From positions 620,001-684,000 of the forward strand of contig NMRA01000139.1 in NCBI GenBank assembly GCA_002633005.1: a stretch of 64,000 bases of DNA. Reading direction: 5' to 3'. The notes under the pieces were generated by a model. The model was not told where the DNA came from. It ran no database searches and saw nothing but the letters and a program-made list of their open reading frames with translations. Position 1 is the first letter of the stretch. The number at the start of each line of letters is the position of its first letter. The translations under genes and the position numbers were made by a program. Below, piece by piece: positions 1-64,000 of this stretch. The DNA comes from Phoronis australis (lineage: Eukaryota > Animalia > Phoronida).

Positions 1-1354
1 AAAACTGACTTTATAGCAATAAAGTTATAGGAGCTCGCCCCGTGCTATTGGCGCAAAAATAATTTCTTTGTCGGACTATGATTGCTTAACTCGGACCAAC
101 AGGCGCATTAAAATTGGAAACGAAAAATGACAAAAAATTAACATGACCTATAGATCCTCCAAATTAACCCGTAGACTTGAGGCCATGTAGGTCAATTCCC
201 CTATAATCAGGTTTTTTTCTGAAATGATCCCTGCAATAAGTAACATAAGCTGGAACTTGGCAAAACACGCGTGTTTATTTGCCGTAATGTAAAACCGGTT
301 CACTTAGTTAAGTTTTTGATTTTTGGACCTCGGAAAAGCGAGTTCAATTTTACTTAAAAAGATACATATTCATCATATCCTGCACAAAAGCTTCAAATTG
401 GCAAGTCCTTTCTTCTATTCTTCGGTTACCGGTACCGATTAAAAAAATAAAACATAATACAACAGCTTTGGAATCTGACTTTTAGCAGACCCACGTGCAA
501 TGCGTTTGGGCCGTGTTAAGAAGTGCATTCGACTCGTCGGATGTAACGTCTACGATCTGTAAGCACATGTTTTACACAAACTTTCTAGCCGTGTTAGTGA
601 ATTAGTCATAGCAAATGTCAGAAGGTACTTTACGTACCTTCAGTGGTTATGCCAAGACTTATCGCTTACTTACAAGAAGCTGCAGAAAATCAATGCCTCC
701 GTTCATCGAAGTTACATTCTTATAGCAAATATTTTCAAGTCTAGATCCAGCTAGCATACTGCAATTAGTCAGAAAAAGTAATTGGCGTGTTTTTATTTGA
801 CTTGCCTATTTTACTCGAAAGTCATGAAATATCGGATAAGTTTTGAAGAAGAGGGTACTTAGAATCGCTGAGAGATTTCACGCAACACCGCCTGCGTGTT
901 ACCATAATCATCAATGCCTCAGTAATTAACTTTTGCGAGTGTAATTGATTCGCCTTGTCATTCCTAATCCCACTGTTGTTGTTTTAAGCTATGCGGGTTA
1001 ACGAATAAGGTGAACAGGTCATCGAATGTGTCACCCCTCATTCACCGACACTCGTCTCATGCGCATTTTCACGTGTTAGAGACGTCTTGCGATGTCAAAT
1101 AACTTGTAAGTTGTTTTTCACCTAATGCGGTTTTACCCAACCATGTAACCGATAGCACTTTTCTAAACCTGAATAAAACAACTGCAACCGGATTCAGCTT
1201 CGAAAGAGTAAGGAAAGTAAGAGATTTTTCCAATTCCTATAATTATGAATCGACTTGTTAATTTCGTTGACAAACTATATCCACATACCCAGCAAGTGAT
1301 CAAGTAGAGATAGTATTAGATGGAGTTAAGGTCTAGATGGTAAACTTACTAACT

Positions 1355-1503
1355 CTGTCGAGTTAAGAAAAACTCTATCGATGGAGATGTTAAGTTTATC
1401 GATTGAAAAAATATCTCTGGTGATAAGGATAGTACCTCTATCGAGTAGATAATGAATCTATCGGTAGTTTATAAGTCTATCGAGTAGATAATGAATCTAT
1501 CGA
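1355..1503. repeat. Array of (T)CTATCGA motifs, including a 39-bp-period duplication
   Basis: tctatcgagtagataatgaatctatcg at 1437 and 1476, plus degenerate copies upstream. Confidence 0.6.
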
Positions 1504-4494
1504 CAAAATTCCAAAGCGTTAGTGCAGGGGAAAATTCTCGCGTTAACCTTTAGTAACCACTAAAATGGTTTTGAAATTAAAACAGCACAAAAAACTAATT
1601 ATTGGATTCTTGCACTCTGCGAACACGATGTTTTAATTTACATGTTTGCTTTCGGTTATAAAAACCCTCTGTGTTTCAATTAATACTCGACAGTGCGCCA
1701 TTTGCTGGCCATTTTGTCAAACTGGGTTTGTGCATTTAAATAAAACAGATTTCTGGCAATTGCTGAGCGCGCATTAGCGTTCGTGAGCCTGAAAGCGATA
1801 CAACAAAAACGATCACAATTCGATTTGATCCACGTGAAACGTTTTAGTTAAACTTAATCTGACCAGGCGAACGGCAGGCGCTTGGTGGCACCGGGCGAGA
1901 GTTGTAGATTTTTATACACAATCAACGGTCAGTGCCTCCTATACAAATTAAATTCTCTACGCTATAAATATTGCGTGTCTTGCGGCCAGGTTGAAAAGAC
2001 GTTCCTTTGTCTAGTTAACCCCTTCAATTATGCACGGCTGGTTATCATTTCCGGAGTTGGGGAACTTTATGATTGTAACAAAAAGCAAACACTCGATTCA
2101 CGTATATGTTCTTGATAAAATCGTTCGCTATATGTGTTGGTTTTGTGTTTTATTCAAACAAATATCCGACAATGTTTGCGGCGCAAACAAAGTTGTCTCA
2201 CGCCATCTTGTAAGAGGTTGTTTAACTTCTTGTCTGTCGCTGCACGCCACAAAACAAAGCGGTAATGCGACACCGTTTATTTTATTACTCCGCATTGTTG
2301 ACGATTACTCAATTGTAGAGCCAACAGAATTTATTCTATTCATTGTATAACGTGTTCGGAAAGCAAACGATGCTTTGACAACAGACTAACAGGGTTTGAG
2401 GTAACTACTAACTTTTGTAGAGTTGAAAAGTTCTTCCAATTGGTTGCCCATGCCAAACGGTCTCGGTAATCAATAACACTAAGCTTTCCCGAAGGATTCG
2501 TTGCAAGACACATGTAAAGCCGAGCAAAGAGCCGGGGAAGAGCAGCGATTAGAACAGTTTGAAGTGGTTCGCACCGTTGCATGATGGGAGCATTTACGCT
2601 TTTTATCATTTACATTCTGTACAATATACAACACATGGTATTTATCCCAGAGGTTACTTGTATTAAAAATACATTTCCTGAAGCAAAACCGTCCTAGCAT
2701 AATAGTACTTCATGTGGGATTCGTTATTGTTCTTGGACTCATTTCCAAAAAAACCATCTTTCCAGTACGCCAGGATCGAGAGAGGAAAGAATTTTATTTT
2801 TCGAGTGTAGCTAAGACACGAACGAAATTTCTGAACATGTCGGAGGCCTTCCAAAGGCTTTTGACCGCTGACATGACTCAGTACCAGCGCACTGGTCCAA
2901 TACTACACATTGCGAATTAAGCGCTGCCATGACACATGCCAAAACTAGCGTCGTTTATAATAAACTCGGATTTGTTTAATGTAATCGGTTATGGGAACGG
3001 CGAAGAGGTGTTACGGTAAAGATACATTCAGTGAACGTCGTAGATTGATTTGTCACGTAAGCAGTGTGGTCCAGTGAATATCAGGCAAGGTGGTCCGTGG
3101 GTCTACGTAGTCGGTGCAACATTTCAACAGAGCAACCATGAAAACGCGATATCAAACGGACTGGCCAATTTTTCTTGATCTAACTGGTTGGTCTTTAGAT
3201 TATCAGTTTTACGGTCGAAAAACGCATTTGCTGGAATCGTCGTTGGGTAGGACAAGCTCATTAAAAAGTATTAGCTTGGCCAGAGCTCATGAAGCGAAAC
3301 AAAAATCTGTTATGTTTTCGTAAGTTTTTTACAAATTCTTGCCCTTGTTTGGCAGTCATTCGCTGAAATCAAGGCCGATGACTTTACCAATTGGAATAAT
3401 CTGCCATTTATCGAGCGAGAATTAGGTCCGCCATCACTGCGTCAGACAGCGACTGCAGGGTTTGCAGCGGCTTCGATTCAGCGCTAAGGAAGATCTCATT
3501 TTTCGTCTGTTTAACGTCTCTGGGACCGAAGATTCTATAGACTCTTGCCTTTTAATTTCTTTTGATGTTCGCCAAAAGTCAGAAATCTGATCACAAATAC
3601 CCAAATAGACTCCTCCAGAAATAAGCCCGTGTTGTTTTTCTCAAGTGCCGCCATCAGCGATTTTAGTGTCTTTTGTTAACGCTCTCGGCGATGCCATAAG
3701 GGATGGACCTTGGGAATTCGTGTTTTATTTATGCCCTTCTTTGCAGAGACGATACACATTTTATAGTTTGTTGTCACAGAATATGCAAACGTTATGCTTT
3801 TTCTGTAAATATTGAACCATAATGGGCCGTGTAGAAATTAACAATCGGTTTAAACAACTCGGCCACGAGCATTGCAAACCGATTCGAACGTTTGATGGGC
3901 AAATTACTGCACTCCTGGAAAATCACTGTAAATTTTTGCGTTGGAGAAACCATAAAGTGAGTTTCTATAAGTGTTTTGATTTATAATTTGCCCATAGTGT
4001 TCAATATTAAAAGCGGGTGAATGATAATGACCCTCATATATTCAGTGGTTTGTTGCAGCTTGCAACGATTGCAGCGCCATCTAATGATAAGTCTGCCAAT
4101 CTATAAATAAACAAATGTGTTGTGAATAAAAGTATACCTAGGTAGTCGAGATGGTACGTGTCTTATGGGGAAGTTGGTAAAGTTGCTGCTGCTGGTTTTG
4201 CTGAGAAAAATTTCAAATTAGTGCTTCAGGATATTGAATGGTAAATTGCGATCTATTTATTCACTAGTTGGTTATTAAGTTTTCTAACTCGTATTTATAA
4301 CCTGATCAATTTTGCAGTCGATATTGGCGCATCTGCGCGAGCTGACAAATTCGCTAACTAGGAATGGCATTCAGTTGGATAATGGACGGCTAGTTACGCT
4401 ACGCGTTGATGTGTCGCTTACTCTACATTGGTTTCTGTTGCTAAATTACAGAATAGCTGTCGAACGTGCCTTAAAGGATTCCTGAAGCCAACTA

Positions 4495-4558
4495 ATGATG
4501 GACCTGGATATTAAAACGCTGTGTTTGTTTGTGACTGTCACGGTCTCGTTACTTCAAG
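4495..4558 (+). CDS. Locus A coding exon 1, signal peptide [21 protein letters not shown](G)
   Basis: ATG at 4495, hydrophobic core, phase-1 donor G|gtaaga joining exon 2 in frame (G+GT=Gly, then [12 protein letters not shown], a plausible cleavage site). An upstream acceptor-like ttacag ending at 4451 suggests a 5' UTR exon further upstream. Confidence 0.8.
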
Positions 4559-7500
4559 GTAAGACCTTTTGTAGTATTCCGAGGGGAAATTAAGAAAAGC
4601 GGACGGCGATTGTTCACCTTTACAACAGATAGGAAATGTTGAACCTTACTGGGATTGAGTCGATCACGATACTATGAATTTTAGAATCTCACTCCTTTGT
4701 GAGGCACGATGTCGTTTGTTTACAGTCACTGAGTGTGCCATCGTTTCTCGGGTACTTAGGCTTCGGTGAAACCAGGGTAGAGGGTAATTTATAGGCCATT
4801 TATACAATACAACGCGCGTGGTGAATCTTAAAACTTCTATAGTCACGGAAGCACGAAACTCAGATTATTTACAATGCCAGTTTCAGTCATACATATCTAC
4901 ATGTAAACCTATGCTAACAGCTGTGAAGGGAATGTACGTGTGCAAACATGATATTTTCATACTTTTATGCTGCTAACTGTCCACTGACATGGCCAACTGA
5001 TTACACATTACTTAAAGCGTGCCGAGCCCTGTTCGATCATTTCTAGAATGGAGTATGATGGTGTTTTCTGGGGATTTTGTAACGTTGCCTACCGGTCTAA
5101 GGTATGAGATTGTTAACAAAGTTGTACGTGTCACTATATAATGCAAGGTATGAGACAATGATGGGCGTTGCTCATACTGCTTGCTACTGTTTTCGGGACG
5201 AAAACTCAATCGTTGTTTTGATTTTAGTTTAAATGTCAATTCTTAACTAAAGTTGTCGTTTTTATATCGCAACCAAATCAATTGAGACCAAGCCCATTAA
5301 CATGTAACCTAACAGTCTCGACTTTATCATCGTACGTAGTGCCAGTAACTTGTTCTTCGTTTAATTCGCGTTCTTTTAAGAAACCATCACCACTCTAGAG
5401 GTTTGAGGAATCGGATCATTTCTGCCGTTTGCTTCACGGACTCATCATTTTCTGTCCGTGTGTCTACTTTTGTTTTAGTCACTTTTTGCTGAGAGTTTTC
5501 TGCTCGTAAATTTTTGTCGCGGCCGTTTTCAACAAATTAACAATTAACCAAAGTGGTTATTTTTACATAAAACTTACATATTCACTAAGAACTACTATGA
5601 AAATGCGGCACAGAAATCACGTGTGTAGCTCTCTTTGTAAAGTGGAATAATTACATAGTTATTTATACGGCGACTGCTCAAGCAACACACCGGGGTATAC
5701 GGCGTATAATATTTCATTGTTTATTGTGAAATTCTCGCTGTTTCAATGTTAATATTCTTACAAAGAGTGTTTTGACAGAAAACAGAATGTATCGGCTCGA
5801 CCCCACGTGCGTTGTTGTTAACTGTCACTCATTTGAGGTATAGTTATTGGATGCTGTTTACAGTCTGCAAAGAACTCCTTAGGCAGGTTGGATTTCGAAG
5901 GTCTACCCAGTTATAAAGAAGTTCAAACATGGTCCATGTATTGAGTGCTTGTAATGATTACTGTTTAGTAAAGATTCATAACCATATAAACAACTAAAAA
6001 CAACGCTCGTATAATATGTTTGCATTCCAAATATTTGGTTGTCGTTAATTCATCGTTTTTGTTCGTTATATTTTTTTTATTCACTTGCCTTGTATTGAGT
6101 ACAATTTACTGTAGAACGTTTGTGGAATACAGTGTTCGTTTTCTGTAGCCCCTCTCTGTAGAATAAACATAATGAATTGTGTTAGATGTGTTGCAAATTT
6201 CTCTTAGAGCAAAATTGTTTTATGAAGACTTCTGTCCTAAATTCAAATTTTATTGAATTTCTCGATTGATTACAGCGCATGCTAGATTTGCCAGACACAC
6301 GTACTGCACAATGAAATGACGTAGAATTTGTCAAAATACAGAAGATACAATATTTTGATTATTATCCATTTTATAATATTTGAACAAAAGTTTCAAGAAA
6401 TTGACTCCTTTCGTGAGGGTACAAAACACGTTGTCTCGTCAATGTGTTTCTGTTGATAGTGTCGATGAAATGAATGGAACGTCAAACACTCACTTTGTAT
6501 CATCCTATATTTAATTACATGTAGGTATCATTTCTCTACTGCCGTTGCTCGTTCAGCTTAGTGATGAACAATTAGTATTAGCAATATTTCCATTTTCAAT
6601 CAACGATTCAAATTAAAAACTCAGTCAGGTTAAGCCTAGTCGTACGATTCTAAACTAAACTAGACCACATTTACCTGTACTGTCCATGTGACGGTTTCGT
6701 GCCCAACGATGAGCCATAACGATATTTTTAGTTTTACTAATAGTAACATCTGATCATCGACTGGACACGGCGATGAAGTGTACCCGGCTGAATAGATACA
6801 TTCGACTCCGAATGTGTTTTACTGAATTCCCCGATTCCGTAGTAACGATGTTTTGTGGACTTTCTGTACTAATAGTAACATCTGATCATCGACTGGGCAC
6901 GGCGATGAAGTGTACCTGAATGGAAACATTCGACTCCGAATGTGTTTTACTGAATTTCCTGATTCTGTACTAATGATGTTGTGTTGACTTTATGTACTAG
7001 TGGCTGTACGTAACTGAATGCGGAGTCTTTTTATTTGTCGTCTAAGGGAAGTGAGGGTGCTCGACTGCCCTCCCAGTCGACCCAGGTGTGGCCCCTAGCC
7101 CCTGGTTCAGTTTACAATACGTTGGTGCCAAACAGATGGGCACAAACCTGGTGGAACAAAGCGCATCATACATGCACCCAGTCAGACAGGAGGACTTGTA
7201 GTCAACATCCGGGTCTTGTTTAAGTTTAGCGTTGGTCATAACACGCTGGTTCCCTACGTGCCCTAGCCAGCACGCAGGTAGACACAGTGGCGCGCGCTTT
7301 ACCATTGGTTGATGTAACCTCAGCAGTCATTGGTTAGCTTTACAACACCGTGTAAAACTGGCCGACTGTGAACGATTTTTAGCCTTGTCATGCACGCGGC
7401 GTCGCGGCAACTATTTCATTTCTGCAGTAATGTTTAATAACCGCGTGCTTGAAGCACATTCATGTACAATAAATACATATCTGGCTGATTTAACTGGTGT

Positions 7501-10389
7501 GTTATTCATACTGTAAAGTGTATAGGACAGTATCGTAAACACAAGTCATCGACAGTAGAAAGATGCTCCAAAAAGGCGCAACCGCAATTTCTAGGATTCG
7601 CATTTCCTGAACATAAATTTTAAGCACTGATTTGTTTTTACAACAGACCACATTTACACTTAAGTCCATCATTCATGCCAGTTTGTTTGTGTAAAGCGCT
7701 GCCTGTTGAGAATTCGACTATCCAATCAGAAATGCCGGTGTAAAACAATTCACGAGGAGAATAAAGTGATACATGCATGCTGGCTACTGACCACCTAGCG
7801 GCACACAGGGAACCACCAAGTGGTCATAACATAGCGTAACATACATACAACACAGAGGTTTTAATAGTTGCAGATCATAAGATCTCATTCAGAGTCTGTT
7901 AATCGGGTTTAATCCCTTTGTAATATTGCTATATTAGACACGTTTCTTTTAAATAGTCAAAATAAAGCAGAGACCTCACCACGAGGGTTATAGATCATGT
8001 TCAAGCTTGAGACCTATTATTACGCGAAATGAATTGATGGCTTCTCGCATATAGAGATCTGTGCTGTATGTGCTTGCTATGTGGAAAGTATTGCTGTACC
8101 GAAGGTATCGACTTTGTGTGTAACTGTAATGTAACACCAATTACGGTATTCATTAGCTCTACGTGCTCTGGAATATTCAAATAATAACTTGAATAGCAAT
8201 TGATAAATTATTACACGATTTGAATAAAACAATATGGGGTAATCGATTGCTCTAGGTTACTTTTACGAAGTTGTAGCAAAGCACATTTGCAAATTGTAAG
8301 TGGTTAAAGTTGATGAATTTCAACAACTTGAAATCAAAGTGCTTGATACTGTACTTGTAGTACGTACTTACGTAATCTAGACGAACCTTTCTTTTTAAAT
8401 ATTCTTAACTAAAATTCATTCCACAATTTTATCTGACTCATTGTTAACATTAAGTTATACGATTTATTTCTGTCTATTAACTTTAAGAAAGCACAAATTG
8501 AACATGTCTCCTTCGGTGAAACTTAATAATCACTATCTGAAATTTATGTATGTAATTTACGTATGTGCATTACCGCGTACAAAGCCACGAGCGAAAACTT
8601 GAAGAAAAACACATGTACTGTGTGGCAAAACGTAATCGGTAATAATTACTGTTAAAACAATGTATTTTAACTGAATTACACGTTTTGACTACTTCAAAGG
8701 AATTCCGTGCCCTACGCCGTGGATTACACAAGACTATATTGATATTTTGTTAAGTGTGCGAGGAGCATTTGTGCAGTTACGTCGGTAAGTCAAATGGTAT
8801 TGCACAGGAGGCAAGGACCTCGCGAAAACGCAGAAGCTCTCAAGACATCGCGAGATATCGCCATGTACCCTAACCGAAGCACATTATCACATTACCTTCC
8901 TACGGGAGATTTTTGGGTCTCCAGGTCCACAGTGGAGCACGTCACTGTCGTGACGCTTCTTGGGCGAATAGACTTTTGAAGTTGTACCTGTACCAGTAAA
9001 CACGAGGCGATTTCCACTTCAATACAAATGCAGACGCTGGGTGTTTTTCCCATTCATTCTTCTCAGAGCTTTCTTCACATGGCACCAAACTGGCGTCAGA
9101 TTGTTTAGTCCGATATCGCCCATAAATCACTAAACTTGTGGACGCTGTTTCTTTCAGTTCCATCCTGCAAATGATTAATTCAATGCGTTTGTTATGCAGC
9201 GGGTAGCCAACCCAATTTCGAATGCCGGTGGAGCGGCTATATTTACAATAGCAGTATCCAACCCCTTCTGTTTGCAACGTAGAAACGTTTTCCTATCGTA
9301 CGTGTAGGGCTTTTTCATTAAACTTGGATCACGTAGTATTCTTTTGTGTATTAAATTTATCCAAGCTTTAGGGATGTTTCGCATATTTAAGACGCACGGG
9401 AATTTTTATTTGAAGTGTTTCACATTGATTTATAAAAGTTTGAATTTGACTCTACTTCTTTGTTGGAGCAACGTAGCTTTTTCATTTTAATTACTGGAAT
9501 AAAAAACTCAACATGATGTCTAACCGTAGAAAAATGCCCAGATTCGGCCAAATTTCGATCATCACATCTCAAGTGAGACTATCTATCGTTGTACGTTATA
9601 CCTTGCTCTTCAAAGCGATGCTGGAGAATGTACTTGAAGTGTTCCACTATGAAAGAAGGACTATCTAGTTTGGATGTTTTATGTTTTTATGAAAAAACTA
9701 AAAAAATAAATGACACAAAAACGAATACAGTAACATCATTCTTAGAATTTCATCTGGAGCATCTATGTGAATGGAATTTGGTCATATTATTGGTAACGGT
9801 TGTTTTGCTTTAATTGTACATCTCCGCTTGGTTAGATTTTAATAAATATCTGTGTCCAGATTACACAGTTAATTAAAATTTGGTATAAAATCCACAGTTG
9901 AATTCTACATGGTTTCTTCTTTTTAGAAGATATTTATGTACAGAGTAATTATACAACCGTGTAGATAGTTGCCAATACGGTTCCACACAATATGGAATAA
10001 ATCACAGTATACACGTTGCTTGCCGCTAGGACTGTTTCAGAAGTCCACAGGGAAAGATTCCTTTGAGACAAAGAACACTTTCCAACAGTCATCTTATTCT
10101 ATTTGACTTGTCTTGTCAATCCTGTTTTGATTGACATCTACTCGTAAGACTGTGTGCATTTCACGTTTTCGTTTGATACCCTCGCGTATTGGCCGAGTCT
10201 GTAAATGCAACTGATAACAGTAAGCTATTGAACAAAATGCGCGTTATATTTGCACCCAAACGAGGTGATTTATCGAACTGGCTCATATTATAAGACACGT
10301 CAACTGATCAATAATTGGGAAACAGAATTAGAAAACTACCAAGGTCAACTTTCCAGGAGTGTATCAGAATGTTCTAGTATCTGAGTTGT

Positions 10390-10443
<54 letters not shown>

Positions 10444-13400
10444 GTGGCGCGCACACGCTAAGCTGCGTCGCATCCTGTATTATAAGTAGTGTGTCCGCGG
10501 ACATTTTCGCAGATGGTCAACAAATTCTAACACAGATTACTCTTTAACCTCATGTGGTTCATGAGGAAGCGTGTCTTTGAAGTTTAGCCATAAAAATATT
10601 CTGGACTTTTTTGACCACAAATGTACATAAATGAGGCCGATGACCTGGGTTACCATGTTTTGTGGACACTATTCAGAGGTGTGAGCGATCCTGTTGGCGT
10701 TTTACGATTGGTTGTCGCTTCTGGACGATCGCTAAAAGGCGATGTGTTAATGCAGTAAAAACAACACTCAAACCAGCAAAACGCACCATTTATCAAAAGT
10801 CATTTTCTAAAATTAGATAAGACAGTGGAACACTAGCCGTTTAAAACATTGTCGATGAGATACAGACGTGGAGAGTGAACCCTTGGTGTCTGAAGTTTTA
10901 CTAATTAACAACTTTATTCATTCCGACAGATCACCGATGTACTAATGATGATCCTGGCCAGCTAATCATTTTTGCAGATGTTTCGGAAATTCGAGTCATG
11001 ATGATATGACAGTCTTTCTCTCAGTTTGTCTTCATATTGCCAACATGTGATAAGTACGCTTCACCCCCAGTGATTGGGTATTTTGCGTCTGTGTTCATTG
11101 AAAGCTATGGGGTGTTATAGCTCTAGTACTGTAGTAATTTAGTAGATGAGACTAGAGAAGGCCCTAGAAACTCCATGCTGTTCCTGGTCCGTGTCATGTC
11201 GAAGTAGATGGATAAATCTGTATAAAAACACGAGGGTAATTTTGCCCGCCCTTCGATTCTTTGAAAATCAGAAAATGAACGTAGAATTGAGAGCCGCACG
11301 CTGACGTGCATTTCAATTTTCTGAAGTGCAAACTTTTGAGAATCAAAATTTTACTGACTTTTTATGCAGCCTGAAAAACAGCAAGGCATATCTGAGGCAG
11401 TTGCTCCATTTGGATATGCTTGTGTCAGGCGTAACTTGTACGTGATATCACCGTCATTTCCTAATATCCATCAGCTGTTTTGACAACACTTCTGAAGACA
11501 ATCAAAATCAGTTTATAAATTACCAAGGCAGTTATACTACAAACGACAATGAGAGGAAGCGTTATTAAAATACGTTTGATTCCCTAAACCCAAGGGTTGA
11601 CAACACGTGCATGATAAAATATCGCGATATTGTTATATTTGAACTGGCTAGTCTTTGATATAAACGTTACGAAGACACATGACAGGAAATTGCCTGTTAG
11701 ATCGGTTACTAGTATCAACATAATGTGTATACGTACAAGTGGGAATAGATTTCACTGGTGGTTCATTTCATTGTCAAAATCTACACTGTAATAGCGCCAC
11801 TGGCATCTCACTTTTAAAAGTACAAGCTCCTGCTTGAATTATTTCGTTGACAACTCTTGCATACCTACTTAAGAAGAATCTTTGGCAAACATAAATTGGC
11901 GCACATAATAAAATGTCGTTGTTGGGTGTATTATAGTCAAGTAAAGTCCACCCACGACCTGGATAATGTCTGCAGTTTCATGCGATTCAGACACTTTATA
12001 CTGCTCATTGCTTAGGGAAAATGGATGGCAGTTACCAATTGTACAACAACAAAAAACAATATCTAGGGGTGTTCTGTCAATTCCAAACAATTGAATTTTC
12101 CAATCAATCAGTTCCGTTGCCTCAATGCAACACAAATGGTTTAAGCCAAATTGACAATAACCAGAAGCGACACAAATGCACACAGTCAAGCGAATCAATG
12201 AACGCTTTTATGAAAAGAGCAATTGATGACGTTGGCGTCTCCAATGCTGTAATCGTGAGTCGGGTTTCAAGCAATACAGTTAAACAGTTGTGATGCTAAC
12301 GTGAGTGATTTGCCGTAATTTTTCCTAGTAGTACTAGAACAAACTAATTAAAATGAATTAGATGTAAGTTTTGTTGATGTTTGACGAAAGTGCCAAAAGG
12401 TGGCACTAGCTACCGGTAAAACACTTTTACCCACATCGAGTCGGAAAATCTGACAACATTTGTAAAAGGAAAAGAAAAACTAACCGTCGACGGCTGAAAA
12501 GATTTTCTCGGCAGTGGAAAGGTTTTCTTTGCGGAGAAAATGATTTTGCGTGGAGAACAGTGATTTTTTCGCCTTGTTATTTTTGTCAATGTCAGCTTTG
12601 GTCCACCGTACTTATTAGAGTGACGGCTAAAATATAAATGTTCACTAACTACACTAATATTATGCTACACGCCTGTCTAATTGTTTATAACAGACCTGCG
12701 CAACTTTGCAAGTAAGGAAAACACATGTGTCAATACAACATACATTTTCAGCAGATGTCTGGAGCAAAGTGACAGTAATTTGAACATCAGTTTTCGGTGA
12801 ATGAAATGCAAAATTAGACAAAACAGTTAAAATGCGCCCACCCTGGCGTCTGAAAGGCGATAACGATCTTCATGTTTTTACTGCAGGTTTGGTTGACGCT
12901 AATTCCCACGCCAAGAGGTTATACGACGACTTGTTAGAAGGAAGGGGCTACAATAAACTGATACGGCCCGTCGGCAACAACACGGACATTTTGACAGTTC
13001 GTTTGGGTCTCAAGTTGTCGCAGCTGATTGATGTGGTAAGTTAAGGGGAGACAAATAAAACTACTATACATTGCTTATAGATGGCGCTGCTCAAAGAGAT
13101 ACTGTGAGTTACTTTGTCTTCAGAACTAGACGAGTGCGTACGTTGGTAAATTTGACCCACACAATATCAAAAATAGCCTAGCTAAAATGTTAAACTGTCT
13201 TTATAATATAACAAATAATGTGTACTGTCTTATCGCCAACTGCTATGTCGCGTACCGAGGCATGTTGTGTACCCGAGTTCATGTATTTCCAGGATGAAAA
13301 GAATCAAATCATGACCACTAACGTTTGGCTAAAACAGGTAAGCTGCAACACTTGCTTTAGAATATAATAATTAGTAGACATTAAACTTTCACCAATTCGT

Positions 13401-16400
13401 TTATTTGATTACTTTGGCTACTAGTTGTTATTGGTTTTAATCATAGTTTCTTGCCATTTCCTTTGTACACTGTTTCGTTGCTAAACTATACCGAGTAGTC
13501 CCTCAAATGCGTTCGAAAGCGACAAGTGACAGGTTTATCAATATACCACGTTTAACATGTGTTCAAGACCTTCACCTCATGCATTACCTGTTATGCAGAA
13601 AATGTTATACTAATTTTACGATCATGAAATGGAGACACCAGTTGGTTAAAACGTGAAATAGTTCCAAGTAAATTAACCTCGGACATGAAATGGAGACACC
13701 AGTTCGTTAAAACGTGAAATAGTTCCAAGTAAATTAACCTCGGACACATAGAAACGAGCCAGAACATAAACAAGATTTCGCTAAAGGTCGAGGTCACTTG
13801 GAATATCTCGAGTTCTTTGATGCCACTCAACAGTTTTTGCTGATTTTTGACTTAAAAAAACCAGCACCTTCAACAGTCTGTTCCACAAGATCTACAAACC
13901 CAATTATTTTGTCAAAGACTTAACCTTGCACAGACCGTATTGAAAGATTTCAAAGTCAATTTCTTTCCCGTCTACCGGAAGTGCTGCCGGCTACTTGAAA
14001 GCGAGCAAGAGTACATGAAATTACCAGTTTTCACCTCAAGGCCGCAATTTACATCATTACGAACCGAGAGACAGTGCAGTCATGCTGCCAAAGCCCTCCA
14101 AATTACAGAAATCAAGCGGAAAGTGTATATCGACCAGCCTGATTTTTACAAATCCAAATATTTCCTGCTAAATTTCAACTGCCCGCTTAAATGCAGTAAT
14201 GGTTTAACGAAAGCCCGACTGAGCAAAACGTGGGTCGAGGGCCAACAGCTGGTAATCTTTCACTGAGAACAGACTCTAAAAGCATTCAGCAAAATTTTTA
14301 AACTGTCCAACCCACCCAGCAGGCGTCAATTTTCAATGAATTTGGGGCAGTTAAATTTAACCGCTTCTCAAAATAATAAGTACCACCTTTTGTATCCTCA
14401 CATTTCCCCTCAGAGGAGAACGTTATCTCCGCATGGGCGAACTTCAGTCTTACGGCCAATCATTCTCTAGCATGAAATCACTAGACTTGAACAACTGAAG
14501 CCCGCATATGCCAAAGTAACGTTCACCTGCCGTGAGGAATTTGAGCCTACGGACATTCCCGAGGTGTTCCAGAGGTCAAGGTGAACAATTCTGACAGTCA
14601 ACCCATACTGCAAGCGTGGCAAGTTAGAAAGAAAATTCAGTTACAACAATAAGTCCAAACTGATCCCAGAGTGGCAATTGGGAAGGGGTGCTATCAGACT
14701 TTGAAATTTTGGTCGCCGTAGGCTCTGTGTGTGAATATTTTCTGGCAACGATTGTCTTATGTAAGTAGCATAGCATAGATGTATACCCGGAGGTTCCACA
14801 TGCACAAGTAAATCATCTCAAATCTGTCTTTAAATTGTTCATGTCAGACAGTAATGTCCTGGATTTGCCATGGCTATCATGAAGTCAGTGACAGCCACTG
14901 GCCGGTGATGGTTTGATTTTTTTATAAATGGAACAGGGTTTTACTCTGTTCCGTTTTACGCTTTCACGGGGCGCTTTATATCAGTTCCCTTTTACGTGTG
15001 CCATTCGCCTTGTTTTCTTGTTTTGAGCATGCCAAGTACCCCACCTTAATTACCTCAACACCTCTGCTAATGCCAAACATTCCGTAAGTAATGTTGTTTT
15101 CTAATTCTATTTCTGTATCTTAACTTACTTTCGACTAACACGCGCTAATACGTAATTGCCATTTTGTCTTATTAAATGTAAATAGTAATTTGAAAGTGAG
15201 TTCTCGAAACAAATGTAGGAAGACGTTATGAGCAGTCTTGTGCACAAGATCTTTTCCTAACGCTAGGGTGTCCTGGTGTTCATTCACTGAGTACTCCACA
15301 GCCTGTGTTCAGAACATACGCGTTTCAAAACCTTAAAAAAACGAAGCAACCTTTGTGATTTGGGTCACCCAGGGGCCCGTTCCAAAAAAAAAATTGACTT
15401 GAAATTTTAGATTTGTCTTTGCTAAGTCAGTTATTTTTTTGAAACGGGCCCAATGATATAATATTGCAGTCATCTCTGTTCTTATGAAATTAGAACTGAT
15501 TACGCACAGGCTTGAACAAAACTGGCATGTCCATACTGTTTAATATCCTATCCAATCAGTTGCTTGGGTTCATTTCAATTCCAAGGCACTAGCTATGGCC
15601 TGTGAATGCAGTTTTGTAAATAGTACATGATATATAGCGGTTTTCAGTAACAAGAAACTCTTGTCTCAAATTTGCTAACTTTCTTTAATGCTACCGCAAG
15701 GAATGGGAAGATTACACTCTCAAATGGGACCCGGCAAAATATGGTGGGGTGGACATATTGTATGTCCCATCTGAGAAAATATGGTTGCCGGATATAGTCT
15801 TGTACAACAAGTAAGGCCTCGTCTAGCCAGATTCTTTTGTTGTGGCATGACAGTACGCTTGTTGTAATATTTTGTTTACGACTGCAAGTTTGCGACCACG
15901 TGAGAGGATTAAAGGTGAGTTAGCAGCGTTACCAGCTACATGTTTATAGGGAAACCGAAACCATGTTAATTTCTGGGGCAGGGGGAGGGGATTCTGTGCA
16001 TTATGACACGCGTCACTTAGTATATTGGTAGCCAGTATCCGTCGGGATATCACCAGGCCTAAGCCGTTGACATCTAGCCATTGCTACAAAATTGTGGATC
16101 GTCGACTCTTATTTCTGTTATTTAACAAGGTTTTGCTCAATAGAATTTGCAATTGAACATGGTACTGGAACCGGCAGAGAAATCTGGTCGCGATGCAAAG
16201 TAAGTATACATGTAAACTAAAACACAACTAACCACGTATGCGTTCGGAATTTCTGCGTTCTTCCTTCTAAACACCTAACATAAGAGTTTACGATATAATC
16301 ATGAGACATTGGCACGCGGTACCAAGACGTAAGTATCGTGTAAATTCTTCAAGACGAGACCTTTTCTAACGACCCGAAACATCGGAAGGTGTCCTTTCAA

Positions 16401-19400
16401 AAAGCGTGTGGCTGTATCGCGCATGAGCAATCCCCCGCCCTGACCTACCCCTTGGAACTACAGCGCCCCGTGCAGTGCTTTCAGAAAACAATATTCAGAT
16501 TTCTATAAATGACGTGTATATACAGGAATGGTACGATCACAATTTGAAGTGGGACCCTAAAGACTACGGCAATGTGGACCTGATCTATGTCCCTTCAGAG
16601 AAACTTTGGCTCCCGGATGTAGTGCTGTATAATAAGTAAGTCCGTGTGTTGGTTCTAAGGACGCGACTGTTTCCAGTTTTAAACAAACGGCATTTCTGGT
16701 CTGCCGTAGGTGTTGAAAGTGGTATATCATTTAACGTCACTTTCATTTGCTACTTGTAGTGCAGATGGATATAAATTGGCACACGTAAGCGGTTGGTGCA
16801 CACAACAGACGTGTGACGACAACATGTATTATCCGTTGTTGACATGCAAAGCCTGTGGTCACTGCTCTGTGCATGACATGTTAAAAAGCTTTCTATGTAT
16901 GACAACTAAGCCAACTTCTTAGAAAACTTGTGAATGTTTAGAATAACTATTTTACCAAATTTTGTAATGGTAGGTGCATTTATTTTTCCCGAAGAGAGAG
17001 TAACAATTACGAACTCATCTTGCATCTCTAGAACCGCCATCTTCATCTGGATGGAGGTGTTTACTAACTTCCAATTCAGTTGTTTTCAGGTTCCTTCATT
17101 TCAGTCTCGTTGATTACACCTGCTTGTTACGTGGTACGGGATTGCCTCGTGATCATCGAGAAAGCAAATGGAGATACAAAGAGCAAACTCTCATTCAAGC
17201 TTGCAAAACATCCAGACAGCAGCGCCTTGCGCAAAAGCTAAAACTACACTCGCTTCCATGGCAAAATTGCAGCACTGATTTACGCGGCTCAGATAATTAG
17301 GCAAAACTCAACATTCGGCAATTTATTGCTTCTAAGCCCAGTGCATTCAAGTACATGTCGTAATCGAATTCATCAGAATATAACCCGCCTAAATTTAACA
17401 TCATTTGTCTGCCCTCTCCATTGTGAAAAGTATTATTTTTTTACCCGTCAGCCCAAGAAAGAACACATTGTGTACTTTTGAAAATTTTCATCAGACGTGA
17501 GTTTCGGGAACCCAGATCTGGAAAACTATCGTGTCTCTTGGCTATGTTCTGATGTAATTTAGTGTTCTCGTCGTATTTAACTAGAACTGATTCAAGCTAC
17601 TCTCGTTCTTTCTTTGTGGAATGGCAATAGTTGAGGTAGACCGCGTAGAAAATATTTACGTCGTTGATCATAGACTTTCTAATCTGTTGTCAGAAATGTA
17701 AATGAGTTTTCAAATTTTTGTTACTAGATGCCGATAAAAGTATTTTGCAAAATCTGCTTTTGATAGCCAAAACTAAAGTTGAACCATTTTTCAAATTTAT
17801 ACAACAACCTGCTTTCGTATTTAGTTGACCGGCTCTATGGCATGACCATCATATTTTGCCATTGCGGCTTTCAAATTGCGCTAATGAACTGTTTTACATT
17901 GGATGTAGTTCGAGTTAGCATCAAAGCATTCGTGCAACATGTAATTTGTTGTATTTCAGCCGTTCGCAAGGGGATGTTCCCATTTCTCTTTGTCTGTCCA
18001 CTGCTTTACAAAGCATGCGCGCGAGCTTCTACAGGCATTCGTCTTCTAATGTTTGCAGCAAAATGTGTTGAATAGACAACTTATACCTATAGAATTGATG
18101 TATATGTATAGCTCTCACTAATGCACATCTAGTCAGACTTCTATTTTTGCACAAGTGTCTAGTAAATTTAGCCATGTTGTACATGTGATTGATGTATGAT
18201 TTTACTATAGTTGCTATGTTTTTTGACTGATAGCAGAAACGTTGTGGTAGAATTCCCATTGCATAGATTTGAGGTAAAGTTAACATGTAGGAGTTTCACT
18301 TTAAGAAAAGAGAAATTCCCTCTTTGAGCTCATGGTGTTGCCCTGCCATTTGAGTGTAACACAGTGTAGTTTGGCTGCAGCCCGTTGGTCCGACAGGCCG
18401 CGTAATCGGTAATTTTACGTTTCGGAAAGTTTAACACATTTGCGCTGAACCTGATTGGTAGTGAAGGTCGAATAGCTGTTGCATTTGTAGCTATTCTGTT
18501 TGATTTCGGAGAAGTAACGTGGACTGAACAAGGAATCAGCTCATTACCATTACTAAAGCCAGAAGGACCAGCGAGCTAGCTGAACCTCACATGCTTTATT
18601 CAAATTTTTAACAATACATGTAGTTAGTGAATTCGATAAATTTAAACCAGTATGTTTCTTCGAATTTCCCGCTCAAAACCATTTCCGCGTGAGTCGGATT
18701 TCCGATTTTATCGAAGGGATATTTCTGTCAGACTTCCGGGCTGTAACCTAAGAGAGCCGATGCGATATGCTTGAAAAAGCATGCTGTCTGTTTGAATGCG
18801 CACAATAAATTTTTCAGTGCGGACGGAAATTACGTGATCTCACTTATGACCAAAGCGACACTTACACCAGATGGAAAAGTCGTATGGGAACCGCCCGCCA
18901 TTTACAAATCTTCATGTACGATTAACGTTGAGTTCTTCCCGTTCGACGAGCAGACTTGTGATATGAAATTCGGAACGTGGACTTACGACGGCTCTCAAGT
19001 CGACCTCAAACATAAAGATCGGCCCAATGCGACGGGACCAGTGAATATTACTCATGGTATTGACATGTCAAGCTATTATGTCTCAGTAGAATGGGACGTT
19101 CTTGACGTTCCTGCGAGAAGAAATGTGAAAACGTATCCCTGCTGTCCAGATCAGCCCTATCCGGACGTGACATTCAAAGTGACCATGCGCAGAAAGACAC
19201 TTTTCTACACGGTCAATTTGATTATTCCCTGCGTGGCTATATCTTTCCTCACTGTCCTTGTATTTTATCTCCCATCCGACAGCTGTGAGAAGATTACTCT
19301 CTGTATCTCCATCTTGCTTTCTCTCACTGTGTTTTTCCTCCTGCTAGCCGACCTAATACCTCCTACTTCGCTCGTGGTGCCGCTTGTAGGCAAGTATCTA

Positions 19401-22400
19401 CTCTTCACCATGATTCTAGTTACGCTTTCCATTATAATCACCGTAATCGTCCTGAACGTGCATTACCGTTCTCCGGCGACGCACGTGATGTCGCCATGGG
19501 TGCGAAAAGTGTTCCTACACATACTTCCTAGGCTGCTCCTAATGAGACGGCCTTCATTGGACAAGGACAAATATGCTACCAATCGTCATAGCTCGTGCAA
19601 TGGAGTCGATTCGCACAAACCTAACCAAGAAATTAGTCGAGATACTACCTTCGACAACATGCAGGCACGTCGAGGTTATTTGCCAAGCGGAGGACATCAC
19701 GAGACGGAAAGGCTGCTTCGGGAAACTGACCCGGGTTTCCAGAGAGCTTTCTCACCGGAAGTGTACAGAGCCATGGAGAATGTGCGATTCATCGCAGAAC
19801 ACCTGAAGAACGACTACAAGGAACTGAATGTAACTATATGTTGACATTTTTTTTAGTTTTGGTAGACGTCTGTGACTAGCAACTTCCAGAATTTAAAGAC
19901 AATGTTTTTAGGATGTGTGTTAACTCAATTTCAGGAATGTTTTGCCGTAGATACATATGACATTTACCACTTACCAATATAAACTTACTTCCACTTTTCG
20001 TAAACTTGAGTTTCTGCTATTTGTATAAATTAAGGTGAACACCACAGCACGCCAGCAAAATGTGTAATGTTTGGTGATTTGAGAACGAGGGTTATTAAGT
20101 CTCCTTTTATTTTTACTGCGTAACTCTTGTTATGCTTTAGATTTAGCCGGTGTTGATTTTTCATTTTCACATCCAACAACGCTTGGTTATATTACGAGTA
20201 AATCAACAAATGTGTGTGGTCAATATGCCAACGCTTTAGTTGTCTAATTTAATGCTTTTCTATCCGCTTTTTGTAGGAGATTGAAGACTGGAAATATGTT
20301 GCTATGGTGATTGATCGATTGTTTTTGTGGATATTCACCACTGCTTGCGCGGTTGGAACATTTGGCATCATTCTGCAAGCACCGACGCTCTACGACGATC
20401 GTAAGGCCATAGGAGAGAACGGGAAGATTGTTGACTTTACGTAGTTCACTTTGAAATAAATCTTAAAAACTAATGGGATATAGCTTGCGACTGGTCGGAG
20501 AATGATATACATTGCGACTGGTTGGAGAATGATATACCTTGCGACTGGTCGGAGAATGATATACCTTACGATTGGTCGATGAATAAAACATTAGAATTCC
20601 TGAAATAATGTAGTGACATTCGGGTATACTAAACACATGTGTTGTCGTTTAAAGAGACGAGGCTGAATACGAGATGAAAAACTAGGGAATGTGTAAACAC
20701 TAGACTTAAATTATTCGACTGAATAGGTCGAGAATGGCTATTTACGGTCACGGAGAAAATTGTAGAAATTGTAGCAGTGTCGCTTCTTGATTAATAAAGA
20801 TGAACATACTTCAGGTTTTTGTGTTCTACAGTATCCCTCGAGCCTAAGAAGCCGTCATTGATTGGAAAGAAACGCACACACATTCGCAGTTTATAACATT
20901 TCGATACATGAATTGCAAACGCCAGTTTAATTAAACGCGCTAATAGGGTAACAGTGTTGATATATTTCCTTTGTTCAACAATAATTTGTGGAGATTGACT
21001 TCGATTTCTCTGTGTTCCGGATACCGCGGTTTCGTATATGGTCCATTATATTTTCTGTTGTTCGATTAGAACTAACATACAAGAAATAAAGCGACACACC
21101 CCCGGAAATATTACGGCAAAGGCGATGCGCAGCGTTGTCGGGAAATTCTCTCGTTTAGGTTTTCAGGCAACACTGGCTGCTGGTCATGATATGCCTCTCA
21201 AGTTGAACAATATTTCCTACTGTATTTGTGTATTTGCGAAGCTGACAACTTCTGTACCAGCTAGCTACTGGATGTATATAACCACTGTAGATATCCAATG
21301 TAGACATCCACAGCAGATATCCGCCCAATGAGGAATACCCCCCCAGAGGTAGACACTGACTGTCGCAACTATTAATTGTAAATAGTTATAAACGTCTGGT
21401 AGCGATATTTTTGGCCCTCAATTCTAGTAAGTAGGTACTTAATTGTTGTTTGTTGACTGTAACTAACGTATTTATTGTAATATCTACACTTTGTGTTCAC
21501 TAATTTCATAGCTTTATAGATTTTTGCTTGAATAAAACAATATGTATCGGAATGTGTTGAAACCTAATCTTAGTTGAGCAGCATTAGTGTGAGTGGAGTT
21601 CGTACAATTTAACTTCCGGTGATATGATTTTTATTGATTAGATTTTAAGCTTTTTAGGTTAGAGTACATAAATGCATAGTTGTTGGTTTAAAATTAGACC
21701 ATTTAGAAGAACAGCTTTACGTATACTGTAGTAAATGTCTATGTGTAATCAACCTTGTCATGTTAACTGTGTTAGAAAAAGTGCAAAGCAGGTCTACGTA
21801 GTTCTTCACCAGACTGCTATGGAATTGAATACGAGTTTCCGTTCTGGCAACAACAAGCCTTCAACCTCATGAATTAGTTGTTATGCCGTTACGTCGATTT
21901 TTCAGCGCAGACGGCAATTACGTGGTAACCTTAATGACGAAAGCAACCCTGCACCCGGATGGCAAGGTCGTCTGGGAGCCACCAGCCATTTACAAGTCCT
22001 CGTGCACAATAAACGTAGAATTCTTTCCGTTCGATGAGCAGGAATGCGATATGATGTTTGGCGTTTGGTCGTACGATGGCACTCAAGTCGCTCTAAAACA
22101 CGTCGACTATCCTGATGAGGTCGGGGAAATAAGCATTGAAAAGGGAATTGACATGAGCAAATACTACTATTCTGTAGAGTGGGACGTACTGGATGTTCCC
22201 GCGCAAATCAACATTAAGAAATACCCTTGTTGCGAAGAACCTTTCCCAGACGTTACCTTCAAGCTGACTATTCGTCGCAAAACCCTTTTCTACACTGTCA
22301 ATTTAATCATCCCGTGCGTGGCCATATCATTTCTGACCGTTCTTGTGTTTTACCTTCCATCTGACAGTGGAGAGAAAATCACTCTATGTATTTCCATCTT

Positions 22401-25400
22401 GCTCTCGCTTACCGTCTTTTTCCTGCTCCTTGCCGACCTTATTCCGCCCACTTCGCTCGTTGTTCCTCTCATCGGCAAGTACTTGTTGTTCACAATGATC
22501 CTGGTCACATTGTCAATTCTAGTGACTGTTGTTGTTTTGAACGTGCATAACCGGAAACCAGACAATCACAAGATGTCACCATGGGTGCGCAAAGTTTTTT
22601 TATGCATTCTGCCAAAAGTGCTTCTTATGCGAAAACCTACCTCAGACAAGTACAAAAAGTTGCACGAGAAGTTCCCATCATGCAATGGAATCAACATCAG
22701 AGACCCCTATCGAAGGGTCGGAAGACGACTCAGCCAGCACGACCTTTCGTTCGAAGCTTTTGAGAACAACGGTTACAAACCAATTGGACATTACCCAGAG
22801 AGTGTCTTGATCCCGGAAGAAGAAATGGAACTGCTGACGCGCGTTATGGGACCAGATGTCTTGAAGGCTATGGACAGTGTCAAATTCATCGCCCAGCACC
22901 TTAGACGAGACGACGAGGAAGAACACGTAATTAAATTTAAAAACATATTTCATCTTAAAGTAACAGGAGTCTCAGTGCAGGCTTTCGGGTAATTGTACAG
23001 CCATGTTCAACGTTCACGTAAACTGTAAGGACAAAATCGAAATTTGCGAAAATTTCAACGAAAAAAACAAAAACACGTTTCAAGTTTCACTAAATGTCGA
23101 CAAAATCTCATCAATTGCTGCTCTATGCTCTCGAAATCGCGGCAACTTTCCTTGCAGCTGTGCATATGTATATTGGCGACTTGGCGAAATCACATCACAT
23201 TAAATTCACCCTAAAATTAGTAAATGCTATGTTTTTTTCGACGAATGTTCAACTGCAGCATGTGAATTGCCATATAATTTTGCCATGATATTCGTCCATG
23301 CTTGATGGAGGCCGACGGAGTTCTGTGAAAGTCTGTAATGTTTATTTTGAAAACCAATGTACTCCGCTTTCGAATAAGATTCAACCCATCTTCCTCGGAC
23401 TGGTTACAAAAATGCATTGGTTAGTGACGTTCTTGCACCTATTGAAAACAACAATCCGACAATATATTAAACACGACTTTGTCAATGGAAGCAAGTTTCG
23501 AATTTTGTACTTGAAAGGATTTATTTTTATTGTCAGTCATCCGTTGAAAACGTACTTCCGGTTATTTTTTCAACATATACATGTACCTGTAAATACAGTT
23601 GTCGCATGGACAATTTATGGGAGCTACAGAGCAGACAGGTTGATCGTCCATAGAGCCTGTTTCGTCGATGGGGGACCTTAATGAGTACATAGCGTACACG
23701 TATCTTCAAACCTCCATATTTGACTACTTGCATCCGAATGGTGCTTTCGGTTTTAAAAATCGATAAAACGTTGATGTAAACACGAGTTACTGCTACAGTA
23801 TTCTCGTTACATTCCAGGAAATGAAAGATTGGCAATACGTTGCCATGGTGATTGACAGGTTGTTCCTATGGATTTTCACAACCGCTTGCTTCGTCGGCAC
23901 ATTTGGTATAATTCTTCAAGCCCCGGCACTGTACGATGTTCGCAAGGCTATTGGGGGTATTGGCGAAGATGTTTTGGAACACTAAACAATAGATTACGAA
24001 CATAGTTACTTATGGCAAAAACATATATTACTTGAATAAGAAGATGGACAGCCGTTAAACAGCCTCGTCGGTTTAGCTCAAATGGAGAAACCGGAAGAGA
24101 CTGAGTGGCTAAATTGATTTTTTAAAGTTTGATGTCTTCGTCTTGGTCTAACGAACGCTGCGTGGATTTTAAAACAAAGAGTAAACCCAGATTTTCTGTT
24201 TAGTCTCGTCAGAAAACAGCCTGCTCTGCGTCCCCCGTACATTAACTTCTGAACTACACTTTTATGAAGGAGAATTAGCGAAGAAAAGGAAAAATGAAGT
24301 TAACATGCTGAAATAGACCCACGTGTTTTCATGCAAATCAGTGCTGCTATTACCGAATTTTAACCATTTTGCAACTTCCAACTTTCTATTTTCCATAAAT
24401 TAACGCATTGACTCTATAATCTTTTTTTACCAGTCAAGGATCACGATGGAAATGTTTTCTAAATAAATGGTCGTATCTATTGTGTTCTATACTTCATACT
24501 AGCATTGATTCTTCGCCAAAATACTAATACATGAAAGGTTGAATTTTTATTTATCCTTTTAATGAGCAAAACAACAAATGTCTAAAATGTCCTTAAAAGC
24601 AATAACTGACAACAGTTACGTCGCAATCACTTATCGTGATTTTGGCTCCGCTGAAGTTGCATTGTCCCTTGTTTACCTTAGTTGCTAAGAACAAAAGTTT
24701 GAATTGGGTCGTTTACTCTCATAAAATTGATCTCAAAATATATCAAGCAATGCGTACATGCGCCATTTTCGAAATAGCAAATTTATGGTTGCCAATCCAA
24801 GAACTCTAATGAAGATTGATTGATTTTCTTGTTGGTTGCCAATCCAAGAGCTCTGATGATGATGATCGATTTTCTAGTTGGTAATGGACATAGCGTCCTA
24901 TCACGTAATAATACGAGACCAAATTTATGAAAGTGATAGGCCTAATTCGGTTTTTGTTTTCAGCCAGATAAATAGGGCAATTCGTCACTTTCCGCGAAAG
25001 TTTCATCTGAAAAAAATCGTTTTTCTTCTTTGGCCTCTTCACAAATATCGGCTAGGATAAGACCACGTGACCTCACTGGTTCCAGCAGCCGTTCATCATT
25101 TTACACTTCTTGGTGACAGGGTTTTTGATTTTAGAGTATTGGCTTCCGTTCACATCACGTGATCCGTCTTAGAAGAATAAGAGGTAGTGTGTAATCTAAT
25201 ATACAATAGAAACAAGGTACTGCTTTGAAAAGTGCTTTGACGTAATGTTTGACCCTCGAACCAGGTGTAGAGATCAACTATATTTAATTACATGAAATTG
25301 TTTGTGAGATATTGCAAAACAGCGACAATTCTGTAATGGCAGCATTGACTTGCATAATACCAAATGTGGGACATTTTTTCGCAATGTTAACATCATTTTG

Positions 25401-28400
25401 TCATTTCCCTACCTAATTTCCTTCACAAAATACAATTAAGAATTTAATGGCCGGAGTGCACCACGGGCCATATTCCGACATAACTGAGATCCTAAATTAT
25501 ATTTGCGAAAGCAACACTTCAGTGGCAGTCCTGTATTGCGCTTTGGCAACTGATCTTAACATTTATTGGGGCTTACAGAGCATGTACATAATAACTTATT
25601 TTGTAAGGCGTTTTATTTGAAATTGTAGAAAAAGTATATTTCCATCACTGCATATAGTTATATAAATATTTATTATTATAACGGATGTGTATTTATAATT
25701 ATTGCACATTAACATAGGTGTTTATATTTTACTGATATTATTAAGCCATGGCGGTCGTTTTGCGTTTAGAATACATTAATCGAAACACATAATACATGGA
25801 AATGTACGTGACATGTTCATTTGGAATAAAGTTAGCTCGTAACCTGTCGTGGTTCTTTATAAGATATGGTATCTACCATAGTTGCAACTGCAATTGTAAC
25901 ATTTCTTACTTTTGAGAGACTGGCACACTCGACTTCGAATGAAATAAAGGTTACATGAGGTTAGTTAAAGGCTGTCCTATTAAATGTCAGATAATGTTAT
26001 AGCTGAGAATGATATGACCAATTATGTGGAAAATTGGGACGACGACTACAGTAATTTGATTTGTGAGTACATCATAAAGTGTTAGGCTTATGAAGTGCTG
26101 TAGGTTCAATGGAGTAGCTGGTGTTTTTTTTTTTACTTCTCTCCCTTTAGCGATGGCTACTGTACTGCACGTTTATTTCGTGAAATTCAAGATGATGCAA
26201 AGTCACGTGCCTGTGTTATCAATGTCATCGTTAACTGGCGTTTCAGTCGAAGAACCTCGAGTATTTTCATTGACTCGAATTATCCTTCGAAGGTAATTCA
26301 TTCTGCGCATGTGCGAATGTCAGCAAAGGAATTTGGTCACGGTACGGTCTTGCTTCGGCATAACAGCTCTTAAAATCGTACGAGAGGTTTGTTCCTAGTG
26401 TAATTCTTTGTGTACTGTTAACTCTTGTTAAGCGTGCTATCACAAGGTTATTCGACCGCTTTTTCCAATTTGAGAGGTTGTTGACTTTCCATGAAGATTG
26501 AATTTCGCGCATGCGCAAATACGAAACTCCTCTGAGGGGATTCGGAATATCTCCAGTATTTCCAAGGCCTCAAACCTCCCCTCGGAGATGAACGTTCTGC
26601 GCATATGTGCGAATATCAGTCATATGACAGGTCATGTGATTTTCAATCTGTGCTATGATTAGCTGTGTGACTGAAGGTCACACATGCGCAGATAACATTC
26701 GTCTCTGGAAATAATATTTGTGGCTACGAAAATACCTGAGGTGTTCCGGTTGCTGAAAGCTTGAAAAAGTGTTCCGCAGACGCAAAAGTCTCGTGAAGGA
26801 AGCTAGAGTGATCATATTCTTCGCTTGTAACACATGACATTACATAACGAAATCTTTCTTGGTCTAACGGTTTCGAAAGGTTCGCGCATGTGCAGAACGT
26901 AAGCCAGAACACACCGGTGTAACGTGGCTAGACATCGGTCTCGCTTGGCCAGGAGCTATTGAGATTCTTCAGTTCTCCATTACAGTTTTGATTTGTAGGA
27001 CATATGCACAAGTTATGGTTTGCTAAGACACCATTCACGGATATACTGACACATCACTGGTATAACAGTAATACCCCATGTGCACTAATTTTCCAAACTT
27101 TAAGCAGGATTTCAGATGATATCGTGTGGGCACCTGAGACACATGGTTGTTCTTAATGAACTACAGACTCTCCTCAAAGTGCGGTCATCACATGACGTTT
27201 GCTTGTCATTGACTAAACTTTGTGATATATATCCTTTAGTCCATGATCGCGTCGAATTGTTTTGCTGTTCTTAATTTGTTTTACCGCAAAATTTACTCGC
27301 AGCACTCACAAGATGTAAATTTTTGTAGCTAACTGGTTTTCTGCAGGGTACTCTGAATAGTTATTCCGTGTTTAAACACAATACTATTTTACTATCCAAG
27401 GTTCTCGTGGACACTTTGTGCAATCTCTAAAGGTACTACGGTAGCTAATGTACTTGTTACTGTTTGCAAGCGCGCGACTTTTGCAGCCAGGTGATCCCAC
27501 ATGTATATACTGGAAGTGAGCATTTGTCGAATCGTCAGTGCGTGTTTTCAAATCTCGCTTCGCGAGACTTTCTTGCCATGGCGCCACCATAGGTGGGCGA
27601 ACACGTAAGTGTACTATGCGGGCTGTTGCATCTGCAGTTGTTGTTGGCTTGTGTGGTGTAACTGCTGGCTGGACATGTGTTCGCTTTTTATGGTCAACAA
27701 CCCGCATGTAAAACGCTTTTTGTTGTGGATGTGCAGTGATTGAATCTGTAGGCAAACTGTATCCAAATGTATGCACGGAACGCTGACATTAATGCTTGTA
27801 TCACATTTAGAATGCATTTAGTAAGTCAATGTTGTATATTCCCAGTACACTATTGCCATATTGGTTAACTTGGAACAGGAAAACGTTTACCGTCAGCTTA
27901 AAGAAATTGAATTTGTTGAAGAATTTCACATCTTCGCATGTACTTATGGAAATCATGGGAACATCACTTGTTCAGAATTCTGTGTTTATCCAACACATTG
28001 TCTCGGTTAACACTACCAAGGGATGACGCTTGAATTCAACTGTTGTGTTGTGCTCACTAACCCGTTAACGTTTGTTTGTATTGGTTGACGCTTCTCAACC
28101 CACCTTGGAAGGGTGGCATACTGTATGGGGGGNNNNNNNNNNNNNNNNNGGGGGGGAATTATGTTGAAGAAGTGTAACTTTTGATCAAGCAGTGGATGAC
28201 ATCCTATGCAGCCACAGAAAGGGAAATTCACATGCGTTGCTTTTACTTAACAATTTGAATTATTATTCTGAATCATCTCTTTTTAAGTTGATTATAGTGA
28301 ATTACGTGTAGTGTTTAAGATGGCTTTGAGGTAGATTTGGCTTACAACATACCCATCAGGCAGACGTCTGTCCGACATCTGTCCGACATCTGTCTGACAT

Positions 28401-31400
28401 CTGTATTATGCCAAGTATCTGTGTTGTCAGAAGTAGAACCTATGAAATAAGTACGTGGAAGGATCAACTCACAAGAAAAAACTAAATTGAAATATAGTGC
28501 CAAGTTTCATACCATGCGATAAAGTGCCAATTTACCAACCGTGCGCTTTGTCGGAAAACGGCTAAATCTGCTACAAACCCGTTTTTGCTGAAAACAATTT
28601 TCAAGTTTGACCACGTAACGTTGAAAAATGCCGCTTACTTTAATTGAAAGTCGCTCTAAGATTGAAAAGTGCTGGGTATTCGTCGTTACGTTGGAGTGGA
28701 CCTCTGTGGTCATTTTATGCACCTATCATAGGCTCGAGCAATAAGGAGCTGTCGGTTCTTCCTTAATCCAGAGCTCACTTCCCATCTTAGCAAGGTACAA
28801 TCTGAGACAAGTTATACAACTGCCAGTTGCCCAAATCAAACGTTGTTTTTGGCAGTGCGGGAACGTATACCCCATCTTCAAGTGATATTCTGATGACCAA
28901 TGTTGGACAGACACGCTTCTTGGGATTGTCGTCAAAACTAGACCCATGAGAGGGCGGTGTGAACTTCTCTTAACCCCAACGTTGGTAACGTTTGCTGATA
29001 AATTTCGAGAAATAAAATGAGAAATGTTTCAATCTTGACACATTTGTTGCTGGGTCTAGAATTTGGGTTCAGCCACTCTTGAACGCGTATAATTATTTTT
29101 CAGTCTCTTCACAGCACGTTTTTGGTTGCCAAATGCCGTCGCATAATACCAATATTATTTAGACTTCGTAGAAATGGTTTTAAATTGATGGAATAGAAAG
29201 ATTGCTCGATAATTTGGTTCTTGCATTTTAAGAAATATCTGACGGTTGAGCGCACTTAGTTTAGCAGCTTAAAAAGATTTTTTTTTTGGAAAATGAAGCT
29301 TATCACTACTAATAATCGGTTTGTTTAGACTCGTTTTCGTATTATTTTGTTTTAAGGTGACGCAACTTTCAAGTGCACAGCATGTAACGCGTTCAGTGGA
29401 AGATCTAGCAATGATTTTGAACCGTCTTTCAAGCATAACGTGCCTGGAATAGCTTTGTGTGCCTACAGATGTTTTTGTTTCGAAACGTCATACTTGATCT
29501 GCTGAAAACAGGCTGCCAGTAATTGGCTTTTGTTCAAACACATACTGCAAGCTTCTCGCTAGTACATGTAGTCGAGGTTTTTTGGCAGAATGTCTGGTCC
29601 CATGTAACCCTGAACAGTTTACACCGCTCTCTCCTGGTGATGTATATTGTCGTACATAGCCGAGTGAATGAAGACCCGTTTTCCCTCTTAGTTTGATACA
29701 TGTACTTCTGAACTCTCTGGAATGTCTCTAGTGCCTCTCTTGATGTTGCTTAGAGATGATTTCGTTTTGCTTGCACATTGCACTTTTAATAAATTTAGCC
29801 AATTATTCAACAAGTTATACTTATGTTTAGATCTCATGTTGTAAATTATATTATGCAACAAGTAAATTGTTCACATACTTGTAGAGTACTTTTTCTGATA
29901 TACTAGTCAATTCCCTCGGCTATGTGAAGGAATTTTATTCAGGAGACAAACAGAAAGACAAAATCACTTAGGGAACCTATTCGGAAATCTCAATTCATGT
30001 GACATGATTTTGCCAGTATTAGTAGGCTTGGAACTTGCAATACTCACTGCTTTGTTACGAGCTGTAAAATTGAATTCATGCTAGTTATTATTTTGTAGTG
30101 CCGACGGTGACTACGTTGTGACCCTGATGACCAAAGCAACACTTTATCCAAACGGGTTAGTCGTCTGGGAGCCACCTGCCATCTTCAAATCGTCCTGTCT
30201 GATCAACGTCGAGTTCTTTCCTTTTGACGAACAGAAGTGTGACCTTATTTTCCTCGTTTGGTCCTATGACGGTACCAAAGTTAGCGTGAAACACGCTGAC
30301 AGAGCTGATGTGGACGGCGAAGTGGATATTGAAAGGGGCATTGACATGTCGTCGTATTATAATTCAGTCGAGTGGGATGTGCTCGATATTCCCGCGAGAA
30401 GAAACGTGGAATACTACCCGTGTTGCCCGGAACCGTTTCCTGACGTCACGTTTACTTTGACGATTCGACGCAAAACCTTGTTCTACACTGTTAACCTTAT
30501 TATACCCTGCGTGGCTATATCCTTCCTCACGGTCCTCGTGTTCTACCTTCCATCAGACAGCGGTGAGAAAATAACGTTGTGTATCTCCATTTTGCTCTCG
30601 CTGACCGTGTTTTTCCTGCTTCTTGCCGATCTTGTGCCTCCGACGTCTCTCGTTATCCCGCTCATTGGTAAATACCTACTATTCACTATGATTCTTGTGA
30701 CGTTATCAATTGCAGTAACTGTTGTTGTGCTTAACGTTCATAATCGAACACCTGCAACGCACGTGATGTCGCCTTGGGTTCGGAAGGTCTTTCTGCACGT
30801 CTTGCCTAAACTTCTTCTAATGCGGCAGCCAGCCATGGACCGTACGACATCAAAGCGGGATTATTACAACTTCGCTACTAGCAACGGAGCTCCAGCTGGC
30901 GAATCACCAATCAGTAAAGACGTGAACAGTTTCGATCTCCAGTACGAGACGCTCACACCACACGCTCACAAAGAGACAGGGAAGAAACATGAGCGGGAGC
31001 GGTTGCTCGCAGACACTGGTCACGATCTACGCATGCGCACGTTGGCACCGACTCTACACAAAGCGATGCAAAACGTGAAGGTCATTGCCGATTTCATGAG
31101 AGATGAAGAACAAGATGATAACGTGAGTTCACTTACTGCAACAATATAGAGCGCGCCGCAGCCCGAGATTCTTCATTTTGAGAGAAAACCAAAATCTCGC
31201 ACAACCTTACCAAGTCACGCGAGTGTCTCGCGAGTGCTATCGGGAGCTTGGAATGCCTTAAAATGACAGCCACTGAAGTGACTGATTTACGTGTTTGGAG
31301 TGTCAAATTTTGGAATTGAACTCACTGTTTCCGTTTCGTAAGCGAAAATTTTTGCCGCATTTGCGATCTAGGAAACCAAAAAAATTATCTTACGCTCCGC

Positions 31401-32087
31401 ATTGCAATTTTTGGAAAATAATTGATCAAAGGAACAAAGTATCTGAGAGTATACTCAAAGCTGCTACTTACCGAGAATATATTTTACAAATTTCTTCCAA
31501 TCCATGATGCGCTACTGATAACATGCCTAATGGTAATTGTGAAGTAGGAACGTAATATCAAATTCCTGCTTAAGTCACTTTACATGATTTGTTTGTTCAA
31601 GTTTTCTATGTTGAAATTGGACTCGTGTGATATACATATAAGTTCGGAAAGCCATGTCCACATGAGCAATGATTAATGATGTTGCAAGAAGTTGTCTTAA
31701 TAAATCACTCGACCAGTTTTGGACATGCACTTAAATCAAATGCGCACCATGACGTTTCGGGCAATGTTAAGTCTAAGGTATCTCGGAGAGTACATGTATG
31801 TGATTTCAAGATAAGTTCAGTGCGTTTGCACCCACTGTTATACTTAGGCTACTGGCGAATTCCTGAAAAATGCTTTAGATTCCAAACGAGTTTGTCGTTT
31901 TGATTTACTCACCATTTCCTTCCTCTTGTTTCAGGAGGTGAACGAATGGAAGTACGTTGCCATGGTGATCGACAGATTGTTTTTGTGGATCTTTACCACA
32001 GCTTGCTGTGCCGGTACATTCGGTATAGTTTTTCAAGCCCCCGCCTTGTACGATGATCGCACACCCATTGCGGGCTCCGAAGGTTGA
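4495..32087 (+). CDS. nAChR alpha subunit locus A (heteromeric neuronal type) with 3 shared 5' exons, 2 alternative exon 4s and 3 alternative exon 5+6 cassettes; predicted products ~515, 518 and 514 aa
   Basis: Spliced frames are open: 4495-4558, 12887-13035, 13293-13337, [15701-15810 or 16526-16635], then [18818-19829+20277-20444] or [21906-22926+23818-23985] or [30099-31122+31935-32087]. Cys-loop (C-x13-C with FFPFD), vicinal CC in loop C and TM1-4 are present. The 6-exon layout with 45- and 110-nt exons matches neuronal CHRNA2/3/4-type genes. Confidence 0.9.
6735..6999 (+). repeat. Tandem duplication, unit ~130 bp x2
   Basis: tactaatagtaacatctgatcatcgactgg...acattcgactccgaatgtgttttactgaatt at 6735 and 6867. 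Confidence 0.85.
7247..7815. repeat. Diverged inverted-repeat pair (possible old MITE)
   Basis: tggttccctacgtgcc..tagccagcacgca (7247-7276) matches the reverse complement of tgcatgctggcta...ggcacacagggaacca (~7774-7815). Confidence 0.4.
10392..10442 (+). repeat. (TG)n microsatellite
   Basis: ~25 perfect TG units. Confidence 0.98.
12887..13035 (+). CDS. Locus A exon 2 (N-terminal helix: [16 protein letters not shown]...LKLSQLIDV)
   Basis: ctgcag| acceptor, GTG|gtaagt donor, canonical nAChR N-terminal motif YNKLIRPV. Confidence 0.95.
13293..13337 (+). CDS. Locus A exon 3 (45 nt, [15 protein letters not shown], loop D)
   Basis: ttccag| and CAG|gtaagc boundaries; conserved 45-nt nAChR exon. 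Confidence 0.95.
13623..13746 (+). repeat. Tandem duplication, 61 bp x2
   Basis: catgaaatggagacaccagtt.gttaaaacgtgaaatagttccaagtaaattaacctcgga at 13623 and 13684. Confidence 0.9.
15373..15451. mobile_element. Short Harbinger-like MITE / hairpin
   Basis: Terminal inverted repeats GGGCCCGTTCCAAAAAA...TTTTTGAAACGGGCCC; same termini as the element at 47936. Confidence 0.65.
15701..15810 (+). CDS. Locus A alternative exon 4a (110 nt, [36 protein letters not shown], loop A)
   Basis: cgcaag| acceptor with a branch-point-like gctaac ~25 nt upstream; AA|gtaagg phase-2 donor; WxPDxxLYN motif. Confidence 0.92.
16526..16635 (+). CDS. Locus A alternative exon 4b (110 nt, [36 protein letters not shown], loop A)
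   Basis: atacag| acceptor, AA|gtaagt phase-2 donor; paralogous to 4a with identical length and phase. Confidence 0.93.
18818..19829 (+). CDS. Locus A cassette 1, exon 5a (loops E/B/F/C, Cys-loop, TM1-TM3, intracellular loop)
   Basis: tttcag|TGCGGAC completes Asn-Ala-Asp-Gly; lies within ORF 18771..19844; YPCCPDQPY loop C; AAT|gtaact donor. Confidence 0.95.
20277..20444 (+). CDS. Locus A cassette 1, terminal exon 6a (TM4: [20 protein letters not shown]...KIVDFT*)
   Basis: ttgtag| phase-0 acceptor, conserved [10 protein letters not shown] motif, TAG at 20442-20444, AATAAA at 20455/20582/20793. Confidence 0.95.
20484..20584 (+). repeat. 27-bp minisatellite x3.7 in the cassette-1 3' UTR
   Basis: cttgcgactggtcggagaatgatatac head-to-tail, no spacers. 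Confidence 0.9.
21906..22926 (+). CDS. Locus A cassette 2, exon 5b
   Basis: tttcag|CGCAGAC phase-2 acceptor; lies within ORF 21883..22992; YPCCEEPF loop C; CAC|gtaatt donor. Confidence 0.95.
23818..23985 (+). CDS. Locus A cassette 2, terminal exon 6b (TM4: [20 protein letters not shown]...DVLEH*)
   Basis: ttccag| acceptor, TAA at 23983-23985, AATAAA at 24462/25825/25943. Confidence 0.95.
24787..24880 (+). repeat. Tandem duplication ~47 bp x2
   Basis: ggttgccaatccaaga.ctct.atga.gat repeated. Confidence 0.7.
26270..26905. repeat. Cluster of direct and inverted copies of a (T)GCGCATG(T/C)GCGAA-containing repeat
   Basis: Copies at ~26300, ~26505 (inverted), ~26575, ~26880 (inverted); a related copy at ~14395-14450. 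Confidence 0.55.
28133..28149. other. Assembly ambiguity (17 N) within a G run
   Basis: gggggg-N17-ggggggg. Confidence 0.95.
28366..28404 (+). repeat. 11-bp tandem repeat
   Basis: tctgtccgaca x3+. Confidence 0.75.
30099..31122 (+). CDS. Locus A cassette 3, exon 5c
   Basis: ttgtag|TGCCGAC phase-2 acceptor; overlaps ORF 30118..31149; YYPCCPEPF loop C; AAC|gtgagt donor. Confidence 0.95.
31935..32087 (+). CDS. Locus A cassette 3, terminal exon 6c (TM4: [20 protein letters not shown]...IAGSEG*)
   Basis: tttcag| acceptor, TGA at 32085-32087, AATAAA at 32841/32911. Confidence 0.95.
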
Positions 32088-33082
32088 TACAAGGGTAACA
32101 GGACTAGATAATGGATACGCGGTTGTAACAGGATGGAAGTTATTCGTTAGACACTAGCGCATATACTTACGTCAATTAGCCCAAGTCCTGGCGGCAAATT
32201 AAGGAGTCCTGAAAGGAATTGTATATTGGCAATCTACGTAATAAGGTTCACTCGTGCACCACGCCTCATAGACTGAATTGTTTGCCTTTTCTGTGCAGGG
32301 GTTCACGCCATGCAACGAAGTTTTTAAAGAAAACTCTCATGCCTTTAGCTGATGCCTGTCGTAAATTTAAAACTGTCGCAAACCTCGGATATATAGTGTT
32401 CAGACGCTGTGCATCCAAGCTCTGAGCATCGTTGTACATGCTTTACTTAATTCGCTTGGTAAATGCAGTGACCCAAGACAATTAAATTTGTTTAGTCTTT
32501 CGTAAAAGTACCGTAGTTATAGTGTTATTCACGAAATATTTGTTTTGCCTGAACTTAAAAATCAAAGCAAAATTTAGGTGTGAATGTATCGTTCTCGCAT
32601 ATATTTCGTATCAGTTTATAACAAAGTATTGCTTGCTTCGTATAAGTCAGCGCCGGTATTAATATCAACATGTCTCTAGGCTCTGCATGGAAATTACATC
32701 TCTTTAGGTAGACTGAGTAATACCGTTTTATGAACGCTCTTAATGGAAAAATCATTTTTTAGAGCTTTGAACAACTTTTCAGTACATATCTCGATTAATC
32801 AACGCCGTCACCAAAATCACTAAGTGGCAATTTATTGGGAAATAAAAAAGTTACTGTAATCGCTCTGTGGGCAAGGCTATAACGTCTTCGGGGATTTATT
32901 GTAATTAAGCAATAAAATATCGATGTGTGCCTTTCATAATTTGAAAATGTTATCTTTTAAGTGTTGACTAAACTTACAATATTCCACCCTGAAATGAACC
33001 GCGGATTAAATGTGATAAGTGACTAGCTCGCTGTTAGTGAAAACGGTCGTGCTCGTTTGAATTTTGTTGTGGTCTGGCGTGC

Positions 33083-33213
33083 GTTCAGTAACGCCAGGAC
33101 CTACGCTAGAACCTAGCTAAAATGTAGCCAAAGTCTCGTGCTTTCATACACGGCTATAGCTCACGTTATCGCGCGAAGTCTTGCTATTTAGCGAGCTCCT
33201 AGCGTTACTGAAC
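33083..33213. mobile_element. MITE-like element
   Basis: TIRs GTTCAGTAACGCCAGGA / TCCTAGCGTTACTGAAC; a diverged inverted copy at ~43285-43420. Confidence 0.6.
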
Positions 33214-36200
33214 AGGGATGTAGAGTACTGCATACGAGTACGCCGCCGATGTTTAAATGTAGAACTACTTTCTTAATTTAAACAGTAGTCTTGTGACCTA
33301 AGAAAGCCATGCTAATGTTCATACGGTTAACACGATAATCAAAGTCACGTAAACGAAAGAGATTAAGTAATATTCAGTTCATATTTGTATGAAATCGTTG
33401 TTTGGGTGTAAATGCCTGTCCAACAGAAATTGCCGAAAACACACTCTGGCAATGCGTTCCTCCATCGTGGTATCAGTGCCTTGCATTAATATATACGAGG
33501 TTCAAATGTATGAGTAGTTGAATATTGATATGTATATTATTCGACAATATTAAGGTTATACTCAATTGTGCTTATAAAATGCCCAGAACACCATTTACTA
33601 TGTTTTGTCACGTAGGGCCTAGTGGCATTGTCATTCTCTAAAGCCCTCCATGAATTCAATTTCCCAAAACCCAAAAGAAGAACCTTGAAACGGACACTCG
33701 TACATGTAAGTTTTGGTAGCTGTTGGTTGTAGCGTGACATGGTGTCCTCACCAGGCTATAGTATGTCATCAACTGACAATACAAGCATAGCAATAGGGCA
33801 GCGGCTAATAAACACATTGGGTGATCACACTAAGGAAAGTTCTCAAGTTAAATGACGGTTTGTTAAAACTGCCTTTAATGTCAAATTTCTGTACGCTATA
33901 CAGACAGTTTAAGAATGTATGGCACGTGATATCTGTAACCGTTACCGTGTTGAAGAGAAAACGATTCAAATATATAGTTTGTAGTAAGCAGTCTACATAG
34001 TTACAATCTACAACCAACACAACATATTATTGTCGGAGAGATTATTCTAGAGCAAGGTCATGCCTGGGAGCCTGGGCTCGACATCGAAATTAGTTTTAAC
34101 ATTTTCCGTCCGGTTTAAAAGCAAGTGAGTTCCTAGTAAAAGTTTGAACTTGACAACACCTCCTGGATTTTGAAGTATAAACTCGAGTAAGAACTCTAGG
34201 TTTCGAGTAAAAACTCTAGATTACGAGTAATAACTCGAAATTTTAAGTTCAAGCTCGATTTTCTGACTTTAATGCTGAGATCATCATGCGTAAACTAAGA
34301 TAAGGCAGTCAACTACGAAAACCATAAAACTGGAGCACAGAATTATCAACACTGATCTTGAGTTTATGTTCAAGTAGAATGGAACATGGTGAGTTCGATT
34401 TCGAGAACGAAGATGAGGCTCCATGCTCAGGCTGAAAGACCACAGTCAGGACATCTCAGACATAATTTCTTCTTCGGAAGACAATGTATACTGTGCTATG
34501 ATGTTGTAGCGGAGAGGGCCCAGAAACAACACCATGCGCCTCCATTTGTAGTGTCATCGAATTTAGAATTCTATCAAACTTTACTTACTAAATGTACATT
34601 TAGTTAAAAACTGCTCACACAATGGTAAGGTTCATGATATGTGTTGAACACCCTCCGATAAGTAGTCCTTTCTTCCGAAACGAAGAATTTTTAGAAAAAA
34701 AAATCAATTATTTCTTCTCAAAATTGCAAATTATTTGTGTAATTAGAAATTTGTGCTCACAAAGGGCACGTGAGATAGACATGATAAGGATGAGACTTTG
34801 GGAACCAGATTTATCCATTTAAATGGAGTTCTTGTTGAGAAAGTACAAAATTGTCTCTTGCCAAGGGCACATGGCAGGCAATTGTCATTTGACACCTCAA
34901 AGTGCCCTTGTAGAGTGTTTCTTCGCAGAACCAACCTCAGTTATGCATATTCAATCCTCACAGTGAATGCAGAAGGAATTGGGGATTTATGTTGTATCTA
35001 CTACGGACAAACGGAAGTGTCAATTTCATTTTACTGCTATTGCAATTGAAGGTTTTGTGGAACCATAGGAAAATGTTCAAATTTGGCCAACTTTGGAACA
35101 TCACATCTCAGAAATTGCTGATCAGATTCGTACGTAACTTGCAGACACTAATGTTGTTTGATAACCTTTCTTGAAAAGCGTACCCTTTTGAATACAATCC
35201 AAAATAACATGTAGGGGCACATGGATAAAATTCTGACTCAAAACTGGATTTACCTGAGAATTATTGGTTACTGCTGACCTTCTCAAGCTTGTGCGACATC
35301 TGTTGGCGATTGTCGCGAATGAGTCAAATGGCGGGAAAGGTTCGACGGTACTTGTTAAAGCAGTCTACTACTCCTGTTCGGGAAAGAAGGTTCCATCGAA
35401 AATTGGATAATATTTTTGACCTGGGTGATGTACTGATATTGGACAGGGACACTGCTTTCAATGTCGTGTAAAACAGCGCATTCGTGATAGAATCGAGCAA
35501 ACCTACCTGAACAAGATAGGTGGACATAGACTTACAATGTAGCTTGTCATTCCTTGTTGCTAAAACATTGCAAGGGCTATCTGGATAGTCCAATGCATCC
35601 AGAACTAAGCATGAATGAACGGAGGATTAAAGATTATAACAATGACAAGTAAAACATTGAAGTCATGCTTTCACGTAGTTAAGTTGTGTACAAACCAGAT
35701 TTGATTTACACGTCTATTGATGTAAACGTGCAAGCAGTAGGCCTAGGGCCATGTTTCGGTTGAGACGTGTGACTTGCTGTTTCGCAAAAAATTGATGGGA
35801 TCCGTTTCAGATAGCGTCAGCATTTCAATAAAAACAGCAATTCCTCACTGGGAGAGCACCTAATACATGGGCGCACCCAGGGAGCTCGCGAAGTGGGCAA
35901 AAAGTGCGCCTCAGAGAACTCTGACAAAAGTAGAATACGAGACAAAGGTCCACTACAAAGGCAGGAACTATCAACATTCGGCGAATGCACATTTCATAGC
36001 TCTGAACATACCGCGAGAATCTTAGTATAAGGTCCACATTCCCAAAAATTTGAGCCCCAATTTCTTTTAGACTGGGTGCGAACATGTGATATGCGTCTTG
36101 GGATTACATGTATGTCTTGACGACCCGGTGTGTGGAGCGTAACACCATGAACCACCGAGAGGTTGCATAAAAACAAAGTGGCTTGTGTAGCCTCAGAATG

Positions 36201-37555
36201 AAGTTTTGGCTGAATTCAAATGGGAATTGCTTTGAATACTGTGATTGGGCGTTTTTTGGATAGTACAAAGGATTGATTTGGCCATTCTTAACAAGTTGGG
36301 TAAAGTAATTAAAACCACTTCTCGCAGCACAACATGAACACATTGTTTATTACAGTGAATAGTAGCTCGCAGTAAAAGGACACAAGTAATAAAAGGTTCC
36401 TTTATTATACTGGAAATGTCCTAGTTCAAAAATAGATTTATTGCTAAGTGGAAGTAGTCAACCCATAGTGCACCTGCTTTGGATGAATCGTTAAGACAGA
36501 GCTGAGTATTGATAATTAAAATGCTTGTTCATGACACTGCCTACCCCACTCCATTTTACGGATGTACGTAAAAGTAATATACAATGTAAGTAATGGTTTG
36601 TGTGAACTTAAATCAACAAGGCAGTCCTAAAGACGCGCATAATGTCAAGTGACCGCGTGTCGTAACGGCTAGTTATCCCATACAAGTCTGCTCTGCAGCA
36701 ATTCTCGGGTACATCAAGGTCTATCGAAGATTACGATGCGTTCCAGTTGGAGCCGGCAACAGTTAGAAAAGAGGAACTGGTCAACGCAGTTGTGTAGCGT
36801 ACTCCAGTGGTGCTCGTAAACTAGAACACAACAAGTTTTATAAGGGAATTCAGGGGAAGATTGTGCATTGTTTTTAAGGATATGCAGTACCTTGTAGACA
36901 AGTCTGCGTATTTAGACAAATTTCTAAAAATATAGTTTTAACTTGGTGAACGTATATATTATATGAAAGTAAAAAGTTTGTGGAATTTTGTTCTTGATTG
37001 CTTACAAATCAGTGTCACATGACCTTTTCTTTTTATCACAATGTAGAAAAAAACGAAAAGTACATCGAAAAGTTGATAGGCAAAATGGAAACATTTTAAA
37101 ACCTTTCCTAAAAGAATTTCGGATAAGAATGCATTAAACATAACAATTGAAAGTTTCATATGAATCCGATCAGGACTTTCAGTGAGATGATGGTCTAAAG
37201 ACCAGCCAACTTCGGATATTTTTCGAGGATCCTACAATAACCCCAATCACCTCAAATTTCGAAATAACTGTCCACAACATGATGCTTTTCGGTAGTGCCT
37301 GTAGGACTGAAAGAGTCGGGTCGCTTAAATCCGCCAATGCGACCCGCCATCCGGGAAAGTGTTTTCTAAATTGACAGCTACTACGTTCACAATTTCTGAC
37401 AACCGGGAGAAATCTGCAATGGTCAGAGCAACATGAAGGGGGACAAGGCGCGGGGGGTGTTTCAAAGAACCTGCAAAAGCGGCAACTGACAGGTGAAATT
37501 ACTGATCATCAGCGATCACGTTCCCTATGTATATGTGCCAAATGACTGGTACTGA

Positions 37556-37914
37556 TCAGTCGTATATTGTGGGGCAAGTCACCCAAATCCCTATGGTGCT
37601 CGCAGCTGTCAACACAGCGAATACTATTAGAAGAAACCTATCGATAACCATAGCTGCCCACTGCCAGTCGTCAGAGACTGCCTCAGAATCCTCGCTTTCC
37701 TTCACGTAACTTGTGATTGAACGCAACTCGCGCAAAATGGCACGCAACTCGTTGATCATTAGCTCCGCCTGCCGTTCTCTTGAGTGACTCCTTTTGGTAG
37801 GGAGCTGGACAACCTCTCCTTCATCGCGTTCCATGATATTCTGCAACGTGATGTCTTTTCTCTCGGGCAAATATGTTGGCTCCTCACTGTCGTCGCGTCC
37901 TTGTTGGAGGATAC
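37556..37914 (-). CDS. Gene B terminal exon (MA helix, TM4)
   Basis: ttcaag|GTATC in frame with ORF 37556..37870; DWQWAAMVIDRFLL; TGA stop. Confidence 0.88.
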
Positions 37915-40900
37915 CTTGAAGTATAAATATTGCGATAAATTTCTTCGTTTTTCAAACCTCATCAGTTTTTTGCAAATATCAAAACGTTTTGTCCAAAACT
38001 AGGGCTGAAATGTTGACATCAATATTTTAGCCCCGGTTCGGTTAATCTGCTGAAAGGGAACCTGTCCAAAACCCGTTGTGCGGTGAAGAACAGAGCCTGA
38101 TGATTTAAAAATAAAGTTTTTCACAAAAAAGATCAACAAGCGTGTCTTTTTGTGATCAGCCGGGCTCAAGACAGATTTGAAACCGCCACCTTAGTGGTCA
38201 CATTATTGCTAAGAGCCACAGAGGCAAAGAACCGTGAAGTTATTTAAAATCACAAGATTAAAGGTCTTGATTTCAATCAGTTCTACCGAGAAGTCTACCT
38301 TAACCAAAAACATTCCTAAAACTCGTTTTTGGCAGGAATTTCACCGACTGCGTCTATTTGATGGCAATGTCTCTCTGACATCACGCACTTACCAACGAAG
38401 GCTCACTGTTCATCACAATTATCATTCGAGAAGAATTTTGATCGCACAAGATTTTGCCCATTGTCTCAACAAGAATTAAAGGAATATTTTACGATAAAAA
38501 TAAACCTTTTCCGCAAATTGTTCTTGTAAGGCCTTGGAGCGCGGTTTTCTAAATTCATTTCTGAGAAGTCAGTTCGCATTCAGCAGGAAAATAGTGTACG
38601 ATGTGGGCTTGTTTGTCTCGAAGTAAATAGCTTATTACGATTAACAGAGCAAATATTCCGGATGCGATGAAGGCTTCTAGATCGGAAATAGTTTTCCTGG
38701 GTAAACATCTACAAAACATATGAAGCCCCCAATTTGGCGAATTGGGCAAAAAGGTCCGCCTCAGTGAAACAAAAAGTCCAAATAAACGAGACAAATTTAT
38801 GCAAAATCCACCGGAAGTCGGCTCGGATGCACGGTTCGTGAGACAGAACCTAGTAGCCTCGTTTTTCTTTAGTCCTCGTTGATTTCTTTCAGTAAAAGGT
38901 TATCATATCGAAACAAATCGAGTCCCTCTATATTTTTGGCTGGGTGCACGCATGCTGCATGACGTGAGGCACCAACATCCTAGATGAATACACAGTATAC
39001 CTTACCTTTCGCAGTGAGATCGTGACCCGGTCTCTTCATGCAAACCATCCAGGCTAGCCACTGGCAAATGCCACGCTTTACCTGTAACACATTTGATGCA
39101 ATACATTATGGCCTACTCGGCGCGATTCCACATCATATCTCTATGGGAGCAGTAGACCGTCGCTGCTGCTGCGTGCAATTTTGGAATTGAGATAAAAAAC
39201 CTCGACACACCTTAGAATCAAAACTAAGTGTCCTGTCACAAAGTTTGTCCTCACTAAGTTATCTAAAGCGAGAGTGAAGCGGTGATATACAATCTCTGCG
39301 AGAATCACGTGAGTGGTGTCTATTTGAAGTATTGTGTTATAATATACAGAAGGTAAGTTATTTGAGAACTGACCAGGCCGCGAATGTGGCCCCATTGCAT
39401 TGTGTTTTATTATTAAATAGTTTAAACTGAGCTGAAAAGCTGGAAAGTTGACTCAATGGTGTTGCAAGGTGCTCCAGTAGAACTCAAACACACGACATCG
39501 AGTAAAGGAAGCCGGCACTTATCACTCTAAGGCTCCCTCTGAGGCCTTAACGCAGTGTTGTGTCAAAGATGGCTTTTTTCCCAATATGACCAGTACGACA
39601 AATCGAGAACTAATTGAACATCCACTTAACTTTTCATTTCAACTGCATGGCATAAGCGGATCTAAGAACTTGAAATAACCGAAACTGTTTGCACGTGCCA
39701 TTGTCTGCACCTACATTTGATTTTGACGGGCAGGGTCAAACAGCTAAACTATCTGGTCAGTTCTCGACAGCGACGTCCGGCTTACAGGACAAGCAGATGT
39801 CTTAGTAGGTAGACCTGCTGATACCTGCGAAGACCGTGGGAGTGCAGCCAGAGTCAATTGATATTGTATTAATTTCACACGAAGTATAACTCGACTCCTT
39901 TACATGCAATTTAATTTAACCCCCTTAGACATGGCGAGATGTTATGCTACTCAATACAACATGTGTCTTGACAAATTGTACACGCGTTGGAGATTTTTAT
40001 ACCCGGGTCAAAGATGATGCTTCTTTGTGGCATATCCCACACAAAGATAGATTAATCCTTATGTCGAATTTCCAACCATCTTATTCGTCAATATAAGGTA
40101 CAACAACTCCAAAGCACGAAGCGGTTTCAAAAAGAAAATGCCGGAGACATTTCACCATCGTTGTCGAACTTACTTCGGGGCCCGACACAACTGAACTTCT
40201 TTTAAGAACTAATAAAGTTACATAATTTTCCTGTCACGTCACGTGGAATTTCTAAAGTTAACTTCATGTGTATCTTGCGATCGGTTAAACTTTAAACAAA
40301 ATTTGACAGTCATAGGTCCTAATCACACATGTAATTGTCTATAAATTGGAAAGATGGAAAAATACCTACCCACCGTGGCATTTCATGAGTTGAGGCGCTT
40401 CGGTGGTGGAAGTTGAGAACCAGAATTGTGGACACGACTGTTGCAGCGCACAGTATCACAACGATTCCAAAATATACAGCTGGAATGGAAAATTATTCGA
40501 GCAAGTTGATCTACTCACGCATGGGCTATAATAATGTTAATAAATTTTTACCTTCTTTTATGCATTAGGAAGTTAACGCAATTGCGTTTATTTATTTATT
40601 TTTGCAAACCAGTTAGCAAGTGCAAATACTAAATCACGCTTCACCTTTAAACCCCGGCCTACATACCGCCCTTAGTCGTGCACGACTTTGAAATCTGAAA
40701 ATTGTCGCATACGACTACTGCTGAGTCGAAAGAAAATCGGAACAAAATAGCGACAGGCTGAATCCAAACCCACATATCATGTATGTCTTTTAAGCACGAA
40801 AAGTCTCGTCGAAACAAATATATACACGAAATGATCAGACGTATTTGACAGAAGATTAGATACGAAGGCATGTAGGACTAACTCTGTTGTGAAGAGAAGA

Positions 40901-43900
40901 CGTTATAACTATCACTAATGTTAGGCAAGGGGTAACAATCAAAATGGCAGCAAATTATGCTTACGTCATTTAAATCTATGAAGTTGCTACACGCCAACCT
41001 TCTATGAATGACGATATCGACCATCCACTTTTGTTGTTGTTCCTTACAATGTGATTCTAGGCTCGAAAGAATAAAGAATTGACAGGTCGTTTATACCTGA
41101 GTCCTGACTTCAGTAATCAGTTGGATTGTAGTACCCATGTCTCAGAAATCAAACTCAATTCGGACTTTTACGAAAGATGTTGAGATTGGTTACACAACGC
41201 TAAGTGGACAAACTCTACGGTTAATGCTTTAAGTGCCTTAACATGTTTGACTCTTCAATATACTTACACAAAAGTGGTACAGCGTCCGAAGTGGACGGTA
41301 AGCTTTCAGATACAACCATCATGAACACCGTGTATGCCAACAGTATTGTCACTCCTGGAAAGAGGTGGGAAATTGACCACTCTGATATGATGGACTTAAA
41401 CATCAGATTTAAATTGCATGCCCGTGTGAAGGCGCACTTTGGCTGGAGATGAATATTTGCCGTTTCATTGTTTATAACTACGCACGTGTGGACCATCATA
41501 AGATGTAGATTTCTAGCCTTAATGAAAAACGTCGGTATCGGCACCATTATCATGACTTTCACCATCTTCACCACCACACGCACCTCCAGACACACGCTGC
41601 AAGACCCACTGCAACAGACACCGCAATAAACACCAATAATTATCGCCATCGTCATCATCATCATCATGACTTTATTATCATCGTCGCGTTGTCGACGTCG
41701 TCGTCGTCTCTGTCCTCTGCGCACTATACTCACCAAAAGAGATCTTCTCACCAGCGTCTGGGGGTATGGTAAATGTCAACAGAGTCATTCCCGACAGGAG
41801 AAGCGCTGGTGCGATAAGGTTCACAAGGTAAAAGAGCTTTCTCCTCAACAACACAAACTTGAATTTAATGTCAATATATGGCGCATCCGGGCAGCACTCG
41901 TAAAGCTCGACATACCTCTTGGCAGGCATTTCTGTAAATTGTGAGGAAACAATTAACCAGGGTGTTTACACATGACGTCATTTAAAAGCAAAGACACGTA
42001 ATGCTTCCCCTGTGGACGTACATCTTCAATTACTGCCAACAGGACGCCAGAGGTATCCCGCAAATGTCAAGTGTTAGAGATTGATTTCTTTCAGTTATGC
42101 ACTCGATCAACTTTCTTCACCCCGCATGAAACCGCGTGTCGCATGCGAAAATGATGGCATCTGCTCAGTGCTTTTAATATTTCACGGAATTGGTGGCCAG
42201 AAAAAAAATCAAAATAAGCTGCACGAAATCGAAATTTTGGTGCAGAAATCTGCAACTCGACATAATAGATTTTGTTCGATTAGATACAGTATCAGTTTTA
42301 GCAAAATCGATACAAAATTTCGTGGAAAATATATCTGAATCTAAATAAGGCGATCCAGATCCTCTCAATGATACTATTGTTTCACGAAATGTAGGATATA
42401 TATACATGTAGGTAAATAAAACAACAAGAATGGATCAACTGAAATTTTCGGATATATCAACACCCATCGTCAACAGAAACAGAAATAAAGTAAAATCAAT
42501 CACTATTTGACAACTGACATATAAGATGTGGCATAATCGACTAAACACCAATTTATTAATAATTCTGGCAAGAATATTTATGAGTTTGGCAGGTCCTGGC
42601 CAAGTTCTACCTAATCTGTCTAATTTTATCAAGGCTTACATGAGGGAAAATGTACATGAAAATGAGCGTCATGGGTTCACTGATGTCCATTTGATGAAAT
42701 CAAGGTTTTTACCTAACAAGTCCCATTCTCCATTTGGAGTGAAAGTATTCAAATCAGCGCTCTCTGCTTTCAGTCGAAGATCTAGCTTAGTACCATCGTA
42801 CGTCCACGATCCAAATTTCATGATGCATTCCTGCTTGTCAAAAGGAAACCACGTGATGTCTATTTTGCATGTCGACCTAAACATGCCGGGAGGGATATAA
42901 GATGTGCTTCCGTCATTGTACACAATGACATTGGTCTGAAATGTGCTGTCAAAGCTATCATCAGCACTGAAAAATACAAACAATTCCAACTGAAACATAA
43001 GAAGGAAAATGATAGCGAATTGCTTTCTTTATATACGAAAGCTGAGTTGCGAAGACGAGAATAATTCATACGCACGCAATGTAAGAGTTTATTGATATTT
43101 CCAGATCAATTGCCACAACTGGAAAAGTAACCTAAACCCATATTTGGTGATTTTAAGGGAAACTTGATATTCTCACAATTACAACACTTTGCAATGGAGA
43201 AAATGTATGATTTCCTCAAACAACTTCCTGGTTACAAAAATGGCTTGTTTGGATCAGGACAATCTTAAGCCATATCTACAATGGTGTGCGCTAGGTCCTC
43301 GCTAAAAAGCAAGAATTCACGAAATTATGTGAGATATTGCCGTGCATTTTAAATAGAGAACATGTGTCTTTGGCTAGATTTAGCGAGGTCCTATAGTAGG
43401 TCCTAGCGTTAATCAACGCAGGTCTAATTTTAGACATAACGTGCGTTTCACCTACATGTACGTGGATTTAACATCTGAAAGCCTGTTTTTGTTGACCATG
43501 AGGAGTGTTCAGTAAAACAATGTATCTTACTGTTTCGATCTTGTTTAACCCAACTCATCACTGCTGGTCAAGCTATATAAATATAACTGAACCCATCACG
43601 GCGGGTCCAGTTTATAAATAGACCCATCCCGAATTTGGTGTACCCAGTTACTAAGAGAGACTTCGCTGATCAACATTTACCGACAGGTGTACCCACCTAT
43701 AATCATATTTTACGTAGAAACACATACATTTTTGTGTGTGTCCCCATTTTTGTCCTTGAAAATCAAAATTTTACTAGACAAGAAAAGTTCAAATTAAATA
43801 AGAAACTATTGATATGCTTTACTGTGGGTATAAATAGCACACAGCAGTTCAAACATCTGCGAAAAAGGTCAATAATCTTTTCTCATGACGAAAAATGCTC

Positions 43901-45569
43901 CCTCTTAGAACTAAACAGAGAAAAGGCCAGTGTTATGGAGAACAAGAAAACTGGCGCCAAATCAACATAAGCAGCAGACTTGGAAAGATATTGGCCCAGA
44001 GTAGCTGCAGAGTTCCCACAGTCGGAGAAATGCAGTGACAAACAGCTATAGGACATTTGGAGACACTCAAACATGAAGGCAAGAAAGATAATTTCAACAT
44101 TTTTCGTTTTCAATATCTTCGTAGATGTACACACAATAACGTACATGCCCACGAGTAGCTGTAACATAATAAATGCCTAAATTAATTTCCATGTCATTTC
44201 CACAGTTTATCTTTTGCCCGAGGCCAAGGGGAGGGCAGAAGGACCCCTGCCTGGCCCCTTAAATCCGTCACTGGGGTCAGAGATTTTGGAATTCGGTCAG
44301 GAGAAACATAGCGGGATGATGTCGTCTTTAGCCCCGCCCGTAGCCCTTATTACGACGACGCCCTGCTCGATCAGACGTAGTCTGAGGAGTTTGAAGGACA
44401 TCCTGCAACACGTACTGGTGTACGTTTGAGCTCGTGTCGTCTTAAATCTGAACTTTAAAAATAGTTCATTCGCGCTCTAAAATTGTGTCGGCTTATCACG
44501 GAGTTAATCGGCTGCACGGTTGCGCATACCTATATCCCGCAAGAGTCTGCCATATTTTAAAGACTTAACCCTGGGTCTGACCAGGTCCAAAGTTAAAGCT
44601 GGTTTAAGATCTTAATACAGGTCTAAGGAATATAGACTTCTTTGGTGATATGAAAATTGACTTAGACCCGGTCTAAACCGGGTTTAAACCAGGTTTTACT
44701 TAACCACTGGTCTAGAAGTTCAACATAAATGCAGAAGTCTTTAAACGTGGTCCAAGTCCAATTTAAATCAGATTTAACCACCCTCTTGAAATCGACTGTA
44801 TATGTCTATTAGCGCGCATTTACCTGTTGTACATTAGAACGTCAGGCATCCACATGTACTTCGGGTGAATTCTGATGTTTGTGACGTTGCCGTAGTCATT
44901 CGGATCCCACCGCAAGTTTCTGTCATTCCAAGCCTGCAATAACAGTAAACAATGCGCCGGCTATACCTATTGTCTGAGTACAGTGTCAGTTCACGAATTT
45001 CTTAAATTTATGCGCATAATACGGATAAAAATCTTACCAGATCAAGCCAACAATTTGAGGTCACGATCTGATTTTTCTCGTCCTAAAATAGAATGAACAA
45101 ATGTTACGGCACATCTCCAGAAGAACTGACTGCTTGCTATTGTTTCAAACCATGATTTGCGGGATAGGTACCTCTGGCTCTTTAGACGAGACAATCGCGG
45201 GTACTAACAGGCTACCAACTCTTCCCAGAGCTAGGAAATCACCACTAATCTGAGCATGAAGGTTAAGGTAATAAACGGTAATTGCAGTTTTTTAATAGAA
45301 GGCGTGATTCAACACATTTAAAGTCTAAAAAGAAGAGTTTACACTAACGGAACCTGTTCCGACGGCAACTGAAATTAAATTAGCAGCATGCGTATTGTTC
45401 GAAAGAATGCAGCGATGCAAAGATCTTACCACATCAATCAGGTCCTGTAACGTTAACCCCATAGTTACAACAATTGGATCATTCTCGTTTTCAACCGGCC
45501 TTTCGAGACCTTGGTAACCGTTCATCAGCTTGTTCAATAATCTCTTTTCATGAGCACCTTGGAGAGATT
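37556..45569 (-). CDS. CHRNA7-like: alpha7-like nAChR subunit gene B (exons 2-10; signal-peptide exon not located)
   Basis: Minus-strand exons 45569-45430 (140 nt, SLQGAHEKRL..), 45082-45038 (45), 44933-44824 (110), 42966-42713 (254, Cys-loop, FGSWTYDG), 41931-41734 (198, YECCPDAPY, TM1), 41354-41268 (87, TM2), 40479-40370 (110, TM3), 39081-39006 (76), 37914-37556 (TM4, stop). All are GT-AG and in frame. The 140/45/110/87/110 sizes and the PPDAGEKIS..TSDAVPL motifs match alpha7-type genes. Confidence 0.9.
39006..39081 (-). CDS. Gene B exon 9 (MX helix, 76 nt)
   Basis: VKRGICQWLAWMVCMKRPGHDLTAK; ttacag| and G|gtaagg. Confidence 0.88.
40370..40479 (-). CDS. Gene B exon 8 (TM3, 110 nt)
   Basis: VYFGIVVILCAATVVSTILVLNFHHRSASTHEMPRW; ttccag| and TGG|gtaggt. 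Confidence 0.92.
41268..41354 (-). CDS. Gene B exon 7 (TM2, 87 nt)
   Basis: GVTILLAYTVFMMVVSESLPSTSDAVPLL; ttccag| and |gtaagt. Confidence 0.92.
41734..41931 (-). CDS. Gene B exon 6 (loop C, TM1)
   Basis: YECCPDAPYID...PPDAGEKISF; ttacag| and G|gtgagt. Confidence 0.93.
42713..42966 (-). CDS. Gene B exon 5 (Cys-loop, loop B)
   Basis: Within ORF 42669..42998; ADDSFDSTF...CKIDITWFPFDKQEC...GEWDLL. Confidence 0.93.
43285..43420. mobile_element. Diverged copy of the 33083-33213 MITE family
   Basis: Shared ctcgctaaa / gcaaga / tttggcta / tcctagcgtta blocks in reverse orientation. Confidence 0.5.
44824..44933 (-). CDS. Gene B exon 4 (AWNDRNLRWDPNDYGNV...WMPDVLMYN)
   Basis: 110-nt loop A exon, ttgcag| and AG|gtaaat. 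Confidence 0.92.
45038..45082 (-). CDS. Gene B exon 3 (DEKNQIVTSNCWLDL)
   Basis: 45-nt exon, ttttag| and |gtaaga. Confidence 0.92.
45430..45569 (-). CDS. Gene B exon 2
   Basis: tttcag|AATCT...GATGTG|gtaaga; SLQGAHEKRLLNKLMNGYQGLERPV. Confidence 0.92.
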
Positions 45570-46362
45570 CTGAAAACATCGAGATTGATGAGAGAACTTC
45601 ATGTGTGAGTGGAAAACTCTTGGTATTCGAACAACGTGTCTATCGAACAGTGGTGCTTCCGCTTATCAGCGAGAAAAGGGGTTTCCTGAGATCAGCTGTA
45701 GAAAGAATTGAACGTAGAACGTTCGCAGCCGCAGTCACACGATTTGCTGGGCGGAGCTAAACGCAGCTTGATAAGAGGTAGCCACTCAATACTTGAAAAG
45801 CATTCTAAATTTTAATGGTAAAGTTGTGTTAGAAGTAAGTAACACATGACAATTATCTACCGTCTGTCGATGATCACTGCTTGGGGTAATCTAGACTTAA
45901 CACTGAGACTCAACTAAGTGAGATATTTTGGGACTATTTTCTTGACATTTGGCTAATAATAACAAGGTATCTAAGTAGGTCATTAAGTAAGCATTCCTCT
46001 CATTAGTTGATGTGTGGCTAATTAAGTTATACTAGCCAATTAAAAGCAAGGTCACACATAGATAGTAACACTCGGTATGGTTGCATCTAGGGATATAATT
46101 AATGTGATTGATGAAAATATTTGTTCATATTGGACATTGCTTCAACTGGTAAGTTTATTTTCCTCATGAATCCAGAACGAAACGCCTATGCCTGCACTTT
46201 AGTCTAAATCTGCAGCATTAAATATGAACTTGTGTACAAATTTAGTCAAAATTTATGAATGGAAAATGGTCAGTTAAACTCTCTAATCTACAACAGTCTT
46301 TCACTATTGGGTTTGATCAGTAAACGTGTGTTTGCTTATTTCGCTGTATTTCCAAGTTGCTA

Positions 46363-47222
46363 CAGTGGCGGATCTAGGATATCATAAGGGGGGGCCCAAC
46401 ATTTTGTCCGGCTGGAAGCATTTGNCCAAGAAAAAAAGGCAAAAAAAAAAAAAACACGGAGAACGTGTCAAACAGGAAAGCAATGCAAGTCGCAAAGACT
46501 CGAACTCACGACCTGGCGCATAGACCACGCGTACGTTACCACTACGCCACCACGATTTAACTTCAACTCTCATACTAAAAAGACTTACTTGTTTATGGGC
46601 AACAGCGTTTGCGCGCGAAACCTACTTCATTTTGTAATGCTTATTACACGTTTTATATTTTGTGCCATCAATTCTTAACAGATTTGTCGTCAAATGCCCA
46701 AAAGACCAAATCCATTTTTCGTGTTGGCAATAATGACAGGATTGCTTTGGAAACCGTCTTAAGATAATGTTTGATAAAGAGAGTATTGCGAGTTTCTGAG
46801 TGATTCACTAAGGCTTCGATTAAAATTCACATCTTACCAGCAGCTTCTGTTTTTCATCGTCACTCAGGTTCCATTTTCTTTAAAAACTGAAGTAAATTTT
46901 CTTCATTGCACAGTGGAGCAGACGACGGAAACGGAGTCGTAGTGCACAGCTCCGCTGCCGGTCGCCTAGGATATCGCGGGATATTCTCTACTTAGCCATA
47001 GTTCCGTTTCGAACGCGCAGTGTTTCGAATTTGACACTTGAAATTGGATTTGAGCCCCCCAACACTAAAACTGCACACATTTAAATCTTTTTTCATCAGT
47101 ATAATTTTAATTACCGGGGTTAATTAATAAACTCACCATTTCCCTACGCTCTTACTGTTTTATTTTTTTGCGGCAGCCAAGGAGGGGGGCGGGTCCCCTG
47201 GGCCCCCCTAAATCCGCCTATG
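46363..47222. mobile_element. Non-autonomous DNA transposon (hAT-like termini) containing a tRNA-like segment
   Basis: TIRs CAGTGGCGGATCTAGG / CCTAAATCCGCCTATG with TGCTA on both flanks; a similar right end occurs at ~44241-44273. Confidence 0.6.
46489..46556 (-). pseudogene. tRNA-derived (SINE-head-like) sequence
   Basis: Pol III A-box TGGCGTAGTGG and B-box GTTCGAGTC at tRNA-like spacing, but no proper anticodon arm or acceptor stem. Confidence 0.5.
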
Positions 47223-47935
47223 TGCTATTTATTCCCAAGATACTTGTGCATCTCTTGTGATTTGTACATGTAAACTGCTGTGTACGTAACGAGGCTGATA
47301 GAGGCTAGTTCTTTCACAGCAAGAAACGACTGAGATTGGTGACCTGAAGTTTTCAGTAATATCTTGCTGTTTGCGATATGGAAGAAAGAGATAACTAAAA
47401 CATGCCTCAAAAGTCCCGTACATGGGCCTTCACGCTATAAGCGAAATAATTCATTTTCAGGGAACACGGAGAAATGGAAAGATCCAAAATACAAGGTCAT
47501 GGAGTTTAAAGTCAAAGTATTGCTATTCTCTATTACATGTATATTGTGGTTTCTATGAGTCTACCATGATCTGTACTGATTGTTGAGTTAGATACGAAAA
47601 CCAGACAAACACTTGTTCTATAGTTGGACGTTACGAACAGGGTATTTCAGTGAAAGAACATGATTATTAAGGTAATTTAATACATGATATTGTATTCAAA
47701 TCTAAACCAATAAATACATGATCTTATTGGGGATTAGTGTGTTAAAGAACCACAAAACTTGTAAGTTCAGAGTTATTGGGTGAAGTGGATGCGTCATCCA
47801 ACTGATGCCAAATCAGTAGAACTGAATTGAGCTCGTCGCTTTCAATAAATTACTCCTTTTCCATCTGGTGCAGTGGAAATTTGGGATTTTATCCACATTA
47901 AGGGCGAATGTAGCTTTCTGTTTAAAAGAGACCTG

Positions 47936-48182
47936 GGGCCTATTCCAACAAAACTTACTTAGCTAAGACAATTCTTAAACTATTCTAAATTTTAATATAA
48001 ACGTTAAATTTGTCTCAAAACCATTTCAAGAAAGAGATCTTAGGTTTGATTTAAGTGTTTGATGTAAGTTTTTTCTTAATTTCAACGAACTTACCGGTTG
48101 TGGAAGTTTCAAGATTTAAAGTTCAGAGAAATCTTAGACTTAAGTCAAAAATGAACTTAAGTCGGTCTCTTGGAACGGGCCC
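47936..48182. mobile_element. PIF/Harbinger-like MITE
   Basis: TIRs GGGCCTATTCCAA / TTGGAACGGGCCC flanked by a 3-bp CTG duplication. Confidence 0.7.
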
Positions 48183-49124
48183 CTGAACTACATGTTTCAG
48201 CATTTTAGTATGACTTTTGAAAGTATAAAGGTTGGTTTCTGACATTCACATTCATCTCCTTAAATAGAGCACAGTATTTTTCTTTTTACTATGAAAAAAA
48301 TACTTGTTCCGTAAACCCCCACTGCGAGCGCTGTTTTTCGTGAGGTCACTGATGCTGCACAGCTCAAAAAGATATAGGTCATTGGCTTGGGAAGTATATA
48401 TTCCAGTAAACAGATCAAGTTGTACATACAACCTTTTTGTTTTTCTACCCTGTGACGTTGGTGCATCTTGGGGCCAATCCAGCCAGGTAGTAGTTTTGGT
48501 ATACTAATTTGCACCGATGTGGGTAAAAAAGTGGGAAGATAAAATCTAACACAAAATTAATGTCATTACAAATTACAGTCTTCCATGAGTAAACTAAATT
48601 ATTTAAAGGTGCTGGAAAAAGGCCTTATTCTGCTGCTAATGCTGTGGAGCGATATCGGCAACATGAAATATTGCGTCACCTATTGGCCAGTTTCTTCTTT
48701 CGCCTATTCTTCAATCGACTGTTCTTCTTTCACGAAGTTGCGTACACGTCACAACAATTTATCGGAACTGGTTTCACTTTATTGTAAGTTTTTAGAATTT
48801 TGATACCGAAAAACCGAATTTCAAAAAAAAAATTGCTGCTGCCAAGCTATCATCATCTCCCAAGAGATGTCCCAAAAATTAGGAAATGGCGCGTGTGCGT
48901 GACACGAGCGTACTGCTTTCAAAACGGCGACGTACTTTTCATTTTTAAAAAAGGAGGACAGTTGCGCAAGAAAATGACATTTATTGCATTGTTTTTAAAC
49001 GGCTTGTTTCCCAGATTTTGCATGCACCCCGTCCGATCTCTAGCTTTACGTGTTGATACGAGTTTCAAGGCGAGGTGACGGGCAGAACTACCCTGACTGT
49101 GTGCAATTTCGGGGTATACGAAAG

Positions 49125-49249
49125 AAACACACAGTGGTACCTAGCTGCATTTTGATGACAGTATTCATACAGTTAGCTGGCTGGCTAGCCAGTTAGCTGC
49201 AGGAAGACTATCGTCAAAATACAGCTACATGTAGGTACCAGTGTGTGTT
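49125..49249. repeat. Imperfect ~125-bp palindrome
   Basis: aacacac..tggtaccta..gctgcattttgatgacagt is mirrored by actatcgtcaaaatacagc..taggtacca..gtgtgtt; a partial copy lies at ~51525-51555. Confidence 0.6.
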
Positions 49250-52200
49250 GGGGTCCGTTAGACCCCAAAAGTTCACACAGCTTTGTTATGTGTGCCAGTC
49301 CCCTGATAGTGAAACATGTAAAGCGGCATTTCCTAAGATTTTGCCTCATCTCTCGCCAGATGCTTACAGCGTCGCAGCACCAAACTTTTTCCGATGTTCA
49401 GTTTCCTGGTATTAAAACAGTAAAACCTTGTAACGAAATGAAACCTGGCTGGTTCGATAAATTGTTGTGATATGTAATTTATACAACACCGTGGAAGAGA
49501 AGGACAGCTGATTGAAGAACAATTTTAGCAGCAGAGTGAATGGTAGAGCCCCAATGTTTCAACGCCAGTAAATAAAATAGTTTACTCAAGGTTGAGTGTA
49601 TTTTTATTGACATTAATTTTGTGTCAGATTTTATTGGAACGGTTTTTGCTCACATCGGCTTAACGGCTGTATACTTGGTATACAGCGGCAGCAAGCTTGT
49701 ATTATGAACTTTTGAAAGCCGAGGTCGCACACGATTATACACAAGAAGAACAGTTCTAAAACCGAGAGGCCTTAACTCAAAGAGGTTTATGTAATTTATC
49801 TTATTGCCTTCACGTCAGAGGCACGTTAGCCAATAGGAATTAACACTGAAGAAAACAGTTTTTCACAAAAATGTGAAAGAATATGGTTTGTGACATAGAC
49901 TTTATTCATAAAATCAAATGCATGTTTTTGCATTTCAGAAACCTGATGATTTGGGTAAATACATGTATGCTCAAGTAATAAGTCGCGATAAATGAATGAC
50001 TAAACTGAAACCCAAAGTTAATTTAACATGATTCTTGTCATTAATGGATATTCTACGCATTTAAAAACACAAATCACATAGCAAATGTTTTATTACAATG
50101 GAATAATGAGGGATTTAAAAATAGCAATAGGCAAACTGAACATTTTGGGAAGATGGAAGAAGCCTTTTCGTACCAAATTATCCAAATTTTTCAAAACTTT
50201 TCGCCATTTTGAACTTGTGCTAGATAAGTATAGAACTATTTCAACTCCAAGTAGTAAACAGCATTTTAAAACAATCATGGAAAATATGACTGATCTTATT
50301 TCTTAAGCGCATGCGCAATAAAACAAAGCCAAGATTTTTTGCGGTGTACGTAATATCTAATTGCAACACATATGGAGATAAGATGAACGTTTTATAACGG
50401 GATTAAATATATATGTACAGTGTATTTGGTAAGGCTGCACGCTTTGCTCCAGAACTAACCCAAAGAACATCATGTGTTATGTTATTTGTACTTAGCTTAA
50501 AACGCGTTAATTAAATGAAACAGGGAGACAAAATTGGTCATCATCGACAAGGCATGGCTTTGTTATTGAATGGCTTCATCGAGGTGTGGGTTGTGAGGAA
50601 ACTTTCATGAAAGAATGCTTGGTGGTTGTGTACAAAAGTACAGAACAGCTCAAAGTTGGATGCCTATTCTTTTATCAAGTCTGATTTCTAGGTAGAAATA
50701 TAGTTGTCGCTACCATTACCATGTATTTGTCGCTACCATTACACGTATTTTTACTAGCTCAATGGAGGGAACAAGGCGTCCTAATCATATACTTAAACTT
50801 GAATGTGGCCGACATACACAGATTGATAGAGAGTTTCGCCTGTGTTCCTTCAATGTGGACAATCCTTTGAGTGGCGACGAGTAACATTTCCTTTGCCTCT
50901 GCAGTTTGTATTCTGAATTAAAGTCCTTCTCTCACGCGTTGTTAACCCTTATTACATGGTTAGAAGATGTTATAAGGATCCAAGAGGTACCTACCCCATA
51001 ACTAATACACGATCCGTACTCGAAAACAGTTTAAATGAACGCGCCACTCACGATTCGCATCCGAGGAAACACCGCCATTTTGAACTTGCCGCGAACCCGG
51101 AAGTACAATTCATTCAGGAACCCAGGCCGAGAAAACGCCGTCAGTGCGACTGGAGCAGTGCCTGTACTGTTACCAGCCAGCAAACGGGGATAAAAAAATC
51201 GACAGCGCGCCTTAATTTTGATAATATCAAACTACGGACAATTTTATGGAATTTGCTGATGAAATGTGCCGAATAAATTTTGACAGAAATTATTTTGCCA
51301 GACTCGGGACCGCAGCCTATCGGACCCGGTGCCTATCGAGACCAGACACTGTCGAACGGTAAATGCATGCGGTTGCAAGCTGTTTTGTCGATGTAAAATG
51401 GACAAATGATAAATGCTGCATATATTCAAGGGTAGTTTAAGACACTTGTATGAAATTACGGGCTGGTTAGTCCTGTGTCACACTGCCGCGGCAAACCTTA
51501 GTTAGCCTCAGTCACCAGCTACCAGTGAAGACTATAGTCAAAATACAGCTTCTTAGTAGGCCTATACAGCTTTGCGCCAAGACTACCCTTAGGCCTAACT
51601 GTTCGCTGGCCACAAACACAATAAACACAAAAATTGAACAAAGTTTCTTTTTTGTAGCAACGTTTGTCAAAATGTATCAACGTTAAATCTTCAAAAATTA
51701 CAAAGTAGCCGATTGAATATGCCTTTCAGTTCAGCAAAAGTCGACATTGTAGGTGCCGCCAGAAATGAGACGAAGTCTAACGGGAGTTGTGAGCACATTT
51801 ATCACTTAATGAGTAACAACTGCGAGGCTGAAATTTGATGAACACTGCTAAATCGTGCAGAATAGTAAGTAAAGATATGTCTAACTAAATTTCACCGTAA
51901 TTTGTTGGCGAAAACAATTTACACAAAGTTTTAAACTCGTAACTCATCCCGCTGTCCTCCAATATGGCCGGCGCGATCCAAACAAAGTGACCCAAATTTC
52001 GCCACAAAACTTGCAATAACTTTACAGTTCTTGCCCCGATTTTGATACTTTTTCGATTTTTACTTTTTCGATTTTTACTGAGTAGAATGTACTACCTTTC
52101 CGATGATAGCAAAGTACTTTTTCAAAACGAGGAAAAAAATAAAACCGAAAAAAAAAATGGTTCGACCCATATTGGTTCCTAGCTTCGACCCGCCTACGTA

Positions 52201-53314
52201 AGGAACTAAACACCAATGCTATATTAACATACTAAGTACGCGTAACATTCCAAAAAAAATCAACGACCACTAACTACAAACTATAAATACACTACATATG
52301 CAAACAAATCACGATATATTACTAATAAAGCAAAATAATGAAGACTTTTCGAGCAAGCCATAGCACATTCAGTTACAAGGAAAAATTGGCGGCGTTCAGG
52401 ACAAGTTCCTGAACTGATTAGCCGGAAATGTGTGTACGGAAATAACCGATGTCAACCGGTAATCATACGCTCAGAGAGAAGGGTCAAATACTGTTAAAAA
52501 AATCGCTTTTGGCAAGAAAGGCGAAAAGAATATAAAGAAAGGGTGTCGAAAATAAGAATTTATGTAGTAAGTATTTTCGGATACTGGAACCACATGGGCA
52601 GTTTGCAAGAAGGACTTTAAGGACAATGTTTCTTCGTGTTTGGCTTTGGTGTGTTTCGAATAAACCCGAATTTAATTAAGAAATTGTAGAATGGTTGCGA
52701 CCTACCACGGTTAAAAAGGCAAATATGTTTGTTACGCTACAGCTAGGAGGCAAAGATTGCTGGAAAATGATCACTGATTCTGTTAAGTAATTGAGTCTTA
52801 TTTATCCTCCATCATGAAAGATGTTAAATCAGAAATTTGGCTCCAAGATGTGGTAAATAACTTATATATTTCTATAGCTCTGGCCAAAACAAAGAACTCC
52901 AATAAAACTATTCAATCGAACAATCAACGCAAAAATGATTTTTTTCGCCCACAAGAAGACGATGAGCCAATAGCCGGCTGACAGAATTTATGTTGGATGT
53001 AAATTTGACTGCATTCGTTTTCTCGAAGCTTTTATTTAAGAATATGTGGGACCCCAAACAATTTTCGAAAATTAGCGAATTTCGGAATATATGATCTCGG
53101 AAACGGACGGTTGGATTTACATGTATTTTAAGTTTTCGATCATATATGTATGCCTTGTGCACTGTTCTGCGAACCACTGTTAAGAATGGATCTTAAATTT
53201 CTCCTCTTTATCCAAGATCACCTTTATTGTTTTCCAAGTTTTCCCACAAAGACACGGTCAGATTGGCAAAAAGTCAATGCTAAAAATTTGCATCAATTCT
53301 ACTCTGTTATTGTA

Positions 53315-55790
53315 ATATTTAAAATGAGGGTAGCCTCTTCAGTGATAGCACTGCTTTCCAAGAGGACCCTCAACAACAAAACAACAGTGAACTAATACAA
53401 TAAAGTAGTAGAACAATAGCGAAATACATGTAACAAAGATACGCTACAGATAATAAATAAATGACGAAGGATGGTGAAAATTTGATTGAGATGAAATAAA
53501 TAAAGAGATGATACGAAATAGCGAGACTATTTACAATAATGAAAAAAGACAGATAAGGAGTAAGAATTTATAAGTAAATTGACATTAATTTTGAAAGTAT
53601 TAATTGAGCCGGGCAGTTTAATTTCTGGGCTAAGAGAGATCCATATTGCAGCAGCAGCATAAATAAAATATCTCTTACCGGTCTCGGTTTAAATTTTTTA
53701 AAAGAAACATTACCAGCAACAGAAGAAAGTGTAGAGTATATAGCTCGACTTCTACTGAATATTCGGCTGAGATATACTGGAGCCAATAAGTGTGTCGCTG
53801 ATATCTCCACAAACCGGTAAACAGCAATCAATACGAGGCTGATTATTTTAATGGTAAAGTGTCTAAGGAAAGCTGACATTAAGAAATTTACCTAGACGTT
53901 TAAGTACAGAGATTTTCTTTGATAAGTTATTTGTGTGTGCATATCAAATTTAAGATTGGGGTCTAAAATAAGGCCCAAGTACTTAAATTTGTCAACACTC
54001 TCGCTAGGAGAACCGTTGATAGAAAGGGACAGTTTCTGTTGTTTTAATTTCTGGTGGGTTCCAAACAACATGGACTTGGTTTTATTAACGTTAAGAATGA
54101 CATTTTGAACCAGCCAATTATGGATGAGGGCTTGCTCATAGTTGAGAGAAGTTTGCACTTTTTTTACTGATCCAGCTGTGGACATAATTTCAGTATCGTC
54201 AGCATATAAAACTGGTACACTGTTGTGGAAGACAGTAGGGAGATCGTTAACAAAATAGTGAATAATAGAAGGCCCAGAATGGAACCCTGTGGTACGTCCG
54301 TGATATCGGTTAAGTAGTCAGAAAGAATACCACCGTATTTGGTGGCCTGTGTGAGGTCGTATAAGTAGTTTTTAAACCAAAGGAATTCGTTATTGTTAAC
54401 TGCATAGGACTCTAGTTTCTTTAATAGGATGCCATGGTTCACAGTTTCAAAGGATTTCTTACGGTCAACAAAATCAGCACCTGTAAGTCTCCCCTGATCA
54501 ATAGTGTTAAAGATAAACTAGGAAACGTGAATGTTTGTAGTCAGGTGTGGAATGCAAGGGTCTGAAACCAGACTGTGCTGTTCATAGAAGGACATTATCC
54601 TGCGTTTGTACACACCTTTCAAGAATTTTGGAGACTGCAGGGAGGACCAATATTGGTCTATAATTAGCGCAACTGGATCTTTCACGGTCTTTAAAACAGG
54701 AGTGACGACCACCATCTTCCATTCATTAGGTATTGTGGCCGTTTTTAAACTCAAACTTATTACATTGGCAAGGCACAGCTATTTGCTGAGACGCCAGTTT
54801 TAACAGTTTGGCATTAATGCTGTCGAAGCCACTGTCACTACTGGAGATCAGAGTTTACATTTGTTCTCGGACATAGTTAACTTGAATGTCCTGAAACGTG
54901 AATGATATTACCTCCTGTACCTTGGGCGGGAGCTCAAAATCCACATATTGAATTTTTCTACAAGTTTTTGGTCATTTCCAGCAAAAACGTCATCAAATGC
55001 ATTTGCTATTTTATAATTGTCCGAAACAACATTGTCACCAATTAGTAATTCATTCCGGACACACATGGACTTGTTAGGTAAAATTGATTTGATGATTTTC
55101 CATAGTTTTCCGTTAGAATTTTTTTCAGTAATAACTTGGTCGTAATACTCAGCGTTATCCCGTTTAAAAGGATTGTTTACCTCATTTCTGGCTTTTTATA
55201 CAGATACCCCAGTCAGATAAGTTCCGGGTACGCTGAGCTATTCGCTACAGGTAGTCTATCTTGCGAGTGAGCAGCAATGAATGAGATTATCTTTATACCA
55301 CTCGGGTGATTAGTCCTTTAATTTCAATTGGACTTGGGGGGCAGGATTATTAATTACGCCGATGAAACTTTGCTTGAAAGTAGACCAAGCGACATCGGGG
55401 TCACCAGCGGTGGTAACGGCTCCCCAATCAATCGTGTTTGAGAAAGTCTTCGTTATCGAAAGAACGATATGAACGCTTGCTAATGATACGTTGCTGATAC
55501 ATAGGGCGACAAGTCTTACAAGTTGTGACTACAAGATTATGATCACTAATCCCAATGGGTATACTATCAAAACTTTGTCAACGTTTGATACAAACATAAG
55601 GTCTAGGCATGTGGAAGTTTTGCCGGTAATCCTTGTGGGCATGTTGGTAATAGTTTGAATACCCAAGTCTCGCTCAATTGCCTTGATTTTACCCAATGTC
55701 TTCTTACACAATGCATCATAATTAAAATTACCAGCAACAATATAATTTTTGCTAGTGTGACCTTCGTTATGAACGATATTTTTAAAGGTT
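53315..55790 (-). mobile_element. Decayed non-LTR retrotransposon (CR1/L2-like LINE), 5'-truncated and frameshifted
   Basis: Minus-strand fragments: endonuclease end (PTRITGKTSTCLDLMFVSN), IPNEWKMVVVTPVLK, NHGILLKKL, VPQGSILGLLLF, LYADDT (~54190-54210), LNVNKTKSMLF, FKYLGLILDPNLKF. A 3' stem-loop lies at 53326-53371. Confidence 0.9.
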
Positions 55791-57878
55791 CAGTCAGTTT
55801 TTAGAAAATTTTAAGATCATTTTATCAGTTTTAACTGGTTTTAAAAAATAGTTTTGAAGATAAGTGGATAAATACGCAGAATTGCTAATTTCTCAGAAGC
55901 CAAAAAGTCTATTACTCGATGTCATAAAATAGAGTAGTTTAAAAAGAATGGAGGGGTACTTGCTGCCAAAATGAAGACCGCGGAGATTTCCTGAAAAGTC
56001 TTGGACGGATGATATATCTGGTGTTCGAAGGAAAGTCTAATGCCTGGGAGATGGTCCCTTGCATATTTATAGAAAACTTATGGAGTTCAAGAAAGACTTC
56101 TCCAAAAGCTGACATTTTTAGCAATCCATGTTCAAAGCAAAACTGATAATTTCACGTGATTATAAACCAGTGTGCAACTAAAGAGTTTCCATGCTTTTAT
56201 GGAATATTGTTAGTTAATGAGGCACGAAAGGACGACACGAAGATTGATGATTACCTTTAGTTACCGATTTCTATCTACATGTACTTAGATACAAGTGAAT
56301 GAGTGAACCTTGCTGTATTATCACTACATGAGTAAAACAGGATATACATACATAATATCACTATTGAAACTTCCAGACGTAACGCTTTACAATAAATTAT
56401 TGGAATAGCCTCTAAAGATAACTTGCAAAAATACAATTAAGCACGACTTAACAATTTAGTGACTGGTAAATATTATCGTCGAGGACTTGGAATGCATTCA
56501 ACCACATACTGTATGTTTGCAGGTAGTATATACCGTATATGATATTCATTATAGATTTGATTTTCGACTGATGATTTTCATGCCAAAAAACTACCATCGG
56601 CAAATCATATCGCACGGCTAGAAATGCATTTTTGTTTAGTTCTGGATTAAAACCGATGTCAAAACGTCAGTTTTACGTATCTTTGACATATTTCAAGTCA
56701 TTAAATTTAATAACGTTAGGCATTCATTTGCAAGTCTTAACTGAAATTTTGCAACTTTATATACATTGTGCCTCGTGCCAAATTGGAATCGATCAAATAT
56801 TTACCTTGTGTAATACAACAAATGTTTTAAACACTTAAAACTAACATTAAACACTTGCCACCTACCTTTTGATAGAAAAATGAAAAAAAATCCAACATTG
56901 TAAAGTTTTAAAAGTGAGATCATGGTTGCATTTCAGTTTGATGTCTTCTAAACTCAACAGTGACGACCCGTTTTCTATTGGCGATTCAACAACCCAACAC
57001 CGCAGCAAACTGTTTCCTTGCACTTCATCCCACCAAAGTGGTGGTTATATTTACCACAACTAGCACAAATATATGAGCCTTTTTAGCAGCTGGCGACTGA
57101 ACGCCACTTTGGGGTGATTGATCGTTGCCACGAATGCAAGGGATAGGAGAAAGAATGCAACATCTTCCGAAAATTCATGTATATGTCGAGTTCAGTATAG
57201 TATAGGGCGGCCGATGTGCTCCGCTGCAAAAGTCATTTTATGACGGGCTTACACTATTATTTCTCCACTGCTTTGCATTAAAATTTCCCCGAACTGTTGC
57301 TGGGAAACAAGTAACGAAGTTGCCATCGCCCAACATACTTGAAGCTGTTGTTACCAAAGAGCGATTAAAATGAAAAGCAATTGCATCTTACAGTTATAAA
57401 ACACGTTAGTTGATATCCAACCAAATACAGATTTTACCAAAGTTTGGGACAATTGCTTAACTGCACACTTCGCCCGTTGCCGCAATGTACACTACACTTT
57501 GCGGAACACGGCAGTATGTGCAGTTGCTGCAGTTTGTCGTCTAACAGCGTTGTCACATGCTAACAGTTCTGTGTAAGACTAGAGGTGTGAAAATAGCCAA
57601 TAGGTGTTTAACAGTTGTTAGTTTACACAGTCGAAGAATCTGAGAGTAGCAACAAGATTAAACAGTGAATAACAATTCGAAAAGCCGAGGTGAATACCGA
57701 GAAAACTGTGTCTGGTTTGATAAAAGGATTAGAAAGTTCTGACAAAATCCAAATACCCATCCATCATTTAGGTCGAGATCGTGAGCCATGCATATACTGT
57801 TAGAAATAATTTTGAATCACTTGAAGAAAACAAAAATCACGGAGTACAGTTCATACATTAACCACGACAAACATTTAC

Positions 57879-58322
57879 TTAAAGATACAGTGTTGGACAA
57901 GAACAAAGTAACCCAACAGTGCTTGCCACGGTCAAGAGACTGAACATTATAAGCAAAAACCGGTCGATGACCATGGCAGCCCATTTCCAGTCGTCGGAAA
58001 TGGCGTCCGATTCGTCAGTTTCTCGCAAGCGACCCGTGATTATTTGCAGCTCCCGCAATATGGCACGCAACTCACAAGACATCTGCGCCGTCTGCTGCTC
58101 ACTAGAATGATTTTGGTCATACATGTTATCACTATCGTTAAAAAGGTCACCATTTTCGTCGGCTTCAGTAACAAAGGTAAGTTTCTTGGTGTTGTCAACG
58201 AGTAATACTTTTCGCTGTCTGTCTTTTCGTCTGTTTTTGCCAGTGCCTTTTAAATGGGAATCGTGGCCTGGTCTTTTCATGCAAACCACCCAAGCTAGCC
58301 AATTACATACTCCTTGTTTTAC
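57879..58322 (-). CDS. Gene C terminal exon (intracellular loop, TM4)
   Basis: ttgcag|GTAAAA; within ORF 57879..58430; DWKWAAMVIDRFLL. Confidence 0.93.
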   Translation of the reverse strand, partial: VKQGVCNWLAWVVCMKRPGHDSHLKGTGKNRRKDRQRKVLLVDNTKKLTFVTEADENGDLFNDSDNMYDQNHSSEQQTAQMSCELRAILRELQIITGRLRETDESDAISDDWKWAAMVIDRFLLIMFSLLTVASTVGLLCSCPTLYL

Positions 58323-61300
58323 CTGCAATATAAGATTTAGAATTTTTAAAGTGTGGGTCTTGGTTGATGGAAAAGTGTGAGTTTCGGTTTGGAAGTGCTT
58401 CCTATTCTCTTTGAAAACGATAGTCTCCACGTGATGAAATTGTTAAAACACAGTAAAGACAACTTGGATGTCCCAACTACATTTCTTTATTTGCTCCGAG
58501 ACAAGTGTGTTAGCGTGGCATCACGTGAGCGGAGCCGTACACTAACTCTAAACCCACTCAAATTACTAGCCACGTGTATCAATGCTTGTAAATTTAGAAA
58601 CTTAAAGGGGATAGCAACCGTTTTCGATGCCTCCTTCAATAAAATTACGGACCTTTAATTATCTTGGAGAGGCATTTCGCAATAATTTCTAATCTCCTGG
58701 CGGCACTCTCCATACTGCCCATGTAACAATAAAGACTGACGTAAACGACCATGCATGCGAAAGGCTTGCATCCTTGTCCAGCATTCACTTCCACTGGGCA
58801 CACCCGAATAACTGACTCTGATGGTGTTCGATAGCGAGTCGGACATCGTAGGATTGGATACATAAAGAACGTGCGAGTGCTTTTTTCTGATTCCTTTGTG
58901 CCAGTTTCTGTTCTTGCACGGACAACATGAATAGTAAACACAGTCTGGTAACGGGACTATAATTAATGCGAAACATGTCTTTTCAAATTAACCGGGTTTT
59001 TTAACTTTAAACAGTAACATCGTTTGCGCCACTTTCTATCGTTACACGGAGTGTAAAGAAATTCTAGGGCAATGCGATTATACGCGGATAAATGCGACAA
59101 CCATCAAGTTGTATTTGCAGTAAAGATTACACAAAAAACAGATTTTCTTACCCAACGAGGCATGTCATGGGTGGACGAATTCCGATGATGGAAGTTTAGG
59201 ACAAATATCGCGAACACGACAGTTAAGGCGCAGAGTAAAACGACAGCACCGAAGTATATGGCTGGAAGAGACGGATTTCTATCATTGATAGTGCCACGTC
59301 ACCTACACGTGCTAAATCTCGACAAAATCTGAACGGGTGATGCACCACTCACTGTGTCAACATCTCAACAAAAGGCAAACAAGCAAGACCATTCCCAAAA
59401 AAACAACTTTAGCTAGGCACATCTCCATGAGAGCACGTTTCGGTAAGTTATGATGCCATCCACCCGTTCCGTGATAATGTCAATTCCCATTTGATACTAC
59501 CAAAAATAAAAAGTTTAACACTGTTTGTGGAACAGTTTGAATGTGCTTGATTATCGATAGATACTCTATAGTTCTCAATAACTTAATAATATACACTCCT
59601 ACATGTACAGTCGCCTGCTACTAAAATCAGTTTACCAGGAACAGGAACTTTTCATCGTTAGTTTTCAGTATGTCGTTGATCTTCATTGTACAAACGCCGA
59701 GCGCATCGTATTCCATCTTCACGGTTTCGATCGAACAAGTGTTTGTAGAGCAGAGATGGCAGACTGTTTTTGCGTTTTGCATTCTCCATGATTGGTTGGA
59801 ATTATTGTCTTAATTTGCGTGCCGGAACTATCTATTGCATGCTGAGGTGACGAACATCAACCTATCCTAGTCGCGTACATGTATATTGTTTTGCAAATAT
59901 GTTGCTCACCATATATTCCTAAATGCGGTAAATCATTCCCCCGCTTTGCCGTAAATGGTGCTATTTTTTCTGCGTATTAACGATAATGACCTCACTAGAA
60001 TATTTTGAAGTTAACTATTATCTTTCCGTAACGCTCGCTAGTAAAACTCTGGCGAGATAATGCGTGTAACTTGTAAAAGATGGCGTTACATACACTCTAC
60101 ATAGCCACGAGTTTTGCGATTTCTTCGTCAAACTCGATAGAAGTCAGACCTTAGAGAAGGCTGAATATATAGAGTTGCTTCGTTGAAAAAATTCCAGGAG
60201 ACAGCAATTATCGGGGCTGTAAATGCAAATCTTTCTATCGTCGTTCTACAAACAACGAGTTTTGTTTCTAAGTCTTTGCAAGATAATACCTACATAAAAG
60301 GGGAATACTTACACAAAAGTGGCACAGCATCTGAAGTGGAGGGCAGACTGTCAGATACCACCATCATGAACACCGTATACGCCAACAGGATGGTAACTCC
60401 TGTGTGAATTCATATGTAGAGTCAACCATTTACCTTTATTGGTCTACCAGCCAGAGCGAGTACATAACACGCAGGCTACCACCCAGGCCCAGACAGAGTA
60501 AAACAAGAATCGCCCTTGATCTCCATTTCATGAAAGGCTTGTTTAACGTCTTTACAAATATCCCAATGTGCATAAATATGTATCTACGAATTGTATGGAT
60601 GGTATTCATTGTATTATATTTTTATCGTTATCGATCGGTTAATTTGAACGGAAACGCACATCTTCAACATTGACAGCGTATGATCTTTTGATATGTTAAC
60701 GAACACTTATAATCAATGCCCCTCTCTAGAACAAGTAGTCGTTCAGTCAATTTTCCTGAAATTACACAGGAACAATGTCTCACCAAAAGAAATCTTCTCG
60801 CCGGCATCAGGCGGTATGGTGAAAGTCAGAAGTGTCATTCCAGACAAGAGAACTGCCGGGATGATCAAGTTGACTAGGTAGTACAGTTTCCGTCTCATTA
60901 GGATGAACTTGAATTTAAGATCGATGTACGGAGCATTTGGACAACAATCATAAAACTCGACATTTCTGTGAGCAGGCATATCTGAAATGGAAACGAAAAG
61001 TCGTAGAACTGTCTTTGAAACAATCACCTCGTCACCCAATATGCAGCATAGACTGGCGATGTGAAGGACGGACCCGAAATCATGAAGGGAAGCTTAAAAA
61101 TGGGAAGAACGACAGGACCAGAATAGTTCCTTGAAAAAGTTGAGTTGTTGAAATTCAGCTATGGAAGCGCTTTCAAAACCTTTTAACCCTGAAGTGTGGT
61201 ATTGCCTCTGCCTTCAATTGCCGTGAGGTAACACAACTTATGCCGCGGATACTTGTTCTGGGGAGTCCATCTACTGTGTGGAGTTCATACAAGAGTGAGA

Positions 61301-63643
61301 TGACTTGACAACCGAAAGTGGGAGTTGCTGTGACCGCTCTCCGTATGTATTAAATTGGATATAATCTCTGTCATCAAGAACAGAGGAATATTGCTTACCT
61401 GGCTACGGACATTTGTTGCTTCAAAATGAAATTGATTCACAGTGACACTTGTTCTAGGGTATCGCTGGACACTTGTTCTGGGGAATCAGTGGGCCCTAAC
61501 GCCCAGAATATAAGCGAAAGAGAATTAATAAAATTACTGTGGGTAATAGACTGTAACTGACACTTTGGCGGAAACAGTGTTGGATGTAGAAACTATGTTT
61601 GGCCCGAAGCATCAATGACAGAGGAATATGGTCTACCGGATGCAGGAATATGTATGTACGTTTGTGGTTTATCATCTTCCTTCACTGTATCTATACACGG
61701 TGTTAGGAAGTTATTCCTGCTGTGGACAACTCAAGCCTCATCATATTGACATCCCAAATGTCTTGTTTGGGTGTACCAGAAGTAAACATTTTGAACAAAG
61801 GCGAGACCAGTACTATCGTTCATCGGCATGTTTGTTCACAATACCGACACCATGTGAAATTCGTACTTTTCAGCCATCATCTCATGGTACAGTAAAAACA
61901 CCACATAACTGAATAAACCCAACGAAAAGATGCAGGAGGCCACGTTCTTAAGAATGCAACTGTCTATATACTGGAAGAATGGGAAGTATGTGTTCAGAAC
62001 CACAGGGTTGAGTTACATAGACGCATGAAGCTTTCCAGTTGATTTAGTGTAATCACATGCTTTTTTAATGCATGGCGATATGTCGCGAAGGCAAGCAAGA
62101 TCTTACGTTTTCACGAGTGCTTTGAAGGTACGGAACGTGCAGATTCAACAATGAAGAAACCCACATGAGACTCTCTAGTTCTTGAGTATCTGCTTAAACG
62201 TCTTCAGTTCTCCAAGGTGGAGGTCTCGTCAGAATGTAAAATGCATGCTCACCCAATAAGTCCCATTCGCCATTGATGGTGTATTTGGCAAGGTCCGCGC
62301 GGTCCGCTTTCAATCTAAGGTCCAACTTAGTACCGTCATACGTCCAGGAACCAAACTTCATGATGCATTCTTGTTTGTCAAATGGAAACCATGTGATGTC
62401 AATTTTGCACGTGGAGCGAAACATGCCTGGTGGAATGTATGACGTGGTTCCGTCATGATTTACTATGACGTTTGTTTGATATGTGCTGTCAAAATTGTCA
62501 TCGGCGCTGTGTAAATACAAAGAGGATAAAGTTTATCAATCGGCGCTGGATTGTTAGCGGAGTTGACATGACCGGTAACAATGACTATTGTACAGCCACT
62601 GATTCATCTTTGTACGATATCATTCGTTAAGAGTTAAGCCAGCCGTGAAATGTTCCGTTTAATTCATGACGTCCCGACGCCAGATGTCTCTATTCGCAAT
62701 TTAACCAATCACTGAGACTGCGTTCCGTAGACGTGAGAACCTCGTGAAAACTCAAGTCTTTGCGACATAACGTTATGTTTTGCAAACACTCAGCCTTCTT
62801 CGCGAGAATCCTTCGTCTACGAAACTCAATCGCTCAGGCAATCTTAACAAAGAGAGCAGACGATGCCAGTACATGAAAAAATTCACAAACACGCAAATCT
62901 AATAAGAAAAATCAGGGAAAAGAATAAACAAAAATAAGCCGCTCTCTTGGGCTAACCAGGCCATGTGGAACTCGGGTGAAAAATGCCGTAACTATCCAAT
63001 TCTTTTTTCAATTTGGCTTGCGTTTTGCTTGTTATTGTCAACATCGAAAGTCGCCTTCTGTCATAACACACAAATGTCGTGTAGTTCTTGTTAAAACTAT
63101 TAAGATTTTTAAATCCAAAACGGCAACGTTTCGCTAGAAAGTAAAGACTACATAGTCTGGAGAACCGATGTTATTGATTCAATAAAGTTGAAACGTCATT
63201 TGAAATTAATTTACTCCTCCGCAACAACATTCAATTCAATGGAAATCTAGAGTACCAACTGTCAAGGCTCAGTGTTTTGCAGAAGCACGTTGAAGAAGCC
63301 TTGACTGTCCATTAAATTGACCAATCGTGTGCGTTACCAGAAGCAACGATGAAGACTTAAAGACAAGTTATCTAATTCCTGCATAGGGTCAGTTAAGTAA
63401 CTTGTTTATCACCACCATCTTTTAACAATAAAACACTCATTTCGTGGTTGACGTAGGTCAATTGGTTTTTCATGACTGGCATGAGCAAACTACAGCACCA
63501 ATCTCAAAATTTTTAGTAGACTACAGACCATACCTATTGTACATCAAGACATCCGGCATCCATAAGTTGCTGGGATGAATGCGGACACTCGTTACGTTGC
63601 CATACTCCGCAGGTTCCCAACGTAAGCTTGCGTCGGTCCAACC
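57879..63643 (-). CDS. CHRNA7-like: alpha7-like nAChR subunit gene C, paralog of gene B (5' exons lie beyond the window end)
   Basis: Minus-strand exons 63643-63534 (110 nt), 62506-62253 (254), 60981-60784 (198, YDCCPNAPY), 60399-60313 (87, TM2), 59261-59152 (110, TM3), 58322-57879 (loop+TM4, TAA). All are GT-AG and in frame; highly similar to gene B. Confidence 0.92.
59152..59261 (-). CDS. Gene C exon 8 (TM3)
   Basis: IYFGAVVLLCALTVVFAIFVLNFHHRNSSTHDMPRW, 110 nt. Confidence 0.92.
60313..60399 (-). CDS. Gene C exon 7 (TM2)
   Basis: GVTILLAYTVFMMVVSDSLPSTSDAVPLL, 87 nt. Confidence 0.92.
60784..60981 (-). CDS. Gene C exon 6 (loop C, TM1)
   Basis: Within ORF 60743..61039; tttcag| and G|gtgaga. 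Confidence 0.93.
62253..62506 (-). CDS. Gene C exon 5 (Cys-loop, loop B)
   Basis: Within ORF 62194..62520; acacag| and G|gtgagc. Confidence 0.93.
63534..63643 (-). CDS. Gene C exon 4 (GWTDASLRWEPAEYGNV...WMPDVLMYN)
   Basis: 110-nt loop A exon, atatag| and AG|gtatgg. Confidence 0.9.
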
Positions 63644-64000
63644 CTATATGAGGACAGATTTGTGTAGGCCAATAAAAGCATTCTATGTAGTAGTGTAATG
63701 CTGCGTCATACTCAGTGGTGATATCAGGAAATTGGATAACGTGAATCAACGAGTGAAAAAGCGTGCTCATGTCACATAGCGAAACATGCATTTCGAGTCA
63801 AAAGTGTTACATATTGGGAGTACGTTGAACCTTCATTGACGTTTCATGAACAGTTATGAGGAGGCGTGGTTCTTTGGCTGGTGCCAACCTATAAACCGTA
63901 TCGTACTGACAACTGCCCGAAATTTCACAGTCATGATCAAAAATAGGCGCGGCTTGTGGTGGTGGACAGAACTGTTCATCCATGAACAACCCTGCCCATG

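Follow-up and report, generated by a model that had tools for sequence, protein, structure and literature searches.

Either-or use of two tandem exons 4 in a three-cassette nicotinic receptor gene of Phoronis australis

A receptor gene on the plus strand of the window (the whole 64,000-nucleotide stretch of Phoronis australis DNA that was analysed) carries two versions of its exon 4, here 4a and 4b, and we hold it to be almost certain that the two are used either-or. That both exons are functional and that each is used to the exclusion of the other, as the initial annotation had proposed, is supported by RNA joints, by a test of the reading frame and by purifying selection. The best explanation overall, which we regard as quite probable, is that a tandem-duplicated exclusive pair precedes three cassettes, and that the choice adjusts folding, assembly or partners, not the binding box.

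What kind of gene is this? To judge from its sequence, it is the gene of a lophotrochozoan nicotinic receptor alpha subunit. The Cys-loop and the vicinal loop-C cysteines are present in all three cassettes; the best protein matches carry PF02931 and PF02932, and those with a name, apart from a few odd source labels, belong to nicotinic receptors. A shared front is followed by one version of exon 4 and then by one of three back halves (table 1), so that one gene yields several receptor subunits. The cassettes are about 65–67% identical in pairwise comparison (218–230 of 342–343 residues); loops B and C differ among them, and exon 4 lies outside those differences. Apart from the 4a/4b pair, no second copy of exons 1–4 was found on the plus strand of the window. 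An exon-4 profile of 144 peptides matched exactly two plus-strand copies (i-Evalue 8e-22 and 1e-19) and the single exon 4 in each of two minus-strand receptor genes; beyond these, nothing in the window scored above 0.

Table 1. Positions in the window of the shared front, the alternative exons 4 and the three back-half cassettes, with the evidence for each.
Feature	Position	Strand	Evidence
Coding part of exon 1 (shared; ATG, signal-peptide-like)	4498..4558	+	Frame test; RNA loose ends before 12885 carry the last letters of this exon (X1, X3, X4)
Exon 2, shared	12887..13035	+	Joint to exon 3 in 6, 3 and 38 reads; single plus-strand copy
Exon 3 (45 nt), shared; donor picks 4a or 4b	13293..13337	+	Frame test, RNA joints
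Exon 4a, minor alternative, AAG acceptor; alpha1 residues 59–94	15701..15810	+	RNA joints, run X4 only
Intron separating 4a from 4b, 715 nt, GT-AG	15811..16525	+	Sequence; no pairing stem better than shuffles
Exon 4b (CAG acceptor), the major alternative	16526..16635	+	35 reads in, 49 out; X1 contig
Cassette A exon 5 (Cys-loop, loops B and C, M1–M3)	18818..19829	+	ORF; joints
Cassette A last exon (M4, stop)	20277..20444	+	Joint 19829–20277: 1, 3 and 24 reads and contig
Cassette B exon 5	21906..22926	+	ORF; joint from 4b, 8 reads
Cassette B last exon (M4, stop)	23818..23985	+	Joint 22926–23818, 4 reads
Cassette C exon 5	30099..31122	+	ORF; joined to 4a in 4 reads, to 4b in 9 reads and 1 contig
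Cassette C last exon (M4, stop)	31935..32087	+	Joint 31122–31935: 1 and 19 reads; frame

The two exons are adjacent, homologous and equal in length (110 nt) and phase (0 in, 2 out), the pattern by which a tandem duplication is recognized. Their coordinates, lengths, peptides, open frames and intact splice sites are as first described. They share 78 of 110 nucleotides (by codon position 25/37, 34/37 and 19/36) and 26 of 36 residues. Between them dN is 0.25 and dS 1.13 (dN/dS about 0.22; Fisher p 0.0009), and it appears, as these values support, that purifying selection has acted on the pair. Both donors are GTAAG. The acceptor of 4a had been called the weaker, which holds for position -3 (AAG, as against CAG in 4b) and there only; the pyrimidine tract (14/20 for 4a, 9/20 for 4b) and the branch point are poorer in 4b, with no YTRAY match within the 80 nt upstream of it. 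The AGs that lie upstream of 4b, at -29, -43, -52, -64 and -100, count against a remote branch point. As for the suggestion that the AAG acceptor is a sign of regulation, 4a is indeed the minor exon, but AAG by itself fails to explain the ratio, and the weaker pyrimidine tract of the major exon is unexplained by simple acceptor competition.

How are the two exons used? We drew on four sets of RNA data: X1, contigs from a second study, and the raw runs X2, X3 and X4, of which 18–19% of each was read and for which joints are listed only from 3 reads upward. Exon 3 is joined to 4b in 4, 1 and 30 reads (X2, X3 and X4) and in one X1 contig, which joins exon 3, 4b and cassette C; it is joined to 4a in run X4 only. 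The proposed comparison of junctions 13337 to 15701 and 13337 to 16526 thus gives 4 reads against 35. Both exons occur in transcripts, and both acceptors (including the AAG of 4a) and both donors are used exactly where predicted. All 39 of the listed reads leaving exon 3 enter 4a or 4b, at low depth and with joints under 3 reads unlisted; among the joints listed for X1–X4, under the same threshold and depth, none runs from 4a to 4b or from exon 3 to a cassette. Downstream, 4 reads leave 4a, all for cassette C, and 49 leave 4b (32 for A, 8 for B, 9 for C); 4 of the 6 possible combinations are seen (4b-A, 4b-B, 4b-C and 4a-C). The share of 4a among exon-4 junction reads is 8/73 in X4, 0/19 in X2 and X3 together and 8/92 over the three raw runs; if 4a use were 11%, the 0/19 would have a chance of about 0.11. 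In X4 the depth over 4a is 5.5 between bins that are empty on both flanks, so that 4a is exonic. The junction listing and this depth check use the same read records and are not independent replicates.

What follows if both exons are included, or neither? Each path through one of the two gives an open frame: 515 codons when it leads to cassette A, 518 to B and 514 to C. Inclusion of both is computed to bring a stop at codon 129, and omission of both a stop at codon 121, 129 or 89, according to the cassette. In 6/6 such paths the stop lies 889–1112 nt upstream of the last junction, as in a choice enforced by the frame. The frame test with all three cassettes agrees with the first reading, in which both or neither breaks the frame and one of two is productive.

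In our reading exon 3 is spliced to 4a or 4b, and these in turn to one of three tandem cassettes. Exclusivity may arise from competition between the acceptors of 4a and 4b; splicing factors in a minority of the cells would probably make the choice, and nonsense-mediated decay would clear the both and neither errors. The steady-state reads are compatible with strict splicing or with decay of such products, and cannot tell one from the other. Steric hindrance as a route to exclusivity was rejected on account of the 715-nt intron between the two exons. Incompatibility of U2 and U12 sites was likewise rejected, all four sites being GT-AG with GTAAG donors; the U12 donor pattern occurs in the window at 27229 and 30517 only, away from the pair. 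A search of the introns for ungapped pairing stems (docking/selector, Dscam type) yielded 0/7 interval pairs that beat shuffles, 6/30 shuffles being as good as the best. The longest inverted repeat, 14405–14451 with 26494–26540, was set aside, since its loop would take in 4a as well and since it resembles a dispersed repeat.

Do relatives possess the same pair? Their isoforms were compared at the protein level only. Two versions of the exon-4 segment are contained in 12 of the 30 protein clusters examined, namely 11 of the 15 mollusc clusters and one nemertean, and 16 same-species protein pairs differ solely within that segment. Aplysia AAL78648 ‘alpha1’ and AAL78649 ‘alpha2’ are such a pair; RefSeq X1/X2 pairs at exon 4 are found in Octopus, scallops, a limpet, abalones, oysters, mussels and snails, and also in Lineus. 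The mollusc variant copies show 13–18 differences, compared with 10 in 4a/4b, and in 8 of the 11 two-version mollusc clusters the variant has F at loop-A Y93, so that the same switch may well touch ligand binding in those animals. Exon-4 trees, which on 36 columns are mostly unresolved and too short for dating the duplication, rejected neither a grouping of 4b with the mollusc variants (AU p 0.33) nor one of 4a with 4b (p 0.28). Among the relatives' proteins longer than 400 aa that were compared, no pair combined a shared front with alternative cassettes. A search with the Watersipora protein returned two further paralogues, each with an N-terminus of its own, but neither an isoform pair nor shared-front cassettes, and a short-query protein search with 4b returned 2 weak candidates only.

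Which part of the protein does the choice change? In the numbering from solved structures, exon 4 corresponds to muscle alpha1 residues 59–94 and ends in loop A. It spans, as had been pointed out, the main immunogenic region (residues 67–76), a loop that packs against the N-terminal helix according to the accessible part of PMC5404922. Of the 10 differences between 4a and 4b, 3 fall inside that region. The differences at 61, 63, 64, 70, 71 and 74 are non-conservative; those at 77, 78, 85 and 90 are aliphatic swaps. The six changes at 61–74 may alter an exposed loop packed on the N-terminal helix. N-glycosylation sequons showed no difference between 4a and 4b in 6/6 junction contexts. On sequence grounds the choice likely tunes folding or assembly, not the grip on acetylcholine; a role in assembly or at the surface, instead of in the ligand box, seems fairly probable to us. 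In Drosophila alpha4 an either-or exon alters assembly efficiency, as cited in the accessible part of PMC2045683.

Might the switch instead tune how agonists bind, by way of loop A and the strand next to it? Exon 4 does terminate in loop A, positions 77–78 differ, and the mollusc variants often replace Y93. The claim that 4a and 4b differ around loop A survives as two differences on that side, I/L and I/V; but W86, P88, D89 and Y93 are identical, and with the loop-A core unchanged, tuning of the ligand box as first suggested is doubtful in this gene. All the nearby swaps are I/L, L/I, I/L and I/V, and loops B and C vary in the cassettes, not in exon 4; differences in the binding aromatics would reside there. 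We consider this reading unlikely. A different possibility, to which we give somewhat less than an even chance and which is compatible with our best explanation, is that 4a is dedicated to cassette C, through a 14.3 kb splice past 4b, A and B, and makes one specialised subunit. Every one of the 4 reads out of 4a enters C (agreement 1.0), whereas 9/35 of those out of 4b do so in that run; counted by reads, Fisher p is 0.009. But those 4 reads start at just 2 places, so that the coupling is a hint only; by start sites p is 0.13. Moreover, 4b joins C as well, a stem between the 4a–4b intron and the B–C interval is no better than shuffles (58/100 as good), and two independent switches co-expressed by cell type would yield the same counts.

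Could 4a be a decaying or near-neutral duplicate, spliced in by leakage? Its low use over the three raw runs, its appearance in one run only and its AAG acceptor would fit. Against this, its frame and sites are intact despite a dS of 1.13, dN/dS is low at about 0.22, and two-version pairs recur across the protein clusters; in addition 4a is nearer than 4b to the common form of most relatives (25–29 against 21–25 of 36 residues). We judge leakage very improbable. That the pair is an assembly artefact, or two haplotypes side by side, has virtually no chance of being right. The window does hold an 18-N gap (28132–28149), but it is 11 kb off and RNA joints cross it. The exons differ at 32/110 nt, mostly silently, no listed repeat in the repeat search connects their flanking introns, and one RNA run has both exons with no variant letters listed inside; the RNA joints refute this reading.

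The preferred reading, an exclusive pair before three cassettes, makes the locus a clean natural experiment: the same front, two versions of residues 59–94 and three back halves. For molluscan subunit E, a well-used receptor, it suggests that two products of alternative splicing, in many cases one with the loop-A tyrosine and one lacking it, have been recorded as distinct subunits, which bears on cholinergic pharmacology and on gene counts in Aplysia, Lymnaea, octopus and bivalves. A bolder proposal, which we rate as rather doubtful, is a two-tier subunit kit: an ancient, lophotrochozoan-wide loop-A exon switch overlooked in print (the Aplysia ‘alpha1’ and ‘alpha2’ being its products) and three back halves, with 4a going only to C across 14 kb, would let one gene supply matched but different subunits of a heteropentamer.

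How does the gene compare with known systems? Either-or exons of insect receptors are already known, at other exons than this one. The literature searched gave no report of this exon-4 pair and no unc-49-style three-cassette layout for a nicotinic gene, and the accessible parts of PMC11589774, PMC3874043, PMC7789530 and PMC6896357 hold nothing on this splice choice. The comparisons that follow rest on the accessible parts of the papers cited. Insect nAChR alpha4, an alpha subunit too, has a tandem pair of either-or exons, 4 and 4', that likewise encode part of the extracellular domain. There the alternative exon takes in the Cys-loop together with loops E and B, and one form assembles less well (PMC2064938, PMC2045683; Lansdell and Millar 2000 as cited there); here, in contrast, the pair lies one step upstream and covers residues 59–94, with its end in loop A. 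The Cys-loop of the present gene is in exon 5, and the shared ‘4’ is a coincidence of naming. Either-or exons are also described in insect nAChR alpha6 (3a/3b and 8a/8b/8c), Bombyx alpha8 (the exon 7 pair), and RDL and GluCl (exon 3), and in Tribolium alpha6 all six combinations of two switches were found (PMC1919356, PMC2064938, PMC2045683). These resemble the present gene in tandem exon duplication, either-or use and two-switch combinations, but they concern other subunits and exons, and their second switch is an internal exon, whereas here it is an entire back half that carries its own stop. In C. elegans unc-49 (and avr-14) splicing joins a common N-terminus to one of three C-terminal copies that lie in tandem (PMC8841521; Bamber 1999 as cited), and co-assembly of UNC-49B and UNC-49C was shown (PMC8841521). 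Both genes have a shared front and three tandem back copies about 65–67% identical, here with RNA joints that link exon 4 to each cassette; yet unc-49 is a nematode GABA receptor and ours a nicotinic alpha subunit with an added either-or exon, so that the likeness is one of layout only. Molluscan subunit E pairs represent a closely related subunit, in which the differences keep, as in this gene, to that one stretch of 36 residues; their variants are more diverged and mostly Y93F, whereas 4a and 4b both keep Y93.

Are both versions of exon 4 used? The initial annotation had described two paralogous 110-nt exons with phases 0 and 2 and intact splice sites, and coordinates and sequence bear this out. 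Exons 4a and 4b share 78/110 nucleotides and 26/36 residues; their substitutions lie mostly at third codon positions (dN 0.25, dS 1.13, Fisher p 0.0009). With a profile of 144 exon-4 peptides, 4a and 4b were the only copies on the plus strand of the window. On the minus strand, two further receptor genes, presumably alpha7-like by their motifs, gave a single match apiece.

Positions of the receptor features in the window
Feature	Position	Strand	Description
Exon 4a	15701-15810	+	110 nt; AAG acceptor, GTAAG donor; phase 0 in, 2 out
Exon 4b	16526-16635	+	110 nt; AG acceptor, GTAAG donor; phase 0 in, 2 out
Cassettes A, B, C	18818-32087	+	tandem back halves 3' of exon 4; exons 1-4 in common; RNA joints to all three
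Two nicotinic genes	37559-45639 and 57885-63640	-	intron-rich; single exon 4 each

To follow the splicing we mapped four RNA sets with the same species label over 12800-32200: three raw paired runs of one study (X2, X3 and X4; 18-19% of each read) and a set of contigs from another, with a floor of 3 reads for listing a joint. Exon 3 is joined to 4b by 4, 1 and 30 reads in X2, X3 and X4 and by one contig, and to 4a by 4 reads in X4. Both acceptors are used (4 reads for 4a vs 35 for 4b over the raw runs). Neither a 4a-4b joint nor a joint from exon 3 to a cassette was listed in the four sets at this floor. Over 13150-16900 (same records as the wider mapping), X4 has a depth of 5.5 on 4a with the flanking bins empty; X2 and X3 have no depth there. 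Reads at the 4a junctions make up 8/73 of all junction reads in X4 and 8/92 across the three runs. We conclude that the exon pair is real and RNA-supported.

From 4b, reads lead to cassette A (6, 6 and 20 in X2, X3 and X4), to B (0, 2 and 6) and to C (0, 0 and 9, plus a contig). From 4a, 4 reads with 2 start sites lead to C, and all four loose ends after 4a in X4 continue into that cassette. In X4, then, 4/4 reads leaving 4a and 9/35 leaving 4b enter C (p 0.009 by reads, 0.13 by start sites). This association is a lead, not a result; coupling of 4a to C, or a functional difference, would if shown raise the interest of the locus.

How is exclusivity kept? The frame stays open for 514-518 codons whichever exon 4 is joined to whichever cassette; both exons or neither lead to a stop by codon 129, 889-1112 nt upstream of the last junction. 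With A, B or C, as proposed, one-of-two products alone would be productive. Steric blocking sits poorly with the 715-nt intron between 4a and 4b and with AGs near the 4b acceptor, and U2/U12 incompatibility with the lack of a U12 signal at either exon; in none of 7 interval pairs did a stem better the shuffles. What remains is that the two acceptors would compete and that decay would remove the out-of-frame products. The AAG acceptor of 4a had been thought weaker and hence regulated. It is used, and 4a is the minor form, but the poorer pyrimidine tract is that of 4b (9/20 vs 14/20), which also lacks a YTRAY match within the preceding 80 nt. Site strength alone thus does not account for the ratio, and splicing factors likely take part in the choice.

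What does the choice change? In an ungapped alignment exon 4 matches mature muscle alpha1 at residues 59-94, and the ten differences (4a/4b) are E/Y 61, Y/H 63, T/N 64, A/K 70, K/D 71, G/N 74, I/L 77, L/I 78, I/L 85 and I/V 90. The suggested equivalence of the variable segment to the main immunogenic region stands: that region, a loop packed on the N-terminal helix, comprises residues 67-76 (PMC5404922, in excerpt), and 70, 71 and 74 differ. Tuning of ligand binding through loop A is doubtful for this pair, W86, P88, D89 and Y93 being identical in 4a and 4b. The two exons do not differ in glycosylation sequons. We take Y93 to be the loop-A binding aromatic. The binding site varies more from cassette to cassette than between 4a and 4b: the aromatic just after the vicinal cysteines, which we assume is Y198, is tyrosine in A and phenylalanine in B and C, and loop B also varies. 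Exon 4 is on these grounds likely a folding, assembly or surface switch, and pharmacological differences would come sooner from the cassettes. The M1-M2 linker, adjoining the selectivity filter, reads SDSCEK in A (19284-19286, +) vs SDSGEK in B and C; no RNA difference appears there among the rows listed.

The host is a nicotinic receptor alpha gene. Its best matches (at most 67% identity across the whole of exon 5A, the first exon of cassette A) are annelid, nemertean, mollusc, brachiopod and bryozoan subunits and insect alpha8/beta2-like subunits. Exons 1-3 occur once each. Every cassette has one exon spanning the Cys-loop to the M3-M4 loop, then an M4 exon with the stop; any two share 218-230 of 342-343 residues. 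RNA joints span an 18-N gap (28132-28149), so cassette C belongs to the same gene. In a quick tree built from 54 exon-5 proteins the cassettes form one group (SH-aLRT 88) next to two bryozoan proteins (support 97), which places the animal probably among the lophophorates and makes the triplication likely lineage-specific. A 27-nt tandem repeat lies in the 3' UTR of cassette A (20477-20584, +); to judge by reads that jump back 54-100 nt there, the animals sampled may have further copies. Downstream of the cassette B stop (25341-25415, +), X3 and X4 show an A>G cluster on the transcribed strand, in part partial (9/19 and 11/20 reads), which looks like A-to-I editing; alleles are the alternative reading. 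Elsewhere, broken frames at ~53571-55195 (-), with what we take for a reverse-transcriptase motif, are probably an old LINE-type element.

Is the pair found in relatives? We surveyed 30 clusters picked from the 120 best protein matches (up to 15 members listed per large cluster), counting two versions where at least 8/36 residues of the exon-4 segment differ. At least 12 of the 30 have both, namely Lineus and 11 of 15 mollusc clusters. No such pair appeared among the listed members of the 8 arthropod/tardigrade, 3 annelid, Tubulanus, Macrostomum and Adineta clusters, the small ones being weak evidence. Sixteen same-species protein pairs differ solely within the segment. The Aplysia cDNA products alpha1 (AAL78648) and alpha2 (AAL78649) show 22 differences, of which 18 fall inside it, and the entry named subunit E has the alpha1 version; these two products, like two Lymnaea subunit-E entries, have the look of alternative exon-4 forms from a single gene in each species. 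F replaces Y93 in the variant copy of 8/11 mollusc clusters. From these proteins we infer a tandem exon-4 layout in the genomes of the two-version species.

Does the window pair share its origin with that of molluscs? The mollusc variants fall apart from the two window exons in a tree of 42 peptides (89/97) but not in another with 36. AU tests allow 4b with the mollusc variants (p 0.33) as well as 4a with 4b (p 0.28). The peptide nearest to 4b (26/36) sits in a whole-gene paralogue of Lingula, which makes independent duplication or conversion possible. Bryozoans may have a similar locus: the Watersipora segment is 4a-like (27/36 vs 23/36 to 4b), and that of Bugula is about equally close to both (25/36 vs 24/36), sharing WDPKDYG with 4b. 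Both models lack some front exons.

Excerpts of three insect papers (PMC2064938, PMC2045683, PMC1919356) describe alpha4 exons 4/4', which span the Cys-loop and influence assembly, alpha6 exons 3a/3b and 8a/8b/8c, and a Bombyx alpha8 exon 7 pair; none, as described there, equals exon 4 of the window. A lophotrochozoan receptor survey (PMC6896357) reports, in its excerpted text, whole-gene tandem arrays and retrogenes, with splicing only in a reference title. The literature searched, which took in few subscription papers and not those on the cloning of subunit E, yielded no description of the exon-4 pair or of a three-cassette nicotinic locus. The cassettes, arguably the more unusual part, resemble C. 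elegans unc-49, in which, by the excerpt, three tandem C-termini are the alternatives spliced to a common N-terminus (PMC8841521); the likeness is one of layout, unc-49 encoding a GABA receptor and our gene a nicotinic alpha subunit. The either-or mechanism is of a known kind; what sets this case apart is where the exon lies, how widely molluscs have such a pair and that three whole cassettes follow it.

What the first reader, a model, noticed from the sequence alone, without database searches (positions are those of the whole stretch)
19188..30561. All three cassettes show purifying selection, so they are not pseudogenic leftovers
Seen: across the 32 codons [32 protein letters not shown], cassettes 1 and 2 differ at 20 codons, all synonymously (hand count). 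Cassette 3 encodes the same peptide. The ~1-kb ORFs have no stops or frameshifts, and their introns show no evident similarity. Inference: the duplications are old and each cassette is translated, despite lacking its own N-terminus. This is the strongest internal support for the shared-5'-exon model.
Basis: seen in the sequence. Interest (0 to 1): 0.7.

Follow-up and report, generated by a model that had tools for sequence, protein, structure and literature searches.

The report
One gene, three acetylcholine-receptor subunits
In a marine invertebrate, one nicotinic acetylcholine receptor gene splices a single shared front end onto any of three old, tandemly duplicated back halves, so one gene likely makes three different channel subunits, a layout described for nematode GABA and glutamate channels but not found for this receptor family in my searches.

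Summary
The hand count is right: cassettes a and b differ at 20 of 32 codons, all silently. Over whole cassettes synonymous sites are saturated (pS 0.76-0.83) and pN is 0.22-0.23. That shows old duplication under constraint, but it cannot by itself prove present use or shared 5' exons. RNA reads do: GT-AG junctions join the single exon 1-3 block, through alternative exons 4a/4b, to each of the three exon-5 copies, each followed by its own last exon. No second N-terminus lies between the cassettes. The cassettes form one clade, ordered (a,(b,c)), next to bryozoan subunits; tandem copies in Lingula, Owenia and Tubulanus are whole genes. All three keep the Cys-loop, vicinal cysteines and the cation-pore glutamate. 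Cassettes b and c share changes at near-invariant loop-B positions, including loss of the gating lysine K145, which suggests altered pharmacology or an accessory role (untested). The 3' UTR of cassette b forms a 166-pair hairpin with clustered A-to-G changes in RNA, probably ADAR editing. The layout matches C. elegans unc-49 and avr-14 and fly 3' cassette genes; five literature searches found no nicotinic case. Real, RNA-backed, a new variant of a known architecture.

The parts
4495..4558 (+). Shared coding exon 1 (signal-peptide-like N-terminus)
   Evidence: In frame with exon 2; its last 30 nt are the loose end before exon 2 in X5, X7 (4 reads), X8 (21 reads)
12887..13035 (+). Shared exon 2
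   Evidence: Only plus-strand copy in the window; exon 2>3 junction 6, 3, 38 reads
13293..13337 (+). Shared exon 3 (loop D tryptophan)
   Evidence: Junctions to 4a and 4b
15701..15810 (+). Alternative exon 4a (minor; up to loop A)
   Evidence: 3>4a 4 reads and 4a>5c 4 reads from 2 starts, X8 only
16526..16635 (+). Alternative exon 4b (major); 10 of 36 residues differ from 4a
   Evidence: 3>4b in X5 contig and 4, 1, 30 reads
18818..19829 (+). Cassette a exon 5a: loops E, Cys-loop, B, F, C, TM1-3, intracellular loop
   Evidence: 4b>5a 6, 6, 20 reads; Pfam PF02931+PF02932
20277..20444 (+). Cassette a last exon 6a (TM4, stop), UTR follows
   Evidence: 5a>6a in X5 contig and 1, 3, 24 reads
21906..22926 (+). 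Cassette b exon 5b
   Evidence: 4b>5b 2 reads (X7), 6 reads from 5 starts (X8)
23818..23985 (+). Cassette b last exon 6b
   Evidence: 5b>6b 4 reads X8; spliced loose end in X4 contig and 5 X8 reads
24259..24515 (+). Left arm of a long hairpin in the 3' UTR of cassette b; A>G cluster in RNA
25171..25431 (+). Right arm of the same hairpin; A>G cluster in RNA
30099..31122 (+). Cassette c exon 5c
   Evidence: 4b>5c in X5 contig and 9 reads from 9 starts (X8); 4a>5c 4 reads
31935..32087 (+). Cassette c last exon 6c
   Evidence: 5c>6c 1 read X6, 19 reads X8

Best explanation
This is one nicotinic acetylcholine receptor alpha-subunit gene whose shared exons 1-3 and alternative exon 4a or 4b are spliced to one of three tandem 3' cassettes, each likely yielding a distinct full-length subunit of 514-518 residues. 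Shown: gene anatomy, in-frame GT-AG junctions to all three cassettes, saturated dS with low dN, one clade ordered (a,(b,c)). Inferred: the 3' half (exon 5, intron, exon 6, UTR) duplicated twice in this lineage; the choice of cassette is an alternative-last-exon decision coupled to each cassette's own polyadenylation signal, which makes the choices mutually exclusive; the cassette supplies most of the binding site, the pore and the intracellular loop. Inferred with less certainty (about 0.55): a is the conventional ACh-gated subunit, while b and c, which lost K145 and share S148V, T150S and Y198F, gate poorly on their own and act as modulatory or accessory partners in mixed pentamers, as UNC-49C does.
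For: (4 runs, 2 studies; about 18-19% of each raw run read): 4b>5a 6/6/20 reads, 4b>5b 0/2/6, 4b>5c one X5 contig and 0/0/9, 4a>5c 0/0/4, all at the predicted bases and nearly all on the sense strand; each exon 5 joins its own exon 6; all 6 exon combinations are open; no exon 2, 3 or 4 homologue between 19830 and 30100 by tblastn (best E 0.93) or by an HMM of 46 N-termini, which does detect the N-terminal exons of both minus-strand paralogues; one X1 contig of 19,340 letters appears to span the N gap with 5,983 letters where the window has 6,031; free-ratio omega 0.009-0.10; 7 of 9 listed coding variants are synonymous (binomial p 0.0007); cassettes monophyletic 99/97, b+c 99/93. K145 is K/R/Q in 143 of 143 homologues but M and I in b and c. 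AATAAA follows each last exon.
Against: No full-length read links exon 1 to a last exon; isoforms are assembled from short junction reads. 4b>5a and 4b>5b are seen in one study only, and 4b>5b rests on 8 reads. 4a>5a and 4a>5b were not listed. No protein-level evidence. dS is saturated, so omega values are bounds, and cassette c alone is borderline without the loop (p 0.057). No coding variant was listed for cassette b, and 49 variant rows were not shown. The homologue set is the top hits of two searches and is biased towards conserved residues. Y198F is common among homologues (27 of 141). No genome was held, so paralogues elsewhere were not examined.
Confidence: 0.9

Rival explanations
1. 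Three ordinary tandem genes; the 5' exons of copies b and c are missing from the assembly or too diverged to see.
For: Whole-gene tandem copies are the norm in relatives (Lingula, Owenia, Tubulanus copies each have their own N-terminus; mollusc arrays, PMC6896357 passages). A 17-N gap lies between b and c.
Against: Reads join the exon 4 block upstream of cassette a directly to 5b and 5c. Only 1.46 kb without N separates 6a from 5b, and it holds no exon 2-4 homologue. An X1 contig appears to span the gap with no extra sequence (X1 may be the assembly's source).
Confidence: 0.02
2. Cassettes b and/or c are recently dead or marginal: the junctions are read-through splicing noise and the mRNAs yield no useful protein.
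For: Cassette b is the least used (6 of 39 exon 4>5 junction reads in X8). b and c have longer branches (0.52, 0.67 against 0.33) and changes at near-invariant loop-B sites. The UTR of b appears heavily edited, which may cause retention or decay (recalled). An ORF dead for 0.01 substitutions per site stays open about 30% of the time.
Against: b and c together take 19 of 39 junction reads in X8. The loop-B and loop-C changes V148, S150, F198 are shared by b and c despite saturated dS, so they were kept, not decaying. 3 of 4 listed variants in c are synonymous (p 0.04). Death older than 0.05 substitutions per site is excluded (open ORF in at most 0.5% of simulations).
Confidence: 0.07
3. The present layout is as described, but it arose from whole-gene tandem duplicates that later lost their 5' halves and were captured by the first gene's promoter, not from 3'-only duplication.
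For: Relatives duplicate whole genes. Intron and spacer similarity is erased, so breakpoints cannot be read.
Against: No remnant of exons 2-4 lies between cassettes, and two clean losses ending at the same exon boundary would be needed. This concerns origin only and is compatible with the best explanation's mechanism.
Confidence: 0.2

Closest known systems
C. elegans unc-49 GABA receptor locus (PMC6920096, passages seen; the original 1999 paper was not held)
   Same: [quoted passage not shown]
   Different: unc-49 is a nematode GABA-gated chloride channel; this is a cation-type nicotinic alpha subunit of a lophotrochozoan, so the layout is most likely convergent. This locus adds a 4a/4b exon pair upstream.
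Nematode avr-14/gbr-2 GluCl (PMC8841521, passages seen)
   Same: Alternative splicing gives subunits that differ in the C-terminal channel region; one form (AVR-14A) gives no homomeric channel.
   Different: Two forms, glutamate-gated chloride channel; the forms differ in channel and intracellular domain, whereas here the cassette also carries loops B, C, E and F.
3' tandem cassette genes such as Drosophila PGRP-LC, CG42235, pip (PMC6191721, passages seen)
   Same: Duplicated 3' terminal cassettes, alternative splicing coupled to alternative polyadenylation, mutually exclusive isoforms.
   Different: Unrelated proteins. Competing docking/selector RNA pairings were not found here: best duplexes upstream of 5b and 5c were no better than controls.
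Insect nAChR alpha4 (exon 4/4') and alpha6 (exons 3, 8) (PMC2064938, PMC12309072, passages seen)
   Same: Tandem exon duplication and alternative splicing diversify nicotinic subunits.
   Different: Single short internal exons are swapped; here about 390 of 515 residues are swapped as a two-exon terminal block. Insect alpha4 exon 4 covers loop E and the Cys-loop, not the stretch of 4a/4b.
Lophotrochozoan alpha subunits of the insect alpha8/beta2-like group (Watersipora, Bugula, Lingula, Lineus, Tubulanus, Owenia)
   Same: 55-67% identity to the cassettes; nearest in the tree are two bryozoan proteins (100/96). Lineus isoforms X1/X2 differ only in the exon-4 stretch (8 columns), like 4a/4b.
   Different: Their tandem copies are annotated as whole genes with separate N-termini; no same-species pair with a shared N-terminus and different C-termini appeared among 4,489 pairs of 143 proteins.

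Membership tests
Nicotinic acetylcholine receptor alpha subunit | Ligand-binding and transmembrane domains of Cys-loop channels | tested here: met
   PF02931 and PF02932 above cut-off in all three exon-5 products; best solved match human alpha-4, E 1e-92
Nicotinic acetylcholine receptor alpha subunit | Cys-loop C-x13-C | tested here: met
   both cysteines in a, b, c
Nicotinic acetylcholine receptor alpha subunit | Vicinal cysteines in loop C (defines alpha; recalled) | tested here: met
   YPCC in a, b, c
Nicotinic acetylcholine receptor alpha subunit | Aromatic box W55, Y93, W149, Y190, Y198 (muscle numbering recalled) | tested here: inconclusive
   Complete in a; Y198F in b and c, also in 27 of 141 homologues
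Nicotinic acetylcholine receptor alpha subunit | K145-Y190-D200 gating triad (PMC2266616 abstract); functional, not naming, feature | tested here: not met
   Met in a; K145 is M in b and I in c against K 136, R 6, Q 1 of 143 homologues
Nicotinic acetylcholine receptor alpha subunit | Cation-type pore (glutamate at -1' before TM2; recalled) | tested here: met
   E in a, b, c and 143 of 143 homologues
Nicotinic acetylcholine receptor alpha subunit | Gated by acetylcholine | not testable with these tools
   Needs electrophysiology
unc-49-type locus architecture | One block of N-terminal exons | tested here: met
unc-49-type locus architecture | Several tandem C-terminal blocks, each with all TM segments and a stop | tested here: met
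unc-49-type locus architecture | Shared block spliced to each C-terminal block | tested here: met
   Junction reads
unc-49-type locus architecture | Isoforms co-assemble in one receptor | not testable with these tools
   Not tested; needs co-expression
UNC-49 protein family (GABA-gated chloride channel) | GABA/anion-channel sequence | tested here: not met
   All listed hits are nicotinic receptors; works like unc-49 in layout, is not a member
3' variable region controlled by competing RNA pairings | Docking site pairing with a selector before each cassette | tested here: inconclusive
   best 60-nt duplexes -39 and -38 kcal/mol before 5b and 5c against -38 to -42 in three controls; needs covariation across species

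The most novel reading that the evidence does not exclude
This is the first nicotinic receptor locus with an unc-49-like layout, evolved convergently: one promoter yields a conventional alpha subunit plus two gating-altered alpha subunits that co-assemble and tune or redirect ligand response, with an ADAR-edited UTR hairpin setting the amount of cassette b or passage to cassette c.
Probability: 0.35. Interest if true: 0.7.

Novelty: new variant of a known kind. Interest (0 to 1): 0.52.

Why it matters
It shows a second, independent route to the 'one N-terminus, several channels' design in the Cys-loop superfamily, now in the cation-channel branch and outside nematodes. It gives a natural set of chimeras with an identical N-terminus for testing how loop B and K145 set gating and whether such isoforms co-assemble. 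It also warns that 5'-truncated nAChR 'gene fragments' in lophotrochozoan annotations may be expressed cassettes, which would change gene counts.

Tried and rejected
No whole genome was held, so paralogues elsewhere and congeners were not examined. Hidden exons 2-4 between cassettes: none. The run search listed no holder on record as RNA; this blank was not used as evidence, and the raw-read runs were laid instead. X4 was labelled 'DNA?' but holds a spliced 5b>6b end and uneven depth, so I read it as RNA and did not use it as a DNA control. Hybrid joints (5a>6b, 5a>6c, 5b>6c) and 4a>4b were not listed at the 3-read threshold; low depth makes this weak. Coupling of 4a with cassette c (4 reads, 2 starts) is too thin to claim. 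Same layout in relatives: Lingula P0088, Tubulanus P0035 and Watersipora P0016 start short, but the first two have full-length cluster members with their own N-termini and P0016 is unresolved; Owenia P0149 differs only by an aberrant tail. The 2 of 4,489 pairs that passed the shared-N-terminus filter are bugs of different species. A search with the b-specific region found 12 proteins, best 65% identical; the 7 inspected keep K145. Docking-site search gave nothing above controls for 5b and 5c. Insect alpha4 exon 4/4' is a different exon. Earlier findings of this scan: none. No structure or complex prediction was run.
Full report
Observation. The peptide is encoded at 19188, 22273 and 30466. Codons differ at 20 of 32 (a-b), 18 of 32 (a-c) and 18 of 32 (b-c), all synonymously. 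Over whole cassettes (exon 5 plus exon 6; 386-391 codons) Nei-Gojobori pS is 0.76-0.83, at saturation, and pN is 0.22-0.23; pN is 0.07-0.08 in TM1-TM3 and 0.54-0.60 in the intracellular loop. Introns show no similarity at blastn E<=1e-3.

What selection can and cannot show. A three-taxon codon model gave omega 0.012-0.014 with dS at the upper bound (all codons) and 0.009-0.10 without the loop. Fixing omega=1 on one branch was rejected for a, b, c with all codons (p 3e-8, 9e-9, 7e-6), but without the loop p was 2e-7, 8e-4 and 0.057. A decay simulation (assumed indel rate 0.1 per substitution) left about 30% of ORFs open after 0.01 neutral substitutions per site and at most 0.5% after 0.05. So sequence alone excludes old death, not recent death, and says nothing on whose promoter is used. 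Polymorphism adds a present-day signal: of the 9 coding variants among the 40 rows shown (49 rows not shown), 7 are synonymous and 2 change residues in the intracellular loop (binomial p 0.0007). They lie in a and c; none was listed for b.

Anatomy. The protein is a nicotinic receptor subunit. The window holds one exon 1 (4495-4558), one exon 2, one exon 3, two copies of exon 4 and three copies of exons 5+6, all GT-AG bounded; all 6 combinations are open and give 514-518 residues. tblastn with the exon peptides and 11 homologous N-termini, and an HMM of 46 N-termini, found no exon 2-4 homologue between 19830 and 30100, while they detected the N-terminal exons of the minus-strand paralogues. 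A 17-N gap lies at 28133. One X1 contig of 19,340 letters carries 23700-25900 and, 5,983 letters later, a 130-letter match to exon 6b that I read as exon 6c; the window has 6,031 letters there, so the gap hides nothing large (X1 may be the source of the assembly).

RNA. Four runs were laid on 12780-32700: X5 (contigs, RNA by guess, study P2) and X6-X8 (raw stranded RNA-seq, study P3, about 18-19% read). Junctions at the predicted bases, as X6/X7/X8 reads: 2>3 6/3/38; 3>4b 4/1/30 plus an X5 contig; 3>4a 0/0/4; 4b>5a 6/6/20; 4b>5b 0/2/6; 4b>5c 0/0/9 plus an X5 contig; 4a>5c 0/0/4; 5a>6a 1/3/24 plus an X5 contig; 5b>6b 0/0/4; 5c>6c 1/0/19. The loose end before exon 2 is exon 1. In X8 the 39 exon 4>5 reads split 20:6:13 among a, b, c. 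No 4a>4b or cross-cassette joint was listed. X4, labelled DNA?, holds a spliced 5b>6b end and is probably RNA. The shared-5' model is therefore shown at the level of junctions; full-length molecules and proteins are not.

Origin. A maximum-likelihood tree of the cassette region used 3 cassettes and 64 of 143 fetched homologues (42 named, 22 unnamed; the rest, mostly redundant arthropod and partial sequences, were left out). The cassettes form one clade (99/97), ordered (a,(b,c)) (99/93), sister to Watersipora and Bugula (100/96); branch lengths are 0.33, 0.52 and 0.67 (midpoint root, no test_one_clade run). The animal is thus a lophotrochozoan, probably a lophophorate (inference). Lingula, Owenia and Tubulanus expanded the same subunit independently as whole genes. 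Lineus isoforms X1/X2 differ only in the exon-4 stretch, so the 4a/4b pair may be older than the cassettes or convergent.

Function. All cassettes keep the Cys-loop, W149, Y190, vicinal cysteines, D200 and the -1' glutamate (muscle numbering recalled). TM2 is identical. Cassettes b and c replace K145 by M and I (K 136, R 6, Q 1 of 143 homologues), S148 by V (S 141, T 2), T150 by S (T 141, S 2) and Y198 by F (Y 113, F 27 of 141); c also has L at G147. K145, Y190 and D200 form a triad whose conservative mutation strongly impairs gating of the muscle receptor (PMC2266616, abstract). Because b and c share these changes across saturated dS, I infer retained divergence, not decay, and propose that they are low-efficacy or accessory subunits. 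Cassette a has C at the -2' glycine (G in 143 of 143 homologues), unexplained.

Mechanism of choice (inferred). Each last exon is followed by AATAAA signals and UTR coverage. Using 5a commits to 6a and cleavage; reaching b or c needs the exon 4 donor to skip upstream acceptors. This matches 3' tandem cassette genes (PMC6191721, passages). A docking/selector search gave nothing above controls for 5b and 5c.

Edited hairpin. Arms at 24259-24515 and 25171-25431 form 166 pairs at -146.5 kcal/mol, against -67.1 +/- 6.4 for 100 shuffles and -96.3 for the best other of 210 tiles. Of 28 A>G rows among the 40 rows shown (6 not shown), 26 fall in the arms, 15 of them paired in the predicted duplex. Frequencies vary from 1 of 13 to 20 of 20 reads in X8, whose spectrum is A>G 32 against T>C 3; X1 shows no G at these 26 sites. 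This fits ADAR editing; DNA of the same individual is lacking.

Comparison with what is known. C. elegans unc-49 makes three GABA receptor subunits from shared 5' exons and three 3' blocks (PMC6920096, passages; the 1999 original was not held). avr-14 makes two C-terminal forms (PMC8841521, passages). Insect nAChRs swap single internal exons (PMC2064938 and PMC12309072, passages; PMC1919356, listing only). The lophotrochozoan nAChR survey (PMC6896357, 12 of 15 passages) describes tandem whole genes and fragments; 'splic' occurs once and phoronids and Lingula are not named. Searches found no nicotinic locus with this layout; the library lacks most subscription papers, supplements were not read, and a public annotation of this genome may already list the isoforms.

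Verdict. It is a new variant of a known architecture: unc-49-like 3' cassettes in a nicotinic alpha gene. Interest 0.52.

Noticed in passing
window 24259-24515 and 25171-25431: Long imperfect hairpin in the 3' UTR of cassette b with clustered, strand-specific A>G changes in X4, X7, X8; probably ADAR hyper-editing.
   Followed up: yes
window 15701-15810 and 16526-16635: Duplicated exon 4 used alternatively (4b major); Lineus isoforms X1/X2 differ in the same stretch.
   Followed up: partly
window 19284-19286: Cassette a has Cys at the -2' position before TM2 where 143 of 143 homologues have Gly; no RNA difference listed there. May affect conductance.
   Followed up: partly
window 37556-45639 and 57879-64000, minus strand: Two further tandem nAChR genes of alpha7-like exon layout (recalled), each with its own exon 4 and vicinal cysteines: whole-gene duplicates beside the cassette gene.
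   Followed up: partly
window 20477-20576: Short tandem repeat (about 27 nt unit) in the 3' UTR of cassette a with more copies in RNA reads than in the window (back-joints): length polymorphism or assembly collapse.
   Followed up: no
window 53892-55800, minus strand: Decayed reverse-transcriptase (LINE-like) element, RVT_1 E 1e-5 below cut-off, between the two minus-strand genes.
   Followed up: no
window 14405-14463 with 26494-26540 and 26655-26707: Inverted copies of a dispersed repeat in intron 3 and between cassettes b and c (79% complementary); could pair over 12 kb, but the element is repetitive in the runs.
   Followed up: no
run X4: Labelled 'DNA?' but carries a spliced exon junction, A>G changes and uneven depth; likely RNA.
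   Followed up: partly
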